Shown: positions 1 through 64,000, counted from the first letter of the stretch. The stretch is DNA of 64,000 nt from Blastocatellia bacterium (GCA_963765495.1 CAVXWP010000016.1:1-64000), one strand, 5' to 3'. Notes: a model not told the origin generated them from the letters alone. A program made the numbers and translations.

Positions 1-1052
1 CTTTATAGGCTTAAACCTATGAGGAACCGTTTGCCTATAAACCCTTACGCTACCATGAAACTCACCTGTATCATCAAACTCGCCCTCAATCAAATGATCA
101 CAATTCTCAAAATCTTCCGGTATGAAGAACGATTTGAAGTCTAACAAATCATATCTCCCGGCGTCATTATCTCCATAAATCCAAAAATAAGTTTTATGTT
201 CCGGGTTATCCGTCTTAAACAAATTAAACAGTCCCACTAAAGCAGACACCGTATGGTTTACTGATATATCATCTTTGTAATCTTCGGTTTCATCACTCTT
301 AGTGAAATTCCGCAAATCAACGATTTGCTGGTCTGGGTTAAATATGACAAACTTCGTAGCATGTGATTTTGTCGGTTCATCAAGTAACTCCTTGATTAGA
401 TCATCAATAATAAAATTCGGCACAACAAGATTATTACATTCGTCGATAATGGTTTTCTTTAATGAGGACTGGTATTTCCAAGGATCCGGTTGATTTTTTC
501 TCGGTGTAGGGAAGTTGCCCAAAAACTCAGCTTTAAGCTCTTGAAACGTATCCTGAAAACTTGAGGCAGAATTAATCGTTTTCAAGGGGATACTTACATC
601 ACTCAAAAACAGATCGTAGTTCTCTAAAATTCGCCAATCAAAGAAAACTGCCTCCAATGGTGTCTCATTTTCTTTGTCAGCATCAGCATTTGAGGGCCTA
701 AATAAGCGACTGCTAATCTGCCAATACCTTTTTCACCCATCTTTACACGAGGTTCTTTGTTCAGGGTTTCTTCGCCTTTTACATCTTCGTCAGGTCTTGA
801 TTTTGCATCAGTCCCAAGTACAAACCACTTTTCTAAAATGTCTTCCCGGTCCATTCCTTTGCCGTCATCTGAAATCACAAAAATAGGCTTTGGAATATCT
901 TTATATCCCTCCATGTAGAGAAAGGCTTCAAGATTATCTCCGTAAGCATCGTAGCCATTCTTCCATAGCTCGGATATAGCTGTTGGCAAATCGGCTATTT
1001 GCCCTTTGCCTAATAGGTCTACGGCTCTTGCTTTTGCTCTAAAATATGCCAC
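1..1052 (-). CDS. GHKL (HATPase_c/MORC-like) ATP-binding protein, frameshifted near 670, runs off window edge
   Basis: ORF 624-1052 has GHKL motifs ELWKNGYDA, DDGKGM and GEKGIGRLA. Adding one A in AAGAAAATGAG (~670) continues as ...KKNETPLEAVFFDWRILENYDLFLSDVSIP... in a frame that stays open to position 1. Confidence 0.8.
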
Positions 1053-2113
1053 TAGTTTGAATTGATTATAGCTTCCGCTATTCTTTTGGAAAGTGCCGGT
1101 GGAACTGCATTGCCAATCAATTGAGCAATCCCAGCAATTGAGTTGGAATAAAACTTATAGTTCAAATCAAAGGTTTGAAGTGTTGCTCCTTCACGTAATG
1201 AAATTCCCCTATCTTGTTCAGGATGTCCGAATCTCCCGTTAGTAATACTATGGAATTTTGTTGTTATAGTCGGTGCTGGTTTATCCCAAAACATTCTTCC
1301 GTAAATGTCTTGGAAGTAGTCGTCTTTTCCTTCATATGCAGGGATTTGTAATTCGGTATGACTCCAGGCTTTTCTTGTTCCTCCATCGTGGGGAGTCATC
1401 TTCATTCTTTTTTGATTGTCGATTGATAGTCCCGCACTCGTATGCAAAAAATCCGTACTGTCTCGGTGTCCGGCTGGTATTGGGACAAACTTTTCCCGAT
1501 GGCCAATATATTGCCTCACCGTCGGAGGGTAGTCTTTTGTATCAGCAATTGGTAAGGTAATTTTTCCTGTAACACGCGATGCGATCAGTAGGAATCTTTT
1601 TCTTGTTTGCGGAACTCCATAGTGACTCGCAGTTATTACATCATACACAAATTTATATTTGTTTCTATTCAAGAAATCTAAAAATGCCTTCAAAGGGCTT
1701 TCCTCGCTCTTGTTTAATATGCCAGGGACATTTTCAATTACGAGTGAGCCAGGCTTAAAATGGCTTACAAATTTTTGAAAATCAGATAACAGGTTTTTTG
1801 ACGCTTCCGATTTGCTCCTATCTGTATTGATTTTTGACCAATATTGACAAGGGCTACAGCAGATAAAAATCAGATTGTCATCCCGCTTCTTGATTCCGGT
1901 TCTTTTGGCTAATTCACGTAAAGGAAATGCCTTTATGTCAGCTTCTATAAACTGTGACGGGCGATTATTTTCTTCATATGTTTGCTTGCATTTGGGATCA
2001 ACATCTATCCCTGCAAGTACATTGATCTTGGCTTGTCGGAAACCATATGTCATACCACCCGCTCCGCAGAAAAAATCAATTGCGCATAACTCTTGATTTT
2101 TGTGGTCAGTCAT
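1052..2113 (-). CDS. dcm: DNA (cytosine-5) methyltransferase
   Basis: Motif I DFFCGAGG, catalytic SPCQ, ENV, QTRKR, motif IX REGATLQTF and motif X GNAVPP. The stop codon overlaps the start of the GHKL gene. Confidence 0.95.
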   Translation of the reverse strand: MTDHKNQELCAIDFFCGAGGMTYGFRQAKINVLAGIDVDPKCKQTYEENNRPSQFIEADIKAFPLRELAKRTGIKKRDDNLIFICCSPCQYWSKINTDRSKSEASKNLLSDFQKFVSHFKPGSLVIENVPGILNKSEESPLKAFLDFLNRNKYKFVYDVITASHYGVPQTRKRFLLIASRVTGKITLPIADTKDYPPTVRQYIGHREKFVPIPAGHRDSTDFLHTSAGLSIDNQKRMKMTPHDGGTRKAWSHTELQIPAYEGKDDYFQDIYGRMFWDKPAPTITTKFHSITNGRFGHPEQDRGISLREGATLQTFDLNYKFYSNSIAGIAQLIGNAVPPALSKRIAEAIINSN

Positions 2114-2335
2114 ACTGATGTTTCTGAAAACTAAAAAACCTCCTTAAATTTTTATAGGGGCAGAAAAAAAGCAAAATTCAATTATCCGATGAATTAGCAG
2201 ATGTATAATTGGTTTGTCAATCCTTACCGGACAGGTTCCATGCCTTCCCTCTAATATTTGGCTGTGGCTTTCATCTTTACTACGCTCTTGCTGATAATTC
2301 CTCTGGTGTTTGCATCGTCCAATTGTGGTCCGATC

Positions 2336-2671
2336 TTATTTTTCGCTCTCACTCCATATCCAGCTACCTGCGCCAATAGGGTATAACTTTACTCCTTCAA
2401 TTTCCTCTGAATAGAAACGATCTTCTTCTCCGTCTTGCATCTCGAATGTGAACTCATCGCGGTTATTGTCATAGGATGCATTCTTGCCACTACCCCGCCA
2501 GGCGTCGGCTATGCACTGGGCCTGATCAAAAGTAAAGTATGGACAAGCAAAGCCATTCCAGTCTTCGCCGCGAGTGTATCCCTCAAACTGCTGTCCTTCG
2601 AGAAAGTCCAAGGTGAACCTTTCCTTTATCATTATATTTCTCTCCATATCTCTAGCTGTAGGTATATTCAT
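2336..2671 (-). CDS. hypothetical phage/plasmid-type protein
   Basis: 111-aa acidic, aromatic-rich ORF (WNGFACPYF, YPIGAGSWIW), co-oriented with its neighbours. Confidence 0.7.
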   Translation of the reverse strand: MNIPTARDMERNIMIKERFTLDFLEGQQFEGYTRGEDWNGFACPYFTFDQAQCIADAWRGSGKNASYDNNRDEFTFEMQDGEEDRFYSEEIEGVKLYPIGAGSWIWSESEK

Positions 2672-2789
2672 TTAATGCAATACTGTCAACGTCCTTTTCC
2701 CAAGAGCCTTGGGTTATTCTTGAGAGCCTCATCACGAGGCTCCCCATACCAATCTTTTACTACTAGCTGCTATTTGCGATTGCTTACCC

Positions 2790-3146
2790 TTATATATCAT
2801 CAACTGTTGCTCTCTGTTCGTTACTATCAGCCATGTATTTTTCTATGACATCGCGCATAATGTCGGGCGTATTCCTTCCGCCCATCACTTCATACCGGCC
2901 TGCATATAACTTCAACGCCAATCTGTAGGCTTCCGATCCTCTAAACAACAGTTCGATGAATCGGTCTAGCTCGGCTTCTACTACCTGCCAGCCGCAGCCT
3001 TCTTTCCTCATCCCCCGGCGCAATACGATGAACAGGTCTGCTAAAGCTTCGCGGCTCTCTTCTGATAAACCCTCAAGGCGTACCAGCCTGCTTTCATCAT
3101 CCATAAACAGGCTCGGTTGATTATCTGAGTTCTCCTGTGTTGTCAT
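2790..3146 (-). CDS. hypothetical protein
   Basis: 118-aa ORF preceded by GAAAGG. Confidence 0.6.
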   Translation of the reverse strand: MTTQENSDNQPSLFMDDESRLVRLEGLSEESREALADLFIVLRRGMRKEGCGWQVVEAELDRFIELLFRGSEAYRLALKLYAGRYEVMGGRNTPDIMRDVIEKYMADSNEQRATVDDI

Positions 3147-3187
3147 GATAGTGCCTTTCTGCGTGCTGATAAGGCACGCGGGATAGT

Positions 3188-3221
3188 GGGCCGTGCGATT
3201 CTTTGCGGGAGCGCACGGCCC
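3188..3221. terminator. GC-rich hairpin, putative terminator
   Basis: GGGCCGTGCG...CGCACGGCCC 10-bp stem just after the stop of 3232-3588. Confidence 0.5.
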
Positions 3222-3231
3222 TTAATTTTAC

Positions 3232-3588
3232 CTATGCTGCACGCTGTCCTAACTCGGCGCGCTCAAAATCAATCATCGCAATCCTGAGTTCACGGCGTAG
3301 CCTTTCAATTTCAGCATTGAGCAAGGCAATGCGGCGCTCAAGTATTCGCGCTGTCTCTCTGTCGCGTTGATATTGAGCGTCAGTCTTTAGGCTTGTGCGT
3401 GCGGCCCGTTCGCGTAGCTTGTCATTTGTGTATAGCGGCTTTCCGTCTTCGCCTCTGGCCTCGGCCGCTTCGCAGATTGCCTCAAGCTCTCTGTCTTTGA
3501 TCTGCTCTCGCACAATTGCGAGGTCTTCCGAATTCGTGATGAGTTTTTGGTGTTTGGCTTCGATCTGATCTGGCATCTGATGAATCAT
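3232..3588 (-). CDS. coiled-coil hypothetical phage protein
   Basis: GGAGGT RBS before ATG 3588; heptad-like E/R/L-rich sequence. Confidence 0.7.
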   Translation of the reverse strand: MIHQMPDQIEAKHQKLITNSEDLAIVREQIKDRELEAICEAAEARGEDGKPLYTNDKLRERAARTSLKTDAQYQRDRETARILERRIALLNAEIERLRRELRIAMIDFERAELGQRAA

Positions 3589-3640
3589 GGTCTTACCTCC
3601 TGAGTGTGGGGCAAGTCGAGCTTGCCCCGGTCTGGTGTGG

Positions 3641-3920
3641 TTAGTATTCAGACGGTAATAAGCACAGTCGTTGCGCTGCGGTCGGCTTCTGTGATTACCC
3701 AAATCTTGGTTTGATCTTTCAGTCGATAGGCTGAGAAGATTCTGAGGTCTTTATCAACTGAAAAATCATTCTCTTGCTTGTCTTCTTCGCACAAGCACCC
3801 CAATTCCCTTGCTGATGCCTGTGGATAAATTCAAAGGCATCCTGGCCGGCTGTCGACGAGAGCTTCCAGTGCGCCTGGTGTGGCTACCATTCTTCCAAGT
3901 GGAAATCTTACTTCTCTCAT
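3641..3920 (-). pseudogene. conserved plasmid/phage hypothetical protein with about 3 frameshifts
   Basis: GGAGGG RBS. The pieces join to MREVRFPLGRMVATPGALEAL..GQDAFEFIHRHQQGNWG..LCEEDKQEND..RIFSAY..IWVITEADRSATTVL.PSEY, which I recognise as a mobile-element protein family. It is absent from the ORF track. Confidence 0.7.
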
Positions 3921-3930
3921 GCTCCCTCCA

Positions 3931-4209
3931 TTAGTGCGCGTAATGCGCTCGATAAAATTGCCTGCTGAGTTCATAGGCCGGATGGTCTTTCACATTCTTG
4001 AGATTGAAAGCCCATCGCTTTGTATGTCGCTGTGATTGTCCACCGATGCGGCCGAATGCTCGGAAGTCGCCTTGTGCGATGTGGTAGGCAACGTGACAGC
4101 CTTTGTGAACCGGCTCGGTTTCGGTCCCTCCCTGGCTGCGGTAAACCGGATGATGCAGGTTTGTTACATCATCCGGTTTGATTGCCTGCTCGCACAGTCC
4201 ACAGGTCAA
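3931..4209 (-). CDS. HNH endonuclease-like protein
   Basis: CGLC...LHHPVYRSQGGT...VHKGCHVAYH. The probable TTG start overlaps the upstream stop. Confidence 0.75.
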   Translation of the reverse strand: MTCGLCEQAIKPDDVTNLHHPVYRSQGGTETEPVHKGCHVAYHIAQGDFRAFGRIGGQSQRHTKRWAFNLKNVKDHPAYELSRQFYRAHYAH

Positions 4210-4520
4210 ATGTCTATGCCGCCGATACGAAGGTCCGAGCGGTTGCATTTGTGATGCGGGCATTTGGCATGTTCGCAAGCCTTCTTGATTAAGACTTGTG
4301 CGCCATCATCCAAAGTGACAGGCTTTGCCCCGTCCCATGCTTTGGTTTCTTCTTCGGCTAATCGGATAGCCTCAAGGTCTTCTGACCATTCGGAGTAGCC
4401 TTCAAAGTATTCGGCATTCGCGGCTGCCAATTCTTCGGCCTGAAGTTGAAGGCTGTAAGCGGTCGGGTAAAAGTCGTTCTTGAGTGATTGAATGTCGGTC
4501 GGTGTCGTGTTAGTCTTCAT
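4206..4520 (-). CDS. hypothetical phage protein with C-terminal Cys/His cluster
   Basis: AAAGGA RBS; C-terminal CEHAKCPHHKC. Confidence 0.65.
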   Translation of the reverse strand: MKTNTTPTDIQSLKNDFYPTAYSLQLQAEELAAANAEYFEGYSEWSEDLEAIRLAEEETKAWDGAKPVTLDDGAQVLIKKACEHAKCPHHKCNRSDLRIGGIDI

Positions 4521-4562
4521 TTTGAAGAAATCCTTTCATCGTTTATTCGGTGGAAGTTTCGA

Positions 4563-4590
4563 GCGGCTAGATGCTGGAACATCTAGCCGC
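4563..4590. terminator. perfect 11-bp hairpin
   Basis: GCGGCTAGATG-ctggaa-CATCTAGCCGC, downstream of the 42-aa ORF. Confidence 0.5.
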
Positions 4591-4597
4591 TTCGCTG

Positions 4598-4726
4598 TTA
4601 GAACGGGTAATCTTGATCGTCGCCGTGCAACCATTCGCCATAGTCTTCGGCGCTCATTTCAAACTCAACCTGTGGTATGTCGCCTGCCTTAACTTGCTCA
4701 AGTGTGCGTGTCTCGCGTTCCTTCAT
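4598..4726 (-). CDS. 42-aa acidic small protein, first gene of the leftward operon
   Basis: AGGAGG RBS, then MKERETRTLEQVKAGDIPQVEFEMSAEDYGEWLHGDDQDYPF*; below the ORF-track cutoff. Confidence 0.6.
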   Translation of the reverse strand: MKERETRTLEQVKAGDIPQVEFEMSAEDYGEWLHGDDQDYPF

Positions 4727-4820
4727 GGTGGTAGCCTCCTGATTTGAAGTAGTGATTTGTTTAAGGTGAGTGTTTGCGTGTCTGTCGGTTGAGTGAGTAT
4801 CTTACCCTCTCAACTCTGCT

Positions 4821-4871
4821 TAGTCCCTCATCAGCACGGCAACTATGACCAGACCCTTTGAGGTTTCGGCT
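4821..4871 (-). ncRNA. candidate type II hammerhead ribozyme
   Basis: Minus strand reads AGCC-GAAA-CCU-CAAA-GGGUC-UGGU-CAUAGUU-GCCG-UG-CUGAUGA-GG-GACUA. It has the full catalytic core, a GUC site, a short stem II, and loop-I UAGUU complementary to the 3' tail GACUA (pseudoknot). Confidence 0.55.
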
Positions 4872-4905
4872 TGATTGTCAAAGAACCATCAACCTTACAA
4901 GAGAA

Positions 4906-4977
4906 ACTATACCATATGTGGAATAGTTTGTCAATAAAAATATTCCACTTGACGAATAATTTCTCCGAGTGTATAAA
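4906..4977. promoter_or_regulatory. back-to-back sigma70 promoters with inverted-repeat operator
   Basis: Minus: TTGACA-17-TATAGT (4934-4906). Plus: TTGACG-17-TATAAA (4949-4977). Inverted repeat GTGGAATA (4918-4925) / TATTCCAC (4941-4948). Confidence 0.75.
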
Positions 4978-4983
4978 TGAGGT

Positions 4984-5202
4984 ATGAGTTTGATTAGTAC
5001 AAATAATGCGGCGGATATACTGGGAATATCACGGCGTCGGGTACTAGCTCTTATAGCAGACGGTCGTTTGCCTGCTCAAAAGATAGGACGTGATTACGTT
5101 ATTGAGGAGGGTGACTTAAAGCTTGTGAAAGAGCGTAAGCCAGGACGGCCCCGCAGTAAGCAGGTAGGCAAATCTCAGAAAGCTGGCCGTAGAAAAGAAT
5201 AA
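4984..5202 (+). CDS. excisionase-like HTH_17 DNA-binding protein
   Basis: ISTNNAADILGISRRRVLALIADGRLPAQKIGRDYVI with a basic tail; adjacent to the tRNA 3' end. Confidence 0.85.
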   Translation: MSLISTNNAADILGISRRRVLALIADGRLPAQKIGRDYVIEEGDLKLVKERKPGRPRSKQVGKSQKAGRRKE

Positions 5203-5258
5203 TTCAGTTGAATGTGCGACTATATGTGCGACTTGAGCATAAAACCTAACCAGAATGA

Positions 5259-5286
5259 AAAAGGCGAGCCGTTTAACCCGCCTTTT
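5259..5286. terminator. bidirectional terminator-like hairpin
   Basis: AAAAGGCG...CGCCTTTT between the convergent HTH gene and tRNA. Confidence 0.55.
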
Positions 5287-5301
5287 ATCACTACTTATAA
5301 G

Positions 5302-5373
5302 TGGCCCCTGGAGGATTCGAACCTCCAACCAAAGGATTATGAGTCCTCTGCTCTGCCGTTGAGCTAAGGGGCC
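5302..5373 (-). tRNA. tRNA with CAU anticodon, most likely tRNA-Ile2 (lysidine); CCA not encoded
   Basis: GGCCCCTTAGCTCAACGGCAGAGCAGAGGACTCATAATCCTTTGGTTGGAGGTTCGAATCCTCCAGGGGCCA. The GGCCCCT acceptor stem and CTCATAAT anticodon region match the Ile2 pattern. Confidence 0.92.
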
Positions 5374-5517
5374 TTTATTTTCAATAACTTAACCCGCTTT
5401 TTTCAATCCCCCAAAATCGGAGTCCTCTGCTCTACAGCCTCTCAGAAATCTTCGGCTCCGATTGGCGAAAATGTATTTATAACACAGCCTCTCCTGATGA
5501 GAAAAGTCTAAGAGCAA

Positions 5518-5541
5518 TCAATAAGCACACCCGAAGCGCCT
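5518..5541 (+). repeat. 24-bp direct repeat, copy 1
   Basis: TCAATAAGCACACCCGAAGCGCCT; copy 2 at 35121-35144 differs at one base. Confidence 0.8.
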
Positions 5542-5633
5542 GTTTTGACTTTAACCTTGTTAATCAACAAAGGTTAAAGATTGAGCAGGATTCGCAGTCT
5601 GTCTTCAACTGCATCAATAGTCTGCTGCGATAC

Positions 5634-5851
5634 CAGCAATTCCCGGTCAGGCTGTAAGTTGATGAAATCAAAAGAGGAAGCGAAAAAGATAATTGCGAAA
5701 GTAAATTCTGTTGTACCAACAGTTATAGCAAAATCGGATAGATGTAATCGGTGTTTTGCGCTAAGTGCTGTGATTGCCTTAATTACAACGCAATTTCACG
5801 ATTTCCAATCTCCTTTGTTCGCTTCAATTCCGGTCTAACCGGGAATCGCTG
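5634..5851. mobile_element. 218-bp MITE
   Basis: TIRs CAGCAATTCCCGGTCAG / CTAACCGGGAATCGCTG (15/17), 9-bp TSD CTGCGATAC (5625-5633, 5852-5860), no transposase. Confidence 0.85.
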
Positions 5852-6075
5852 CTGCGATACAGTCCCCAATCGCTTTGCAAGGCGATCTGTAGATACAGCC
5901 CGAATATTCTCGCACATGGCAAAGCTCTCTTTCTTTAACCCACCTTCGGGCGGGTTGATCTGTATATGAGTGGGGATGCCGCGATTTCTTGTAGTGATGG
6001 GCAGGATGATAGCAAGTCGAGCAGGGCCGTGATTGAGTTGATCTACGGATACAACAAGAGCCGGTCGCCTTCCGG

Positions 6076-7380
6076 CAGGGCTGTTGCAAAGTAGCTTGAC
6101 AAGATAAGAGAAAAGACCTTATCCGGTTGTTCTTTGAATCAAACACTTTACAAACCGGAGGTAGGTCTCTGATGGAGTATAACACTTTTGCCGCTTCTAT
6201 TGTTCCTGGGGATTCTCCCTTTTTCTTCGATGTCGGGAGTCTCTATCATTATCTAGGGAATCTCAAAGATCATCGCAAAGCTAAAGGTAAGCGATACCCT
6301 CTTGCACTTGCTTTGGTCTTTGTCGTTCTGGCTAAACTTGCTGGCGAGGATGAGCCTCGTGGCATTGCTCATTGGATTGCTTTGAGAAAGCAGTTTCTTC
6401 GTGAGGCTCTCGATTTTGATCGAGATTCCACTCCTCACCCTACTACTTACTCTCGTATACTTGGCAAGGCTTTTGATCTTAATGAATTTCAACAACTTCT
6501 CAGTCTCTTTCTGCTTTCTGCTGATAAAGCAGAACAATCAGTAGAAATGAACATGGATGGAAAGACTCTTAGAGGGACTATACCAGCAGGTCAGACTAAA
6601 GGGTTGCATCTGCTTGCAGCCTATCTCCCAGATCAAGGCGTTGTGCTCTTGCAGATGGAAGTAGGATCAAAAGAGAATGAAATATCTGCTGCCCCTCGCT
6701 TGCTTAAATCTATAGATTTACAGGGGAAAATAGTGACTGGTGATGCCATGTTTGCACAACGTGAACTCTCTCGACAAGTCGTCGAAGCTGGCGGCGATTA
6801 CGTCTGGACAGTCAAGGACAATCAAGCCCACCTGCGCTCAGAGATTGAAACATTGTTCGAAATAGAAGAGGGTAAAACCAAACTCAAAGAGATGAAAAAC
6901 GATCTGGCCACAGCCTGCTCTATAGAGAAACATCACGGGCGAATTGAACACAGAAAGATAACAACAAGTTCAATGATGGCAGGAGAGATGGATTGGCCAT
7001 ACTTGGAACAAGTCTACAAGATAGAGCGAGAAGTTGAAATAGTGTCTACAGGAAAGAAGCGAAGCGAAACAAGCTATGGAATAACAAGCCTGACAAAGAA
7101 GGAAGCAGATGCTGAAAGGATGCTACAGGTGGTGCGAAAGCATTGGCAAGTGGAGAATGGGTTACACTACCGAAGAGATAAGACAATGAAAGAGGACTAT
7201 TGTAGGTTGAAGACAGGGCATGCAGCAGAGAGCTTGGCAGTGATAAACAATCTGGTAATCGCAATGGTATTAAGGCAGGGTTTGAAGAATCTGCCGGAAG
7301 CAAGGCGGCGCTACAACGCCAATCCGCAAGAGGCCCTAAATCTAATATTGCGTCGTTGAGCCTACTTTGCAACAGCCCTG
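6076..7380 (+). mobile_element. ISAs1-family insertion sequence (1305 bp)
   Basis: Perfect 19-bp TIR CAGGGCTGTTGCAAAGTAG; 9-bp TSD GCCTTCCGG (6067-6075, 7381-7389). Confidence 0.95.
6172..7359 (+). CDS. ISAs1-family transposase
   Basis: DGKTLRG, KENEI, DAMFAQR, VKDNQ, HGRIE and HWQVENGLHYRRD motifs. Confidence 0.95.
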   Translation: MEYNTFAASIVPGDSPFFFDVGSLYHYLGNLKDHRKAKGKRYPLALALVFVVLAKLAGEDEPRGIAHWIALRKQFLREALDFDRDSTPHPTTYSRILGKAFDLNEFQQLLSLFLLSADKAEQSVEMNMDGKTLRGTIPAGQTKGLHLLAAYLPDQGVVLLQMEVGSKENEISAAPRLLKSIDLQGKIVTGDAMFAQRELSRQVVEAGGDYVWTVKDNQAHLRSEIETLFEIEEGKTKLKEMKNDLATACSIEKHHGRIEHRKITTSSMMAGEMDWPYLEQVYKIEREVEIVSTGKKRSETSYGITSLTKKEADAERMLQVVRKHWQVENGLHYRRDKTMKEDYCRLKTGHAAESLAVINNLVIAMVLRQGLKNLPEARRRYNANPQEALNLILRR

Positions 7381-7452
7381 GCCTTCCGGCTTGCTCATGG
7401 CCTCTCGTTGGGTTTAAGTCTATAGTCCAAATCTCGCCTCTAAATGGAAGCA

Positions 7453-7701
7453 TCAATTATCCCCCAATCCATCAAGAAGTGTAGAATCCCATAGCTCACG
7501 CTCTGCTGACTCTTCGCGCTCTGCTTTCGCATCCTCGTGCACCTTTGCATAAGCTGCGTTGAATTGTTCTATAAACACCTTGCGCCGGTAGTCTTCTATC
7601 GCCTTAGCCAGTATATCGGCCATAGCCTCGCCTGTTTCGGCTGCGATCTCACGCAAGTTCGCATGCGCTTGCTCGCTTATCCTCACGGTCGAAGTCGCCA
7701 T
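7453..7701 (-). CDS. ribbon-helix-helix antitoxin, cognate of the mazF
   Basis: TVRISEQAHANLREIA N-terminus and acidic WDSTLLDGL tail; overlaps the toxin start. Confidence 0.85.
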   Translation of the reverse strand: MATSTVRISEQAHANLREIAAETGEAMADILAKAIEDYRRKVFIEQFNAAYAKVHEDAKAEREESAERELWDSTLLDGLGDN

Positions 7702-8024
7702 ATTGCACCTCTCTTGATGATCTACAATTGAGTATACATAAGCATCAACAATAGTGTCTACAAGGCTCTAAAATGGCCTCAGACGAGCTTTATAGCAACA
7801 AGATATTAAGAACTGTCAGCAACCTGATTTGATTCCCGAACTAAAAAGGCAAAGCATTCTTGAGCCACAAATAAGCTTCCAAGAATTCTGGTAATCTTTT
7901 TGCGGCGACCTCTAAATTGTGCCTTGGTTTGATCAAAGCTAAATGTTTAAGTAGCCCAAGACGCCGCACAAGAACAATCACGGACTAATGCTCTCTTACT
8001 TCTTCACACCTTTGATTGGTTTCC

Positions 8025-8603
8025 CTATTCCTCTGCGATTCGAACAGCAGCCTCAGCGATTGCTCGCTTTTGTTTCTCAGTGAAATGGGAGAAAGTACTA
8101 TTGTGATAAACGGAGTCATATAGATGCTGGCGCGAATAATCTTTCAGTCGTTCATCACTGATACCCGCATCTTGAAAAACCTGAGTTAGGCCCTCTATTG
8201 CTTCCTGCGTAGGTAATTGAAGACCGTTCTTCCATACCTGAACGATTTGCCGGGAACGCCGCTCCCCATTCTTGCCGATCATCCGGTTTGCGACCTGTTC
8301 CACGCTCATTTTTGCGTCCTTGAAGAATTCCTCAAGAAGCAGGCTAGAATCATAAACCCGCTCAACTTTGTGTTCTTGGATAGTCTTTTTAAGAGTTTTT
8401 TCTAATCTTGCCCGTGTGGCTGCATCAACTTCAAGTTTTTCGATTATATTTCTGCCCACTTCCTCACTCGGCGGGGTTTGACTTGTGGTTCGCTCAATTT
8501 GGGAAATATAGGCTACGCTCTTATCTACCTTATCTGCGAGGTCTTGTTGTAGCATGCCTTTCGCCAATCTGATTTCCTTAACTAGTTCTCCAAAGGTTTT
8601 CAT
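8025..8603 (-). CDS. XRE-family regulator with two HTH-like domains
   Basis: FGELVKEIRLAKGMLQQDLADKVDKSVAYISQIE, plus a second unit MSVEQVA...SRQIVQVWKNGLQLP. Confidence 0.85.
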   Translation of the reverse strand: MKTFGELVKEIRLAKGMLQQDLADKVDKSVAYISQIERTTSQTPPSEEVGRNIIEKLEVDAATRARLEKTLKKTIQEHKVERVYDSSLLLEEFFKDAKMSVEQVANRMIGKNGERRSRQIVQVWKNGLQLPTQEAIEGLTQVFQDAGISDERLKDYSRQHLYDSVYHNSTFSHFTEKQKRAIAEAAVRIAEE

Positions 8604-8631
8604 CTCTCACTCCAAGATCAAAATTGAAAAA

Positions 8632-8697
8632 ATTTTACAGAGCCACTTAAATAATGTCAACTTCCTTCTTGACAATTGAAAAGTAGCAAGTTAATAT
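8632..8697. promoter_or_regulatory. divergent sigma70 promoter pair
   Basis: Minus: TTGACA-17-TAAAAT (8660-8632). Plus: TTGACA-17-TAATAT (8669-8697). Confidence 0.7.
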
Positions 8698-8730
8698 ATC
8701 TATCCGTGCCAACGAAGAAGTGGCGAATTT

Positions 8731-9273
8731 ATGAGCGAGGAGAAGGGGTTTGGGAGAGGTAATTTCTTTTAAGCGTGTTTATCAGCCCCTTTGGGCTAAA
8801 TCTAATGAACGAGAACTGCTTGTTAAGCAGTATCTTGAAGAATCTGTTCCTTGTAGTATCGAAGAAGGGCCGGGAATGGGGGTAGGGTCATCCGAACTTT
8901 TGCCGGGAAATGCCGAGGACTACAATAAGGAGACAAGCGGCACAGACTGGCACGTTTTAGATACACCAATCTATATAGAAGTCACCGGACCATTGAAGCC
9001 ATTCCGTTTAACAAACCTTTGTGGGTAAGACCGGATAAGATCAATGCGGCAAGGTTTCAGAAGGATAGGAAGACTTGGATCGTTGACTGTTCACACGATA
9101 ATGAGCTATTCCGTGCTATTTCCCTCAATAAGCATTTCTTTGCCGAAATGTGCAGAGGAGCTTTTTCTATCGTCGAGCCATATATTCGCGGCAACGTTGA
9201 ACGATACTACGAGATTCCGGCTGACTCCTCTGTTATCTGTCCAATTGGTAATCTGGTTAGTGCTTGGAGTTGA
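8731..9273 (+). pseudogene. frameshifted hypothetical protein, possibly PD-(D/E)XK nuclease-like, 3' end cut by an IS3 end
   Basis: ORFs 8750-9028 and 9019-9273 overlap out of frame; GTD...IEVTG...WVRPDK; the stop codon lies inside the IS3 terminus. Confidence 0.5.
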
Positions 9274-9410
9274 CCCGGTTTCGTGGACAGGTAAACAATT
9301 ACCGGAAAGGAGTCCACGATGCCAAAAACACATACACCTTACTCACAAGAATTTCGTCAATCAATGGTCGAACTCGTCCGCGCTGGTCGTTCTCCTAACC
9401 AACTCGCTAA
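9265..9410 (+). mobile_element. IS3-family left-end remnant
   Basis: TGGAGTTGACCCGGTTTCGTGGACA end; orfA from 9319 (MPKTHTPYSQEFRQSMVELVRAGRSPNQLAK) is cut by IS5. Confidence 0.8.
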
Positions 9411-10340
9411 GAGCCTATATGAAAACCTAAATTTGAGCAGTAGCCACGAGACGATACAGTATTATCACTGCTGCCAAATGTAACATCGCTTCGTAATGCT
9501 CTACCTTCTTTTCCCATCTTATCAATATCCTTCTGTACCTGTTCATCCACGAATGTGTCCTCTCCACCACCCACCTCCTGGCTGGATATTTCTTCGCTCC
9601 ATCTATTGGCTTTTCGGCCTCTCCTCGCTTCTTTAGATGCAGTATGTAATCTCTAGCCATCACGCCTGCTATCACATCGGCATAATCATATCCCTTGTCC
9701 AAACACAAGTGATGTAAACGATAGATCATCTTCTCCGGACGATTCACAATTATTGAATCGAGTGTTTCAAGGGCCACACTCTTATCATGCGTGTTTGCGG
9801 ATGTGACTACTATCGCTAGTGGCGCTCCTTGCTGATCGGTCAAAAGACTTCGCTTTGTGCCGCTTTTTCCTCTATCTACAGGGCTTTTGCCTGTTGCCTC
9901 ACCGCCAAGTGGGGCTTTCGTTATTGCTCCATCAAGCGATTGGAATTTCCATTTGATGCCCAGTTTCAGGTCGTAGTATTCAAGCAATAATTTCCAGGCT
10001 TTGGCAAAGACTCCTGCTTTGACCCGCTTTCTATAAATGCCATGAATAGTAGAGCCAGGAGCATATTCTTGACGAGGGAGAGCCTGCCATTGACAGCCAG
10101 TTCTAAGGACATAAACTATGGCATCAAAAGCAAGGCGGTAAGGAGTATGAGGCCTGCCAGGAGAGCCATATGGTTTCTCAGGACCGAAGAGAGGAGCAAT
10201 GAGACTCCACAAATCGTCAGGAATGTGCCAAATTGTATCTAAAGAGGGCTTGGTGGACATGAACTTTCCTCCATCGAAAGATTTCTCAAGAAGAAAGTTT
10301 AATCCATCAAGTCCTTTAGATCACGTTTTCGTATAGGCTC
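9411..10340 (-). mobile_element. IS5-family insertion sequence (930 bp)
   Basis: TIRs GAGCCTATATGAAAAC / GTTTTCGTATAGGCTC, flanked by TAA and TTA. Confidence 0.9.
9427..10260 (-). CDS. IS5-family transposase
   Basis: YVLRTGCQW, SLDG, DKGYD and RWVVERTHSWMNRYRRI. Confidence 0.95.
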   Translation of the reverse strand: MSTKPSLDTIWHIPDDLWSLIAPLFGPEKPYGSPGRPHTPYRLAFDAIVYVLRTGCQWQALPRQEYAPGSTIHGIYRKRVKAGVFAKAWKLLLEYYDLKLGIKWKFQSLDGAITKAPLGGEATGKSPVDRGKSGTKRSLLTDQQGAPLAIVVTSANTHDKSVALETLDSIIVNRPEKMIYRLHHLCLDKGYDYADVIAGVMARDYILHLKKRGEAEKPIDGAKKYPARRWVVERTHSWMNRYRRILIRWEKKVEHYEAMLHLAAVIILYRLVATAQI

Positions 10341-10619
10341 TTAATCTCTCGGATCGATATGGCGTCCTGTCTAATCTGAACGGGACAAAATTCACGGCTC
10401 TCAAATTGATACCTGATATGGAGGGTTAAAAACATACAAAGCGAATGAGACCCATCTGTCGGCAAGGATAAAAAGGGATAGCAGGCTGGTGCGTGATTGC
10501 AACTACTGATAACCATTGAAAGCTAAGATATAAGCTATCTGACTGAGTTTTAATAGGGACGAATTCGTCCCATGACTGAGAATAGAAACTCACGAAAGAC
10601 TCGCTTAAGGAGGTAGGTC

Positions 10620-11231
10620 ATGATTAGTCGGAAAGTGTTGCAGGTTGTTACTATTATTCTGTTTTTGAGCGGCTTTGGTGCTCTCTCTTTTGCTGATTCG
10701 ATGCTTGCATCAGACAATGAGGGTGGTGCGGAAGCACAGCAGCAGAAACCGGCAAACCCCTGTAATCCATGTGCCAGGAAAGCGCAGAACCCTTGTAATC
10801 CTTGCGCCAAGAAGGCCCAAAACCCTTGCAATCCCTGCGGAGGCAAGATGGCGTCCAGCGAAGTTTATACCCCTGCAACTTCATACAGTGGATGGCTCAA
10901 GATAAATAGCAAGCCCATTTTGAGCCATCCACATGCCAATATGTTCGTTACAACATTTGCCAATCCTATAGCTCAGGCGGCAATAAAGAGCAAAGCCGGT
11001 CAGTTTCCGGTCGGCTCAATACTGGTTAAAGAATCGCACATGGATGCTAATGGCAAGCCGGGCGCGAAAGGGACCACCTTTGCAATGGAAAAGACTGCCG
11101 AGGGATGGCTGTGGGTGACTACCGACCCATCAGGACACGTGACGGGCAAGGGTGACAGCCAGCAAATGCAGATGTGCTCCGGGTGCCACCAATCCGCGCA
11201 AACGGATTCGGCCTTTTTGCGCGAGAAGTAA
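10620..11231 (+). CDS. cytochrome P460-family protein with N-terminal Cys-rich repeats
   Basis: Signal peptide, three NPCNPC units, FPVGSILVKE (Lys at the P460 cross-link-type position), AMEK...W.W and C-terminal CSGCH. Confidence 0.8.
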   Translation: MISRKVLQVVTIILFLSGFGALSFADSMLASDNEGGAEAQQQKPANPCNPCARKAQNPCNPCAKKAQNPCNPCGGKMASSEVYTPATSYSGWLKINSKPILSHPHANMFVTTFANPIAQAAIKSKAGQFPVGSILVKESHMDANGKPGAKGTTFAMEKTAEGWLWVTTDPSGHVTGKGDSQQMQMCSGCHQSAQTDSAFLREK

Positions 11232-11381
11232 TCATGAAATCTGGCCCCCAAGTGCTCCGCTTGAACAGGGTGCAATAACCGTGCGAGCCATTCCGGTTTG
11301 AGTGAAGTGGATGTGCGGCCAGCCCGGGGCGCGCGGACACTATTTCCGCGCCCCGGACACTACGATGAGAGGTGAACGCGG

Positions 11382-12449
11382 ATGAAGAAGGGATTGTTGA
11401 TGAAATCAGGATATATGATGCTGGCTTCACTCACACTCGTGGCCGTCGTCCTTGCAGTAAGGGCGCATCAAGAGAAACAGACTCCGCCACACGGCGCGAG
11501 TGAGGGTCAGATATTGTTGATCGCAGGCGGAACCTTTCTCATGGGAACAGATGCACCCGGCGAGCACGCACATCATAGCCACGTTACTAAAACCAGCGCG
11601 TCTAGCTCAACCGTCAAAGACCCGGCGCACGATGTTGGCTACGATGATGAGCGGCCTGCTCATCGAGTAGTCATCAGCCCTTTTTATATGGATTCTACAG
11701 AGGTGACAAACACCGAGTTTGCCAGCTTCGTTGAAGCGACGGGTTATGAGACGGATGCCGAAAAGCGCGGCTCTTCGTGGGTTTATAAGAAGGGCCTGAC
11801 CGATTGGGAAGACATAAAAGGAGCTGACTGGCGGCACCCGCTTGGACCTGATTCGACCATAGCCGATAAGATGAGCCACCCGGTAGTCAACGTCTCGTGG
11901 AATGACGCAACGGCTTATGCCCGATGGGCGGGCAAGCGACTGCCCACGGAAGCCGAGTGGGAATACTCTGCGCGCGGCGGACGCGAAGGCGAAATCTATC
12001 CGTGGGGCAACCGGCTTTCGCCGGAGGGTAAGCCACTGGCGAATTTCTGGCAAGGGGCGTGGCCAGCAAATAATAAATTGGAGGATGGGTACTACTACAC
12101 CGCCCCTGTGGCGAGTTTCGCGCCAAACGGTTACGGCCTGTTTGACATGATTGGTAACGTTTGGGAATGGACCGCCGACTGGTACGAGGAAGATTACTAC
12201 AAGCACAGTCCCGCAAAAGACCCTAGAGGGCCTGATTCGGGAGAGCTTAGAGTAGCGCGAGGAGGGTCGTGGTTCTGCTCTGAGAATTATTGCGGGGCTT
12301 ATCGTGTGGGATTCAGGGGAAGAAGCCCTCAGGATGCCAGCTTCAATAATGTCGGATTCCGTTGCGCGAAAGATAAACGAGGAGTCTCCGGAAGTGAGGA
12401 AGTAAATTATGGAAAACCGTGTAATAAAAGAGAGAAGCGAAGCCGGTAA
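11382..12449 (+). CDS. formylglycine-generating enzyme (SUMF1/FGE) family protein
   Basis: DERPAH, EVTN, WRHP.GP, RLPTEAEWE, GNVWEW and RGGSWFCSENYC..YR (both Cu-binding Cys retained); hydrophobic N-terminus and His-rich loop. Confidence 0.92.
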   Translation: MKKGLLMKSGYMMLASLTLVAVVLAVRAHQEKQTPPHGASEGQILLIAGGTFLMGTDAPGEHAHHSHVTKTSASSSTVKDPAHDVGYDDERPAHRVVISPFYMDSTEVTNTEFASFVEATGYETDAEKRGSSWVYKKGLTDWEDIKGADWRHPLGPDSTIADKMSHPVVNVSWNDATAYARWAGKRLPTEAEWEYSARGGREGEIYPWGNRLSPEGKPLANFWQGAWPANNKLEDGYYYTAPVASFAPNGYGLFDMIGNVWEWTADWYEEDYYKHSPAKDPRGPDSGELRVARGGSWFCSENYCGAYRVGFRGRSPQDASFNNVGFRCAKDKRGVSGSEEVNYGKPCNKREKRSR

Positions 12450-13011
12450 CGCCCTTGTGAATCTCTTTATCTCGTTCTGTTTGTTGTTTGTCGGTGCGGG
12501 TCTGGTCCTTAGCGTCGTGACCGGCTCTCCTGATGAGGACGAAAATAGAATCATGGCAGCCGAAAAAAAGGTCGATAAAGACGAAAGCGTCGAGACAACA
12601 AAACCTCCGGCTCCGGAATTCAGATTGAAAGATACTTCCGGAAAGGAAGTAAAGCTCTCCGATTTCAAGGGTGAAATCGTAGTAGTGAATTTCTGGGCGA
12701 CCTGGTGCGGACCGTGCCTTATGGAGATACCTTCACTGGTCAAGCTGCGCGAGCAGTATCATGACAAGGGGGTGGAGATTGTCGCCATATCACTGAACCA
12801 GAACAGCCCCAAACAATTAGCCCGATTCGCCAGGGATTTCAACATAAACTATCCGGTTGTGATCGGGACAGAGGATGTGGTTGAGGCATTCGGCCCCGTG
12901 AATGCAATCCCAACTACTATCATCATAGACAGAGAGGGACAAGTTTATAGTCGCCATACGGGGTTGATCTCTTTTGACGAGGCTGAACGCAGTATCCAGC
13001 CCTTGTTATGA
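12409..13011 (+). CDS. TlpA/ResA-family membrane-anchored thiol-disulfide oxidoreductase
   Basis: N-terminal TM, VNFWATWCGPC, IPTT. Confidence 0.92.
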   Translation: MENRVIKERSEAGNALVNLFISFCLLFVGAGLVLSVVTGSPDEDENRIMAAEKKVDKDESVETTKPPAPEFRLKDTSGKEVKLSDFKGEIVVVNFWATWCGPCLMEIPSLVKLREQYHDKGVEIVAISLNQNSPKQLARFARDFNINYPVVIGTEDVVEAFGPVNAIPTTIIIDREGQVYSRHTGLISFDEAERSIQPLL

Positions 13012-13567
13012 ATAGCGAGACCAAGATGAGACCTGTAACTACTCTTTCGCATTGCGAAACTTCAGAAGGGCCGTCCGAAGAGAGGCGCTCTTTTCTCGGC
13101 ATCCTGATAGGGCTTATAGCTTCGGGCATCACCGCCGTACTTGGTGTGAACATTGGTCGTTACAGCATAGCTCCCGCGCTTTCGGCCGCAGGACAGCCGG
13201 AATGGACCGAGGCGGGGCTGCTGGACGAAATCCCGGAGGACGAACCCGTTAAACGCTATGTCGTCATTTCGCAAGAGGCCGGATGGGGCCGCTTCAATTC
13301 TCAACGGCTGGTCTGGGTGCTGAAAAAGGGAACTGAAATCACGGTATTTTGGCCGTGTGCCCGCATCTGGGATGCACTGTCAATCAAGCGCAACGTGGGT
13401 TCATCTGTCCCTGCCACGGTTCGGCCTGGGACGCGGAAGGCAACCGGCTGGGCGGTCCCACCCCCCGAGGCATGGACATACTCGAACATCGCGTCGAGGG
13501 CGATTTGCTCAAGGTGAGATACCAGCACTTCCAACAGGGAGTAGATCGAAAAGAACCGGTGACTTGA
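13008..13567 (+). CDS. Rieske Fe-S subunit of a cytochrome bc complex, 1-nt frameshift near 13348
   Basis: Tat-like RRSFLG plus TM in the 13008 frame; CPHLGC and CPCHGS in the 13349 frame. Confidence 0.85.
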
Positions 13568-13568
13568 T

Positions 13569-15305
13569 ATGAGCGCAGCTACATCACGCATAAACAGAGC
13601 ATACGATTGGCTGGACGAGCGGGCCGGTGTGAGACAGCTTTTGCGGGGCGCGCTCGACGAGCCTATACGCGGCGGCGCCCGCTGGGCATATGTATTCGGC
13701 AGCACTCTAATTTTTTTGTTCGCTCTGCAGGCGATCACTGGAATTTTCCTGGCGATGTACTATGTGCCGAGCGCCGACCATGCGCACGTGAGCGTCGCAT
13801 TTATTCAGAAGGCGGTTCCGGGCGGCGCGCTCCTCAGAGGGCTGCATTATTACGGCGCGAGCGCGATGGTGATTATAATAGCCGCGCACATCGCGCAGAC
13901 ATTCCTTTTCGGAGCATACAAAGGCAAGCGCGAGTTGCTTTGGATAGTGGGCGGTTTACTCCTGGTTATTGTATTGGGATTTGCATTCACAGGGTATTTG
14001 CTGCCGTGGGATCAAGAGGCCTATTTCGGAACAAAAGTAGGAAGTTCGGTAGCGGGTGAAGTGCCTCTGGTCGGTCCTGTTCAGCAGCGCATCATGCTTG
14101 GGGGAACCGAGCTAACCTCGCTCACGCTTTCCAGGTTTTTCATGGTTCACGTCTTTCTGTTACCTCTCGCGCTCGGGCTTCTGGTTGTATTGCATATATA
14201 CTTGTTCAAACGAGCAGGCGCGGCAGGGCCGTTCCACAATAAGAGCGATCATCGAGTCGAGCGGTTCTACCCGAAACAGTTGCTGAAGGACTCCGCCTTT
14301 GTGTTGATTGTGTTCGCAGCGCTTCTTTTACTGGCCAACTTCGTACCCGCAAGACTTGGCCCACAGGCAGATCCTACTTCGGATTTTCTGGCCCGTCCGG
14401 CCTGGTATTTTTTGCCTCTGTTTCAACTGCTGAAATACTTCCCCGGGCAATGGTCTTTGATACCGACTGTTTTGTTGCCGGGCGTCTTGTTCGCGCTGAT
14501 CTTCCTGGTGCCGTTTATTGACAGGCGGCGGGAACGCAACCCACTAAGACGCCCCGTGGCCACTGCAGCGCTTGTATTCACGCTTGCGGGATCGGTTGGT
14601 TTGATCGCAATGTCAAAGTATCAGGACAATGCGAATCTCGAATTCAGCCGCAAGCTCAAGCAACAGGAAGAAGAAGCAAGCAGATTTCTCCAGGCCGCCT
14701 TCCAGCCTCAAGAGATAGGTCGGTCGATAGCAATGATGCCACCAGGTGTTGCGAACCCTTCGGTAGTCGGGTCCGCCCCGCTAAAGATATTTTTCGCCAA
14801 CTGCGCAAACTGTCATGGCGCGGATGCAACCGGAGGGGCGTTCGGGCCGTCACTTGTGAATCTCGCGCGAAGGCGCGACCTCACATCAAACTTTCTCATG
14901 GGTTGGATCGAAGGTCATGGCCGCGAGCCGTCTGCGGATTCGATGCCCAGGTACAAACAACTGACCGAAGAGGAGCGCCGGGATCTGGCTGCCTGGCTGC
15001 TCAAACTTGAGAAGCCTGTAGAGCCGTCTGCCATCAACCCTCAAACTGCGGTAGATGGTGAGCCTCCCTCGGTCTTCAGCGCCAATTGCGCACTCTGTCA
15101 TGGCGACCGGGGAGAGGGCAGCATCGGTCCGCCGCTCATAGGAATCACTTCAAAACCGAACCGCAGCAAAGAAGACCTCATCAAACTGCTACAAAATCCC
15201 AGGTCATACGGCCTTGAAGATCCTATGCCCGAAACCTTCCCCGATCTGACCGAAGAGGATATTCGCAAAATAGCCGATTGGCTGGAAAGGCTCAATCCCG
15301 AATAG
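13569..15305 (+). CDS. cytochrome b fused to two c-type haem domains
   Basis: RGLHYYG, AHIAQ, GYLLPWDQ, FFMVHV, VLHI, RPAWYF; C-terminal CANCH and CALCH. Confidence 0.95.
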   Translation: MSAATSRINRAYDWLDERAGVRQLLRGALDEPIRGGARWAYVFGSTLIFLFALQAITGIFLAMYYVPSADHAHVSVAFIQKAVPGGALLRGLHYYGASAMVIIIAAHIAQTFLFGAYKGKRELLWIVGGLLLVIVLGFAFTGYLLPWDQEAYFGTKVGSSVAGEVPLVGPVQQRIMLGGTELTSLTLSRFFMVHVFLLPLALGLLVVLHIYLFKRAGAAGPFHNKSDHRVERFYPKQLLKDSAFVLIVFAALLLLANFVPARLGPQADPTSDFLARPAWYFLPLFQLLKYFPGQWSLIPTVLLPGVLFALIFLVPFIDRRRERNPLRRPVATAALVFTLAGSVGLIAMSKYQDNANLEFSRKLKQQEEEASRFLQAAFQPQEIGRSIAMMPPGVANPSVVGSAPLKIFFANCANCHGADATGGAFGPSLVNLARRRDLTSNFLMGWIEGHGREPSADSMPRYKQLTEEERRDLAAWLLKLEKPVEPSAINPQTAVDGEPPSVFSANCALCHGDRGEGSIGPPLIGITSKPNRSKEDLIKLLQNPRSYGLEDPMPETFPDLTEEDIRKIADWLERLNPE

Positions 15306-15373
15306 GAAACGCTCAGAAGGAACTATTTACTGACCTCATTGCAGGTACCGGTTCGAAAAGGAGAATAACAAAG

Positions 15374-15733
15374 ATGGATAAAGTCAGATACTCAAAGTCA
15401 ATCATAATTTCAACAACTGCGCTGTTGACGATGTTCGCCATATTAACGCCGACCAGGGCGGCGCTGTCACCAGCAGCCCTGCTTGACGGGGCTTCGGATT
15501 TCGGTGCGAAATGCGCGTTTTGTCACGGTAAAGACGGGCGCGGCCTGCCTAAATGGAAAGAGAAGGGTCAGCCCGATTTCTCCAACGCCAAATGGCAACA
15601 GTCTCGAACCGATACGCAAATTGCCGGCGCAATTCGAAGTGGTAAGGGTAAGTTCATGCCTGCCTGGAAAGGCAAGCTCTCCGACGAACAGATTACGGCG
15701 CTGGTAGGCCGGATAAGAGCATTTGCAAAGTAG
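15374..15733 (+). CDS. class I cytochrome c
   Basis: Signal peptide, CAFCHGKDG, distal MPAW. Confidence 0.92.
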   Translation: MDKVRYSKSIIISTTALLTMFAILTPTRAALSPAALLDGASDFGAKCAFCHGKDGRGLPKWKEKGQPDFSNAKWQQSRTDTQIAGAIRSGKGKFMPAWKGKLSDEQITALVGRIRAFAK

Positions 15734-15814
15734 AATCGAGATGAGGGCGCGCCCGCAGATTAACTGCGACGTTGAACAATCGGCAGCCGCATTAAGTATA
15801 CCATCTCTTCCAAT

Positions 15815-16576
15815 TCATTCAGCGGCCTTTTGCTCAAGCCCCTTGCGATCAATGATTTTGATTTGCATTCGTCCGATAGTGATAATGCCTGAGTCCTTCA
15901 GCTCATCAAGTGTTTCCGTCACAGTCTCACGAAAGACACCAAGCCTGTCAGCAATATCTTGATGTCTTAATTCTCTTACCTCATCACTGTCGGCCGCTTT
16001 CAACAAGAAAGAAGCTATACGCGAAGCAGCTTCTTTGAACGCGAATTCTTCCAATCCGCGCTCTGCCTCGATCATTCGCTTACCGATTACCTCAAGTATG
16101 CGTAATGCCACCTTTGGCTTTGAGAGTAGCAATTGCTCTACATCGGCGCGATTCATCGTGCAGACCAGAGAATCCTTTTTAGCCCTTGCGAACCTATCGT
16201 ACACTCCCTGCCCAATGCAGCTCATTTCGCCAAAGAATGAGTAGGGATGCAATTCGGCAATTACAAGCCTTCTTCCCCATGCGGACTCGCGGTAAATCTG
16301 CACAATTCCTTTCTTGAGGATATAGAGCATCTGGGAAGTTTCACCAGGCGTAAAGAAGACGCCGCCAGCTTTGCAGGCTCGCATGACCGTGGCGTGTTCA
16401 ATCTCTTCGATTTCTTCCGGGGTCAGGCCCTGAAATATTTCTGCAACCGATAGATCCCCGCCCTTTGATCGTGATTCGGTCTCCTCAACCGATTCTGTTT
16501 CCTCGTCACATCGAACGATTGTATCTACCGACCGATTTCTTGATGGCCTGGTCCTTCTTGATGGTCTTCCTGGCAT
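15815..16576 (-). CDS. Crp/Fnr-family regulator 1
   Basis: cNMP-type barrel (FFGEM) and HTH HQDIADRLGVFRETVT; start codon uncertain. Confidence 0.9.
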   Translation of the reverse strand: MPGRPSRRTRPSRNRSVDTIVRCDEETESVEETESRSKGGDLSVAEIFQGLTPEEIEEIEHATVMRACKAGGVFFTPGETSQMLYILKKGIVQIYRESAWGRRLVIAELHPYSFFGEMSCIGQGVYDRFARAKKDSLVCTMNRADVEQLLLSKPKVALRILEVIGKRMIEAERGLEEFAFKEAASRIASFLLKAADSDEVRELRHQDIADRLGVFRETVTETLDELKDSGIITIGRMQIKIIDRKGLEQKAAE

Positions 16577-16808
16577 TCATTCCACCCCTTTCCACATAGC
16601 TTGAATTCCGTCTCCATAGGTAATATTCCTTAAAACCACTTCTTTCGCTGGATTCATGCATGCTAACAGTTCATGAAAAGCGCGAATGTACGTGCTACTA
16701 CTGAGAAGCCATTTAATATCAGGCAAACTGTTATGGATTTGGGTGAATACGCGCTATGTATTTGCGGTCCCAAATTGACGGTATGTAAAGCAGATTGGGA
16801 GAACAAGA

Positions 16809-17174
16809 ATGGCTGATAAATCATTGAGAGAGATTACTTCTTCGGAATTTCCTATGCTTATCAGGGGCGAACGACCAGTGTTTGTGGATTTTTATGCAAC
16901 CTGGTGCGCCCCTTGTAAGGCTATGGAACCTGTCATCGCCCGCCTGTCAGAATATTTCGCCGGGCAGGCCATAATAGTAAAGGTCAATATAGACCAGAGT
17001 CCTGACCTGGCTGCGAGCAACGGTGTCAGAGGCGTGCCCACCTTCATGCTCTTTGCCGAAGGTAAAGCCGTCGAACGAGTCGTCGGCATAACGAGCGAGA
17101 AGGCTCTGGCAGCGCTGATTACTCCGCACGTTGAGCGGCCCCGGCCCTCAGGTGAGCCTGTGGCTGCGCTCTGA
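16809..17174 (+). CDS. trxA: thioredoxin
   Basis: VDFYATWCAPC, VPT. Confidence 0.92.
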   Translation: MADKSLREITSSEFPMLIRGERPVFVDFYATWCAPCKAMEPVIARLSEYFAGQAIIVKVNIDQSPDLAASNGVRGVPTFMLFAEGKAVERVVGITSEKALAALITPHVERPRPSGEPVAAL

Positions 17175-17181
17175 CACATCG

Positions 17182-17347
17182 ACTATAGGGATGGGCGCGT
17201 TGATGATTGCGCTCGGAACCTTCAGCGGGGTTGTTGCCTTGCTGCCGCGCTCGGGCGTGTGGAGGTGAAAATCAAAAAGGTATTCGGCGTCATAATGATT
17301 TTGATCGCCAAATACCTGCACATTCAGGGAGGGCAAAGAGCACTGAG
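17182..17347 (+). pseudogene. C-terminal remnant of a CcdA/DsbD-type membrane protein
   Basis: Reads IGMGALMIALGTFSGVVALLPRSGVW/VKIKKVFGVIMILIAKYL across a frameshift, with no N-terminal part. Confidence 0.6.
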
Positions 17348-17385
17348 CCAATCAATGCTCTTTGCCCGTCCAAAAGGGCTTAACC

Positions 17386-17796
17386 ATGAGCGTGAAAGCG
17401 ACGAGCGAGACAAGAGAACCACAAACTGCTCTTCAGTGCTGCCTCGTTTGTGGCCGGATGCTCACCGAGCGTGCTCTACACGACGACCTCGAAGACAGAG
17501 TTCTTGCGGCCATCATCTCCGAGCATCCAGAATGGGTGGAGGCGAGTGGTGAATGCAAGCAGTGCATAACGCAGTATCGCGAACTGCTGAAGCGACGTGA
17601 GGATCGAGCCGTAGCGGAAAGAGAGAAACAGAGCCGTAAACGGCGATGGCTGTCACTCTTGATCGAAAGGTTTAAGCGCTTCCCTTTAAGGACCGAAAGG
17701 GCAAAGATCAATCGTATAAAGGAAAACAAGGATATGACAAAAGAGAGTTCTCGTCTACCATGTCACAGGCACTCCGACTATAGTGTTCCTCGATAA
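17386..17796 (+). CDS. hypothetical protein with two CxxC pairs
   Basis: CLVC...HPEW...CKQC. Confidence 0.6.
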   Translation: MSVKATSETREPQTALQCCLVCGRMLTERALHDDLEDRVLAAIISEHPEWVEASGECKQCITQYRELLKRREDRAVAEREKQSRKRRWLSLLIERFKRFPLRTERAKINRIKENKDMTKESSRLPCHRHSDYSVPR

Positions 17797-17982
17797 GGAG
17801 GGCGTGGTTCGCTATTTTGGAAACGAGTTGCCAAGAGATTACTCTGACCGCCTTGATACGATCATCGCGCAAACCTTATAAGCGGCAGATAGACTCAGAC
17901 GGTACAATCGGCAATACAGATGTGCGATTTGGTCATCGGGCGTCACCTGGAAGGCGCGAGCGAATTTCGAAAGGTAGGTTTT

Positions 17983-18318
17983 ATGGATTGGAGCGCAATC
18001 AAAGACTGGTTCTTGAGTTTCGGACAGCAGTACAATGTAAACCCTATCATATTCGGCGCGATTTACATCGGGGCGATCCCTTTCTTTTCGGCTTCAATCG
18101 CCTGGCTTGTGCGAAACTATCGCAAAGGAAAGTCTATAGTGCTGCCGATACTCTCTGCCGGGTTTTTCTTTATCTCAGCCTACCTGTATTTGATAATCGC
18201 CGGGCACAACGTCCCTCTTTGGGTCTACCTTGTTTTAGCGGCTATGATCGTTTTTGGTATCTTTTCCACAATCAGGAAGGTTCGCAAACAGATTAAAGAA
18301 GAACCCCATGAAATTTGA
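17983..18318 (+). CDS. small 3-TM membrane protein
   Basis: Three hydrophobic segments; overlaps the next start codon. Confidence 0.75.
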   Translation: MDWSAIKDWFLSFGQQYNVNPIIFGAIYIGAIPFFSASIAWLVRNYRKGKSIVLPILSAGFFFISAYLYLIIAGHNVPLWVYLVLAAMIVFGIFSTIRKVRKQIKEEPHEI

Positions 18319-19792
18319 TTACGATATGACGGTGATTGGCGGAGGCGCGGCAGGTCTCACGGCCTCCGGGATGGCTGCATCCTTCGGCGCGAAGACCGCT
18401 TTGATCGAAGCTAAACGATTGGGAGGCGATTGCACGTGGTCGGGCTGCGTGCCGAGCAAGACGCTGCTCAAGGCAGCGAAAGTCGCTCATTACTTTAAGT
18501 CAGGGGCAAACTATGGTCTGCAAAACCAACAACCGGAGTTCGATTTCGCCGGAGTAATAGAGCATGTTCACCGGACCCAGGAACACGTTTATCGTGACGC
18601 CGACGCCCCGGAAATCTTCGAGAACCTCGGCGTGAGAGTCATCTCTGCTCGCGCGAGATTTCTCGACAAGCATACAGTTGAGCTTACCGACGAAAGCGGC
18701 AAGACCTCACACCTGACATCGAGATATTTCATCGTTGCAACCGGCAGTTCGCCTGTTATTCCGTCAATCGAGGGAGTATCGGAGATAGGCTATTTGACTA
18801 ATGAGACGATCTTCTCCATAACCGAACTGCCAAAGCGATTGATCGTGGTGGGAGCAGGCCCTATCGGGACGGAGATGTCGCAAGCCTTTCGTCGGTTAGG
18901 ATCGGAAGTGTCCGTCATTGATGTGGTCGACAAAATCCTGCCGAAAGACGATCCTGAATTGACCCGCTTGTTGAGAGAGTATTTACAGTCGGAAGGAATC
19001 CGGTATCTCTTCGAGTCAAAAGCAGTAAAGGCCGAATCTGGCGAAGGCGCCATTAACATCACGGTAGAAAACCAGAAATCCTCCGAGCAATCTAACATAG
19101 CCGGAGATGCCTTATTGCTTTCCGTGGGTCGCAAACCGAACATTTCGGAATTGAACCTGGAATCGGCAGGTGTGACTTATGATAAGCGCGGCATAATAGT
19201 TGACGATCACTGCCGCACAAAGGCGAGAAATATCTATGCCTGCGGGGACGTGGCAGGCAGGTTTCAGTTCACCCATTTTGCAGAGCACATGGCTAAGGTG
19301 GCCGTGAGTAGCGCCTTATTGCATTTCCCAATGTCGCTTGATACGAAACACATCACCTGGTGCACCTATACGGACCCGGAACTTGCGCACGTAGGGATGA
19401 CCGAAGGTGAATTGAAACAGAAGGGTATCCGATACGAGGTTTACCGGTTCCCCTTCTCAAAGATTGATCGCGCCATAACCGAGAGTGAAACTACGGGGTG
19501 GATAAAAGTCTTTGCGAAAAAGTTGAGCGGCAAGATTTATGGCGTCAATATACTTGGTGCGAATGCGGGCGAAATGATAGGCGAATATGCTCTTGCCATG
19601 CGAAACGGGATAAGCTTGAAGCAGATAGCCGACACCATTCACCCTTATCCCACATATGTTTTAGGCAACCGCCGGGCGGCGGATCAGTGGTATGTTCGCA
19701 AGCAATCGCGCGCATTCGTTTGGGTGCTCAAAAAGCTATTCGGCTATCACGGCGCATTGCCGGATACGAGCGATCCAAATCGCATCCTATGA
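18308..19792 (+). CDS. class I pyridine nucleotide-disulfide oxidoreductase (mercuric reductase/LPD-like, not MerA)
   Basis: GGGAAG, GGDCTWSGCVPSK, GAGPIG, HPYPT; no C-terminal Cys-Cys. Confidence 0.92.
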   Translation: MKFDYDMTVIGGGAAGLTASGMAASFGAKTALIEAKRLGGDCTWSGCVPSKTLLKAAKVAHYFKSGANYGLQNQQPEFDFAGVIEHVHRTQEHVYRDADAPEIFENLGVRVISARARFLDKHTVELTDESGKTSHLTSRYFIVATGSSPVIPSIEGVSEIGYLTNETIFSITELPKRLIVVGAGPIGTEMSQAFRRLGSEVSVIDVVDKILPKDDPELTRLLREYLQSEGIRYLFESKAVKAESGEGAINITVENQKSSEQSNIAGDALLLSVGRKPNISELNLESAGVTYDKRGIIVDDHCRTKARNIYACGDVAGRFQFTHFAEHMAKVAVSSALLHFPMSLDTKHITWCTYTDPELAHVGMTEGELKQKGIRYEVYRFPFSKIDRAITESETTGWIKVFAKKLSGKIYGVNILGANAGEMIGEYALAMRNGISLKQIADTIHPYPTYVLGNRRAADQWYVRKQSRAFVWVLKKLFGYHGALPDTSDPNRIL

Positions 19793-19838
19793 AAAGTTGT
19801 GTCTAATCTCCTTTTCGGTCAAAGATCGGGAACCGACG

Positions 19839-20630
19839 CTACCGCTTTCGCAGTATCTCCTCTTCGGCCATCTCGCGGAGCCTCTCAGGGTCTAGGATAG
19901 AGATCTCCTTGCGACTTATATCTATGATGCCTTCATCGCGCAGGCTTCCAAGCGCGTTGCTCACCGTCTCGCGATAGACGCCCATCATATCAGCGATGTC
20001 CTGATGACGAATACCATTGATCGGCTGAGCGCCGTTATTTGAGAGTCTCAGCAGCAGAGACGCGACTCGCGCGGGTATTCCTTTGAAGGCGCTGTCACCC
20101 AGTCGCTCTTGCGCGTTGTGCATGCGCTGGCCTATCTCTTCCAGCATCCTCAGGGCAACCTGCGGTTTCATCATCATCAGTCTTTCCACATCCGCCCTGC
20201 CCATAACGCAAACCGTGCAGTCCTCAGCCGCTTCGGCGAACAGATCGTACATGTTCTGACCCACGATAGCCATCTCTCCAAAAAACGTCATCGGGCCGAC
20301 CGTCTGGACTATAAGCTTGCGCCCCTCTAAAGAGAGACGGTACAGATGGACGGAGCCTTTCTTTAACAGGAACAGCACCTCTCCCGTTTCTTCGGGCATA
20401 TAGATGATTTTTCCTTTAGGCGCGGTCGTCATAACCGTCGTGGCATCAATCATCTTCATCTCCTTATGCGAGAGGTCTCTGAATATCCGCATCGCTGAAA
20501 GGTAGGCTACCTTGTTAGATGTATCTGACGGTTGTGCATAGATGGCTTCCGACATTACGGGAGCGGGGCCGGTCGCCGACCTCCCACCGCCAATTAACCT
20601 TGAGATACTTGATAGAAAGCTCTTCTCCAT
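19839..20630 (-). CDS. Crp/Fnr-family regulator 2
   Basis: GGAGG RBS; FFGEM; HQDIADMMGVYRETVS. Confidence 0.93.
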   Translation of the reverse strand: MEKSFLSSISRLIGGGRSATGPAPVMSEAIYAQPSDTSNKVAYLSAMRIFRDLSHKEMKMIDATTVMTTAPKGKIIYMPEETGEVLFLLKKGSVHLYRLSLEGRKLIVQTVGPMTFFGEMAIVGQNMYDLFAEAAEDCTVCVMGRADVERLMMMKPQVALRMLEEIGQRMHNAQERLGDSAFKGIPARVASLLLRLSNNGAQPINGIRHQDIADMMGVYRETVSNALGSLRDEGIIDISRKEISILDPERLREMAEEEILRKR

Positions 20631-20823
20631 CTCTATTCCTCCTTTATCTCTAAATTTACAGCCACAGTGCTGATAAGGCAATGACCACTGTCATACAACG
20701 CTGTAATTGCCGTCCCTTCAGCATAACCCTTGACCGCCCTCCTTCACATGTAATTAAGCAAAAGGTGAACAGGAGGCATTGGTGCGAGACCTCTGCAATA
20801 TGGTTTGAGCGATCACATCTTCA

Positions 20824-21159
20824 CTAATTGGCGCAAGTGTTTTCCGATACCGCGCTTGATATCTTTGCAAACAACTGCTCACGATGCGGGTTCCCCAGGC
20901 TGATTATTCTTCCATCCAGCACATATGTCGGAACGGCAAAAACATTATCAGGTTTTATTGCACAAGGGTCATCCAGATTTATGATCTGGGTATTCATTGA
21001 AGAGAACTGCTTGGTTATTTCTGAGACCAATAACACCGCTTCATCACAGCTAAAGCACTCAGACGACACATAAACGCGCAAGCAGTGCTGCGCTGATGGG
21101 TTAGAGGAGGGTTCGGCGTTAACTGGGTTTCTAGCCATGAGTTCTAATCTTAGTAGCAT
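20824..21159 (-). CDS. small thioredoxin-fold protein
   Basis: VYVSSECFSC...VFAVPTY...GNP. Confidence 0.7.
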   Translation of the reverse strand: MLLRLELMARNPVNAEPSSNPSAQHCLRVYVSSECFSCDEAVLLVSEITKQFSSMNTQIINLDDPCAIKPDNVFAVPTYVLDGRIISLGNPHREQLFAKISSAVSENTCAN

Positions 21160-21558
21160 TCTCGATTCATCTCAGTGGCTGCAACCACATAACAGCCTTC
21201 ACGGAGGTGGGTTAGCTCTAGCCTGCCCAGGTCCATTACCCGACTGCGACTGTTTTGGGCCACGGGCCATTTATGTAACTGCAATGACTGTCTCGCGACT
21301 CGATGGTCATTAGTATAAGTGCGATGGGAACGAGCGAGCAAATCTCGAAACAGGTCGAAGGGCCGTCATAAGATTGTCCTCATGGCACGGCATTCACTAA
21401 TGAGACATGATGAGCATCTTTAACAGAATTATTCCTGGCTGCCCGAAATAGAAGCGCAACAACTCTGATCATGTTTTATACTAACTTAAGCCAGTTCAAC
21501 ATTAGGATAAGGGATGCTCAAAAGAAAGTATTCACTCTTTCCAGGTGAGGGAAAAACA

Positions 21559-22722
21559 ATGAGCAAGACGATTGATGCCGAAAAGATTGTCATGGACAGG
21601 TACACTCAGGCTGCGCGCGCGCGTCAGGATGAATTATGTTGTCCTGTTGAATATGACCCAAAATATCTGGACGTTATTCCAGATGAGATCAAGCAGCGTG
21701 ATTACGGTTGCGGCGATCCATCGGCGCACGTCCGCGAAGGCGATATCGTACTCGATTTCGGATCAGGCAGCGGGAAGATCTGCTATATAGCCGCTCAGAT
21801 TGCCGGCCCACAAGGGAGAGTGATCGGTGTTGATGCGAATGACGAAATGCTGGCGCTTGCCTCGAAATACCGGCGCGTGATCGGTGACCGCATCGGCCAT
21901 TATAATGTCGAGTTTCGCAAAGGGCGGATTCAAGACTTGCAACTCGATCTTGCTCTTGTTGATTCTTACCTGGATGAAAACCCGATTCGCTCGGCCTCCG
22001 ACCTCAATCGTTTTGAAGCTTACTCGAACAATATAAGGCAGGAATCTCCTCTGATCGCCGATGAGTCGGTTGATCTGATACTGTCGAATTGCGTCTTGAA
22101 CCTTGTTCGCGCGGAGGACAAAGAGCGTCTATTTGCCGAGATGTTTCGAGTGCTGCGGCGAGGCGGGCGAGCAGCCATAAGCGATATTGTATGTGATGAA
22201 GACGTTCCTGAAGAATTGAAACGCGACCCTGAGTTATGGTCAGGCTGCATATCGGGAGCATTTCGAGAGGATGCATTCCTTGAGGCATTTGACCGCGCAG
22301 GCTTCTATGGTATGCAGATAGTGAAACGTGATGAAAAGCCCTGGCGCACAATCCAGGGGATCGAATTTCGTTCTGTCACAGTGGTTGCTCATAAAGGCAA
22401 GCAGGGACCTTGCTGGGAGCGCAAGCAGGCTGTCATTTATCGTGGCCCGTGGCGAAAAGTCATAGATGACGATGGGCATGTGCTTGAGCGCGGCAAAAGG
22501 ATTGCGGTATGCGACAAGACTTTTCAGATATACACCCGCGCGCCTTACGCTGGCGAAATCATAGCCGTGGAGCCGCTTGAGCGAATCTCGCTCGAAGAAG
22601 CGGAGGCATTCGATTGCAAGCGCTCTACCCTGCGACATCCGCGTGAGTCCAAAGGGATGGACTACGATTTGACCGATCTTTCAGGGGGCGAATGCTGTGA
22701 TCCTGATGGCAATTGCTGCTGA
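21559..22722 (+). CDS. arsM: arsenite S-adenosylmethionine methyltransferase-like protein
   Basis: LCCP, YGCG, LDFGSGSG, SNCVLNL, WSGCISGA, C-terminal extension and terminal CC..CC. Confidence 0.75.
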   Translation: MSKTIDAEKIVMDRYTQAARARQDELCCPVEYDPKYLDVIPDEIKQRDYGCGDPSAHVREGDIVLDFGSGSGKICYIAAQIAGPQGRVIGVDANDEMLALASKYRRVIGDRIGHYNVEFRKGRIQDLQLDLALVDSYLDENPIRSASDLNRFEAYSNNIRQESPLIADESVDLILSNCVLNLVRAEDKERLFAEMFRVLRRGGRAAISDIVCDEDVPEELKRDPELWSGCISGAFREDAFLEAFDRAGFYGMQIVKRDEKPWRTIQGIEFRSVTVVAHKGKQGPCWERKQAVIYRGPWRKVIDDDGHVLERGKRIAVCDKTFQIYTRAPYAGEIIAVEPLERISLEEAEAFDCKRSTLRHPRESKGMDYDLTDLSGGECCDPDGNCC

Positions 22723-22842
22723 AATGCAGAGCAGACGCTCGCGGATCAAACATGGAGCAAATTGCCGTGACTATTCGCATTGTGCCTCATCAATCCGTCA
22801 AGTCGTGGCTTTCTTACTGGTCCAACCCATTCGTAATCCGCC

Positions 22843-24639
22843 CTAAGGAACAATCCACTCGCTAACCGGCTCGATCCCGCCTTTGGCCGTATTTGAGAGT
22901 TTGACTATGTAGGCCCCTTTCGAGGCGAACCTTTGACCGACGCCGAGGCTCAGAAAGGGAAAAATACCGGGATTGGGCACTTCCTCCGCTTTATGCTCGA
23001 CGCTTTCAATCAGATAATTCTGAGAGAAGTTTTCAAGAAGCCTGGTCAACGCATGGTCCGCAACCGACAGCGCGAAATAGGTATTGATTTGCAGCCGCTC
23101 ATCGGTTTGCTTGACGTTTCTCGATTTCAACCACCCTCTTATCCGATACAACTGTGGTATTTCATCTTGTGGCAAGGTGAAAGGATAGGTGAAATACATT
23201 TTGCTCCGAAGCGGATCGGTGATCGCTGACAACGGTCCTCTAAACAGGTTGTATGAGAGACAAATCTGCTGCACCTCGTCGCCCACATCTTGCAAGGAAG
23301 TGAGCGATTGCAAGTCTTCCTGAGGGAGCCACAGGATCAGCATCGATGGCCGTTTGGCGCTCACAAGATCCCTCCAGTAATCCGGCGTGAGGCGCTCAGG
23401 AGATTCGACTACCTCATCCTGCAAACCAGTCATGCCAAAATCCTCAAAGGCTTTACGCAAGGCTTGAGCTGGCACCTGGCCGCTCGGTTGGCGACGAAAG
23501 ACTTGCACTATCGGTCGGTCATCCTTCGCGGCGGGCCTATCGTGCAGATAATGCGCAAGGACTTCGGCTTCGGTGGTCAGTCCTTTCGAGTAATAAATGG
23601 TATATGTCCCTGTCGGGGAAATTACAGGCAGATCGGTGTTAGGGAAAAAGCAGGGCAGGTGTGATGATTCACAAAAATCGTGTATGGGGCGCCAGTCGCC
23701 GACGCCTATGCCGCTCAGTAACGCGAAGACCGGCTGATCCTGGTAGTACGCCTTGAGTTGATCATTCCAGGTTTCCGGTGAACCTTTGAGTTCCCAGACA
23801 TGCAGCGTCCACTCACGATAACTCGGCACGTAACTGTCTTTGAACATGAAGGAATAACCGGGGCGGCTCAAAACATGTCGGGTATTCTCATTCTTCCAGC
23901 CGACAAATGCTTGCACCACGTCAAGCATGGCCTGACGCCTTTCCATCGGCACGCCTTCGGTGACAATGGTGGCGAAATGAATTTGGGTCTTCTCCACTCC
24001 CGGAGGCGGGAGCGAAGACAGGGTTTTCAGATAGGCGATGAGATGCCCCATCTCCTTATCACTTAAAGTATAGCGCGGCATGAGAGGATCGAACTCGCGC
24101 CCGGAAGGATCTTTGCCTTCGCGCAACGCCCTTGCCAGGCTCTCGTCCGTATATGCAGGCCGATTGCGCGGAGACTTCAACAATAGTGAAGAGAGCGGCA
24201 GTCGATTCGCACTGGCTCGGGTTTCACTGAGATTCTTGATCAAATCAGCGCGATGCGGCTTGTAGGGTTGAAATAGGGAAGGGCCGGTCACAGGCGGTAA
24301 AAAGCGGCCTCCTTCGTCCGCACCATACCCGCTAAGACGATGGCAGGATGCGCAATTGAGCTGGCTTCCTTCCAGGAGCACATCGCCTTGCACGACGGCA
24401 CGAATCGACTCTCCGGATGACAGAATACCTTCACGATAAATCCGTTCCCCTATTTCGATGTCTGAGACCGCCCCGGGTCGTGAGTGAGAGGACTGGCCTC
24501 GCACGATACCGGTAGCTAATGCAAGAACAGAGATCAGCGTAATACCGCCTGCTCTTAAAGCCGTGCGATAGTGGGAGCTCAAAGACGTGTGTCGAGTGAT
24601 TTTCATAGAGCGATGCCTCCTCTCATTTGCCACAATCAC
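22843..24639 (-). CDS. cytochrome c domain fused to a type 1 periplasmic-binding-like domain
   Basis: Signal peptide, CASCH, LMPRY, then PVFALLSG...PCFFP and RFASKGAYI. Confidence 0.8.
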   Translation of the reverse strand: MIVANERRHRSMKITRHTSLSSHYRTALRAGGITLISVLALATGIVRGQSSHSRPGAVSDIEIGERIYREGILSSGESIRAVVQGDVLLEGSQLNCASCHRLSGYGADEGGRFLPPVTGPSLFQPYKPHRADLIKNLSETRASANRLPLSSLLLKSPRNRPAYTDESLARALREGKDPSGREFDPLMPRYTLSDKEMGHLIAYLKTLSSLPPPGVEKTQIHFATIVTEGVPMERRQAMLDVVQAFVGWKNENTRHVLSRPGYSFMFKDSYVPSYREWTLHVWELKGSPETWNDQLKAYYQDQPVFALLSGIGVGDWRPIHDFCESSHLPCFFPNTDLPVISPTGTYTIYYSKGLTTEAEVLAHYLHDRPAAKDDRPIVQVFRRQPSGQVPAQALRKAFEDFGMTGLQDEVVESPERLTPDYWRDLVSAKRPSMLILWLPQEDLQSLTSLQDVGDEVQQICLSYNLFRGPLSAITDPLRSKMYFTYPFTLPQDEIPQLYRIRGWLKSRNVKQTDERLQINTYFALSVADHALTRLLENFSQNYLIESVEHKAEEVPNPGIFPFLSLGVGQRFASKGAYIVKLSNTAKGGIEPVSEWIVP

Positions 24640-25340
24640 GGGTTGATGATCTGGCGGTATTCAGATGCAAGGTCTTCGGCGCTCATCAGGCCATCGAGAC
24701 GCACCCAGGCGTCTTGTGGTGAAGCACGAAGATAGGTTAGCGGCTCGTGCGCCATCTTGGTGTCGCGAAAGGCATCCAATGCCCGTTGGAGGGCATGAAT
24801 ATCCTCGCGCCTGCCGGTCAGGAAATGCCACTGCGCGCCGGCCTTGAATTTTTGCGCGTACTCTTTCAGTCGCGCCGGCGTATCGTATTCCGGGTCAATC
24901 GAAATCGACACCATTCGCAGCTTGTCCAGATCATCCTTGAGTTTGCCCTGAGCCGCCGAGAAGATGCCGCTAAGGGCCGGGCAGATCGTCGGGCAGGTGG
25001 TAAAGATGAATTGCACAAGTATGGGGCCGCCGTAGTTTAATTCGGAATCCAGCGTCACTTTGTCGTTGTTCATATCGACCAGAGTGATTTCTGGAAGTTC
25101 ATACTTTCGGACGGTGCGGAAGTAGCGCTTCCGCGTCGCCTGTTGCTGCATATGCTGCATGTGGGCTTGGTGGTCATGTTGTAGGCCGATCGGTTGAGCG
25201 TAGATCGCAGCCTCTTTGCTCATTGGCAGGGCCACTACCATTGCTATGATGGATGCAAATATAAACAGTCTTAGCCCAATTCCCGCAAGCCATGATGAAG
25301 ATTTTGTCATGATGATTCTCCCGGTATTTCTCTGACCCAT
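24636..25340 (-). CDS. SCO1/SenC copper chaperone
   Basis: FTTCPTICP, SIDPEYDTP, WHFLTG, conserved His and His/Met-rich N-region. Confidence 0.92.
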   Translation of the reverse strand: MGQRNTGRIIMTKSSSWLAGIGLRLFIFASIIAMVVALPMSKEAAIYAQPIGLQHDHQAHMQHMQQQATRKRYFRTVRKYELPEITLVDMNNDKVTLDSELNYGGPILVQFIFTTCPTICPALSGIFSAAQGKLKDDLDKLRMVSISIDPEYDTPARLKEYAQKFKAGAQWHFLTGRREDIHALQRALDAFRDTKMAHEPLTYLRASPQDAWVRLDGLMSAEDLASEYRQIINP

Positions 25341-25691
25341 TTAATGGTGCCGGGCGCTACTCGCGCCGGAACGGTTAAGGATGCAGCCTGCCAGTCTTCT
25401 CGCCAATGTCAACTCAATCTAGCCATGAAAGTGATAAGCCTTACTGTGATACGTATAGCCGCTCACCCTTTTGCGACTTTAATACCATACTTCATCCAGA
25501 GCATTGAGGTTATGAAACCTACTGTGCGTGCCGCAAAAAGCAACACCACCGGAGAAGATTTTCAAATACACTCGGGATGATTTGCGCAAGGTTACCCGAT
25601 TCCCCGCGCAAAAATCCGCACCTTTGAATGATTATCCACAGTAATACATATATCCAACAGGCGAATTGTGCGAACCCTTACATCACTCGAT

Positions 25692-25708
25692 CCGGCACGG
25701 GTGTTGCA
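25692..25708 (+). promoter_or_regulatory. putative sigma54 (-24/-12) promoter for the MCO operon
   Basis: CCGGCACGGGTGTTGCA, with GG at 25694-5 and GC at 25706-7 (canonical spacing). Confidence 0.55.
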
Positions 25709-25880
25709 CACCCGAAGTATGCGATCGAGGAAAAGAACGGAACCAGAGCCCTGGCACAAAGGCTAGCGATAAAGATTGCATTCGACCCACCAAGACTCTT
25801 TTGAGGTACTGAATCATACGGGCCTCCCTTTGTAGCCAATTACTTAGCTTGAGGCCATAGAGCCTATCTTATGGGAGTTT

Positions 25881-25914
25881 ATTTGTCTGTAGTTGCAACC
25901 ACAGACAAATTTTT
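25881..25914 (+). terminator. intrinsic terminator inside the long MCO leader
   Basis: ATTTGTCTGT-agttgcaacc-ACAGACAAAT followed by TTTT. Confidence 0.5.
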
Positions 25915-26122
25915 CGCCTTGATATAGTCTCGATCGCGTTCTTTCACGGCCCTGAGCATAATCGAACAATTGGGTATAGGGACTAAGCCAGAGGGCAGAT
26001 AGCGGTGCTCATGGTGATAGTGACTACTATCGATATTCAAACGCTGGGAAAAGCTTTTTTCGGAAGACCAGGAGCAGGGAAGCCGAGATTAGCCTTTTCT
26101 CGGACCAATGGAGAAAGAAACT

Positions 26123-27754
26123 ATGCCTAATAGACGAGACATTATCAAGCTAGGACTCCTGACGGGGGGAGCGGCTGTCGTGAGCCCGAGTGGTGCGTTA
26201 GCGCAACTCTGCGGTCCAGATGGGACTCCTCCCTACCCACCGAGTCCCCCGACTCAACCCTTCTTGACTCCGCTTTTTATCATGCCGATAGCGCAGCCGG
26301 TGAATCCACGATCGCTCAATCCGGCCCCTGATCCTTCAAGGCATCAGCGTTGGGATGATTTCCCTCCACAAAAATATTACGTCGCGCACGAAACGGCGTT
26401 TATGTGGAGCTATCACCCGGAAATGCCCCCGACGCCGCATTGGGGCTTCGATGGAATCACGCCCGGGCCGACATTCCATGCGCGCTACGGCGAGCCAGTC
26501 TTCCTGCGCCGCTATAACGATCTGCCGCCAAGTCAGGTTGGCTTCGGTTTGAATTCGACGACCATCCACCTGCACAACGCGCACACGGCATCGGAAAGCG
26601 ACGGCAATCCTCTGGATTGGAAAGATTCGGGCCATTTCTGGGATCATCATTACGCAAACGTCCGTGCCGGTTACGATCGCTACGGCGGCAACGGCGATCC
26701 TCTGGAGACGATGACGACGCTCTGGTATCACGATCATCGCATGGAATTTACCGCCGCCAATGTCTATGCCGGATTGACGGGATTTTACCTGCTCTTCGAC
26801 GAGCGCGACACTGGCAACGAGAATGATACGAGCCCGGATGCCTATAGATTGCCGAGCGGCAAATACGATGTGCCGTTAATCCTACACGACGTTCAATTCC
26901 TGCAGAATGGCCAGGTCTTCTTTGATCCCTTCAACACGGACGGCTTTCTCGGAGACAAGTTTACCGTCAATCGTAAGATTCAACCCTTCTTCCAGGTCGA
27001 GGCCCGCAAGTACCGCTTCCGCATCCTGAACGGCGGTCCGTCGCGCTTCTACAGTCTCTTCCTGAGCAACAACGACAAATTTATCCAGTTGTCGAACGAC
27101 GGCAACCTGCTGCCTGAGCCGATTGCGGTTGACCGCCTGGATCTATCCGTGGCGCAGCGCATGGATGTGGTGATCGATTTTTCCAAGTACGCGCCGGGAA
27201 CGCAGCTTTATCTGGTCAATCGCCTTGAGCAGGTCAACGGCAAAGGACCGACCGGAAAGCTAATCGATCCGGGCGACCAGATCATGCGCTTCGACGTCGT
27301 CCGGCGAACAGGGCTGGATCGAAGCCGCATTCCAGACAAGTTCCGTGAGTTGCCGGCGGTTGATTTGAGCGAGGTGGTTCAGGAGCGCTTCTGGCGTTTC
27401 GACTACGACGGCGGTTTGTGGACGGTCAACGGCAAGCCGTTTGAAATGGACCGCATTGATGCCGAGATCAGACGCGGCACGGCCGAGGTCTGGACGATCA
27501 GAAATGAAGGCACGAGCTGGTCACACCCTGTGCATATTCACTTCGAAGAGTTCCAGATTCTGGAGTTCAACGGCAAGACGATTGCTCCAGGCACCTCGGA
27601 TTACTCCAGGAAAGACGTGCTGACGCTTGGGCCGAACGACGAAGTGAAACTCTTCTTTCGGTTCAGAGACTTCCTGGGTCGTTACGTGATGCACTGCCAT
27701 AACGTCGTCCACGAAGATCACGCCATGATGATCCAGTGGGTGATTGTGCCCTGA
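26123..27754 (+). CDS. Tat-exported multicopper oxidase (bilirubin oxidase/CotA-like)
   Basis: RRDIIK signal; IHLH, WYHDH, HPVHIH and HCHNVVHEDHAMM. Confidence 0.95.
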   Translation: MPNRRDIIKLGLLTGGAAVVSPSGALAQLCGPDGTPPYPPSPPTQPFLTPLFIMPIAQPVNPRSLNPAPDPSRHQRWDDFPPQKYYVAHETAFMWSYHPEMPPTPHWGFDGITPGPTFHARYGEPVFLRRYNDLPPSQVGFGLNSTTIHLHNAHTASESDGNPLDWKDSGHFWDHHYANVRAGYDRYGGNGDPLETMTTLWYHDHRMEFTAANVYAGLTGFYLLFDERDTGNENDTSPDAYRLPSGKYDVPLILHDVQFLQNGQVFFDPFNTDGFLGDKFTVNRKIQPFFQVEARKYRFRILNGGPSRFYSLFLSNNDKFIQLSNDGNLLPEPIAVDRLDLSVAQRMDVVIDFSKYAPGTQLYLVNRLEQVNGKGPTGKLIDPGDQIMRFDVVRRTGLDRSRIPDKFRELPAVDLSEVVQERFWRFDYDGGLWTVNGKPFEMDRIDAEIRRGTAEVWTIRNEGTSWSHPVHIHFEEFQILEFNGKTIAPGTSDYSRKDVLTLGPNDEVKLFFRFRDFLGRYVMHCHNVVHEDHAMMIQWVIVP

Positions 27755-27773
27755 GGAAAGGAGAGTAAGAGCG

Positions 27774-28463
27774 ATGAAAAACAGAAGAGATGTACTTGCG
27801 ACCCTGGCGAAGGGCGCACTGGCGGTTCCCGGCCTTGCACTGATCAATCGGATGTCGGCCAGCGCCGATTCACCCAGTAAATACTGTGTACCCTGTGCGA
27901 AGCCCTATAGCGGAATGAGCGCCCTTTATTTCCCGAATGTAGTTGTGCGCACACACGAAAACGAGAAGGCGCTCTTCTACAAGGACCTCGTCAAGGGAAA
28001 GATACTGATGATCAACTTTATGTCCGTGAGTGGTGATTCGATCTATCCCGTGACCGAGAACCTGGCAAAGGTACAACGCCTCCTCGGGGACCATTCGGGC
28101 CGCGATGTCTTTATGCTATCAATCACGACCAATCCGGAGCATGACACACCGGCAGTCCTCAAAGAGTTTGCAACGAAATACGGCGTTCGGCCAGGCTGGC
28201 ATTTCCTGACCGGCAAGCCTGCCGATATTCGCACAATCAAAGAGTCGATATTTGCCCACCGCAGCCATTCGAACCAGGGTGGCCATGCAGATCATCACGG
28301 CAGTTCGGGAGTGATCGAAGATTGCTCTGTTGGACTGGTGCGGTATGGCAACGAAGCGCTGCAAACCTGGGCATCTTGCCCGGCCAAGGGAAAGCCTGAA
28401 AACATCGTCAAGCGACTGGCCTGGGTCGGGATGCCAGCAGAGGTGGCAAGCCGGAAGTCCTAA
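27774..28463 (+). CDS. SCO-like protein lacking CxxxC
   Basis: RRDVL Tat-like signal, SITTNPEHDTP, WHFLTG; FMSVSGDSIYP replaces FTxCxxxCP. Confidence 0.85.
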   Translation: MKNRRDVLATLAKGALAVPGLALINRMSASADSPSKYCVPCAKPYSGMSALYFPNVVVRTHENEKALFYKDLVKGKILMINFMSVSGDSIYPVTENLAKVQRLLGDHSGRDVFMLSITTNPEHDTPAVLKEFATKYGVRPGWHFLTGKPADIRTIKESIFAHRSHSNQGGHADHHGSSGVIEDCSVGLVRYGNEALQTWASCPAKGKPENIVKRLAWVGMPAEVASRKS

Positions 28464-28595
28464 GACCTTGCAGGTCTTCATGGCCATCGTAGCGGGCGAG
28501 CGCGTAGCGTCTTGCCGCCGTGAGGCCGGAATCGAGATTAACCATTGAACCGATCCCGGGGCGATTGCGCCATACGGGTATAGAGGAGTTGTCTT

Positions 28596-30191
28596 ATGAA
28601 CGTGGTATCCTGCAAAAAGAGATCGCTAGCAATCGTGTTAGCGCTGACCCTGCTTGGGACGACCGTGGCCTTTGCGCAGCATCCTGGTCCACAGCCGCGC
28701 CCCGGCCCGTCCACACAAACGACCTCGGCGGACGGAATCACGACCTTTGTCACAACCCCACAGGGGGGCTTTCCGTCCCAAGACCCATTTGCCAGCCCAC
28801 CTGGCTCAAATTTCCTGTACACGGTCGACTCGAACATGTTCGATGGCCGTGGGGTCGAGATGCCAAACACCTTGCCATCAAGGCCGGATAATCCTTACAA
28901 CCTGCATGATGGTGATGTAGTGGTATCGGAAATTGATAAGACATCGCCCTCAGATGATCTGAAGGCGATTTTCGCGAGTGTGAAAGAGAAGGCGGAATAC
29001 GGCAATATTGACGGTCCGGCGATTCAACGCGCCATCGATATTCTCGAAGGGAATCCCATCCCCGACCGGGTATACAGCGGATTGGCGATGCTGCACTACA
29101 CCGGACCGGAGAAATTCAAACGGGTAACGCCGATTTTTGGCAGGAATGGACAGAAGATCGGCGGAAACGTAGACATCCATCAGGTCTGGTTCGACACCCA
29201 TATCGAATCGGATACCTCCTTGCTCGATCCGAGCGATGTGCAGGATGTTCCCTGGACTATTACCTACACGGTGGACGTTCTGAACCGGGGCTCTGATGAT
29301 TTCTCGCCCTTCGTCATGTATTTTGACGATCCAACGCTCAGCCCGCCCGGCTCGCCGCCGATGCCTCACGTCGCGATGGATCAAACCTTCTTCCCGATGG
29401 AAGATGGCACCCGCAGTATCTTCAAGATCAAGATGACTCCGGGGAAGTATTATAATCTTACCTACACCTGGGGATGGCGCATCCATCCGCCACGCGTACA
29501 GGTAACAGAAAACGCTCTCAAAGTCGTTGGGGGCAAAACGCTGTTGCAATGGGAGATCGACACGTTCGGCCCGGCTCCACGCTCGAGTCGGCTGGCCAAA
29601 CTGGCAGCCATAGCCAAGATCGGCGCTCTCTCGCCGGCCAAGCAGATGTGGCTGGCGTTAAAGGCGGCGCTTCTGCCGGTTTCGCCCAGCGCAGTCGTAG
29701 TGGCGATGAGACAGGCGCAGGAAGCATTTGAGTCCTGGTTCGACCGCACCAAGCTGCCGCGTGGCGTGCAGGCTGACCCCAATGCCGACATTACGATTTT
29801 GTACGTCAACAACACGATTTATGGCAGTGAATTGGAGAACTTTGACAAGTGGACCAAGCGACCGCAGACATTCAAAGTCACATTGCTCAACGGCGACCAC
29901 TTCGAGCACAGCTACATGAACGTCGACTTCGGCGGGTCGCGCGGCTGGGAGAACCAGTTCCAGTCGACGACTTCCGTAGGCGGTTCAGGGTGCTGGTTCA
30001 CCTTCGGTCGGGTTCACTGGTGGGTCAACGCTGGCGGCCCCTTCGGGTTGATCAACGTGCCGCCTGTCCAGGGCTTGACGCCCGGTCTGCACAAGGTTGA
30101 GATAACGTTGAATTTCGAGCCGACTCGAAGACTGAGGCTCTATCAATTCGATCCGCTCCACCATGATGTAGCCGTGTATTCATTGCACTGA
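28596..30191 (+). CDS. secreted hypothetical protein, His/Trp-rich
   Basis: Signal peptide; PYNLH, WGWRIHPPRVQ, GSRGWEN and YQFDPLHHDVAVYSLH. Confidence 0.88.
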   Translation: MNVVSCKKRSLAIVLALTLLGTTVAFAQHPGPQPRPGPSTQTTSADGITTFVTTPQGGFPSQDPFASPPGSNFLYTVDSNMFDGRGVEMPNTLPSRPDNPYNLHDGDVVVSEIDKTSPSDDLKAIFASVKEKAEYGNIDGPAIQRAIDILEGNPIPDRVYSGLAMLHYTGPEKFKRVTPIFGRNGQKIGGNVDIHQVWFDTHIESDTSLLDPSDVQDVPWTITYTVDVLNRGSDDFSPFVMYFDDPTLSPPGSPPMPHVAMDQTFFPMEDGTRSIFKIKMTPGKYYNLTYTWGWRIHPPRVQVTENALKVVGGKTLLQWEIDTFGPAPRSSRLAKLAAIAKIGALSPAKQMWLALKAALLPVSPSAVVVAMRQAQEAFESWFDRTKLPRGVQADPNADITILYVNNTIYGSELENFDKWTKRPQTFKVTLLNGDHFEHSYMNVDFGGSRGWENQFQSTTSVGGSGCWFTFGRVHWWVNAGGPFGLINVPPVQGLTPGLHKVEITLNFEPTRRLRLYQFDPLHHDVAVYSLH

Positions 30192-30244
30192 GGCGCGGAT
30201 TAACTTGAGCCAGGAGACGTTTAAAGCAGACTTCTCAATCTACC

Positions 30245-30279
30245 GCCCGGTTGCCTCAACTGCACCCGAGCAACCGGGC
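30245..30279 (+). terminator. hairpin after the MCO operon
   Basis: GCCCGGTTGC...GCAACCGGGC. Confidence 0.5.
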
Positions 30280-30437
30280 GCCTTTGCCATCGCGGCTGTG
30301 ACAAAGACCATAACCGACTTGGCATTCGAGCCTGCGCATCTGAATGTCACTGCCGCATTCAATTCGGGTCAAAGAGATCCGGTTGGTTGTATATAGGTCA
30401 TTAAGAAATATCAGGATGACCACAAAAGGAGTGTGCC

Positions 30438-31202
30438 ATGAAAATTGCAAACAGAATCTTTATGCTTTGCCTGGTGGTTGCGACCACGCTATTCGCTCTT
30501 CCAAAATCAATGTATGCCGCTTCAGATCAACCCCTCCCGGATAATCTGATCAAGGAGGCAATACAAACGAGCTTGAATCATAATCCCCAGCTTTTCATCA
30601 ACGAGAAATCAGGCAACTTAGACCCCTCAACCCGTGTCACGATCACAAACGTAGAGATATTACGAAAAGGCGAACGGAATAATCGCTATGGTTACTGGCC
30701 GGTTGAAGCGCGTGTCGCAGGGGTGCTTGAGACCACCTCCAATTCCCCCGAAGCCAGTGTGCGGCGTTGCGTCTTCAACGGTATTCTGAGTTTCCAGGTG
30801 CGGAAACAGAAGGGTGGTCGATTGACGGCGACATTAGATTCACGCAATCAAGTCAAGCTAGATTGTAAAGGAAAGGTCACACAGACGGGTGAAGTAAATC
30901 TCCCGAAGCAGAGTTCGGAAGCCCAGGATATCCTCGCTAAAGCCATGAGTGCGAAACCGGAAATAAACGGGCAACCACAAGCCAACACACTTGAGCAGAT
31001 CATAAAGGATTACAGCACCAACAAAGGCAATTTCAATATCCGGCCAATCGGATGGGAAGCGTCGAAAGAGAAGGAAGGCCTCTGGAGAATAGTGCTTCAC
31101 TACTGGGATTATAGGAATGATCACCAGGTCATTGAGTGGGAGTATGCTCCCGAATCGGGCAGGCTTTATCCTGTGTTCATGCAAATGACTCCGAGCAAGT
31201 GA
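30438..31202 (+). CDS. secreted hypothetical protein
   Basis: AAGGAG RBS and signal peptide. Confidence 0.75.
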   Translation: MKIANRIFMLCLVVATTLFALPKSMYAASDQPLPDNLIKEAIQTSLNHNPQLFINEKSGNLDPSTRVTITNVEILRKGERNNRYGYWPVEARVAGVLETTSNSPEASVRRCVFNGILSFQVRKQKGGRLTATLDSRNQVKLDCKGKVTQTGEVNLPKQSSEAQDILAKAMSAKPEINGQPQANTLEQIIKDYSTNKGNFNIRPIGWEASKEKEGLWRIVLHYWDYRNDHQVIEWEYAPESGRLYPVFMQMTPSK

Positions 31203-31261
31203 TTCTTGAAGAGCCTGATCTTCGGTTATAGAAAGCCGATCAGCGAGGCAACGGCGCTAAG

Positions 31262-31684
31262 ATGCAAGACCGAAACCCACAATTCCTGAGATTGCGCGCG
31301 GTATGCGCCTTGTTCGCGCTGTGCTTAAGCTGGTTGGGGATTCAGCTTGAGACCGCAACCGTCTCCGCCGCCGTCTGTTCAAGCGCCTGCTGTGGCGAGC
31401 AAAGCCACTGCTGTTGTAGGCCCCGCCGTGCTTCAAACCAAAAGGATTCTACTCAGGGCACGAAAAAAATCGAGGCGGCGGAAGTTGCTCCGTCTTGTCC
31501 GCAAGGCTGTCTGGCATCCCGATTTTCTACTTCGTCTTTCTCGCGTGAATTACTATACGCAGCTTCTCGGAGATCAGGTCTATTTGGTCTTCGGATCCAT
31601 CACACAGACGGCGCTGCCGTCGCGTTTGGTCTTTTCCATCCCCATCAATCCTCTCCTCGTGCGCCGCCGACACTCTCCATCTGA
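31262..31684 (+). CDS. Cys-rich DUF2946/CruR-like leader protein ending in RAPP
   Basis: Hydrophobic N-terminus, CSSACC, HCCC, CPQGC, C-terminal SPRAPP; directly upstream of a TonB receptor gene. Confidence 0.7.
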   Translation: MQDRNPQFLRLRAVCALFALCLSWLGIQLETATVSAAVCSSACCGEQSHCCCRPRRASNQKDSTQGTKKIEAAEVAPSCPQGCLASRFSTSSFSRELLYAASRRSGLFGLRIHHTDGAAVAFGLFHPHQSSPRAPPTLSI

Positions 31685-31809
31685 TCATCGCTTGATTTAC
31701 CACAGATTCATTTCCCAACGGTCTTTGCCGACATGCATCGGCTGGCGTGAAGGGTCGGCGCATCCTGATCTATCAAAGCGAGTGTCGGCAGAAGATAAGG
31801 AGAAGAGCC

Positions 31810-33073
31810 ATGCGGTCAATACAAATATCAGGGCGAAAGCTCCGCTTGTTAGTAGCGATTATTACTTTACGATCTGATCAATGCAGGGGGGGTGCCGGTG
31901 CTGGCCCAGCAGGCAGTAACATCAGCAACGCTTAGCGGTCACGTCGAAGACATAAATGGCGCCGCCTTGAGTGAAGCGCCGGTTACCATCATCAACCTGG
32001 ACCAGAACCGTACCTGGGAAACGAAAAGCGACGAACAGGGACATTTTCGCTTTCCATATCTGCCGATTGGCAGCTACGAACTCAGGATCGAGTTAGCGGG
32101 CTTTAGTCTAATGCGAAAGGATCTCGTGCTCTCGGTCGGTCAAGCGCTCGACGTGCCCCTACGGCTGTCGGTAGCCAGTGTCGATGAACAGGTAAACGTC
32201 ACGACTGACGTTCCGATAATCGAAACACTTCGGTCACAGGTGGCGGGAACCGTAACGCCGCAAGAGATTACTTCGTTGCCGCTGAATGGTCGCAACTACC
32301 TCGATCTCGCGCTGCTTGTTCCCACCGTATCACGCACCAACACTGGAAGCAACCAGCGATTTGCGGAAACCTCTGCCGTACCGGGCACGGGTCTTTCCAT
32401 CGCAGGCCAGCGCAACCTCAACAACGGCTTTATCGTTGATGGACTGTCAACAAACGACGACGCTGCTGATCTGGCCGGCACGTTTTACAGTCAGGAGGTG
32501 ATCCGAGAGTTTCAGGTGATTACGTCCGGCGGCATAGCCGAATATGGCCGCGCTTCCTCCGGGGTCGTCAACATCATCACACAGTCGGGAACCAGGGACT
32601 GGCGTGGACGCCACTACAGTTTTCTGCGCAATCAGCGCTTCGACGCCAGAAATCCGCTTGCTCCGCGCAAAGATGCGCTTACGCAATCACAATATGGAGC
32701 GAGCGTAGGCGGCGCGCTCGTCGGCAACCATACCTTTCTGTTTGCCAATTTCGAGCAGACCCGGCGCAATGACTCACTCGTCATAACCATACCGGCTGCC
32801 AGCGTCGCAGCCATAAACACCAGGTTGAACCAGGTAAACTTTTCCGGTCCTCGGATTGAAACCGGCCTCGTCCCGTCCGGCTTTGACGTGACCAACTTTT
32901 TTGCGCGGGTGGATCACCGGATCAACTCTGCGAATCAGTTTGCGGCGCGTTACAGCCTCTATAACGTTTCGGCGATCAATTCACGCGCCGTGATGCCATC
33001 CGCCCCCAACTCAAGCTTCCCTCGTGCGATCCTGCGTGCAAAAGGGTGCGAAATCATCAGGGGAGTAAACTAG
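31810..33073 (+). pseudogene. truncated TonB-dependent receptor (CarboxypepD_reg + plug, Oar type)
   Basis: LPLNGRNYLDL, EFQVIT, AEYGRASSGVVN, LRNQRFDARNP. Frameshift in the signal region; ends after about 400 aa with most of the barrel missing. Confidence 0.85.
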
Positions 33074-33104
33074 AACTGTCTGATGTGAAACGACTCTGGA
33101 GAAG

Positions 33105-33902
33105 CTAGTGTCGGCGCAGCGTCTCTTCTTCGGCCAATTCGCGAAGTCTCTGCATATCAAGAACAGAGATCTCTTTGCGGTTGATATTGATGATGCCTTC
33201 ATCACGGAGCCGGCCCAGAGCATTGCTCACCGTCTCACGATAGACACCGATCATATCAGCGATATCCTGGTGCGTCACTTCTTTGATTGTTTGCGTATCA
33301 TTCTGGGAGAGGCTGAGCAATAACGTAGCGACTCGGGCTGGTATTCCCTTAAAGACGCTATCGCTGAGCTTAGCCTGTGCATTGTGCATACGCTGGCCGA
33401 TTTCTTCGAGCATGCGAAAAGCAACCTGCGGCCTCATCAGCATTAGTCGTTCAATATCTGCCCGTCCCATTACACATATCGTGCAGTCCTCCGCCGCTTC
33501 AGCAAACAGGGTGTACATATTCTGACCAATGAGCGCCATCTCCCCGAAAAAGGTCATTGGCTCGATCACCTGGATGACCAGTTTACGCCCTTCCGCCGAG
33601 AGGCGATACAGATGGACCGAGCCCTTCTTGAGCATGAAAAGTATCTCGCCCGTTTCGCCCGGCATGTAAATAATTTGACCTTTGATTGCCGTCTTCATGA
33701 CGGTCGAGTCAATGATCATCTGCATCTCATTTTTCGAAAGGTCGCGAAAAATACGAAAGGCTAAAAGGTACCCCACTTTAGTCGGCTCGTCAGCCAAGGC
33801 CGCAGTAATGACGTCTGAAGTTGCGGCCGCCGTTGTCTGCTCCATCCCTGATCTTCGACCGCCGAGCAATCGTGAAAAGGTTGATAAAATACTTTGTGCC
33901 AT
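33105..33902 (-). CDS. Crp/Fnr-family regulator 3, close paralogue of regulator 2
   Basis: Long near-identical blocks shared with 19839-20630 (LKKGSVHLYRLS, LFAEAAEDCT, FKGIPARVA, HQDIADM.GVYRETVSNALG). Confidence 0.93.
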   Translation of the reverse strand: MAQSILSTFSRLLGGRRSGMEQTTAAATSDVITAALADEPTKVGYLLAFRIFRDLSKNEMQMIIDSTVMKTAIKGQIIYMPGETGEILFMLKKGSVHLYRLSAEGRKLVIQVIEPMTFFGEMALIGQNMYTLFAEAAEDCTICVMGRADIERLMLMRPQVAFRMLEEIGQRMHNAQAKLSDSVFKGIPARVATLLLSLSQNDTQTIKEVTHQDIADMIGVYRETVSNALGRLRDEGIININRKEISVLDMQRLRELAEEETLRRH

Positions 33903-34092
33903 TTCTGGATACTCCTTACTTTTGATATGGAACCCGAAGCCAATAAAAGCCGTAGTGTTGGCCACAACCCAGCTTGAATGCTTGTCAAAAGTATATACCA
34001 ACAATGGTGAAAACTTATTGCCAAATTGGAAATAAGGGAGTCAGATCGTGATAGAGTATTTACAGTTGGAAATGGTGTTTATATATACCTAC

Positions 34093-35099
34093 ACCTAATG
34101 TGCGACTCTTTCGTCGCTCAAATTGCGAGGAGGCCATCCAAATCAAGCGACGGTCTCCCCTTTTGTAGATTAAGAAAGACGCCGACCGTATGTGCCAGCA
34201 CCTTTCGGATGATCCGGCTTTGATAATGCCATATGTCTTTGGCTCGGGTCCGCGCAATACCAAATAATTCGGTCAAATGCGACCCCACGGTTTCTATAAC
34301 TTTGCGCCATCGTTTGCAGGCACGCACTACTGCCTCTGGCCACTGCTCTTTCATATTTGCACGCACCGCTGCCACAACCGTTACGCCATATCGCTGTTTC
34401 AACAAGGCTTGTCGGTAGGGATCTATGAAGCCTTTGTCAGCAGGCACTAACCCTCGAAAGCCTTCAACCAGGGCTTCTGTATGATTGACATCATGCGGAC
34501 GGGCTGAAAGCAACGGGTAATGCGTAATCATCCCCGACAAACTGACGCGCAAGCCCAGTTTGAAGCCGTAGTAAGAGAGTTGCTTTGCGGCACAATAGCC
34601 GTAATCGGCCTGGAATTTGAAGCATTTATCGCGCTGGGCGCGTGTGTAAGTACAAACCGGCAAGGGCAAAGTATCAATTGGTTGAATAGAGGTTTGCGAT
34701 TGCTCAGAGACTTCGACGAGACGTTTTTGAATTGCAGCTTTGACCTGCCAGAGGTCAGCCGCTTGACGAACAAAGCGGGTGCGATCAGTGAGGTTAGGAA
34801 AGAAATGCTGGAAATGCTTATGGAAATAAGCGAAGAGGTCACGATCAATGTGAAGTTTGAAGAATTCGCCGCAGATTTCCATAGTGATAACTTCTTGGTC
34901 AGTAAGAGCCGGTTGAAAGCCGCCGCGACGCAGCCCGGAGAGAGGGGCGACCGCAGCATAGTGCTCGACAACCAGGCAGTAAACGGTGATGATAAAGGTA
35001 TCTCGATCCATCGGGTAAGTCTCCTGTGAAGGTGTTAGTCACATCCATTCTACAGGATGACTTGCTTGATGGATCACTCAAATGAGTCGCACATTAGGT
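34093..35099 (-). mobile_element. IS982-family insertion sequence (1007 bp)
   Basis: Perfect 16-bp TIR ACCTAATGTGCGACTC; no TSD evident. Confidence 0.9.
34118..35011 (-). CDS. IS982-family transposase
   Basis: LTDQEVIT, IDTLPLPVC, YYGFKL, ADKGF and RKVIET. Confidence 0.92.
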   Translation of the reverse strand: MDRDTFIITVYCLVVEHYAAVAPLSGLRRGGFQPALTDQEVITMEICGEFFKLHIDRDLFAYFHKHFQHFFPNLTDRTRFVRQAADLWQVKAAIQKRLVEVSEQSQTSIQPIDTLPLPVCTYTRAQRDKCFKFQADYGYCAAKQLSYYGFKLGLRVSLSGMITHYPLLSARPHDVNHTEALVEGFRGLVPADKGFIDPYRQALLKQRYGVTVVAAVRANMKEQWPEAVVRACKRWRKVIETVGSHLTELFGIARTRAKDIWHYQSRIIRKVLAHTVGVFLNLQKGRPSLDLDGLLAI

Positions 35100-35120
35100 T
35101 CTTATACTGTTATTTGCGCT

Positions 35121-35144
35121 TCAATAATCACACCCGAAGCGCCT
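35121..35144 (+). repeat. 24-bp direct repeat, copy 2
   Basis: TCAATAATCACACCCGAAGCGCCT. Confidence 0.8.
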
Positions 35145-35200
35145 ACTTCAGGGCCGTTTATTTCTCAGATTGACCTATTGAGATATTAGGAAACCACTGA

Positions 35201-35455
35201 TTGCTTTATCAAATGGCCCTGGAATACATAAATCCACAAGGAACTTTATATCATTCTGGAACCCAAGCTTATTTCGTTGCGCCTAATAAATTGTCCATGC
35301 CAGGAGAAGTTATTGAAGCAAACTGCACAAAAGAAGATTCGCGTCTCGCAGCACTTGCCGAAGATGCGGCGACTCGCTGGCAGTTCACCCCTACTTATGT
35401 AAACGGTGAACGAGTCGTAGTTGAAAGCCAGCTAACATTTCATTTTTCACGGTAG
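35201..35455 (+). pseudogene. TonB C-terminal domain fragment
   Basis: GEVIEA...LAALAEDAATRWQFTPTYVNGERVVVESQLTFHF. Confidence 0.6.
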
Positions 35456-35517
35456 CTTAATTTTGCATATTTGAATCTGGCCAAAAGTGAGCAAGCTACA
35501 ATAGCCTTTTCCCAGAA

Positions 35518-35673
35518 TTATTCCGGTGAAGCCATAGTCATTGAGCCAGCAGTAATGCTCCGCAGGGCTGCCAATGTCTCGATTACCTCGCGCCCTTCAA
35601 TCTCGATGACCTCAAGCAGTTGCTCAGGCGTCGGTGTATCCTCGCCGCTCCTGGCGTTTGGATTTACGGCCTT
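35518..35673 (-). pseudogene. C-terminal remnant resembling a type I HsdM/N6 methyltransferase tail
   Basis: KAVNPNARSGEDTPTPEQLLEVIEIEGREVIETLAALR, preceded by an in-frame stop. Confidence 0.45.
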
Positions 35674-35963
35674 CTACAAAGGTATTTCAGGCGATTCAGA
35701 GAGGCGCTGATCGTTCAGAGTCTTGAAAATCTTCTTTTCCATGACCATCTGCTTGAGCCGTAAATGCTCATGAGTGAACCCGTTCTCATGTGTCCAAAAG
35801 AGAATTGAATTGATGCCTCGAGTGGTGATGTTGCAAGTGACAGGGGCGATCCGGGCAATAATCCTTGAAATAGCTACGTTACATATCTATACTTTCGGCT
35901 TAATTGGTCGCTGACCTCGACGGAGATTTTTGCATCTAAAGCCCCGATTGGGTGAAAGGTATT

Positions 35964-37877
35964 ATGAAAAGGTTATTTAAATCCGCTCTGCTTGCGGCGT
36001 TCATTTCTATAATGCTTAGCTCTGCGGCTCACGCAGAAAGGGTTGCCACGCTTAAAGGATCTATCAGAGATGTGCGCGGTTACAATCTTCCGTGGCTCTT
36101 CATCAAGGCGAAGGAGCGAGCAAGCGGTCAGGAGGTTGAAACCAAATCTGACCGGGAGGGCGCTTTCACGTTCGATAATCTCAAGCCCGGACGATATACG
36201 CTCACGACCTCGACCCCCGGAATTGAGCGGGTGGTAACAGTAGTCGAAGTCAAAGCGGGCGAACAGGCCGAGGTATCGATGCTCGCGCGCCCCTTGATGC
36301 TGACCGGAAATTCCGCCGTAGACAAATATATTCTGTCGTCGACAGATCAGGGAGGGCGCTACCCGGCAGGTAATATCAGCTATCTGAATATAAACGACGC
36401 AATTGATACCTATTTCATGTGGGCCTATTTCGGGATACTGGGATTGTTGTCGGTCTACGGCATATATCGCTATCGAATGGTCTATCTATTCCTGCGCTAT
36501 CGAAAGCACTCGCCTGTGCCTGAGAGCCGTTTCCCGGAGAATCGGCTGCCCCGCGTAACGGTTCAATTGCCGCTGTTCAATGAAATGTATGTAGCCGAGA
36601 GGCTTATTGAGGCTATAGTCAAGCTTGATTACCCGCGCGAATTGCTCGAGATTCAGGTGCTTGACGATTCGACCGATGATACGCGCGAGATTGTGGCGCG
36701 AACGGTCAAGAAGTATTTCGAGCAAGGGTTTGACATAACTCACCATCACCGCACGGACCGCACCGGCTTCAAAGCCGGCGCGCTCGAAGCCGGCTTGAAA
36801 AAATCTTCGGGTGAGTTTGTTCTGATCTTCGATGCCGATTTCGTCCCGCGCCCGGATTGCATCCGTCGAATGATAGATTACTTCACAAACGAGCGCGTGG
36901 GGCTTGTGCAGATGCGCTGGAGCCATATCAATGCCAATTACTCTCTGCTCACAAAGGTGCAGGCCATTATGCTCGACGGCCATTTCATTATAGAGCAGAC
37001 GGCGCGCAATCGCTGCGGGGGCTTCTTTAATTTCAACGGCACGGCCGGGATGTGGCGGCGCGAAGCCATAGAATGGTCGGGCGGGTGGCAGCACGATACG
37101 CTGGCCGAAGACACCGATCTCTCATACCGCGCGCAATTGATGGGCTGGCGTTTCGTCTATCTTGTAGACGAAGACGTGCCTGCCGAATTGCCGGTCGAGA
37201 TAAATGCCTTCAAGTCTCAACAGCGCAGATGGGCAAAGGGGCTTGTTCAGGTAGGAATAAAGATGCTTGGTCGCATGCGGCGGGACCCTCGCCTCCCGTT
37301 CGACGTAAAGATGGAACAGTTCTTCCGATTGACGGGAAATCTCGCCGCGCCGCTTGTGATCGTGCTCGCGCTGATAAATTTCCCCGTGCTGATAGTTCGC
37401 TACAACCAGGGATTGTTCCACCTCTTCGCGCTCGATGTGCCGATACTGACTTTCACTACGCTTTCGGTCGTAGCCTTTTACGTAGTACCGCAGTGGTATC
37501 TTTATCCAAAGACGTGGCGAAGCTCGCTCAAATATATGCCCTTTGTCATGAGCATGGGAATAGCGCTTACGCTCTCGAACACGCGAGCCGTACTCGAAGC
37601 ACTCGTAGGCGTAAAGACTCCTTTTGTCCGCACGCCCAAGTACAGCATCGAAGACAACAGCGATCAAACATGGGTGAAAAAGAGATACGTTCCGCGAAGA
37701 CTCGCAGTGCCGTTGATCGAGACATTGTTTGCCGCATACTTTATCTTTACAATCTGGTATGCCGTAAGCAGTCGCATATTCGGCACTATTCCGTTTCTGT
37801 TGATCTACCTGTTTGGTTACGCCTATGCCTCAGTGCTGACGGTTATGCAGGGCCGAGTCAAGCTGCGCCGCAAATAG
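35964..37877 (+). CDS. GT2 processive glycosyltransferase (CslA/cellulose synthase-like) with N-terminal CarboxypepD_reg-like domain
   Basis: QLPLFNE, DDS, KAGAL, FDADF, AEDTD, QQRRW and multiple TMs. Confidence 0.92.
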   Translation: MKRLFKSALLAAFISIMLSSAAHAERVATLKGSIRDVRGYNLPWLFIKAKERASGQEVETKSDREGAFTFDNLKPGRYTLTTSTPGIERVVTVVEVKAGEQAEVSMLARPLMLTGNSAVDKYILSSTDQGGRYPAGNISYLNINDAIDTYFMWAYFGILGLLSVYGIYRYRMVYLFLRYRKHSPVPESRFPENRLPRVTVQLPLFNEMYVAERLIEAIVKLDYPRELLEIQVLDDSTDDTREIVARTVKKYFEQGFDITHHHRTDRTGFKAGALEAGLKKSSGEFVLIFDADFVPRPDCIRRMIDYFTNERVGLVQMRWSHINANYSLLTKVQAIMLDGHFIIEQTARNRCGGFFNFNGTAGMWRREAIEWSGGWQHDTLAEDTDLSYRAQLMGWRFVYLVDEDVPAELPVEINAFKSQQRRWAKGLVQVGIKMLGRMRRDPRLPFDVKMEQFFRLTGNLAAPLVIVLALINFPVLIVRYNQGLFHLFALDVPILTFTTLSVVAFYVVPQWYLYPKTWRSSLKYMPFVMSMGIALTLSNTRAVLEALVGVKTPFVRTPKYSIEDNSDQTWVKKRYVPRRLAVPLIETLFAAYFIFTIWYAVSSRIFGTIPFLLIYLFGYAYASVLTVMQGRVKLRRK

Positions 37878-37888
37878 AAAGCAATCCC

Positions 37889-40057
37889 ATGAAAAGAACA
37901 GCCCCTCTTTTTGCTCTGCTGATTTTTCTATGTCAGACGATACCGGGGGCGGTCCGAATGGACGGCCCCTCCTCGCTTTATAACAAAACCGCTCTGCTCC
38001 CGGACAAAACGATAACGGCGCTTTCGGCTGAGATCAGCGGTCTGATAGCCAAAGACACCATCACGGAGCTTGCGCGTCAGCATCGCGTGCAGGCGTCTTC
38101 CGGGTTTTCGGAGGCAGCCCGCTATATCGCGTCGAAGGCGAAAGAGTACGGGCTTGAACAGGTAGAGATCGAGCACTTTCCGGCAGACGGCGAGAAGACC
38201 TACTACACTTTGAAATCGACGCCCGGCTGGGAAGTTGAACACGGCAGGCTCTGGGAAGTCGAGCCCGCTAAATCGAAAATCGCAGATTACGAAGAGATGC
38301 GCGTGGCGCTGGCGGATTATTCGCAGTCGGCTGATGTGACGGCCGAACTCGTGGATGTGGGCACGGGCACGTCTGAGAAGGATTACGAAGGCAAAGACGT
38401 AGAAGGCAGGATCGTGCTCGCGGGTGGAAACGTAGCGACGGTTCACAAGATGGCATGTGGCGAGCGCGGCGCACTGGGCATCGTCAGCTATCAGCAGAAT
38501 CAGGTGACTGGCTGGTCAGGCGATTATGTGGATAACGTGCGATGGGGGCATCTGTCTCCGTATGAGCCAAAGAATCGTTTCGCCTTTATGATCTCGCTCC
38601 GTCGCGCTCGCGAGCTTGAGGACCGGCTTCGACGCGGCGAGCAGATCAGGCTGCACGCCGATGTGAAAGCCGGTATGCGCCCGAGCAATTACGATGTGGT
38701 GAGCGCGATCATACCGGGCACCGACCTGGCCGCCGAAGAGATAGTCTTTTCCTGCCATCTGTGTCATCAAAAACCGGGCGCGAATGACAACGCCTCGGGC
38801 GCGGCAGCCATACTCGAAGCGGGGCGCGCGCTTGTATCTTTAATACGGCGCGGCGAAATCGAGCGCCCCCGCCGCACGATCAGGTTTATCTGGCCGCCTG
38901 AAATAAACGGGACCCTGGCCTACTTTGCGGAGCACCCGGAAACGGTTCGCCGCATGAAAGCCGTCATCCATTGCGATATGGTAGGCGGCAACTACTCGAT
39001 CACAAGATCGGTCCTGCACGTCACGCACACGCCCGCGTCGCTTCCGAGCGCGGTCAATGCCGTGGGCGATATCTTCGCAGAGTATGCGATAGCCGGGAGC
39101 ATGAAAGCGGCTTCGGGAGCCGGTTTCGAGGATGCGCTCGTTTCACCCGAAGGCAGCAAGGACAGCCTTGTTGCAGACATCACCCCTTTCGAGATGGGAT
39201 CGGATCACGACGTTTATGAAGAGGGGTCGTTTCGCATACCGGCCATCTATTTGCGAGACTGGCCCGACGTTTTTATCCACACAAACAACGACACGCCCGC
39301 AAACATAGACCCGACCAAGATGAAACGGTCTACGTTTATCGCCGCCGCTTCGGGTTATTTTCTCGCGCGGGCAAACCCCGATGAAGGAGCGCGGCTCGCC
39401 GATGTTGTATTCTCGCGGGCGCTTGCTCGCGTAGCGCGCGAACGCGACAGGGCAAAGGTTCTGGAATCTACAGGGACAGAAGGCGCTTACGAGGCTCGCA
39501 ATCTTATATCGTGGTCGCTTGACAGCGATGCCGATGTGCTCTCTTCGGTGCTTGCGCTTGCGCCCGGCGATAAGGAACTCGAGGCGAAGGTTGATAATCT
39601 GGTAGACCAGTTGAGCGGCACGTGGCTGTTTCTGACGGGCCAGTTTGAAGAGAGACGCAAGGGCAATCGAGTCACTTTTACGTTCGAGCCGAAAGAACCT
39701 GTCAGAAGAGATCAAAAGAGACCGCGCACGCCGAAAGAGGCTTCGCGCCCGCGCACGGTGACGGCTGATTACAACCGCGTGCCTGCGCGTAAAGTCACCG
39801 GCCCGATGAATGTTTATTACTACGATTACGTGGCCGAACGCGCAAGCCTTGCCGACAGACGCCCCGTTGAACAACTCGGAGCTCGCCCCCGAGGCGATGT
39901 GATTACTTACGAGATACTCAACCTTGTCGACGGCAAGCGCACCATCCGCGACATCCGCGATTTTATAGCCGCCGCCTACGAACCCGTTCCCATCGAAGAA
40001 GTCTCTGATTATCTGGGACTGCTTGAAAAGATCGGCGTCATCGAGATGGGGCAATAA
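37889..40057 (+). CDS. M28-family peptidase with PA domain
   Basis: Signal peptide, SCHLCH, GANDNASG, PPEING, HCDMVG, GSDH and HTNND; the real start is 37889. Confidence 0.88.
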   Translation: MKRTAPLFALLIFLCQTIPGAVRMDGPSSLYNKTALLPDKTITALSAEISGLIAKDTITELARQHRVQASSGFSEAARYIASKAKEYGLEQVEIEHFPADGEKTYYTLKSTPGWEVEHGRLWEVEPAKSKIADYEEMRVALADYSQSADVTAELVDVGTGTSEKDYEGKDVEGRIVLAGGNVATVHKMACGERGALGIVSYQQNQVTGWSGDYVDNVRWGHLSPYEPKNRFAFMISLRRARELEDRLRRGEQIRLHADVKAGMRPSNYDVVSAIIPGTDLAAEEIVFSCHLCHQKPGANDNASGAAAILEAGRALVSLIRRGEIERPRRTIRFIWPPEINGTLAYFAEHPETVRRMKAVIHCDMVGGNYSITRSVLHVTHTPASLPSAVNAVGDIFAEYAIAGSMKAASGAGFEDALVSPEGSKDSLVADITPFEMGSDHDVYEEGSFRIPAIYLRDWPDVFIHTNNDTPANIDPTKMKRSTFIAAASGYFLARANPDEGARLADVVFSRALARVARERDRAKVLESTGTEGAYEARNLISWSLDSDADVLSSVLALAPGDKELEAKVDNLVDQLSGTWLFLTGQFEERRKGNRVTFTFEPKEPVRRDQKRPRTPKEASRPRTVTADYNRVPARKVTGPMNVYYYDYVAERASLADRRPVEQLGARPRGDVITYEILNLVDGKRTIRDIRDFIAAAYEPVPIEEVSDYLGLLEKIGVIEMGQ

Positions 40058-40059
40058 CT

Positions 40060-40143
40060 GAATCGTGATGCGTGACTTTCAGGAAGGCTGCTGTTAAAGA
40101 TAAATTGCAAATCCGGTAAATCACGCATCACGCATCACGATTC
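40060..40143. repeat. inverted heptamer (TCACGCA) repeat pair 1
   Basis: CGTGATGCGTGA...TCACGCATCACGCATCACGA. Confidence 0.75.
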
Positions 40144-41502
40144 ACTTTCAATGATGCCTCGTTCGATCAGGTACTGAAGCGCCTGAATGATCCTCAAATC
40201 CGTAGCTGGATTTTTGCTCGCTCTCTTGAATTCGGAAACGACTTCGTGCGCCGGACGTGGCGCGACGCACAGATCGCACAAAAGCTTTAAATCCGACACA
40301 GGCAAATGCATCGAGAGCTTTTCTATTCGAGCGTCTGTCTCGGCAGATTGGAAATGTATCGCCTGCCTGGGGTCGAGAGTGATGCGCGAGTGACGGCGCT
40401 GCCAGAAGGGCGAAGCCTCCCACCTTCGTTCCCTGCCGTAATAATCCATCCTCGTAGCCAGATAATTTTCAAACTCCCCGGCAATGATCTCTTCGTATTT
40501 CTCAAGCCCCGCCCGCTCGCCTTTGAAATAATCACAGACGGCAAAAGAGGCAAGTATCCCCGAACGCAACGCCTTGAATATTCCCTGCGAAGAGAGAGGA
40601 TCGACAGTCGTCGCGGCATCGCCTGCGGCAAGCCATCCGCCGCCCGTCAGGCAATCGAGCCGGTGAGAATAAGCCGGATAGATGCGAGGCCGATATTCCG
40701 GTCTGCCGTGAACCGCGCGGGCTCTTGTGTGAGGGGAATTGTTCAGACATTCGAGCCAGCAAGACGCGGATTTCAAACCGTGTTTCCTGACTATATCGAC
40801 ATCGGTCATGCAGGCAAAGACCATCCTGTTTTCGGGAAGCAGGGCCGAATACCACCAGCCCTCTTCCCACGCTTCCACAAGCGTGTAGGTGTCTGTCGCC
40901 GAAGCGCCCGCGTCCATACGGAAGAAGACGAATACGCCGAGCAACTGATCGAAGAGCACCCGCCTCGCCCCCTGCCTTGTGGCGAACGCAACACGCCTGC
41001 CCGTAGCGTCTATTACGAAAGAGGCTTCCAGATTTATTCTCTGTTTGTCTGCGGTTTCAGCCGTGATTTGCCACAGCCCCCCATTGGTCTTATGCGAGCC
41101 CGTGACCAGAGCGCCGGTATACACCTTGGCTCCTCGGCTTTCGGCCTGGCGCGCAAGCATGGAATCGAACCGGGCGCGGTCCAGATGCCAGCCTCGTCCG
41201 TAGGGGTGGTAGATAAATTCGTTGTCTAGCAGTTCGTCGCTTCCCCACACCGAGCGCGTGCCGTAGGCCGCAATGTGCCTTTCATTCAAAAACTCATCCC
41301 AGATTCCCAGTTGTTCGAGGAGGGCCTGAGCGACGGGCGTAAGCGTTTCCCCTATGCGGAGGCGGTCGTAGTTTGAGGCTTCAATTATGGCGACTGATAA
41401 ACCCGGCGATTGCTTTCTCAAAGAGAGCGCCGCAGCCGTCCCGGCCGGACCTCCCCCGAGAATCACTACATCGTAACGCACTGCTCTTTCTTTATCGCTC
41501 AA
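40135..41502 (-). CDS. lodB: LodB/GoxB-like FAD-dependent oxidoreductase
   Basis: GGGPAG, IGETL, GWHLDRARFD, DATGR, GWWY and GDAA..DPLSSQGI; downstream of a lodA-like gene. Confidence 0.85.
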   Translation of the reverse strand: MSDKERAVRYDVVILGGGPAGTAAALSLRKQSPGLSVAIIEASNYDRLRIGETLTPVAQALLEQLGIWDEFLNERHIAAYGTRSVWGSDELLDNEFIYHPYGRGWHLDRARFDSMLARQAESRGAKVYTGALVTGSHKTNGGLWQITAETADKQRINLEASFVIDATGRRVAFATRQGARRVLFDQLLGVFVFFRMDAGASATDTYTLVEAWEEGWWYSALLPENRMVFACMTDVDIVRKHGLKSASCWLECLNNSPHTRARAVHGRPEYRPRIYPAYSHRLDCLTGGGWLAAGDAATTVDPLSSQGIFKALRSGILASFAVCDYFKGERAGLEKYEEIIAGEFENYLATRMDYYGRERRWEASPFWQRRHSRITLDPRQAIHFQSAETDARIEKLSMHLPVSDLKLLCDLCVAPRPAHEVVSEFKRASKNPATDLRIIQALQYLIERGIIESES

Positions 41503-41520
41503 TTGATCTTTTGATTGCCG

Positions 41521-41955
41521 CTATTGGGCGCTGCCCTGTCTGACGGCTATCCACGAAGCGACCACCCCGGCAGGCGAGACTCCGCCGCTGCCGCTCGAAT
41601 GCGGAATCGCGCGAACTATCGAGCCGACCATCGCCGGTATCTGGTTCACCCCGTTGGGCCACGGAAGCACTACATAGCCTACGTAGTCGTATATCCACTC
41701 TTCGCCGCCGACCAGCCCCTTACCCTGAAAACGTACGGTGAACGGGTCGCCGTAATTGATCGAGCCGTTGAGGTCGAGTTGCCATCCCGTACCGTAAATC
41801 AAGCCCTTGAACCGATTCATCGGCGCGGCATCAACCCTTATGTTGCCCAGTCCGAATTCGAGATCGTTGAAAGATGTCGAAGGGTCCGGGTCGTTCAGGA
41901 AACTGCGATAGGTCCACGTCCCGACCAGTATTCCATTATTTGGTTCGCTGCTCAT
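41521..41955 (-). CDS. 144-aa hypothetical beta-rich protein
   Basis: AAGGAG RBS; LVGTWTYRSF, WIYDYVG and GVVASWIAVR. Confidence 0.8.
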   Translation of the reverse strand: MSSEPNNGILVGTWTYRSFLNDPDPSTSFNDLEFGLGNIRVDAAPMNRFKGLIYGTGWQLDLNGSINYGDPFTVRFQGKGLVGGEEWIYDYVGYVVLPWPNGVNQIPAMVGSIVRAIPHSSGSGGVSPAGVVASWIAVRQGSAQ

Positions 41956-41989
41956 CTTCTCTCCTTCGCGTTAAAGCGAACTGTTTTTA

Positions 41990-42081
41990 ATGCGTGATCC
42001 ATGATGCGTGATGCGTGAGACTTGAAGTTTTCTGTTAAAAGGAATCCCTCCTTCAGGTCACGGATCACGCATCACGAATCA
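41990..42081. repeat. inverted heptamer repeat pair 2
   Basis: TGCGTGATCCATGATGCGTGATGCGTGA...TCACGGATCACGCATCACGAATCA. Confidence 0.75.
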
Positions 42082-42111
42082 TTGCCGATCTATCGCCATT
42101 GCCGACAATAT

Positions 42112-44232
42112 TCAAATATTCTCATCATTGCGCTCCACCTGAATAAAAGGCGGATAGCCGTTTTCGGCCGTGGCCTCGGGGTTGTCGCGTATAAAGCCGA
42201 GTTCTTTCCAGGCCGTGACCATCTTTTGATCCCCGGCGTGAGTCTGCGGGATTCCCTGCGACCACGAAACCTGACTGTATGACAGAGGCGCGCCGGGGGG
42301 TGTGGGAATCTGCTGATTGACCTCCATAGGCCGGTGCGCGGGCCACCAGAAGGTGGTTTGAAACACCTGCTGCACGGGATCGCCCGTCGTGTCGGGGTAA
42401 AGCTCGTTCCAGTCTTCGTAGGTGATATTTACGCTCTGGGTCGAGCACTCGTTGAAGTCGGATTGCCACGGCACGCCGCTGTATTTAGTGATGTCTCCCG
42501 GCTCAAGTCCCGTCGCCAGATCGCCGGTCAGGCTCAACGGGTTGGGCGTGGACGATTTCAACGTAGTCAATGAAAAATTGGGACTCTGTTTTATGCGATA
42601 GGCTTCGGAGTAAAGCGCCGGGTTTCGCATTATCCAGCAGGCTTCGCCTCCCGGACAAAAGGCCCCGCCAAGCAGGTTGCTCAAGACTCCCCGATCAAGG
42701 TCCGCGCCCGTCTTTGAGGACTCTTCGGGGTCGGTTGTCGGGATGTCTTCTTTCTTCTCGTTTATGAATTTACCTTCGGCCCACTGTTTCAGGATGAAGA
42801 GTTGCGTGTCGGTGAGTCGCAAAAATTTTGAAGGAACCGTATTTGAAAGCGGGTTGTCGCCGCATAGAAAGGGCATGCCTACGGGTTTGTAATTCGGGTT
42901 TTTCGGATCAGACGTAAAGTCCCAGAGGTTCTCCTGTCCGGGCTTGCGCAGAACGGCGTAAAGCTTTGCGCGCCACAGCAAACGCCTGCCTCTCTCTTCC
43001 GGGTTTTCTCCTTCAAAGGGCGGTATGGAAAGAAGCTCGGGGTCGAAATTGCCATGGAGCCCCGGCGTGGTGTCGTGCGGGTCGCCGCCCGTGAAGTAAT
43101 CGAAATCCATGACCCATTTATAGTTGTCGGGCCGGGTCAGGATCGGCCACACGTCGCGCCAGAAATACGGATAATAATCAGGATTCCACTCGGCCTGCGC
43201 CCGCCATAACGCGAGCGCGTCTGCATTCTCAGGGTCGGGCGGCGGCTGGCTCCCGTCAAAAGGAGGCACGCCGTACATGTAGGTGTTGTAGCCGAATTCT
43301 CTGACCGATAGATCATAAACAAGATCGTCCATCGTCACTATATCGACTATCTGAGGCGCGTAGCGCGGATAGCCTACGATGACCCAGGCCGGAACGTCCA
43401 CGTTTAAGTAGAGAGTCGGGGGCGTGGCCGGGTCGGGCGGGCGTCCATCTTCGCTGATGACTTTGTATTTGACGCGGGCCATCACGGGGCCGTCCGATAT
43501 GTCGTCGAACCACCCGTCGTTGTTGGCATATTGCTTGATGACCGGTTCTCCGAATCCCGTCTTGTAAGAACCGGAATTCCCATAGCCCCCGAGCACAAGC
43601 AGACGGTTATGGTGGTCCTGCTCGGTGACGAGCAATTCGCCCAGCGTGTCGATTGATAGCGGCGTAAGAGGCGGCGGGAATGATTGCGTGTAGCCGGGAT
43701 TTGACCCGCGCGCAAATTGAGCCGTGCGCTGTTTCTTGTTTGTATAGCTTACGGTTTGCGGGCCGGGGTCAATTATCAACTGTTGTCTTTCGTCGTTGCC
43801 TTCGACATCCGCATTGCGCAGAGGGTGATCGGGCGCGTAGCCGTGTTCGCCGTCGAGTTGCTTGAACTCGTACCAGCTTGATTTCTTGTTGGCCAGATAG
43901 ACGGTCCACTCAATGTCAACGACTTCGCCGACCATCTCCTGCCCCGTCTTCGGGCTTACGGTCGTGATCTTTTCGCCTATCTCGATCTCCTTCCCGCTGC
44001 CGTCGTCGTCATAGGCGTAAACGCGAAAGCGAGCGGCCTGTCTCATCACGCGCTGCTGGGAATCTTTGAAGCTCGACACGGGTTGTTCTTTCCCGTCGGG
44101 AGAGAGTACGGGGTTGCCCGCCTGATCGCAGGCGATCGGGAGATGGCCCGCTCGCTCCGGTGCTATATAAAAATCGGTAGTGCTGTTTCCAACGCGGGCG
44201 ATTCCAATCGCGGGATGAATCTTAAATCTCAT
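42112..44232 (-). CDS. lodA: LodA/GoxA-family CTQ-dependent amino acid oxidase
   Basis: IHPAIGIARVGNS, RQAARFR, LANKK, NNDGWFDDISDGPV, GGAFCPGGE, PWQSDFNEC (Asp/Cys) and WWPAHRP (Trp). Confidence 0.93.
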   Translation of the reverse strand: MRFKIHPAIGIARVGNSTTDFYIAPERAGHLPIACDQAGNPVLSPDGKEQPVSSFKDSQQRVMRQAARFRVYAYDDDGSGKEIEIGEKITTVSPKTGQEMVGEVVDIEWTVYLANKKSSWYEFKQLDGEHGYAPDHPLRNADVEGNDERQQLIIDPGPQTVSYTNKKQRTAQFARGSNPGYTQSFPPPLTPLSIDTLGELLVTEQDHHNRLLVLGGYGNSGSYKTGFGEPVIKQYANNDGWFDDISDGPVMARVKYKVISEDGRPPDPATPPTLYLNVDVPAWVIVGYPRYAPQIVDIVTMDDLVYDLSVREFGYNTYMYGVPPFDGSQPPPDPENADALALWRAQAEWNPDYYPYFWRDVWPILTRPDNYKWVMDFDYFTGGDPHDTTPGLHGNFDPELLSIPPFEGENPEERGRRLLWRAKLYAVLRKPGQENLWDFTSDPKNPNYKPVGMPFLCGDNPLSNTVPSKFLRLTDTQLFILKQWAEGKFINEKKEDIPTTDPEESSKTGADLDRGVLSNLLGGAFCPGGEACWIMRNPALYSEAYRIKQSPNFSLTTLKSSTPNPLSLTGDLATGLEPGDITKYSGVPWQSDFNECSTQSVNITYEDWNELYPDTTGDPVQQVFQTTFWWPAHRPMEVNQQIPTPPGAPLSYSQVSWSQGIPQTHAGDQKMVTAWKELGFIRDNPEATAENGYPPFIQVERNDENI

Positions 44233-44283
44233 TGCGTATCTCCTAAGTCAAACAATCCGTCAGTCCTTAAAAGGTGCGGGATA

Positions 44284-44342
44284 GCCACAGAGACACAAAG
44301 GCACAAAGAATAAAAATCTCTGTGTCTCTGCGCCTCTGTGGC
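44284..44342. repeat. palindromic octamer-type intergenic repeat
   Basis: GCCACAGAGACACAAAGGCACAAAG...CTCTGTGTCTCTGCGCCTCTGTGGC; related copy at 63474-63876. Confidence 0.75.
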
Positions 44343-44372
44343 CAAAATCTTCCTCAATCTGAAACTCATACG

Positions 44373-46478
44373 TCAGTCTTTGAAATTCAGCGAGACGCCG
44401 TCCAGCCACAGCGCATTCGGTTTCGGAGTGCCGTCTATGTCCATTACTACCAGATTGATCTGAAAATCGGTCTCGCCTTTTTTACTCAACCTCTCGATAG
44501 CCTCGGTCGCGTCAACACGGAAGTTGCCGGGGGTTTTGTGATGGCGCGATCTTAAATCAAACTTTCTGCGAGTCGGGGGCGGAACATCGCAGTGACCGGG
44601 ACCGCCTATGCACGCCTCGCCCGAAAAGGTCGCTATCTGCGCCACGAAATGATCGTTGCCGCGTGTGGGCGTATCTACGTTGGCATCGGGCTGATTGAGA
44701 AAGACGCGGATGAAAGCGCCGCCGCCCACCGAATACTGGACCTTGTGCAACCTTATGTCGGCGCATTTGTGGTTTGCCAGAACCGCCGGGTGAACTCCCG
44801 CCTTTGCCGATTTGAAGCGCGTGATCGGTATGGAACTGTCTGTCTCGAACAGATGAGAATTTTTCATGTATTCGTAACCGAGCGTTGCCGTGCTGTAGCT
44901 CTGCTTGACATCGAGCGTCCACGGCGCGAGGATATCGGTCGGGTCATCGGGGCTGCCGCCCGGATGCAGCGACTGCCATTCGGCCCACAGCCGATCTACG
45001 TTGCTGTGATGCCCCCAGAAGATCGGGTCTTTTGCCGTAGTCCCCGCAGACACCATATCTCCGTATTGCGGCTCGTTTGGATTCCCGCTCGCGTATTGAG
45101 GATTCGCGCCGCCCGAAAAGTTGTGGATAAGGTTATGGATGTTTTCGACCGCGCCAAAGAAATGATTTGTGGCCGGGCCGCTGCCAAAGGTGTAGAAGTT
45201 TTTTAACTGCAAAACGCGCTGAACGTCCTGCTCGGTAGGATAAGCCTCAAAGATCAGTGATTCGTTCCCGCCCGGCCATCGCCGTCTGTGCCAGAGCGGG
45301 TTGGCCGCCTGTAGCGCGGTCATGATCTCTTCGGTGGCCGGATCGTTATAATCTATCTTGGCCGCAGCCAGTAACCTGTTGCCCGAATTGTATGTCGTAT
45401 CCTTGATGTTTTTGAGCTTCATCCACGTGTCGGGCGAAATCTTCTCTTTCAACGCATCGAGCACATCCTGATTCACAAAACAACGATACGCCTTTGGAAT
45501 CACGCCGTTGTCGAGCGGCTTTGCCGACTTTTGATCCTGGATCGATTTCAGCACGTCCTGCCTGTACATAGGCCAGTCCCAGTAGGGGAGCGTCACCGTG
45601 GGGTCGATGTCTTGCAACTGCTGCTCGAAATAATAGAGGTAGACTCTGTGCCACGTGAGAAACTGTTCCCAGCCGTGCTGGCAGTTATTTGCGTGGATGT
45701 CGGCCCAGTATTCAAAGCTCCTGTCGTCATAGCGAAAGAACTTGTCATAGCAGTGCATGACCCTGACCGCGCGCCGGAACCGCGTAAGCTCATCTTCGGT
45801 CAGGCACTCGATGTTTTTGCGGAATTTTACTTTCCCGGATTCAGCGCGATACTCGTTGACCGAGCGCGTCGAAAGCGGGTGCTCTTCGTGCCCCTGCGCT
45901 CGCGCAATCTTTACTGGTTGCGTCACTTCAATCGTAGCCTTATGCTCATCGGTTGCGGGGCAGCCGTCATCAATCCAGTTCTGAATAAATAGAATATCCG
46001 AACTTGAAACCGCCTTTCCTCCCCACGGCAGCCGGGGGAATTGCGTGCCGTCGAAAGGAAATTGCCCTTTAAGCCCCTTTATCAACCCGGAGGCCGCGCC
46101 GCGTCCCGGCGAAGGCAAGACTTCGGGCGTGCCGCTCGCCTGCGGGCCGCAACAGGAATCCATTTGAACAGGGAGGCTTGAGGGTGGCGACGAAGGTTGT
46201 GGGGCGCTTTCAGATGCGGATTCGCAGCACGAGCCATGAGACGAAGCGGCAGGCAGCATATTCTGTTCGCAGAAATCCTGCGAGCCTTCCTCAGCTATCA
46301 TGCGAACGCCGTAAATGGTGACTTCCAGAAATTCTTCGAGCGGCAATTCCCAGAATCTCTCATACCCCTGATAACTGGGGCAGGCATCCCCGGCCGCCTC
46401 GTTTAGAATCTCTTTGACTCGCTCATAGCGCGTTTGCTTCTGTGGTCCTTCTTGCGTGTCTTGATTCTTATTGCCCAT
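44373..46478 (-). CDS. tyrosinase (type 3 copper) with long N-terminal extension and C-terminal shielding-type domain
   Basis: GAGGAGG RBS; CuA HANNCQH...FLTWHR; LPYWDW; CuB HNLIH...DPIFWGHHSNVD. Confidence 0.92.
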   Translation of the reverse strand: MGNKNQDTQEGPQKQTRYERVKEILNEAAGDACPSYQGYERFWELPLEEFLEVTIYGVRMIAEEGSQDFCEQNMLPAASSHGSCCESASESAPQPSSPPSSLPVQMDSCCGPQASGTPEVLPSPGRGAASGLIKGLKGQFPFDGTQFPRLPWGGKAVSSSDILFIQNWIDDGCPATDEHKATIEVTQPVKIARAQGHEEHPLSTRSVNEYRAESGKVKFRKNIECLTEDELTRFRRAVRVMHCYDKFFRYDDRSFEYWADIHANNCQHGWEQFLTWHRVYLYYFEQQLQDIDPTVTLPYWDWPMYRQDVLKSIQDQKSAKPLDNGVIPKAYRCFVNQDVLDALKEKISPDTWMKLKNIKDTTYNSGNRLLAAAKIDYNDPATEEIMTALQAANPLWHRRRWPGGNESLIFEAYPTEQDVQRVLQLKNFYTFGSGPATNHFFGAVENIHNLIHNFSGGANPQYASGNPNEPQYGDMVSAGTTAKDPIFWGHHSNVDRLWAEWQSLHPGGSPDDPTDILAPWTLDVKQSYSTATLGYEYMKNSHLFETDSSIPITRFKSAKAGVHPAVLANHKCADIRLHKVQYSVGGGAFIRVFLNQPDANVDTPTRGNDHFVAQIATFSGEACIGGPGHCDVPPPTRRKFDLRSRHHKTPGNFRVDATEAIERLSKKGETDFQINLVVMDIDGTPKPNALWLDGVSLNFKD

Positions 46479-46532
46479 AAGCCTACATCCTCCTCTCTGA
46501 AGACGCTCCAAGAGTGGATTTGTGAAAGGTCT

Positions 46533-46750
46533 TGCGTGATTCGTAATGCGTGATGCGTGATCAGAAAAATCTTTGCGTACTTTGCGACTTGGCGTCTTTG
46601 CGAGAAATAGATCAACGCTAAGGCGCAAAGCCGCTAAGTACGCAAAGGGCTTTCATAAGGCAATCAGTAGTTCCCTAAAATCTCGCGAGTCTATTTAAGA
46701 ACTGAATGCCACTGCCTGCCTTCGGGTCACGAATCACGCATCACGAATCA
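46533..46750. repeat. inverted heptamer pair 3 with a nested CTTTGCG palindromic element (46571-46647)
   Basis: TGCGTGA arms; inner CTTTGCGTACTTTGCG...AAGTACGCAAAG, with a second copy near 57993-58072. Confidence 0.7.
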
Positions 46751-46801
46751 GCCAATGATCGCTCTAATGCTATAATCAGTTTTCGACCTCTGGATTCTTA
46801 T

Positions 46802-48661
46802 ATGAGATTATTGGCGGCAAGCGCGCTGTGGTGGCTCTTGCTCGGCGCGGTCATAATCTTTTTCTACCTGCTCAAGCTCAAGCGCAGGCGGCAGGTTGTG
46901 TCGAGTGTACTGCTGTGGCAGCGGGCGCTTGAAGAGCTTGAAGCCAACGCGCCGTTTAGAAAACTGCGCCGCAATCTGCTACTGATTCTTCAACTGCTCA
47001 TACTGGCCGCGTTAGTCTTTGCGCTCGCGCGCCCTCTGGTTACGACAAGCGCGCTGGCTTCTGGAAACACCATAATCGTCATTGACGCGACCGCCAGCAT
47101 GAGCGCCCGCGATGAAGACGGGCGCTCGCGTCTGGAACGCGCTCAAGAGATTGCACGCGATATGATAACGGGGCTTGGCGGAAATGACCGCGCAGCCGTG
47201 ATCGAATCCGCCTCAACCGTACGGGTGCGAAGCCCGCTCACCGCAGACCGCGCCGCGCTTCGAACAGCCATCGACGAAGTCCGGCAAACCGATACGGCGG
47301 GCACGCTCGCCGTAGCAATACTTCTCGCCGAACAGATCGCAAAGACCGAGCGCGATGCCGGGATTGTAGTGATCGGCGACGGAGGCGGGGCCCCACTTGC
47401 TTCGGAACCACCTGTTCATACGGAATCGCCTCTTGCCGCCCCGCCTCAAACCGCGAGCCCGTCTCTCAGGTTTATCCGCGTAGGCCGCCGCGCCGATAAC
47501 GTAGGAATCGTCACCCTGAACTCTCGCCCGATTCAATCGGGCACAGGCCGAGAGATGTTTGCTTCGATTGCAAACTTCAGCGACCGCGAGCAACACCTGG
47601 AAGCTCAACTGAGGATCGAGGGAAATCTGGTTGACGCCCGCACACTGACCATAGACGCAGCCGAACGCAGTGGATTGATTTTCGATGCGCTTCCCGAGAC
47701 GGGCGGGCTTGCGGAACTGAGACTTGTCATAAACGACGACCTTGCCGCAGATAACCTTGCTTATACTTTCCTGCCCGACGCCCGCCCCCTGCGCGTAGGC
47801 GTGACGAGCGATAATCCTTTCTTGCTTCGGGCTCTGGCTGTAAACCCTGACTTCGATGTTCATCGTATCAATCCGGGCGCATCCATCGCCGATTACGATT
47901 GCATAGTGAGCGAAGGCCCAATCGAAGCCGGACTGATCGAAAGCAATCGCCCTGTGCTTGCGATCAACCCTTCCGACATCCCGGGGTTGTGGCAGTCGGC
48001 TGGCGAGCGCGAGCATCCTGACATCACCGGCGTAGACCGTTCCCACCCGCTCAACAGCTATTTGAACTACGGCGACCTCCATATAGAAAGCGCAACGCGA
48101 CGCGAGGTGGCCCCGTGGCTGCGGCCCGTTGTGAGCGGCGCGGGTGAAGGATTGATATGGGCAGGCGAAAACGGGCAACGCCGCTTTGTGCTGATCGGAT
48201 TCGATCTGGCAAAAAGCGACCTGCCGCTCAAGGTAGAATTCCCCATACTGCTTGCCAACAGCGTAGCATGGCTTACCGGGCGCGATCAGTCGTCAGATGA
48301 GCGAACCGTGCGCGCAGGTCAGCCGATGATTATCCCGGCGGCCGAGAGCGCCGCGATCATAACTACGCCTTCGGGTGATGAGAAAGAGATAGAGGCGCGC
48401 GACGGCTCAATCGTTTTTGCAGAGACCCGGCAAACGGGCATCTATAAAGTAAAAGACAGGCCACCGTTTGCGGTCAATCTGCTGAGCGAATCGGAATCCG
48501 ATACGACGCCGCGCGATTCGATCCGTACTCGCCGAGGAGAGACAAGCGGGCAGGCCGAAACCTTTAGCGCGGAGCGGGAAATCTGGCGATGGGTCGCCCT
48601 TGCCGCCCTATTTATATTGGCCCTTGAATGGTGGGTCTATCACAGGAGGATAACCGTCTAG
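46802..48661 (+). CDS. BatA/vWA domain membrane protein
   Basis: N-terminal double-TM, DATASMS MIDAS, C-terminal LEWW. Confidence 0.9.
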   Translation: MRLLAASALWWLLLGAVIIFFYLLKLKRRRQVVSSVLLWQRALEELEANAPFRKLRRNLLLILQLLILAALVFALARPLVTTSALASGNTIIVIDATASMSARDEDGRSRLERAQEIARDMITGLGGNDRAAVIESASTVRVRSPLTADRAALRTAIDEVRQTDTAGTLAVAILLAEQIAKTERDAGIVVIGDGGGAPLASEPPVHTESPLAAPPQTASPSLRFIRVGRRADNVGIVTLNSRPIQSGTGREMFASIANFSDREQHLEAQLRIEGNLVDARTLTIDAAERSGLIFDALPETGGLAELRLVINDDLAADNLAYTFLPDARPLRVGVTSDNPFLLRALAVNPDFDVHRINPGASIADYDCIVSEGPIEAGLIESNRPVLAINPSDIPGLWQSAGEREHPDITGVDRSHPLNSYLNYGDLHIESATRREVAPWLRPVVSGAGEGLIWAGENGQRRFVLIGFDLAKSDLPLKVEFPILLANSVAWLTGRDQSSDERTVRAGQPMIIPAAESAAIITTPSGDEKEIEARDGSIVFAETRQTGIYKVKDRPPFAVNLLSESESDTTPRDSIRTRRGETSGQAETFSAEREIWRWVALAALFILALEWWVYHRRITV

Positions 48662-48729
48662 GAGTCGAGGGCAAGGGGTCGGTTAGACCTCGCATCACCC
48701 AGCCCCCGGCCTCCGGCCCCCGGCCCCCA

Positions 48730-51663
48730 ATGAAGATTGAATTCACAAACCCTGTCGCGCTCGTTCTGCTGGGGCTTATCCCGGTGGCGCTCTACTTTGC
48801 GCGTCACAGCCTGGCCAACCTCGCGCGGGCGCGGGCGCGAGCAAGCCTGCTCGCTCGCGTTGTCCTGTTGTTGATGATTGTGCTTGCGCTTGCGGGAATA
48901 AGAGTCAGGACCGCCTCGCGCGATCTGGCTCTGATATTTGTCGTAGACGTTTCGGCAAGCGTGGCTCTGGATGCAGCGGGCACACAGGGCGATCAATCAA
49001 TCATTTTCGATTTCATAAACGGCGAGATAGCGCGCGCCGCGCCGCGAGATTACATTGGGGTGATAGCCTTTGGGCGCGAGGCTTCGGTTGAGCTTGCGCC
49101 CACGCGAAAAGAATCGCTCGGCGCTTGGCGAATTAAAGAAATAAATTCCGATCCGCCACGCGACTACACCGACATCGCGGGCGCGCTCCGGCTCGCCGCC
49201 GCGCTCGTGCCCGAAACCGCCGTCGGCAGGATCGTTCTCGTCTCTGACGGAAATGAAAATCTTGAGAGCGCCGCCGAACAGGCGCAGTTGCTTAGAAGCG
49301 CTGGCATAGAGGTTTACACCCGCGCAATCGGAACCGTGAATGATCCCGAACGCACGAGGGGAGAGATAGCCGTCCGCGACCTCGTAGCGCCTGAGATGGC
49401 AGCCGAGGGCGAAGCCTTCGATTTGAAAGTCATCGTTGACAGCACTCGCGATACGGACGCGGTGCTTCGCATTTTTCGCAACGACTCGCTCGTGGCCGAG
49501 CGAAGCGTTCATCTGGCGGCTGCGGGCGAAAACCTTTTTCTCTTGCCGCAGAGAAACGACGAGCGGGGCTTTTACACCTATCGCGCAGAGATAGAGGCGC
49601 TTCAATCGGACGGGTTCAAACAGAACAATTCTCGCGAGGCGTTTTCGATGGTCGAAGGCCGCCCGAAAACGCTCTACCTTTACGGAGACGCGCAGCCGTC
49701 GGCAGCCGTCGCTCGCGTGCTTGCCGACGGCAACTTCGCCGCCGATATTCGCCCGGGTTCGGCTGCCCCGACGACGCTCGCAGGATTTCAAAACTACGAC
49801 CTGGTGATATTCGATAACGTACCGGCATCCGATTTCACAACCGACCAGATGAAGATGGTTCAATCCTATGTAAAGGACCTGGGCGGCGGTTTTATCATGA
49901 TAGGCGGGGATCAAAGCTTCGGCCCCGGCGGCTATTACGAGACTCCCATCGAAGAGACCCTGCCCGTATCGCTCGACGTTCGGCAGAAGAAACATTTTCC
50001 GAGCCTGGCTATGGCGCTCGTCATTGATCGTTCAGGCTCGATGGCAGGCCCCAAGCTGCAACTGGCCGTGGAAGCCGCTTCCGCGACAGTCGACTTCCTT
50101 TCAGAACGCGACTCGGTCGGCGTGATTGCCTTTGACGATCAGCCTCAACCGGTCGTTGAACTCACTCACGTAGAAGACAAAAAAGCGATCATAAAAAAGA
50201 TCACAGAGATTCAGGTGGGCGGCGGGACGAATATGTATCCGGGTCTGCAAACGGCTTACGAGTGGCTGGTGTCAAGCGATGCGCAGATAAAGCACATCCT
50301 GGTTCTTTCCGACGGACAGAGCGAGCGAGGCGATTTCGCCGGAATCGCTCGCGCCGTGAGCGAAGCGGGTATGACGCTTTCTACCGTCGCCATCGGAGAC
50401 GACGCCGATATTCGATTGATGAAGCTTCTGGCAGATGTCGGACAGGGGCGCTTTTACGCTACCGACAGGGCAGATAATCTGCCGCGCATCTTTACCCGCG
50501 AAGCTTTTCTTGCGTCGCGTTCCACGATCATCGAAGAGCCGTTTACGCCGCGTCTGGTAAGGCCGACGCAGGCGACCGAGGGGCTCGATTGGAACACCGC
50601 GCCGCAACTGAACGGATACGTTGGAACAGCCGAGCGCGATTCCGCCACCTCGCCCGCGATCACTTCGCTGGTGTCGGATAAAGACGACCCGGTTTATGCG
50701 GTGTGGCAATACGGGCTGGGCAGGGCGGCGGCTTTTACTTCGGATGCGAAGGGGCGCTGGGCCGCAGGCTGGATGAACTGGCCCGGCTTCGGGCAGTTCT
50801 GGGCACAGGCGTTGCGCGATACGCTCAGACGCGAAGGCGCTACTGATTTGACCCCGCGAGTCGAGATCAATCAGGGCCGGGGACACGTCACGGTCGAAGC
50901 CCTCTCACCGGATGGAAGTTTTAAGAACAACCTGCGGCTTGGCGCTCACATAGTCGCGCCCGATTTTTCCTCAAGCGATATAAAGCTCGAACAGACGGCG
51001 GCGGGCCTTTACGAAGGCGAGTTCGCGGCTACCGCGCGCGGAGCTTATCTTGTGAGCGTGGTCGAAGAGAACGGCCGTCCCGCGCCCGTCACCGGGTCGG
51101 TCAATTCCTATTCGCCCGAATTCAGCATTACATCCTCGGACGTGAGTCTGCTTGCGCGAGTCAGCGAGGCGACAGGCGGAAGCGTCATTTCAGCAGATGC
51201 GAGCGGGTTGAATCTGTTTGAGCGCCACGCGGAAAAGACCCGGCCTCACGAAATCTGGGAGTCTCTGATACTCGCGGCTTTGTTGCTGCTTCCCGTAGAC
51301 ATAGGAATTCGCCGCCTCAACATTACACGCGAGCAAATCCTGAACGCGCGTTACCGTATCGAGTCAAAGTTTCGCAGGGCAACCCCCGAACCGCTTGAAG
51401 CCGAAGCCGGGGCTTCGCTCGCACAGTTGAAGGATGCGCGAGCGCGGGTGCGGCTTGGCAACTCGGATACGGGCCAGCCTGATGTAAAACTGACTCCTGT
51501 CGAGAAATCAGCGAGCCCGGCATTGATTTCTGTTAATAGGGTGAGCCGGGATGTATTGCAAGGGGATGTGGCGCAGGAAAATAAACCGCCGACAGATACG
51601 GCCGAAGCGCAACCGCTTGCCTCTCGATTGCTCGATGCAAAGCGAAAGAAGCGCGATCTCTGA
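48730..51663 (+). CDS. vWA + GATase1-like domain membrane protein
   Basis: DVSASV and DRSGSM MIDAS motifs; GGGFIMIGGDQSFGPGGY; WQYGLGR. Confidence 0.9.
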   Translation: MKIEFTNPVALVLLGLIPVALYFARHSLANLARARARASLLARVVLLLMIVLALAGIRVRTASRDLALIFVVDVSASVALDAAGTQGDQSIIFDFINGEIARAAPRDYIGVIAFGREASVELAPTRKESLGAWRIKEINSDPPRDYTDIAGALRLAAALVPETAVGRIVLVSDGNENLESAAEQAQLLRSAGIEVYTRAIGTVNDPERTRGEIAVRDLVAPEMAAEGEAFDLKVIVDSTRDTDAVLRIFRNDSLVAERSVHLAAAGENLFLLPQRNDERGFYTYRAEIEALQSDGFKQNNSREAFSMVEGRPKTLYLYGDAQPSAAVARVLADGNFAADIRPGSAAPTTLAGFQNYDLVIFDNVPASDFTTDQMKMVQSYVKDLGGGFIMIGGDQSFGPGGYYETPIEETLPVSLDVRQKKHFPSLAMALVIDRSGSMAGPKLQLAVEAASATVDFLSERDSVGVIAFDDQPQPVVELTHVEDKKAIIKKITEIQVGGGTNMYPGLQTAYEWLVSSDAQIKHILVLSDGQSERGDFAGIARAVSEAGMTLSTVAIGDDADIRLMKLLADVGQGRFYATDRADNLPRIFTREAFLASRSTIIEEPFTPRLVRPTQATEGLDWNTAPQLNGYVGTAERDSATSPAITSLVSDKDDPVYAVWQYGLGRAAAFTSDAKGRWAAGWMNWPGFGQFWAQALRDTLRREGATDLTPRVEINQGRGHVTVEALSPDGSFKNNLRLGAHIVAPDFSSSDIKLEQTAAGLYEGEFAATARGAYLVSVVEENGRPAPVTGSVNSYSPEFSITSSDVSLLARVSEATGGSVISADASGLNLFERHAEKTRPHEIWESLILAALLLLPVDIGIRRLNITREQILNARYRIESKFRRATPEPLEAEAGASLAQLKDARARVRLGNSDTGQPDVKLTPVEKSASPALISVNRVSRDVLQGDVAQENKPPTDTAEAQPLASRLLDAKRKKRDL

Positions 51664-51842
51664 TGGCTCCTAAATCACTCCGCAAGAGATTGGTACAAAT
51701 GAGTGTGAATGGAATGCATCCCGGCCTATTTCTGATTACCATACTTTGGAGTTTCGTTTGTACCAATTTTTTGCATTCCGATTTAGGGGTTCACAACGAT
51801 ACAAGGGTCGGCGAATCCTTTGAGCATCCCGATCCTCTGGAC

Positions 51843-53834
51843 TCATCCAAACTCGCGCTGGTAGCCCTCCCAGAGTGTCTTCACCTCTGCCATGAATTGA
51901 ATAAACGCCCGGTCCTTGCGGATAGTGTCAAGGAAGGGATCCCGCGCAAACAGCGGGTAGCAGGGGAAGCCTTCCTTGACCGTCACCCGCAGCCACTTCA
52001 CGGCCTCTTTGCTTTTGTCCCCCAGCGCGTAGACGCGGGCCAGATTGTAAGTGCCGTGATGATATCCACGGTTTCTCTGGATCTTCTCCAGAATCGAAGG
52101 GATTGCCGCTTCCGCCTCCCGGTGCTTCCCCTCCAAAGCCAGTAACAATACTCGATATTCAAACTGCCGGATCGAGCCAGGGTCCTTTTTATACTCCTGC
52201 TCGACCAGCGGCGCGGCCTCATTCACCTCTCTCTTTTCAAGAAAATATCTGAGATCGGGACCGCGATTGAACAATCTTTTGCTCGCTTCTAAACCTTCAT
52301 CGGGTCTGGCCGATAGAAAGAACTCTTCGACATAAGTGCTCTTGATCTGGTCATTATTTGGATCTATCTTGAGGGCGATCTCGAACTGTTCATCCGCTTT
52401 TTTTTCAAGACCGATGTGGGAATAGAGGTCCATCAGTTCCAGGTGGCCCGCATTCGAATCAAGCTGTTGTGTCAAACGCGCTTCACGCATCGCTGTTTCA
52501 ACCTGCCATCCTGAGTACTGGCTAAACTCGATAAAATAACGCGCCGTGTGCACTTCAGCCAGTTGCGGGTCGAGTCTTTCCGCGATGTCAAGCTCCTGTC
52601 TGGCCCGTTCGATCAGGGCAGGATTATCTTCCAGAAACACGGCTGTTCGAACATAGGCATTTCCAAGCTGCGCGTGAGCCAGCGCATATCCCGGGTCCAG
52701 ATCAATCGCTTTCTTGAACAGATCAATCGCCAGGACGGACTCTGGTTGGGTTTTAATATTGGGACTGATATTACCGAAATGATACATGGCCTTTGTGTAA
52801 CAGGTATAGGCTTCCGACTTCGAGGTGTAGCGTTTTGCGAGTTGGGCCTGTTCGGTCGGGCTTAGCTCGATTCGCAGGTGTTCAGCCACTTGCTGTGAAA
52901 TCGAATCTTGAAGCGCGAATATGCTTGCGCATTCATTTTCGCATTTGTCCGCCCATATAAGCGATCCGTCGCTCACTCTCCATAAACGCCCGGTGACTCG
53001 AACCTGTTTAGCCCCGTCCCATTGAATGCTCCCTTCGAGGATCGCATCCACTCCCAGTTCGCGCCCGGCGGCAATCGGGTCCTGATCGAGCGTGTTGTAC
53101 TTGCGCACCGCACCTATCGGTCGCACCGTAATCTCTCTTATACCGGCTAACTTGGTTATCAGCGTGTCAGCCATGCCCATCTCAAGCGACTCATCCCGGG
53201 TGTCTGCCACAAGCGGCTTGAACGGCAGAACGGCTATTGATCTAATCGGTGTCCCAGCCCCGACCTGCTTTGTCTTTCCGGTCAAGGAATATAAAAGCGC
53301 AGCTACTGCAACCAGCAAGACCAAAGAAACCAACAGGATTGCAATCGGTCTAAGCCTGCTCGGCTGAACTCCTGCGCCGCTTGCGCTGAGTAAGTGCCTT
53401 CGGAGAGATTGTTCGGCTTCGCCCTGTCCGTCTGTCAGTTCCTCTTCTTCGGTGATGATTCGTGACCGGGTATGCTTTTCTAATATCAGAGCGGCACCGT
53501 CATTATGCAGTTGTCTCACGGATGCGACGAATCGGTAGCCGTGCTTTGGGATGGTCTCTATGTATTGCTGCCCGCCGGAGTCTTCGCTCAGCGTACGCCT
53601 CAGCTTGAATATGTTTTGCGCGATTGTGGATTCCTCGACTACCGTATCCGGCCAGACCCTTCGCATCAAGTCATCTTTCTCGACCATGTGACCGGAGTTC
53701 TCAACGAGCATTAACAATGTATCGAAGGCTTTGTTTGTGAGCGGCAAAGACACGCCGTCGCGCAACAACATACGCTCGGCCGTATCAAGCCGGAAGGGGC
53801 CGAATTCGTATAAGTTGTTGGCTTGCTGGCTCAT
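51843..53834 (-). CDS. winged-HTH/TM/TolB-like/TPR regulator (CadC-like)
   Basis: YEFGPF, IETIPKHGYRF, TM, SIAVLPF, TPRs. Confidence 0.92.
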   Translation of the reverse strand: MSQQANNLYEFGPFRLDTAERMLLRDGVSLPLTNKAFDTLLMLVENSGHMVEKDDLMRRVWPDTVVEESTIAQNIFKLRRTLSEDSGGQQYIETIPKHGYRFVASVRQLHNDGAALILEKHTRSRIITEEEELTDGQGEAEQSLRRHLLSASGAGVQPSRLRPIAILLVSLVLLVAVAALLYSLTGKTKQVGAGTPIRSIAVLPFKPLVADTRDESLEMGMADTLITKLAGIREITVRPIGAVRKYNTLDQDPIAAGRELGVDAILEGSIQWDGAKQVRVTGRLWRVSDGSLIWADKCENECASIFALQDSISQQVAEHLRIELSPTEQAQLAKRYTSKSEAYTCYTKAMYHFGNISPNIKTQPESVLAIDLFKKAIDLDPGYALAHAQLGNAYVRTAVFLEDNPALIERARQELDIAERLDPQLAEVHTARYFIEFSQYSGWQVETAMREARLTQQLDSNAGHLELMDLYSHIGLEKKADEQFEIALKIDPNNDQIKSTYVEEFFLSARPDEGLEASKRLFNRGPDLRYFLEKREVNEAAPLVEQEYKKDPGSIRQFEYRVLLLALEGKHREAEAAIPSILEKIQRNRGYHHGTYNLARVYALGDKSKEAVKWLRVTVKEGFPCYPLFARDPFLDTIRKDRAFIQFMAEVKTLWEGYQREFG

Positions 53835-54065
53835 AACTTCAGTAAAGAAGTTTTAAAAAAAATGTAAAAGCGCTTTCAAGACTTCCAAACCGCTTTTGGG
53901 CTATTGTCTGCTGCCAGGTGAGGCGGAAAAGCACAGGTGGTTCAAAAGCCCTGACGCCGCGCTCATTCTATCACAACAGCGGTCGGCAGTCAGTGGTCAC
54001 GTGCCGGATGGCATTAGCGCGCAAAGCGCCGACGCCTGACCTTCGCCGCCGCCCTCGGAGGAGAT

Positions 54066-54326
54066 GTGAGAAGAGAGATCACTATAGAGACCGACGAAAT
54101 CTGGCTGATCAGGCGTCCCGGTGGATCGGTCATTGCCTGGTGCGAGGAATGCGGACGACAGGTCGGCATGATAAGCCCCGAAGAGGCGGTCGTCCTTGCC
54201 GGTTCAAGCGTGCGCTCAATCTATCGATGGGTAGAGGCGGGGCTGATTCATTACACAGAGATTCCCGGCGGATTCTTGCTGGTCTGCGCCAATTCGATAG
54301 CGGGCCTTCGGGCAAAGTCAGGCTGA
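54066..54326 (+). CDS. small HTH/Zn-ribbon-like hypothetical protein
   Basis: GGAGG RBS, GTG start, WCEEC, RSIYRWVEAG and LVCANS. Confidence 0.7.
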   Translation: MRREITIETDEIWLIRRPGGSVIAWCEECGRQVGMISPEEAVVLAGSSVRSIYRWVEAGLIHYTEIPGGFLLVCANSIAGLRAKSG

Positions 54327-54362
54327 TCTGCCTGCCCTTTATTCATAGAGTGAGGTGAGAAG

Positions 54363-57300
54363 ATGAAGAAATCCAGGATTTTACTAACTCCGTTATTGGA
54401 GCCGAAGAAGGGGCGACGGGCGGCGCGCTCGGGCAAAATCTTCCCGCGCTTTGTGCTCGTTGTGATCGTGGTCGCTATCGGTGTCTTTCTCTCAAGCCAG
54501 ACATCATCGGCGCACATTGGCAGTCTCATCCCAAACCAGTGGACGGCGGGCGGTCCCGCTTTCACTCTCAGAATACTGGGCACGGATTTCGATGAATCGG
54601 ATACGGGCCACCTATTCTTTAACGGCGCGCGTATTGCCGCCAGGCTCATCAGCAGCGAGGAGCTACAGGCAACGATCCCTGCAAATCTGGTCGCAAGCCC
54701 CGGCATGGCCGTTGTGCAGCTTGAAGATTTCAATGCCGTGAGTTTCATGATCAACCCTCCCCCGACTATCATCACCGATTCCCCCCTGCCAATTGGCGTG
54801 GTCGGCCTTCCTTACTCGCAGACGCTTGCGAGCGCAGGAGGGAGCGCGCCCTTAACGTGGTCGGTCTCGACACTTCCTCAGGGGTTGAATCTGGATGCGA
54901 GCACGGGCGTTCTCAGCGGCACGCCGGAGGCCGATGGAACCTTTGCATCAATTACCGTGCGAGTGACCGATGCTGTCGGTGTGATGGCGAGCAAAATTTT
55001 TTCTCTGACCATAGGGCCCGTCGGATCATGTTTATATACCATCTCACCGAAGACCGAGATAATCCCGAGCACGGGCGGCACCGGCCTGATTTCAATCACA
55101 GCTCCGCCAAACTGCACGTGGAGCGCAGAGGTTGATACTGTCAGCAAATATTTCATCAGTCTTACCTCCGCTGCCAGCGGCTCGGGCAACGGGACCTTGA
55201 GCTACTCCGTTTCACCAATAGCGAATGGCTCGCGATCTGGAAGTATCGAGATTCGTCGCGGACCTTCTATTATAGACCCGATTGAGGGGGTAGTTACGGT
55301 GAAACAGGAAGGCTCTGTCTGCCCCACTTCGGCTTACAGCATTTCGCCAGCGGGAGCGGCGTATGAATCTGGAGATGGCACGGGCAGTTTTGAAGTCACC
55401 GCGCCTGACGACTGCAAATGGACGGCAAGCACGAACGCGCCATGGATAACGATTGATTCGTTAAGTTTGGAGCCAGAGATGGGAAACGGGGAGGTTTTGT
55501 ACTCGGTCAGCAAGAATAATGGATTTTGGCGCGGTGCGAGTATCAGCGTCGCCGGGCAGGCTTTCGCAGTCTATCAGGACTCAGAGAGTTGTCCGATAAA
55601 ATTCTTCTGTCTCATCTTTCCAGCCGTCTGTGGGGTGCATGCAAACGACGCCCTGACGGTTTCGCGCCGTTTTCGTGATGATGTGCTGTCTCGCTCACCG
55701 CGTGGCCGACATTACACCCGGTTATATTACGAATTCTCATCCGAAGCCGTGCAGATGATGATGCTTCATCCGATGCTGATTCTGCGCTCGCGCGAAATGT
55801 TCGCGCGCTATATGCCGGTCGTTGAAGCGATGGTAAAAGGCGAACAGCCGACGCTCAGCGAAGGCGACCTCACCGAGATTGATGATTTTCTGAATGCCCT
55901 GGCCGCCGACGGTAGCCCGCTCTTGCACGACGCCGTCAAGACGCTGCGCGAAGACCTGCGCGACCCGAGCGTGCAGGCCGAGTTCGGCATCACCGTGACG
56001 GCCGGGCCGCGCCGCGAGTCGCCCGCGCAAAGCCGGTTGCCGCAACTCAAGCAAGTCGGCCCCCTGCTCCCGCCACTGGGCTTGTTCATCGTCTTCGCCG
56101 TCCGTCGCAGGCTGCATCGCTCGCTTGTTGCAACACGCCCCGCCACACGCCCTGCCGCGTCCCTCTTCAAGCGCCCCTTCGGCCTCGCGATGGCGCTTTT
56201 ACTCGTAGGCTCGGGGTCGGCAATCAGCGGCCAGTCGTCAGCCACCAGCCCTACGCCTCCGTTCGGTCAGGATCAATCCACACCGACAACGACCGTTGCC
56301 GGAAAAAGAGCGGCGAATCACAAAGCCTTTGAATCCGAGAGCCGTGAATCTCACAAACCACAACCGCTCGCCATCAACCCCGCGTTGAACTTTTCGACTT
56401 ATTTCGGCGGCGGCGGCACGGATGAAGGAAACAGCATCGCCGTGGATGGCGGGGGCAACATTTACGTAACCGGCTTCACCGATTCACTCAACTTTCCCGT
56501 TGCCGCCGCCGCGCAGCCCGGTTTCGGCGGCGGTCAACAGGATGCTTTCGTCGTCAAGCTGAACCCGACAGGCACGAGGGTCATCTACGCGACGTATCTC
56601 GGCGGCGGCGGCCAGGATAACGGCACGGCCATTGCCGTGGACGGCGACGGCAATGCTTATGTCACCGGTTACACCGATTCGAGCGATTTCCCGGTGCGCA
56701 ACGCTCTGCAACCGACCAGAGCCGGTGCCTTCAACGCCTATGTAGTCAAGCTAAACCCCACAGGTTCAATCGTGTATTCAACGCTGCTCGGCGGCAGTCT
56801 CGGCGATTACGGCAGCAGCATAGCAGTTGATAAAGCCGGCAGCGTTTATGTAGCGGGCATCGCCACGTCGCCCGATTTCCCACTCCGCAACGCCGCGCAG
56901 TCGGCCTTCGGCGGTCTGGCCGACGTGTTCGTCACAAAGCTGAACGCGGCGGGCACGCGGCTCGTCTACTCCACCTATCTTGGCGGCGCGGGCACGGATG
57001 CGGCCACAAGCATCGCGGTTGACGCGGCGGGTAGCGTTTACCTCACGGGGCTGACGACCTCTCCAAACTTCCCAACAGCGAATGCGCCGCAGGCGACACA
57101 CGGCGGCGGGTTATTCGACGCCTTTGTGACGAAGCTGAACGCGGCGGGCGCGCAGGTCGTCTATTCCACATACCTTGGCGGCAGCGGTGTTGATCGCGCG
57201 TTTCGCATCGCCGTCAATGGTGCGGGCAACGCTTACGTGACCGGCGATACCGACTCGACCGATTTCCCAGCCATCGGTGCGGCGCAAGCTGTGACGGGCG

Positions 57301-57980
57301 GCAGCGCTGATGTCTTCGTGTCGAAGCTAAACGCAACAGGGACAGCCCTCGATTATTCGACCTATCTCGGTGGCAGCGAGATTGATGGCGGAACAGGGAT
57401 CGCGGTTGACACGGCGGGCAACGCCACCGTCACGGGATTCACGGCATCGGTCAATTTCCCGCTCGCATCAGCAGCGCAACCCTTCTTCAGCGGCGGTTAT
57501 GACGGCTTCGTGGCGCGGCTCAACGCGACAGGGGCGACGCTGGAATACGCGGCATACCTCGGCGGCAGTGGCATGGATTCCGCCTTCGCCGTGGCGATAG
57601 ACGCTACGGGGAAGGCTTATGTGATGGGTGTGACGGGTTCGCTTGACTTCCCAATCAGTTTACCTTTGCAAATGGAGTTCGGCGGGGGGATTTCCGATAT
57701 ATTCGTTGCAAAGCTCAAATCACCCGATCCCGCGATCACCGGAGCCGAGATATCAGGCAAGAATCTGCTCGTGTCCGGCAGCGGTTTCGATAAAAACGCG
57801 AAGATTCTCATTGACGGCCAGGAGCAAAAAACCAAAAACGACAAGACGAATCCATCGGGCACCCTGATTGGGAAAAAGGCCGGCAAGAAGATCGCACCCG
57901 GCCAGAGCGTAACCTTACAGGTCAGAAACCCGGACGGCTCGCTCTCAAATCAAATTCCCTTTACACGACCTGTCGGTTAA
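54363..57980 (+). CDS. large surface protein: IPT, putative Ig, two BACON-like, CFI-box-like, SBBP propeller repeats, C-terminal Ig
   Basis: LPQGLNLDASTGVLSGTP; C.W.A....W units; seven YSTYLGG..D....IAVD..G..YVTG repeats. Confidence 0.88.
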   Translation: MKKSRILLTPLLEPKKGRRAARSGKIFPRFVLVVIVVAIGVFLSSQTSSAHIGSLIPNQWTAGGPAFTLRILGTDFDESDTGHLFFNGARIAARLISSEELQATIPANLVASPGMAVVQLEDFNAVSFMINPPPTIITDSPLPIGVVGLPYSQTLASAGGSAPLTWSVSTLPQGLNLDASTGVLSGTPEADGTFASITVRVTDAVGVMASKIFSLTIGPVGSCLYTISPKTEIIPSTGGTGLISITAPPNCTWSAEVDTVSKYFISLTSAASGSGNGTLSYSVSPIANGSRSGSIEIRRGPSIIDPIEGVVTVKQEGSVCPTSAYSISPAGAAYESGDGTGSFEVTAPDDCKWTASTNAPWITIDSLSLEPEMGNGEVLYSVSKNNGFWRGASISVAGQAFAVYQDSESCPIKFFCLIFPAVCGVHANDALTVSRRFRDDVLSRSPRGRHYTRLYYEFSSEAVQMMMLHPMLILRSREMFARYMPVVEAMVKGEQPTLSEGDLTEIDDFLNALAADGSPLLHDAVKTLREDLRDPSVQAEFGITVTAGPRRESPAQSRLPQLKQVGPLLPPLGLFIVFAVRRRLHRSLVATRPATRPAASLFKRPFGLAMALLLVGSGSAISGQSSATSPTPPFGQDQSTPTTTVAGKRAANHKAFESESRESHKPQPLAINPALNFSTYFGGGGTDEGNSIAVDGGGNIYVTGFTDSLNFPVAAAAQPGFGGGQQDAFVVKLNPTGTRVIYATYLGGGGQDNGTAIAVDGDGNAYVTGYTDSSDFPVRNALQPTRAGAFNAYVVKLNPTGSIVYSTLLGGSLGDYGSSIAVDKAGSVYVAGIATSPDFPLRNAAQSAFGGLADVFVTKLNAAGTRLVYSTYLGGAGTDAATSIAVDAAGSVYLTGLTTSPNFPTANAPQATHGGGLFDAFVTKLNAAGAQVVYSTYLGGSGVDRAFRIAVNGAGNAYVTGDTDSTDFPAIGAAQAVTGGSADVFVSKLNATGTALDYSTYLGGSEIDGGTGIAVDTAGNATVTGFTASVNFPLASAAQPFFSGGYDGFVARLNATGATLEYAAYLGGSGMDSAFAVAIDATGKAYVMGVTGSLDFPISLPLQMEFGGGISDIFVAKLKSPDPAITGAEISGKNLLVSGSGFDKNAKILIDGQEQKTKNDKTNPSGTLIGKKAGKKIAPGQSVTLQVRNPDGSLSNQIPFTRPVG

Positions 57981-57992
57981 TTCTCAGGAAAC

Positions 57993-58072
57993 TCTTTGCG
58001 TACTTTGCGACCTGACGTCTTGGCGAGCAATAGGTTCTCGCCCATATGTAAAGTACGCAAAGAAACGCAAAG
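57993..58072. repeat. CTTTGCG-type palindromic intergenic repeat
   Basis: CTTTGCGTACTTTGCGAC...AAAGTACGCAAAGAAACGCAAAG. Confidence 0.7.
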
Positions 58073-58226
58073 ATTCTTATCAAGAATGGAGCGGTTTCCA
58101 AGGCTCCTGGCAGACCAGTTTCCACCCCTCTTCTAACAAACTTGACTTGAACCCTCAAAAGCAATACCCTCGCTCGTGGCAAGCAACTCTCATCGACTGT
58201 AAACCGTTTTCACAGGAGTACCCTTC

Positions 58227-59321
58227 ATGAGCACACGCATCTACACGCTACCCGTAGAACAGACGCAATGGAATGTGGAAAGCCCCGGAGCCGTGACCGT
58301 CTTCAACTGGGAGTATGACAGCGGGCGCGACCGTCTGCTGGCTCTTTACGAAAAGGGCAAAAACAATCAATGGAACGCAAGCGCGAGAATCGACTGGTCG
58401 CAGGATGTAAACCTGTCGAACCCGCTCGGGTTCCCTGATTACTACGTCACGATTTACGGCTCGGAGATGTGGAACAATCTGGATGAAGAGGGCCGTGGCC
58501 GCGTGCGTCTTCATCTGGACGCATGGCGATTTTCGCAATTCCTCCACGGCGAGCAGGGCGCGTTGATCTGCGCCTCAAAGATCGTACAGACCGTACCCGA
58601 CATCGACTCGAAATTTTATGCTGCCACTCAGGTTGTGGACGAAGCTCGCCACGTGGAGGTCTATTCACGATACCTGCGCGAAAAACTCGGCCTCGCTTAT
58701 CCGATAAATCAGTATCTGAAGATACTGCTCGACCAGGCAATCACAGACTCGCGCTGGGATTTCACCTATCTGGCGATGCAGGTGATAATCGAAGGGCTGG
58801 CGCTCGCGGCATTCGGCACGATACGCGATCTTGCCACCGAGCCGCTCGGGCAGGCCATAAACGCTTATGTCATGCAGGATGAGGCTCGCCACGTTGCGTT
58901 TGGTCGGCTCGCCCTGCGCGATTACTATCCGCAACTGAGCGAGGCTGAACGCGACGAGCGCGAGCAGTTCGCCGTCGAAGCCTGCTACCTGATGCGCGAT
59001 AGATTCATGGGCGAAGAGATATGGCAAAACCTCGACCTCGACGTAAAGGCATGCGTCGAATTCGTGAGCCACTCGTCCTTCATGGCGCAGTATCAGAAGC
59101 GGCTCTTCTCGCGTATAGTTCCCACGCTCAAGGACATCGGACTGTGGGGCACGCGCATTCAAAAAGCATTCTCTGATATGGGCGTTATCGAATTCGCCGA
59201 AGTAAACGTAGAGGAACTGAGCAAGGCGGATGAAGAGGTGGCCGCCGAATTTGACCGGCTGCGCGCCGCCCGCGATGCTCACGTGAATGAAGTCATAGCA
59301 AGCGCCGCAGGTGATGCTTGA
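58227..59321 (+). CDS. ferritin-like diiron protein (AurF-like family)
   Basis: GEQGA, DEARH, IEG, DEARH. Confidence 0.88.
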   Translation: MSTRIYTLPVEQTQWNVESPGAVTVFNWEYDSGRDRLLALYEKGKNNQWNASARIDWSQDVNLSNPLGFPDYYVTIYGSEMWNNLDEEGRGRVRLHLDAWRFSQFLHGEQGALICASKIVQTVPDIDSKFYAATQVVDEARHVEVYSRYLREKLGLAYPINQYLKILLDQAITDSRWDFTYLAMQVIIEGLALAAFGTIRDLATEPLGQAINAYVMQDEARHVAFGRLALRDYYPQLSEAERDEREQFAVEACYLMRDRFMGEEIWQNLDLDVKACVEFVSHSSFMAQYQKRLFSRIVPTLKDIGLWGTRIQKAFSDMGVIEFAEVNVEELSKADEEVAAEFDRLRAARDAHVNEVIASAAGDA

Positions 59322-59355
59322 AGTGTAATTTGAGACCTGAGATTTGAAAGTTCGA

Positions 59356-60519
59356 ATGAAAAAAGTCCTCATCGTCCTCGCCGTCATACTCGTGCTCGGC
59401 CTCGGCATATTCTTTTTCGTAGTCCCTGCCCAGGTGGAAAAGAGCATGAACGCCACTCTCAACGCGCCGCCTTACGAGGCATCGGAGCGCGCAAAAGAGT
59501 TGCACAAACGATTGCTTATTGCAGACCTCCACGCCGACACCCTGCTCTGGAATCGAGACTTATTGGAACGCGGCACACGCGGGCACGTCGACATCCCGAG
59601 GCTCATCGAAGGAAATGTGGCGCTTCAGGCTTTCACCATCGTAACCAAGACCCCGCGAGGGATGAACATAGAAAACAATGACGACTCTACGGACAACGTA
59701 ACGCTTCTGGCCATTGCCGAGCGATGGCCCATTGCCGCCTGGAGCTCTCTGAAAGAGAGGGCGCTTTATCAGGCCCGTCGCCTGCGAGACGCCGCCAATC
59801 GTTCGGGTGGGAAATTTACTTTGATAGAATCGGCCGGTGATTTAACGGCTTACCTTGAACGGCGTAAACAGAACCCGGCAATCACGGCCGGTTTTTTAGG
59901 CGTCGAAGGCGCGCACGCGCTCGACGGCGATCTCGCCAATATAGATGTGCTCTACGACGCGGGCATAAGGATGATGGCTCCGACTCATTTCTTTGACAAC
60001 GACATAGGCGGGTCTGCGCACGGCGTAAATAAGGGCGGGCTGACCGATAAGGGCCGCGAAATGATAAAGAGGATGGAAGCCAAACACATGATCGTAGACG
60101 TAGCCCATGCCTCTCCCAGGACCATTGACGATGTTTTAGCCATAGCGACGCGACCGGTGCTTGTGTCACACACAGGCGTCAAAGGCACGTGCGACAACAC
60201 GCGCAATCTGAGCGATGCGCACATAAAAGCCATCGCCGCCACGGGCGGAGTGATCGGCATCGGATACTGGGACACCGCCGTATGCGGGCAGGATGCAAAA
60301 GCCATTGCTCGCGCAATCCGCTACGCCACAAACATCGCGGGCGTCGAGCACGTAGGTCTCGGCTCCGATTTCGATGGGGCCATCCCCGCGCCTTTTGACA
60401 CGACCGGGATTGTGCAGATCACCGATGCGTTGCTTGAAGAAGGATTTTCCGAAAGCGAGATCGAGATGATTATGGGCGGCAACGTCCTGCGCGTGTTAAA
60501 AGAGAACCTGCCTCAATGA
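59356..60519 (+). CDS. membrane dipeptidase (M19)
   Basis: DLHADT, GVEGAH, DVAH, SHT and GSDFDG. Confidence 0.93.
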   Translation: MKKVLIVLAVILVLGLGIFFFVVPAQVEKSMNATLNAPPYEASERAKELHKRLLIADLHADTLLWNRDLLERGTRGHVDIPRLIEGNVALQAFTIVTKTPRGMNIENNDDSTDNVTLLAIAERWPIAAWSSLKERALYQARRLRDAANRSGGKFTLIESAGDLTAYLERRKQNPAITAGFLGVEGAHALDGDLANIDVLYDAGIRMMAPTHFFDNDIGGSAHGVNKGGLTDKGREMIKRMEAKHMIVDVAHASPRTIDDVLAIATRPVLVSHTGVKGTCDNTRNLSDAHIKAIAATGGVIGIGYWDTAVCGQDAKAIARAIRYATNIAGVEHVGLGSDFDGAIPAPFDTTGIVQITDALLEEGFSESEIEMIMGGNVLRVLKENLPQ

Positions 60520-60538
60520 TTCGATAGCACAAAGAAAA

Positions 60539-60588
60539 TTTAGACAGGATAAACAGGATTCTCTTTTATCCTGTTTATCCTGTCTAAA
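60539..60588. repeat. ACAGGAT-type palindrome / bidirectional terminator
   Basis: TTTAGACAGGATAAACAGGAT...ATCCTGTTTATCCTGTCTAAA between convergent genes. Confidence 0.75.
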
Positions 60589-60603
60589 CAGTAATGCCGC
60601 TAC

Positions 60604-63342
60604 TCAGCGCGAGGCCGAAGGTTGTACCGGCCCGCCCTTGACCACGCGCAAGCCTATGTAGGCCGGAGCCGGTTCGCGTGTTCTGATCTTGGCATCGGCA
60701 GGCGCATCGGCACTTCCCCCCATCGCCTTGCCCCGCCCGTCTTTTGCCGTTACCCATTCGGCTACGTTGCCGCCGAGGTCAAAGGCCAGCTTATCTTCTC
60801 CCGCGCCTTTGAAGCTGCCGACTTCCTTAAGCAACGGGGCGCTGCCCGAAAGCGTAGAGACTTTCTTTTGCAATCGCTCCGCATCGTCGGGATTGATGGT
60901 GTAGCCCGCCCAGTAATCGAGCGTATTTTCAGGCCCGGCAGCCTTGCCGTATAGCATATCGCTCTCGGCTTCCGACGGGAGCCGGTACTCCTCACCCGTC
61001 ATCTTGCTGAGCCACGCCGCGTAGGCTTTGGCCTGCTCGAAAGTTATATTGTTGGCCGGGTAATTTTCCCGTCCCGGCTCGACCCTGTAATTCTTGTCGA
61101 ACTCGCCGTATTGCGCCTGCGTCACTTCGAATCGACTTATCTCGACCGCGCCGTGCTTTATCGTTTCGGGGATCAGGTGGCCTTTCTCCATCACGCCGTA
61201 ACGCCGCCCGTCCACCCGCGCGCTTCCGAGCAAGGCCGCAAGCGGCGAGTCTTCCTTCAACGCTTCGTCCTCTTCCTTGTAGGTCTTGAAAAGATACTTA
61301 TCAAACCACGCGAGTTCCTCTTCCATCTTGCGCCGCTGGTGCGCAAGCTTCTTTGGGCTGTGTTTTTCGCCGGGAAAGAGGATGAATCGCACATCGGTCT
61401 TGCCCAGTTGCTGGAGCGCGCGATAATGCAGCCACCCCTGTTGAGTCGGAACGTTTGTGTCTTCCGTTCCAAAGAATATGATCGTGGGCGTGGTCACACG
61501 GTCCAGCTTATAAAAGGGCGATTTCTTCATGTAAAGCTCAGGGTCTTCGAGAGGCGATTTGCCGAAATAGTAATTGTCAAACGACGCGCCGAAATGCGCG
61601 TTGCCCCAGTCGCTTGTCCACTCGACATCGCCCGCGCCCGCCGATGCTACCTTGTAACGGTTTGTAGAAACCGTAAGCGCGATTGTCAGGATCGAGCCGT
61701 TGGACCATCCCATAACGCCCAGTTTATCTGCGTCAACCTCTCCTCGCGCAATCAAATAGTCCACGCCCTTTTCGATGTCGGGGACTTCCAGATCGTAATA
61801 CTTGCCTCCGCTGATTGATTCGACAAACTTCAAGCCATAATTTGAACTGCCGTGATAATTTGGCCTGAGCACGAACGCGCCCCGCTCGGCCATCAGGTTT
61901 GGCTCATAGGCCCAGGACTCGTCCCACTCATCGAAGTCAGCGCCAGCAGGCCCGCCGTGAATCATCACTACGAGCGGGTATTTGCGGCCCGGCACATAGC
62001 CGTGCGGGTAATAGAGTATCCCCTCTACATCTTCATCAAGCGAGCCTTTCCACTTTATCACTTCCGAACGGGCTATCGTTTTCTGCTTGAAGCCCTCGTT
62101 CAAATTAGTCAATTGAGCAGGCGTATTGATCTGCTTGCCGTCGAGACGCGAGCGGTACCACTGACCCGGGGTGCTTGCGGTCGAATAAGAATAAAGAAGG
62201 GTCTTGTTGTCTTTGCCGAGTTCTACGCCAAAGAGGTTTTGACTGTGCGTGCCGGTGATCCAGTCGCGCTGCCACGAGTTGCCGTTTCGCGTATAGCGAG
62301 CCGCTCGATTTCGCGCGCCGTTTGCAACGAGCGCGATAAAGCCGTTCTCGGTTACGGCGTAATCGCCCGCAAGTCCGTTCTCCCAATCCAGGTCCACTTT
62401 CACCGGAGCGCCCGCCGCCAGATCAAAGTAGTACATCTGCGTGATGGTAGCGTTGACGTATTCGGGATGATTTGTGAACTCGCTTTCCGCGTAAAACCCT
62501 TTGCCGTCGCGTGTCCATTTGACATTGCTTATGTTGAATTTCGGATCGTCAAATATCTGCTTGCGACTGCCCGCCTTGAAATCATAGAGGAAGACCACGG
62601 GCTTGACCTTTTGATCGAAAATATATCGCAAGCTTCGGTCGTGAATCGTCACGGCGCGGCTGCCGTCGGGTGAAAGCTCGAATGCCTGTATGCGGTCTGA
62701 GTTGTCGGTGAGCCGCATTATCTTTTTCGACTTCAAAGCTATCTGAAACAACCGGACGGGCGGCGCGTGCTGCTCGTCTTCGACAAGCACGGAGGTGTCT
62801 TTCTTCTCTTTTATCTCTTTCTCGTAGAGTGATAAATCTTCCTGAGCCGCGAAGATGATCGTGTCCGTATCGGCCCAGTGAAAATTTGCAATCCCACGTG
62901 CAGATTCCGTGAGCGGCCACGGTTCGCCGCCAAACGGGTTGATCAGCCATATCTGCGGCTTTGGACCGTCTTCGTCATCGTCGGAGGGTTTATCCTTCGA
63001 TTTAGGGTTGGGTTTGGTCGAGATAAAAGCTATGGTCTGCCCGTCGGGCGACCACTGCGGATTGAAGCTGCTGTCGCCGCCGCGAGTGAGCTGCACCTCT
63101 TTCTGCTCGGTCAGGCTCGACAGCATTATGTTAGAGACGCGCTGGTTCTTATCCTTATCGCCTGCATTCTTGACCCAGACGGCCCATCTGCCGTCGGGCG
63201 AAATCTGAAATCCGCCCGCCTGCTCGCTCATTATCACATCGTCTACGGACCACTTTGGCGAAGCGGGCGCGGGGGGTTGCGAAAAGATCACCTGTGCGGA
63301 CAGGGCTAGAATGAAGAGAAATGCGACCAGAGCTTTTTTCAT
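60604..63342 (-). CDS. S9 peptidase (propeller + alpha/beta hydrolase) fused to a C-terminal FGE-like domain
   Basis: HGGP, GWSNG, DTNV, EKH; then EVTQAQY, RLPSEAE, GNVAEW and GLRVV. Confidence 0.9.
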   Translation of the reverse strand: MKKALVAFLFILALSAQVIFSQPPAPASPKWSVDDVIMSEQAGGFQISPDGRWAVWVKNAGDKDKNQRVSNIMLSSLTEQKEVQLTRGGDSSFNPQWSPDGQTIAFISTKPNPKSKDKPSDDDEDGPKPQIWLINPFGGEPWPLTESARGIANFHWADTDTIIFAAQEDLSLYEKEIKEKKDTSVLVEDEQHAPPVRLFQIALKSKKIMRLTDNSDRIQAFELSPDGSRAVTIHDRSLRYIFDQKVKPVVFLYDFKAGSRKQIFDDPKFNISNVKWTRDGKGFYAESEFTNHPEYVNATITQMYYFDLAAGAPVKVDLDWENGLAGDYAVTENGFIALVANGARNRAARYTRNGNSWQRDWITGTHSQNLFGVELGKDNKTLLYSYSTASTPGQWYRSRLDGKQINTPAQLTNLNEGFKQKTIARSEVIKWKGSLDEDVEGILYYPHGYVPGRKYPLVVMIHGGPAGADFDEWDESWAYEPNLMAERGAFVLRPNYHGSSNYGLKFVESISGGKYYDLEVPDIEKGVDYLIARGEVDADKLGVMGWSNGSILTIALTVSTNRYKVASAGAGDVEWTSDWGNAHFGASFDNYYFGKSPLEDPELYMKKSPFYKLDRVTTPTIIFFGTEDTNVPTQQGWLHYRALQQLGKTDVRFILFPGEKHSPKKLAHQRRKMEEELAWFDKYLFKTYKEEDEALKEDSPLAALLGSARVDGRRYGVMEKGHLIPETIKHGAVEISRFEVTQAQYGEFDKNYRVEPGRENYPANNITFEQAKAYAAWLSKMTGEEYRLPSEAESDMLYGKAAGPENTLDYWAGYTINPDDAERLQKKVSTLSGSAPLLKEVGSFKGAGEDKLAFDLGGNVAEWVTAKDGRGKAMGGSADAPADAKIRTREPAPAYIGLRVVKGGPVQPSASR

Positions 63343-63510
63343 TGAATGCTTCTCCTGGGATGAATTGATTGAGGATCAATTTTAGCGAGACGAGGCCATA
63401 TTTGAAAGCGGGATTCACAGGCTGAAGATAAAAAAACTTTCTGAAAGTATCTTTTCAAAATCGGAGAAGATTTGCCACAGAGGCACCGCAGACACAGAGA
63501 TTTGTAATAA

Positions 63511-63847
63511 CTGATGTTACGCAGTTCAAGATTAGGATTTGAGATTGACAAATCCTTAGCCGCCTTCAGGCGGCTTCCCCGAAGGGCAATTAGCCCAGTC
63601 GTTTTACGGCTGGTTTTGTGGGCTGCCGATTCTATTGAGCCCGTTTCAACGGGCTTATTTGTCAGGCTTTAGCCAAAAGGATGGCTAAAGCCTGAGAGAG
63701 AAGGACGCTAAAGCGCCCTTTAGATGAATCGCTAAAGGCACAACCGGCGCTAAAAGCGTCGGTCTAATTGCCCTTCGGGAAAGCCCGATAAATCGGGCTG
63801 AAACACTCGTCAAGTAAAAATCGAGGTTCTTCGTCGCGTAACATCAG
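63511..63847. mobile_element. 337-bp non-coding element with internal REP-like palindromes
   Basis: 12-bp TIR CTGATGTTACGC, 6-bp direct repeat TAATAA on both sides; inner AGCCCGTTTCAACGGGCT, GGCTTTAGCC/GGCTAAAGCC and TTCCCCGAAGGGCAATTAG/CTAATTGCCCTTCGGGAA. Confidence 0.75.
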
Positions 63848-63914
63848 TAATAATCTTTTCTCTGTGTCTCTGTGGCTACTGAGGAATCACGAGCGAGACT
63901 AAAACGAGATCGGG

Positions 63915-64000
63915 CTACTGCGAGCGGTAATTCGTAAACTGCATATCTATGCCAAAATCTTTCTCTTTCAACGCGGTTATCACCTGCTGGAGCGTGTCGC
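63915..64000 (-). CDS. yajQ: 3' end of YajQ-family protein
   Basis: DTLQQVITALKEKDFGIDMQFTNYRSQ*. Confidence 0.8.
   Translation of the reverse strand, partial: DTLQQVITALKEKDFGIDMQFTNYRSQ

Follow-up and report, generated by a model that had tools for sequence, protein, structure and literature searches.

A conserved cassette of tyrosinase, LodA-like, predicted small barrel and LodB-like genes in a Blastocatellia bacterium and in related loci of nine phyla

Why should a copper tyrosinase be encoded together with a LodA-like CTQ protein and a LodB-like flavoprotein, and what is the small protein encoded among them? The question arose from a stretch of 64,000 nt from a Blastocatellia bacterium (GCA_963765495.1, CAVXWP010000016.1:1-64000; hereafter the window). 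A preliminary description, made from the sequence alone, had named a tyrosinase-LodA-unknown ORF-LodB operon and proposed that the two oxidases act in one pathway.

Proteins of the cassette

Domain matches, co-orientation and synteny bore out the four-gene operon. The cassette at 40135-46478 is real and widely conserved, and its four co-oriented genes all lie on the minus strand:

44373..46478, minus strand: three-domain type-3 copper tyrosinase, 701 aa from ATG, Pfam Tyrosinase
42112..44232, minus strand: LodA-like CTQ quinoprotein of the tyrosinase-linked clade ('group ID'), 706 aa, LodA_N and LodA_C
41521..41955, minus strand: small protein, predicted eight-stranded avidin/lipocalin-like beta-barrel, 144 aa
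40135..41502, minus strand: LodB-like FAD flavoprotein, predicted CTQ maturase, 455 aa

By coordinates, the intergenic gaps are 140 nt (tyrosinase/LodA-like), 156 nt (LodA-like/small ORF) and 18 nt (small ORF/LodB). The cassette is flanked by M28 peptidase and BatA/VWA genes. Inspection by eye revealed no signal peptide on any of the four proteins, as had been stated for the two oxidases, and in each the conserved core begins within about 15 residues of the start. No multicopper oxidase was found in or beside the operon. The window's sole multicopper oxidase (26108..27754) lies 12.4 kb away, flanked by SCO1/SenC genes, and is of another type, with motif-level similarity only to the cassette-linked one.

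The tyrosinase was matched by Pfam Tyrosinase (PF00264) with an E-value of 1.5e-36. An alternative TTG start at 46628 would give 751 aa; the ATG originally chosen is the likely start, because homologues begin near residue 13-17 of the 701-aa form. Conservation was judged on 65 and 43 homologues. Both of the His triads attributed earlier to CuA and CuB are kept (H262/H268/H277 and H448/H452/H491), all six His being invariant in the alignment of 43 sequences, and the core also carries a C-x-H (CQH) motif at CuA. The N-terminal domain (~215 aa, conserved CC and GCP motifs) gave no family match. The C-terminal domain (~190 aa) has an invariant CxGGPGHC motif, and its match to the Pfam hemocyanin beta-sandwich was not significant (E 0.25). 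PDB matches comprised mollusc hemocyanin units and bacterial tyrosinases (PDB 1wx2 at E 7.9e-21). Mollusc hemocyanin functional units and fungal tyrosinases, taken together as the known system with the best PDB sequence matches, have in common with this protein Cys-x-His at CuA and a domain C-terminal to the core; a Cys-His thioether is listed for tyrosinase, hemocyanin and catechol oxidase (PMC11951088). Streptomyces MelC1/MelC2 likewise pairs a small helper protein with a tyrosinase of related core in one operon, but here the small protein is a predicted barrel without sequence match to any solved chain, and the tyrosinase, unlike that of Streptomyces, has N- and C-terminal domains of its own. 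The MelC1 caddie has a different fold and is exported by the Tat route.

Pfam matches to the LodA-like protein were LodA_N (1e-59) and LodA_C (2.1e-44). In the alignment to PDB 3weu, SDFNEC fell on LodA D512...C516 and FWWP on W581, D592/C596/W630 being the counterparts of D512/C516/W581. Alignments of 19 and of 45 sequences show no variation at D592, C596, W629 or W630, which upholds the earlier assignment of D-x3-C and WWP as CTQ residues. Equivalents of LodA Tyr211 and Cys448 are kept, and the position of Lys530 is occupied by Glu. The domains, the CTQ-site Asp, Cys and Trp and the adjoining lodB-like gene together indicate membership of the LodA-like family. LodA/LodB of Marinomonas mediterranea (PDB 3WEU/2YMW) and GoxA/GoxB have the same two domains, the same three residues and a directly downstream partner flavoprotein. 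Identity with LodA proper (L-lysine epsilon-oxidase, NCBIfam NF038172) was rejected at 355.1 bits against a cut-off of 600, as was identity with GoxA (glycine oxidase, NF038173) at 171.7 bits against 750. On the LodA model the six closest representatives scored 284-330 bits, and 13 other representatives passed the cut-off. The LodA phylogeny that had been called for placed the tyrosinase-linked proteins in one clade, sister to true LodA (FastTree 100; IQ-TREE SH-aLRT 100); placement within the LodA clade was rejected in favour of this sister position (support 100).

The flavoprotein was matched by Pfam Trp_halogenase and FAD_binding_3. Its best family match was NCBIfam maturase_LodB at 309.6 bits, below the equivalog cut-off of 400, followed by GoxB (255.2 bits) and QhpG (175.2 bits). 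A C-terminal extension of ~85 aa (40135..40392) gave no Pfam match; most relatives are without it, and it aligns in 5 of 72 loci.

The small protein

The 144-aa protein had no family match in Pfam or NCBIfam, and no solved relative was found by profile search. No other protein of the cassette is as conserved; it has 1158 homologue clusters, the best 120 of which are 69-100% identical to it. Homologues in the related loci described below are 41-81% identical, only L008 (41%) and a truncated copy in L047 (48%) falling below 50%. An AlphaFold2 model built from a 52-sequence alignment has eight strands and a pLDDT of 90.3. Fold comparison gave Z 13.2 to a designed barrel (rmsd 2.5, 104 aligned), Z 11.6 to zebavidin, an avidin (rmsd 4.0, 104 aligned), and Z 9.7, lower than avidins, to residues 43-189 of PvdP. 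PvdP chains formed the top rows in Foldseek, with weak scores (E 0.012, TM 0.49), and the match to PvdP is no better than that to many unrelated eight-stranded barrels. The protein is thus predicted, from its model, to be an avidin/lipocalin-like up-and-down barrel of eight strands. Membership of the Avidin or lipocalin sequence families was rejected, with no Pfam or NCBIfam match. A nearest Atlas cluster is named 'lipocalin-like', but the nearest clusters show no prevalent Pfam family.

Barrel homologues recur beside or within copper oxidases. Among 25 longer homologues, nine carry the barrel N-terminal to multicopper oxidase domains, five of these nine also having a tyrosinase, and six of the 25 are barrel/oxidase proteins with fused peroxiredoxin domains; many fused proteins are single-member records and possibly gene-calling artefacts. 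The fused tyrosinases are only 22-48% identical to the window's over parts of the core and are without its N- and C-terminal domains. Locus L137 has a distant LodA/LodB pair, and next to it a small-protein homologue immediately precedes a different tyrosinase; other gene orders are small-tyrosinase (L024) and small-multicopper oxidase-tyrosinase (L010, L016). PvdP, the periplasmic pyoverdine-maturing tyrosinase of Pseudomonas aeruginosa (PDB 6EYS, 6RRP), also combines a tyrosinase with an eight-stranded barrel; in the cassette, however, the barrel is a separate protein, and PvdP is periplasmic and has no CTQ partner. It oxidises a tyrosine bound within a peptide, and the resulting o-quinone goes on to react with an adjacent amine (PMC6206403). 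For the former 'unknown ORF', the best present description is a predicted avidin-like barrel associated with copper oxidases.

Distribution of the cassette and the published group ID operons

Synteny was surveyed around the 80 best of 592 LodA-like relatives in species genomes, spanning nine phyla; each gene was counted only in loci with enough flanking DNA, and the denominators differ accordingly. In 77 of 77 loci the gene immediately upstream of the LodA-like gene, and co-oriented with it, is the tyrosinase, and wherever at least 2400 nt of upstream sequence were available (69 of 69 loci) all three of its regions are present. LodB was found in 65/65 loci and the small gene in 62/71. Median gaps are short (tyrosinase-LodA ~30 nt, LodA-small 13 nt, small-LodB about -7 nt). 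In control loci of true-LodA relatives LodB is equally constant (66/66), whereas the tyrosinase (1/47) and the small gene (1/77) are all but missing. An arrangement recurring in 77/77 related loci is far beyond chance, and with 77/77 against 1/47 the objection that the tyrosinase might not be conserved beside this clade fails. Functional coupling of the tyrosinase and the CTQ enzyme is strongly supported.

Nine of 71 loci lack the small gene, which was lost at least five separate times and is therefore not essential everywhere; in three of five such genomes searched it was not found elsewhere. A linked multicopper oxidase is present in at least 28 of 41 well-flanked loci and is thus not universal either, and DJ-1/PfpI genes occur in 10 of the 41. 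No other conserved biosynthetic genes, and no conserved candidate substrate protein, were found in the related loci. The cassette has spread horizontally on repeated occasions. Over 39 loci, distance matrices of tyrosinase and LodA-like protein correlated with r = 0.93 (partial 0.84), against 0.65 for LodA-like protein and LodB; these values carry no significance test, the former draws equally on the tyrosinase core and C-domain, and it may reflect no more than a shared deep split. By eye, the linked multicopper oxidases and the fused barrel forms carry signal peptides and the four cassette proteins do not, which leaves a mismatch of compartment.

The same layout was published as 'group ID' lodA-like operons by Campillo-Brocal et al. 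(2015; PMC4417212), small gene included, and the preliminary description was correct in stating that tyrosinase linkage had been noted for some lodA-like loci. The window locus is a member of this group and its layout is not new. In group ID operons, for example that of Bradyrhizobium japonicum USDA6, the order is tyrosinase, lodA-like, a small gene of ~140 aa and lodB-like. Their LodA-like proteins fall in the same clade as the window's, and members share more than 50% identity in the small protein; to the window's copy, those of Bradyrhizobium loci L070 and L074 show 64% and 61% identity. The operons of PMC4417212 also hold a multicopper oxidase, unlike the one here, and the LodB here has the extra C-terminal stretch. 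That study sampled 10-11 genomes, compared with 80 loci from nine phyla in the present survey.

A proposed shared pathway and its alternatives

Our main reading, based on synteny and given a probability of about 0.55, is that the cassette encodes a single pathway for oxidation of an amine as well as a phenol, in which the barrel assists the copper oxidase. From what is known of the families, LodB would complete CTQ on the LodA-like protein, which would deaminate a primary amine oxidatively to the aldehyde, with release of ammonia and hydrogen peroxide. Free L-lysine is an improbable substrate; unpublished observations reported in PMC4417212 record no lysine oxidase activity in cultures of a group ID organism. 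The tyrosinase would hydroxylate a phenol and then oxidise it to the o-quinone. Judging from the genomic context, both enzymes would act on one molecule or on successive ones that bear amine and phenol groups; a peptide, or a compound resembling tyrosine or tyramine, would qualify. As for the small barrel, it may assist the copper oxidase by binding a ligand or substrate, in which case it would resemble the N-terminal barrel of the peptide-tyrosinase PvdP, except that it is supplied as a separate protein. Since the four proteins have no visible signal peptides, the first steps would be cytoplasmic, and in those loci that link a secreted multicopper oxidase the product would be oxidised or polymerised extracellularly by that enzyme. 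The interpretation offered in the preliminary description is, overall, partly supported: the coupling of the two oxidases stands, and the chemistries put forward there, namely action on DOPA or catecholamines, supply of peroxide and cross-linking of aldehydes with quinones, are candidates.

The location of the proteins bears on another reading, in which the two oxidases are separate and merely co-regulated, as in M. mediterranea. The LodA-like protein would then make peroxide for competition or biofilm dispersal, and a melanin-like pigment, formed by the tyrosinase and, where present, the multicopper oxidase, would protect the producer. That no signal peptide was visible on any of the four proteins sits awkwardly with an extracellular antimicrobial, although LodA of M. 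mediterranea is also reported to be extracellular without one. Peroxiredoxin domains in the long barrel/oxidase forms and DJ-1/PfpI genes near the loci fit a role for peroxide, and group IB/IC proteins generate peroxide in biofilms (PMC4417212). Co-regulation alone, however, explains neither why adjacency and order stay invariant through nine phyla and repeated horizontal spread nor why only one LodA clade shows the linkage, and we consider such separate roles unlikely.

The cassette might instead cross-link proteins and harden a coat, sheath or matrix, with peptidyl lysine as the target of the LodA-like enzyme, in the manner of lysyl oxidase, peptidyl tyrosine as that of the tyrosinase and phenols as that of the multicopper oxidase. 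LodA converts the epsilon-amine of lysine to an aldehyde, which is the chemistry of animal lysyl oxidase. Three kinds of cross-linking oxidase would be brought together where the multicopper oxidase is linked, and PvdP sets a bacterial precedent for a tyrosinase acting on peptide-bound tyrosine (PMC6206403). Against this, the loci hold no conserved candidate substrate protein, the four proteins appear cytoplasmic, and the small protein is a predicted folded barrel without invariant lysines. Cross-linking therefore seems quite improbable.

Strict one-to-one linkage and the distance correlation, higher for the tyrosinase than for LodB, also fit a tyrosinase that is directed at protein: it would dock on the LodA-like enzyme through its extra domains and help to build CTQ, for example by oxidising a 7-hydroxy-tryptophan intermediate, itself a phenol, to the quinone, or by supplying copper for the first hydroxylation. 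For LodA/GoxA, LodB/GoxB take a mono-7-hydroxy-Trp as substrate, and in LodA this residue is thought to form autocatalytically, with a dependence on copper (PMC7876137). Two conserved extra domains with Cys/His motifs, the missing signal peptide and the absence of other conserved biosynthetic genes in the loci agree with such a partner. True LodA and GoxA, however, make CTQ with the flavoprotein alone (PMC7876137; PMC11951088), and since LodB is kept in 65/65 loci CTQ synthesis has no evident gap to fill. Among 120 of 327 long LodA relatives there was no tyrosinase-LodA fusion, and the correlation does not single out the C-domain from the core. A part for the tyrosinase in building CTQ is a long shot. 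A slightly longer one is that in this clade the tyrosinase, rather than being a small-molecule enzyme, serves the LodA-like enzyme alone as a protein-modifying partner, docked through its conserved N- and C-terminal domains to oxidise the protein-bound 7-hydroxy-tryptophan or to bring in the copper, with the barrel holding the substrate loop or a released product. If that were true, the protein-modifying tyrosinase would be the first copper enzyme shown to help build a tryptophylquinone cofactor.

The four genes and their surroundings

The cassette consists of four minus-strand genes, separated by gaps of 140, 156 and 18 nt from the tyrosinase to LodB.

Genes of the cassette
44373..46478, minus strand: tyrosinase, 701 aa from ATG (alternative ORF start TTG at 46628); Pfam Tyrosinase, 1.5e-36
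42112..44232, minus strand: LodA-like protein, 706 aa; Pfam LodA_N, 1e-59, and LodA_C, 2.1e-44
41521..41955, minus strand: small protein, 144 aa; no Pfam match
40135..41502, minus strand: LodB-like protein, 455 aa; Pfam Trp_halogenase, 1.9e-23, and FAD_binding_3, 8.5e-16

The preliminary description had read these genes as an operon with the tyrosinase His sets, the CTQ (cysteine tryptophylquinone) residues and a LodB flavoprotein, and every checkable point was confirmed using Pfam, NCBIfam, an alignment to 3weu and conservation among homologues. The best NCBIfam matches were LodA for the LodA-like protein (355.1 bits, cut-off 600) and the LodB maturase for the LodB-like protein (309.6 bits, cut-off 400); since both scores lie below cut-off, neither protein is an equivalog. 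In the alignment to 3weu, SDFNEC of the LodA-like protein was aligned with D512...C516 of LodA and FWWP with W581; equivalents of LodA Tyr211 and Cys448 were present, and the position of Lys530 was occupied by Glu. D592, C596, W629 and W630 of the LodA-like protein were invariant across two family alignments.

The tyrosinase His triads (H262/H268/H277 and H448/H452/H491) were invariant in 43 homologues. A Cys two residues ahead of the second CuA His was conserved as fully, as were the CC pair of the N-terminal domain and the CxGGPGHC motif of the C-terminal domain. In fungal tyrosinases and hemocyanins, this Cys-x-His motif at CuA gives rise to a thioether; a 2025 review lists the Cys-His link for tyrosinase, hemocyanin and catechol oxidase (PMC11951088). 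The top PDB matches were mollusc hemocyanin units, followed by bacterial tyrosinases. The N-terminal domain had no Pfam match and Atlas scores of at most 0.86, used as leads only; the hemocyanin beta-sandwich Pfam match of the C-terminal domain was non-significant (E 0.25). The LodB-like C-terminal extension of about 85 aa (40135-40392) was alignable in just 5/72 related loci (L008, L026, L027, L036 and L043). By eye it has a small helical or winged-helix look; a PqqD-like peptide-binding domain, suspected from this appearance, was not matched in Pfam. Promoter and terminator scanning of 39900-46900 gave nothing exceeding shuffled expectation.

The flanks are unrelated to the cassette, with a converging M28 peptidase on one side and diverging BatA/VWA genes on the other. 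A multicopper oxidase (MCO) gene lies 12.4 kb from lodB, bracketed by SCO1/SenC copper-chaperone-like genes (region 24636-28463), and has motif-level similarity only to the MCOs linked to the cassette elsewhere.

Multicopper oxidase region of the window
24636..25340, minus strand: SCO1/SenC copper-chaperone-like gene
26108..27754, plus strand: MCO; Cu-oxidase_2, 4.6e-20; 28 bits to PF07732 (Cu-oxidase_3) in hmmscan
27744..28463, plus strand: SCO1/SenC copper-chaperone-like gene

A whole-genome PF07732 search of G000, the genome of the window, missed this MCO, a false negative, and the blank was not used. The same genome holds a second, shorter tyrosinase-domain gene (G000:C8:568123-568341, open frame 349 aa) with no LodA-like gene linked. 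Three DDE transposase genes (6127-7359, 9427-10260 and 34118-35011) and a cytosine DNA methylase (1052..2113) are present in the window, and the region looks mosaic. A redox gene cluster at 10620-15733 encodes cytochrome P460-like, FGE-sulfatase-like and AhpC/TSA peroxiredoxin proteins, a cytochrome b fused to two cytochrome c domains and a further cytochrome c. Crp-family regulators are encoded at 15815..16576, 19839..20681 and 33105..34004. At 58227-63342, an AurF-like di-iron N-oxygenase adjoins an M19 membrane dipeptidase, together with a 912-aa S9 prolyl oligopeptidase carrying a C-terminal FGE-sulfatase-like domain.

Conservation of the linkage and LodA phylogeny

Tyrosinase-linked lodA-like genes were described as 'group ID' by Campillo-Brocal et al. 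2015 (PMC4417212). [quoted passage not shown] Among papers outside subscription journals, none was found that has since assigned a function to the clade, and the 2025 review lists LodA, GoxA and QHNDH as the only CTQ enzymes (PMC11951088). The architecture has been in print since 2015, and the window locus is another member; the additions here are how widespread and how strict the linkage is, that the MCO and the small gene are optional, the predicted barrel fold and the copper-oxidase fusions.

Relatives were collected by an alignment scan with the LodA-like protein (one genome per species), yielding 592. The best 80 of these were kept and fell into nine phyla (33 Acidobacteriota, 27 Pseudomonadota, 9 Bacteroidota, 4 Gemmatimonadota, 3 Verrucomicrobiota and four singletons). 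Loci were screened by tblastn using the window proteins as queries (E <= 1e-5), and 80 metagenome loci around true-LodA relatives were used as control.

Genes linked to the LodA-like gene in the relatives
Tyrosinase C-domain directly upstream, same strand: 77/77 loci with at least 700 nt upstream
All three tyrosinase regions: 69/69 loci with at least 2400 nt upstream
LodB: 65/65 loci with at least 2500 nt downstream (60 on the same strand within 2 kb)
Small gene: 62/71 loci with at least 700 nt downstream (58 directly behind the LodA-like gene)
MCO: at least 28/41 loci (lower bound) with at least 8 kb on both sides
DJ-1/PfpI gene: 10/41 loci with at least 8 kb on both sides

Median gaps across loci were about 30, 13 and -7 nt. 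The functional coupling of tyrosinase and LodA put forward in the preliminary description, which had also suggested this survey and a LodA phylogeny, holds: linkage to a tyrosinase was absolute in the relatives and found in 1/47 control loci. The small gene was found in 1/77 control loci, and LodB directly downstream in 66/66. The sole control exception, L137 (5995-14268), has a distant LodA (813 aa)/LodB pair followed by a homologue of the small protein (41% identical), a tyrosinase and a SCO1/SenC gene. Its tyrosinase, with HEAT repeats, differs from that of the cassette; the small protein and a tyrosinase were here recruited jointly into another LodA lineage.

A membrane protein of about 150 aa adjoins the cassette in 12 loci (e.g. 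L040:7342-7824 and L027:5676-6107), with a conserved PKCPxC motif opening a hydrophobic stretch. It had no family match apart from a faint MerTP-like one (E 0.07) and is possibly a transporter of metal (copper). In 11 loci (e.g. L030:13819-15438), mainly from Bacteroidota, Alphaproteobacteria and Methylococcaceae, lodB is followed by a protein of about 540 aa and no known family that is exported or lipoprotein-like.

The LodA-like protein of the window matches 2016 representative clusters. Thirteen of 35 representatives scanned exceeded the LodA equivalog cut-off, and the six nearest to the window scored 284-330 bits. In a FastTree phylogeny of 93 rows, omitting twelve loci in which the LodA ORF was short or unclustered, 68 tyrosinase-linked proteins including that of the window formed a single clade (support 100), sister to a clade containing all 13 equivalogs. 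A second, divergent paralogue at L014 was placed elsewhere on a long branch. IQ-TREE (52 rows) recovered the same two clades with SH-aLRT of 100 each. The tree is incongruent with taxonomy, and among relatives of the window the gene was found in 4/24 genomes of the same family and in 0/16 from the remaining families of that class, which marks the cassette as accessory and mobile.

A large subclade has LodA-like proteins of 860-950 aa through an insertion of about 150-250 aa (L038, L040, L044-L051, L054-L061, L065, L067, L069, L075, L077, L079, L080, L082 and L083), and the tyrosinase core at these loci is just 32-38% identical to that of the window. The LodA-like protein of L044, labelled Heliomicrobium, has a tree position nearly identical to that of L040, a Blastocatellia MAG, which points to faulty binning or to transfer of very recent date.

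The small protein, its fold and its fusions

The small protein has 1158 homologue clusters; in the best 120, identity is 69-100% and length 140-146 aa. Of the four proteins it has diverged least (mean distance 0.61; LodA-like protein 0.80, tyrosinase 0.99, LodB 1.17). Eighteen residues, including W14, Y16, S18, W87, Y89, Y91, R115 and H119, were invariant in a 52-sequence alignment. AlphaFold2 with this alignment predicted a confident eight-stranded barrel (pLDDT 90.3); folding from the single sequence (pLDDT 43) was of no use. Foldseek gave nothing under E 0.001 for the model, the top rows being PvdP tyrosinase (E 0.012) and avidins. An exhaustive structural aligner returned a designed barrel (Z 13.2), avidin (11.6), the barrel domain of the QHNDH alpha-subunit (11.2) and PvdP residues 43-189 (9.7). 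A profile search against solved structures gave chance-level rows only. The predicted fold is an avidin/lipocalin-like barrel, and function is not given by fold alone. The small gene was absent from 9/71 loci, was not found elsewhere in the genome for 3/5 such genomes searched, and has been lost at least five separate times; this absence and the repeated losses count against an essential role.

The barrel was found in 25 longer proteins. Nine of these have it between a signal peptide (by eye) and MCO domains, and five of the nine also contain a tyrosinase; the fused tyrosinases and oxidases are merely distant relatives of those of the operon. DUF4440 occurs in nine of the 25, seven being short exported barrel-DUF4440 proteins, a peroxiredoxin domain in six and a Rid domain in two. 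A LodA_C fragment precedes the barrel in one long protein, and LodB fragments follow it in two. Many fusion records are singletons and some could be gene-calling errors; for the oxidase fusions, the recurring domain order argues against this. Giant exported proteins of 760-1800 aa (P0274, P0277, P0278, P0280-P0282, P0290, P0294 and P0295) carry barrel, DUF4440, Rid, MCO, peroxiredoxin and tyrosinase domains in strings, and some are named Pirellulaceae, Pirellulales or Urbifossiella.

Gene orders include small-tyrosinase (L024) and small-oxidase-tyrosinase (L010 and L016). Together with L137 and the fold resemblance to PvdP, these orders tie the barrel more to phenol-oxidising copper enzymes than to LodA/LodB. 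Fusions of 1240-1700 aa are found in other LodA-like clades (P0297-P0416), mostly with PF14518 (iron-containing redox enzyme domain). Several of these proteins are fused to MCO domains (P0324, P0331, P0351, P0387, P0402 and P0416), and five of the latter contain galactose-oxidase-like domains as well; LodA-like enzymes are thereby associated with copper oxidases a second time, independently.

Proposed pathway and significance

PMC7876137 describes completion of CTQ by LodB from a 7-hydroxy-Trp intermediate, and on this basis and from family membership LodB would finish CTQ on the LodA-like protein from the same intermediate. As expected from their families, the mature LodA-like protein would convert a primary amine to aldehyde, peroxide and ammonia, and the tyrosinase a phenol to an o-quinone. 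The absolute, clade-specific linkage indicates that the two reactions belong together. Most likely they form one pathway whose target, a compound or a peptide, bears an amine as well as a phenol, and in which the barrel assists the copper enzyme by binding its substrate. PvdP is the precedent: this tyrosinase forms an o-quinone on a peptide, which then reacts with an adjacent amine (PMC6206403). By eye, the linked MCOs have signal peptides whereas none is visible in any of the four cassette proteins; this fits a cytoplasmic start with an outside finish, but also amounts to a compartment mismatch. Complex prediction for tyrosinase and small protein (score 0.00) gave no answer and carries no weight on binding either way.

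More boldly, the tyrosinase may have the LodA-like protein itself as its substrate. Their distance matrices were correlated with r = 0.93, compared with 0.65 for LodA-like and LodB, which would suit such a partnership; however, the correlation is spread across all tyrosinase domains and r carries no significance test. Furthermore, a tyrosinase-LodA-like fusion was not seen among the 120 listed of 327 long LodA relatives.

To our knowledge, lysine and glycine oxidases are the only members of the large LodA-like quinoprotein family to have been studied, and within the family gene context is most informative on function for the tyrosinase-linked clade. This clade is far wider than the 10-11 genomes of 2015, with 80 loci in nine phyla and 1158 clusters for the small protein alone. 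The absolute tyrosinase linkage, the optional MCO and the repeatedly fused barrel, which is likely a substrate-binding piece, define a minimal four-protein set for expression. Culturable carriers for genetics are Bradyrhizobium, Methylobacter tundripaludum, Nitrosomonas, Sphingomonas elodea and Labrys. If both oxidases share a substrate, the cassette would represent a novel path to quinone/amine-derived products; should the quinoprotein be the target of the tyrosinase, the picture of cofactor formation would be revised.
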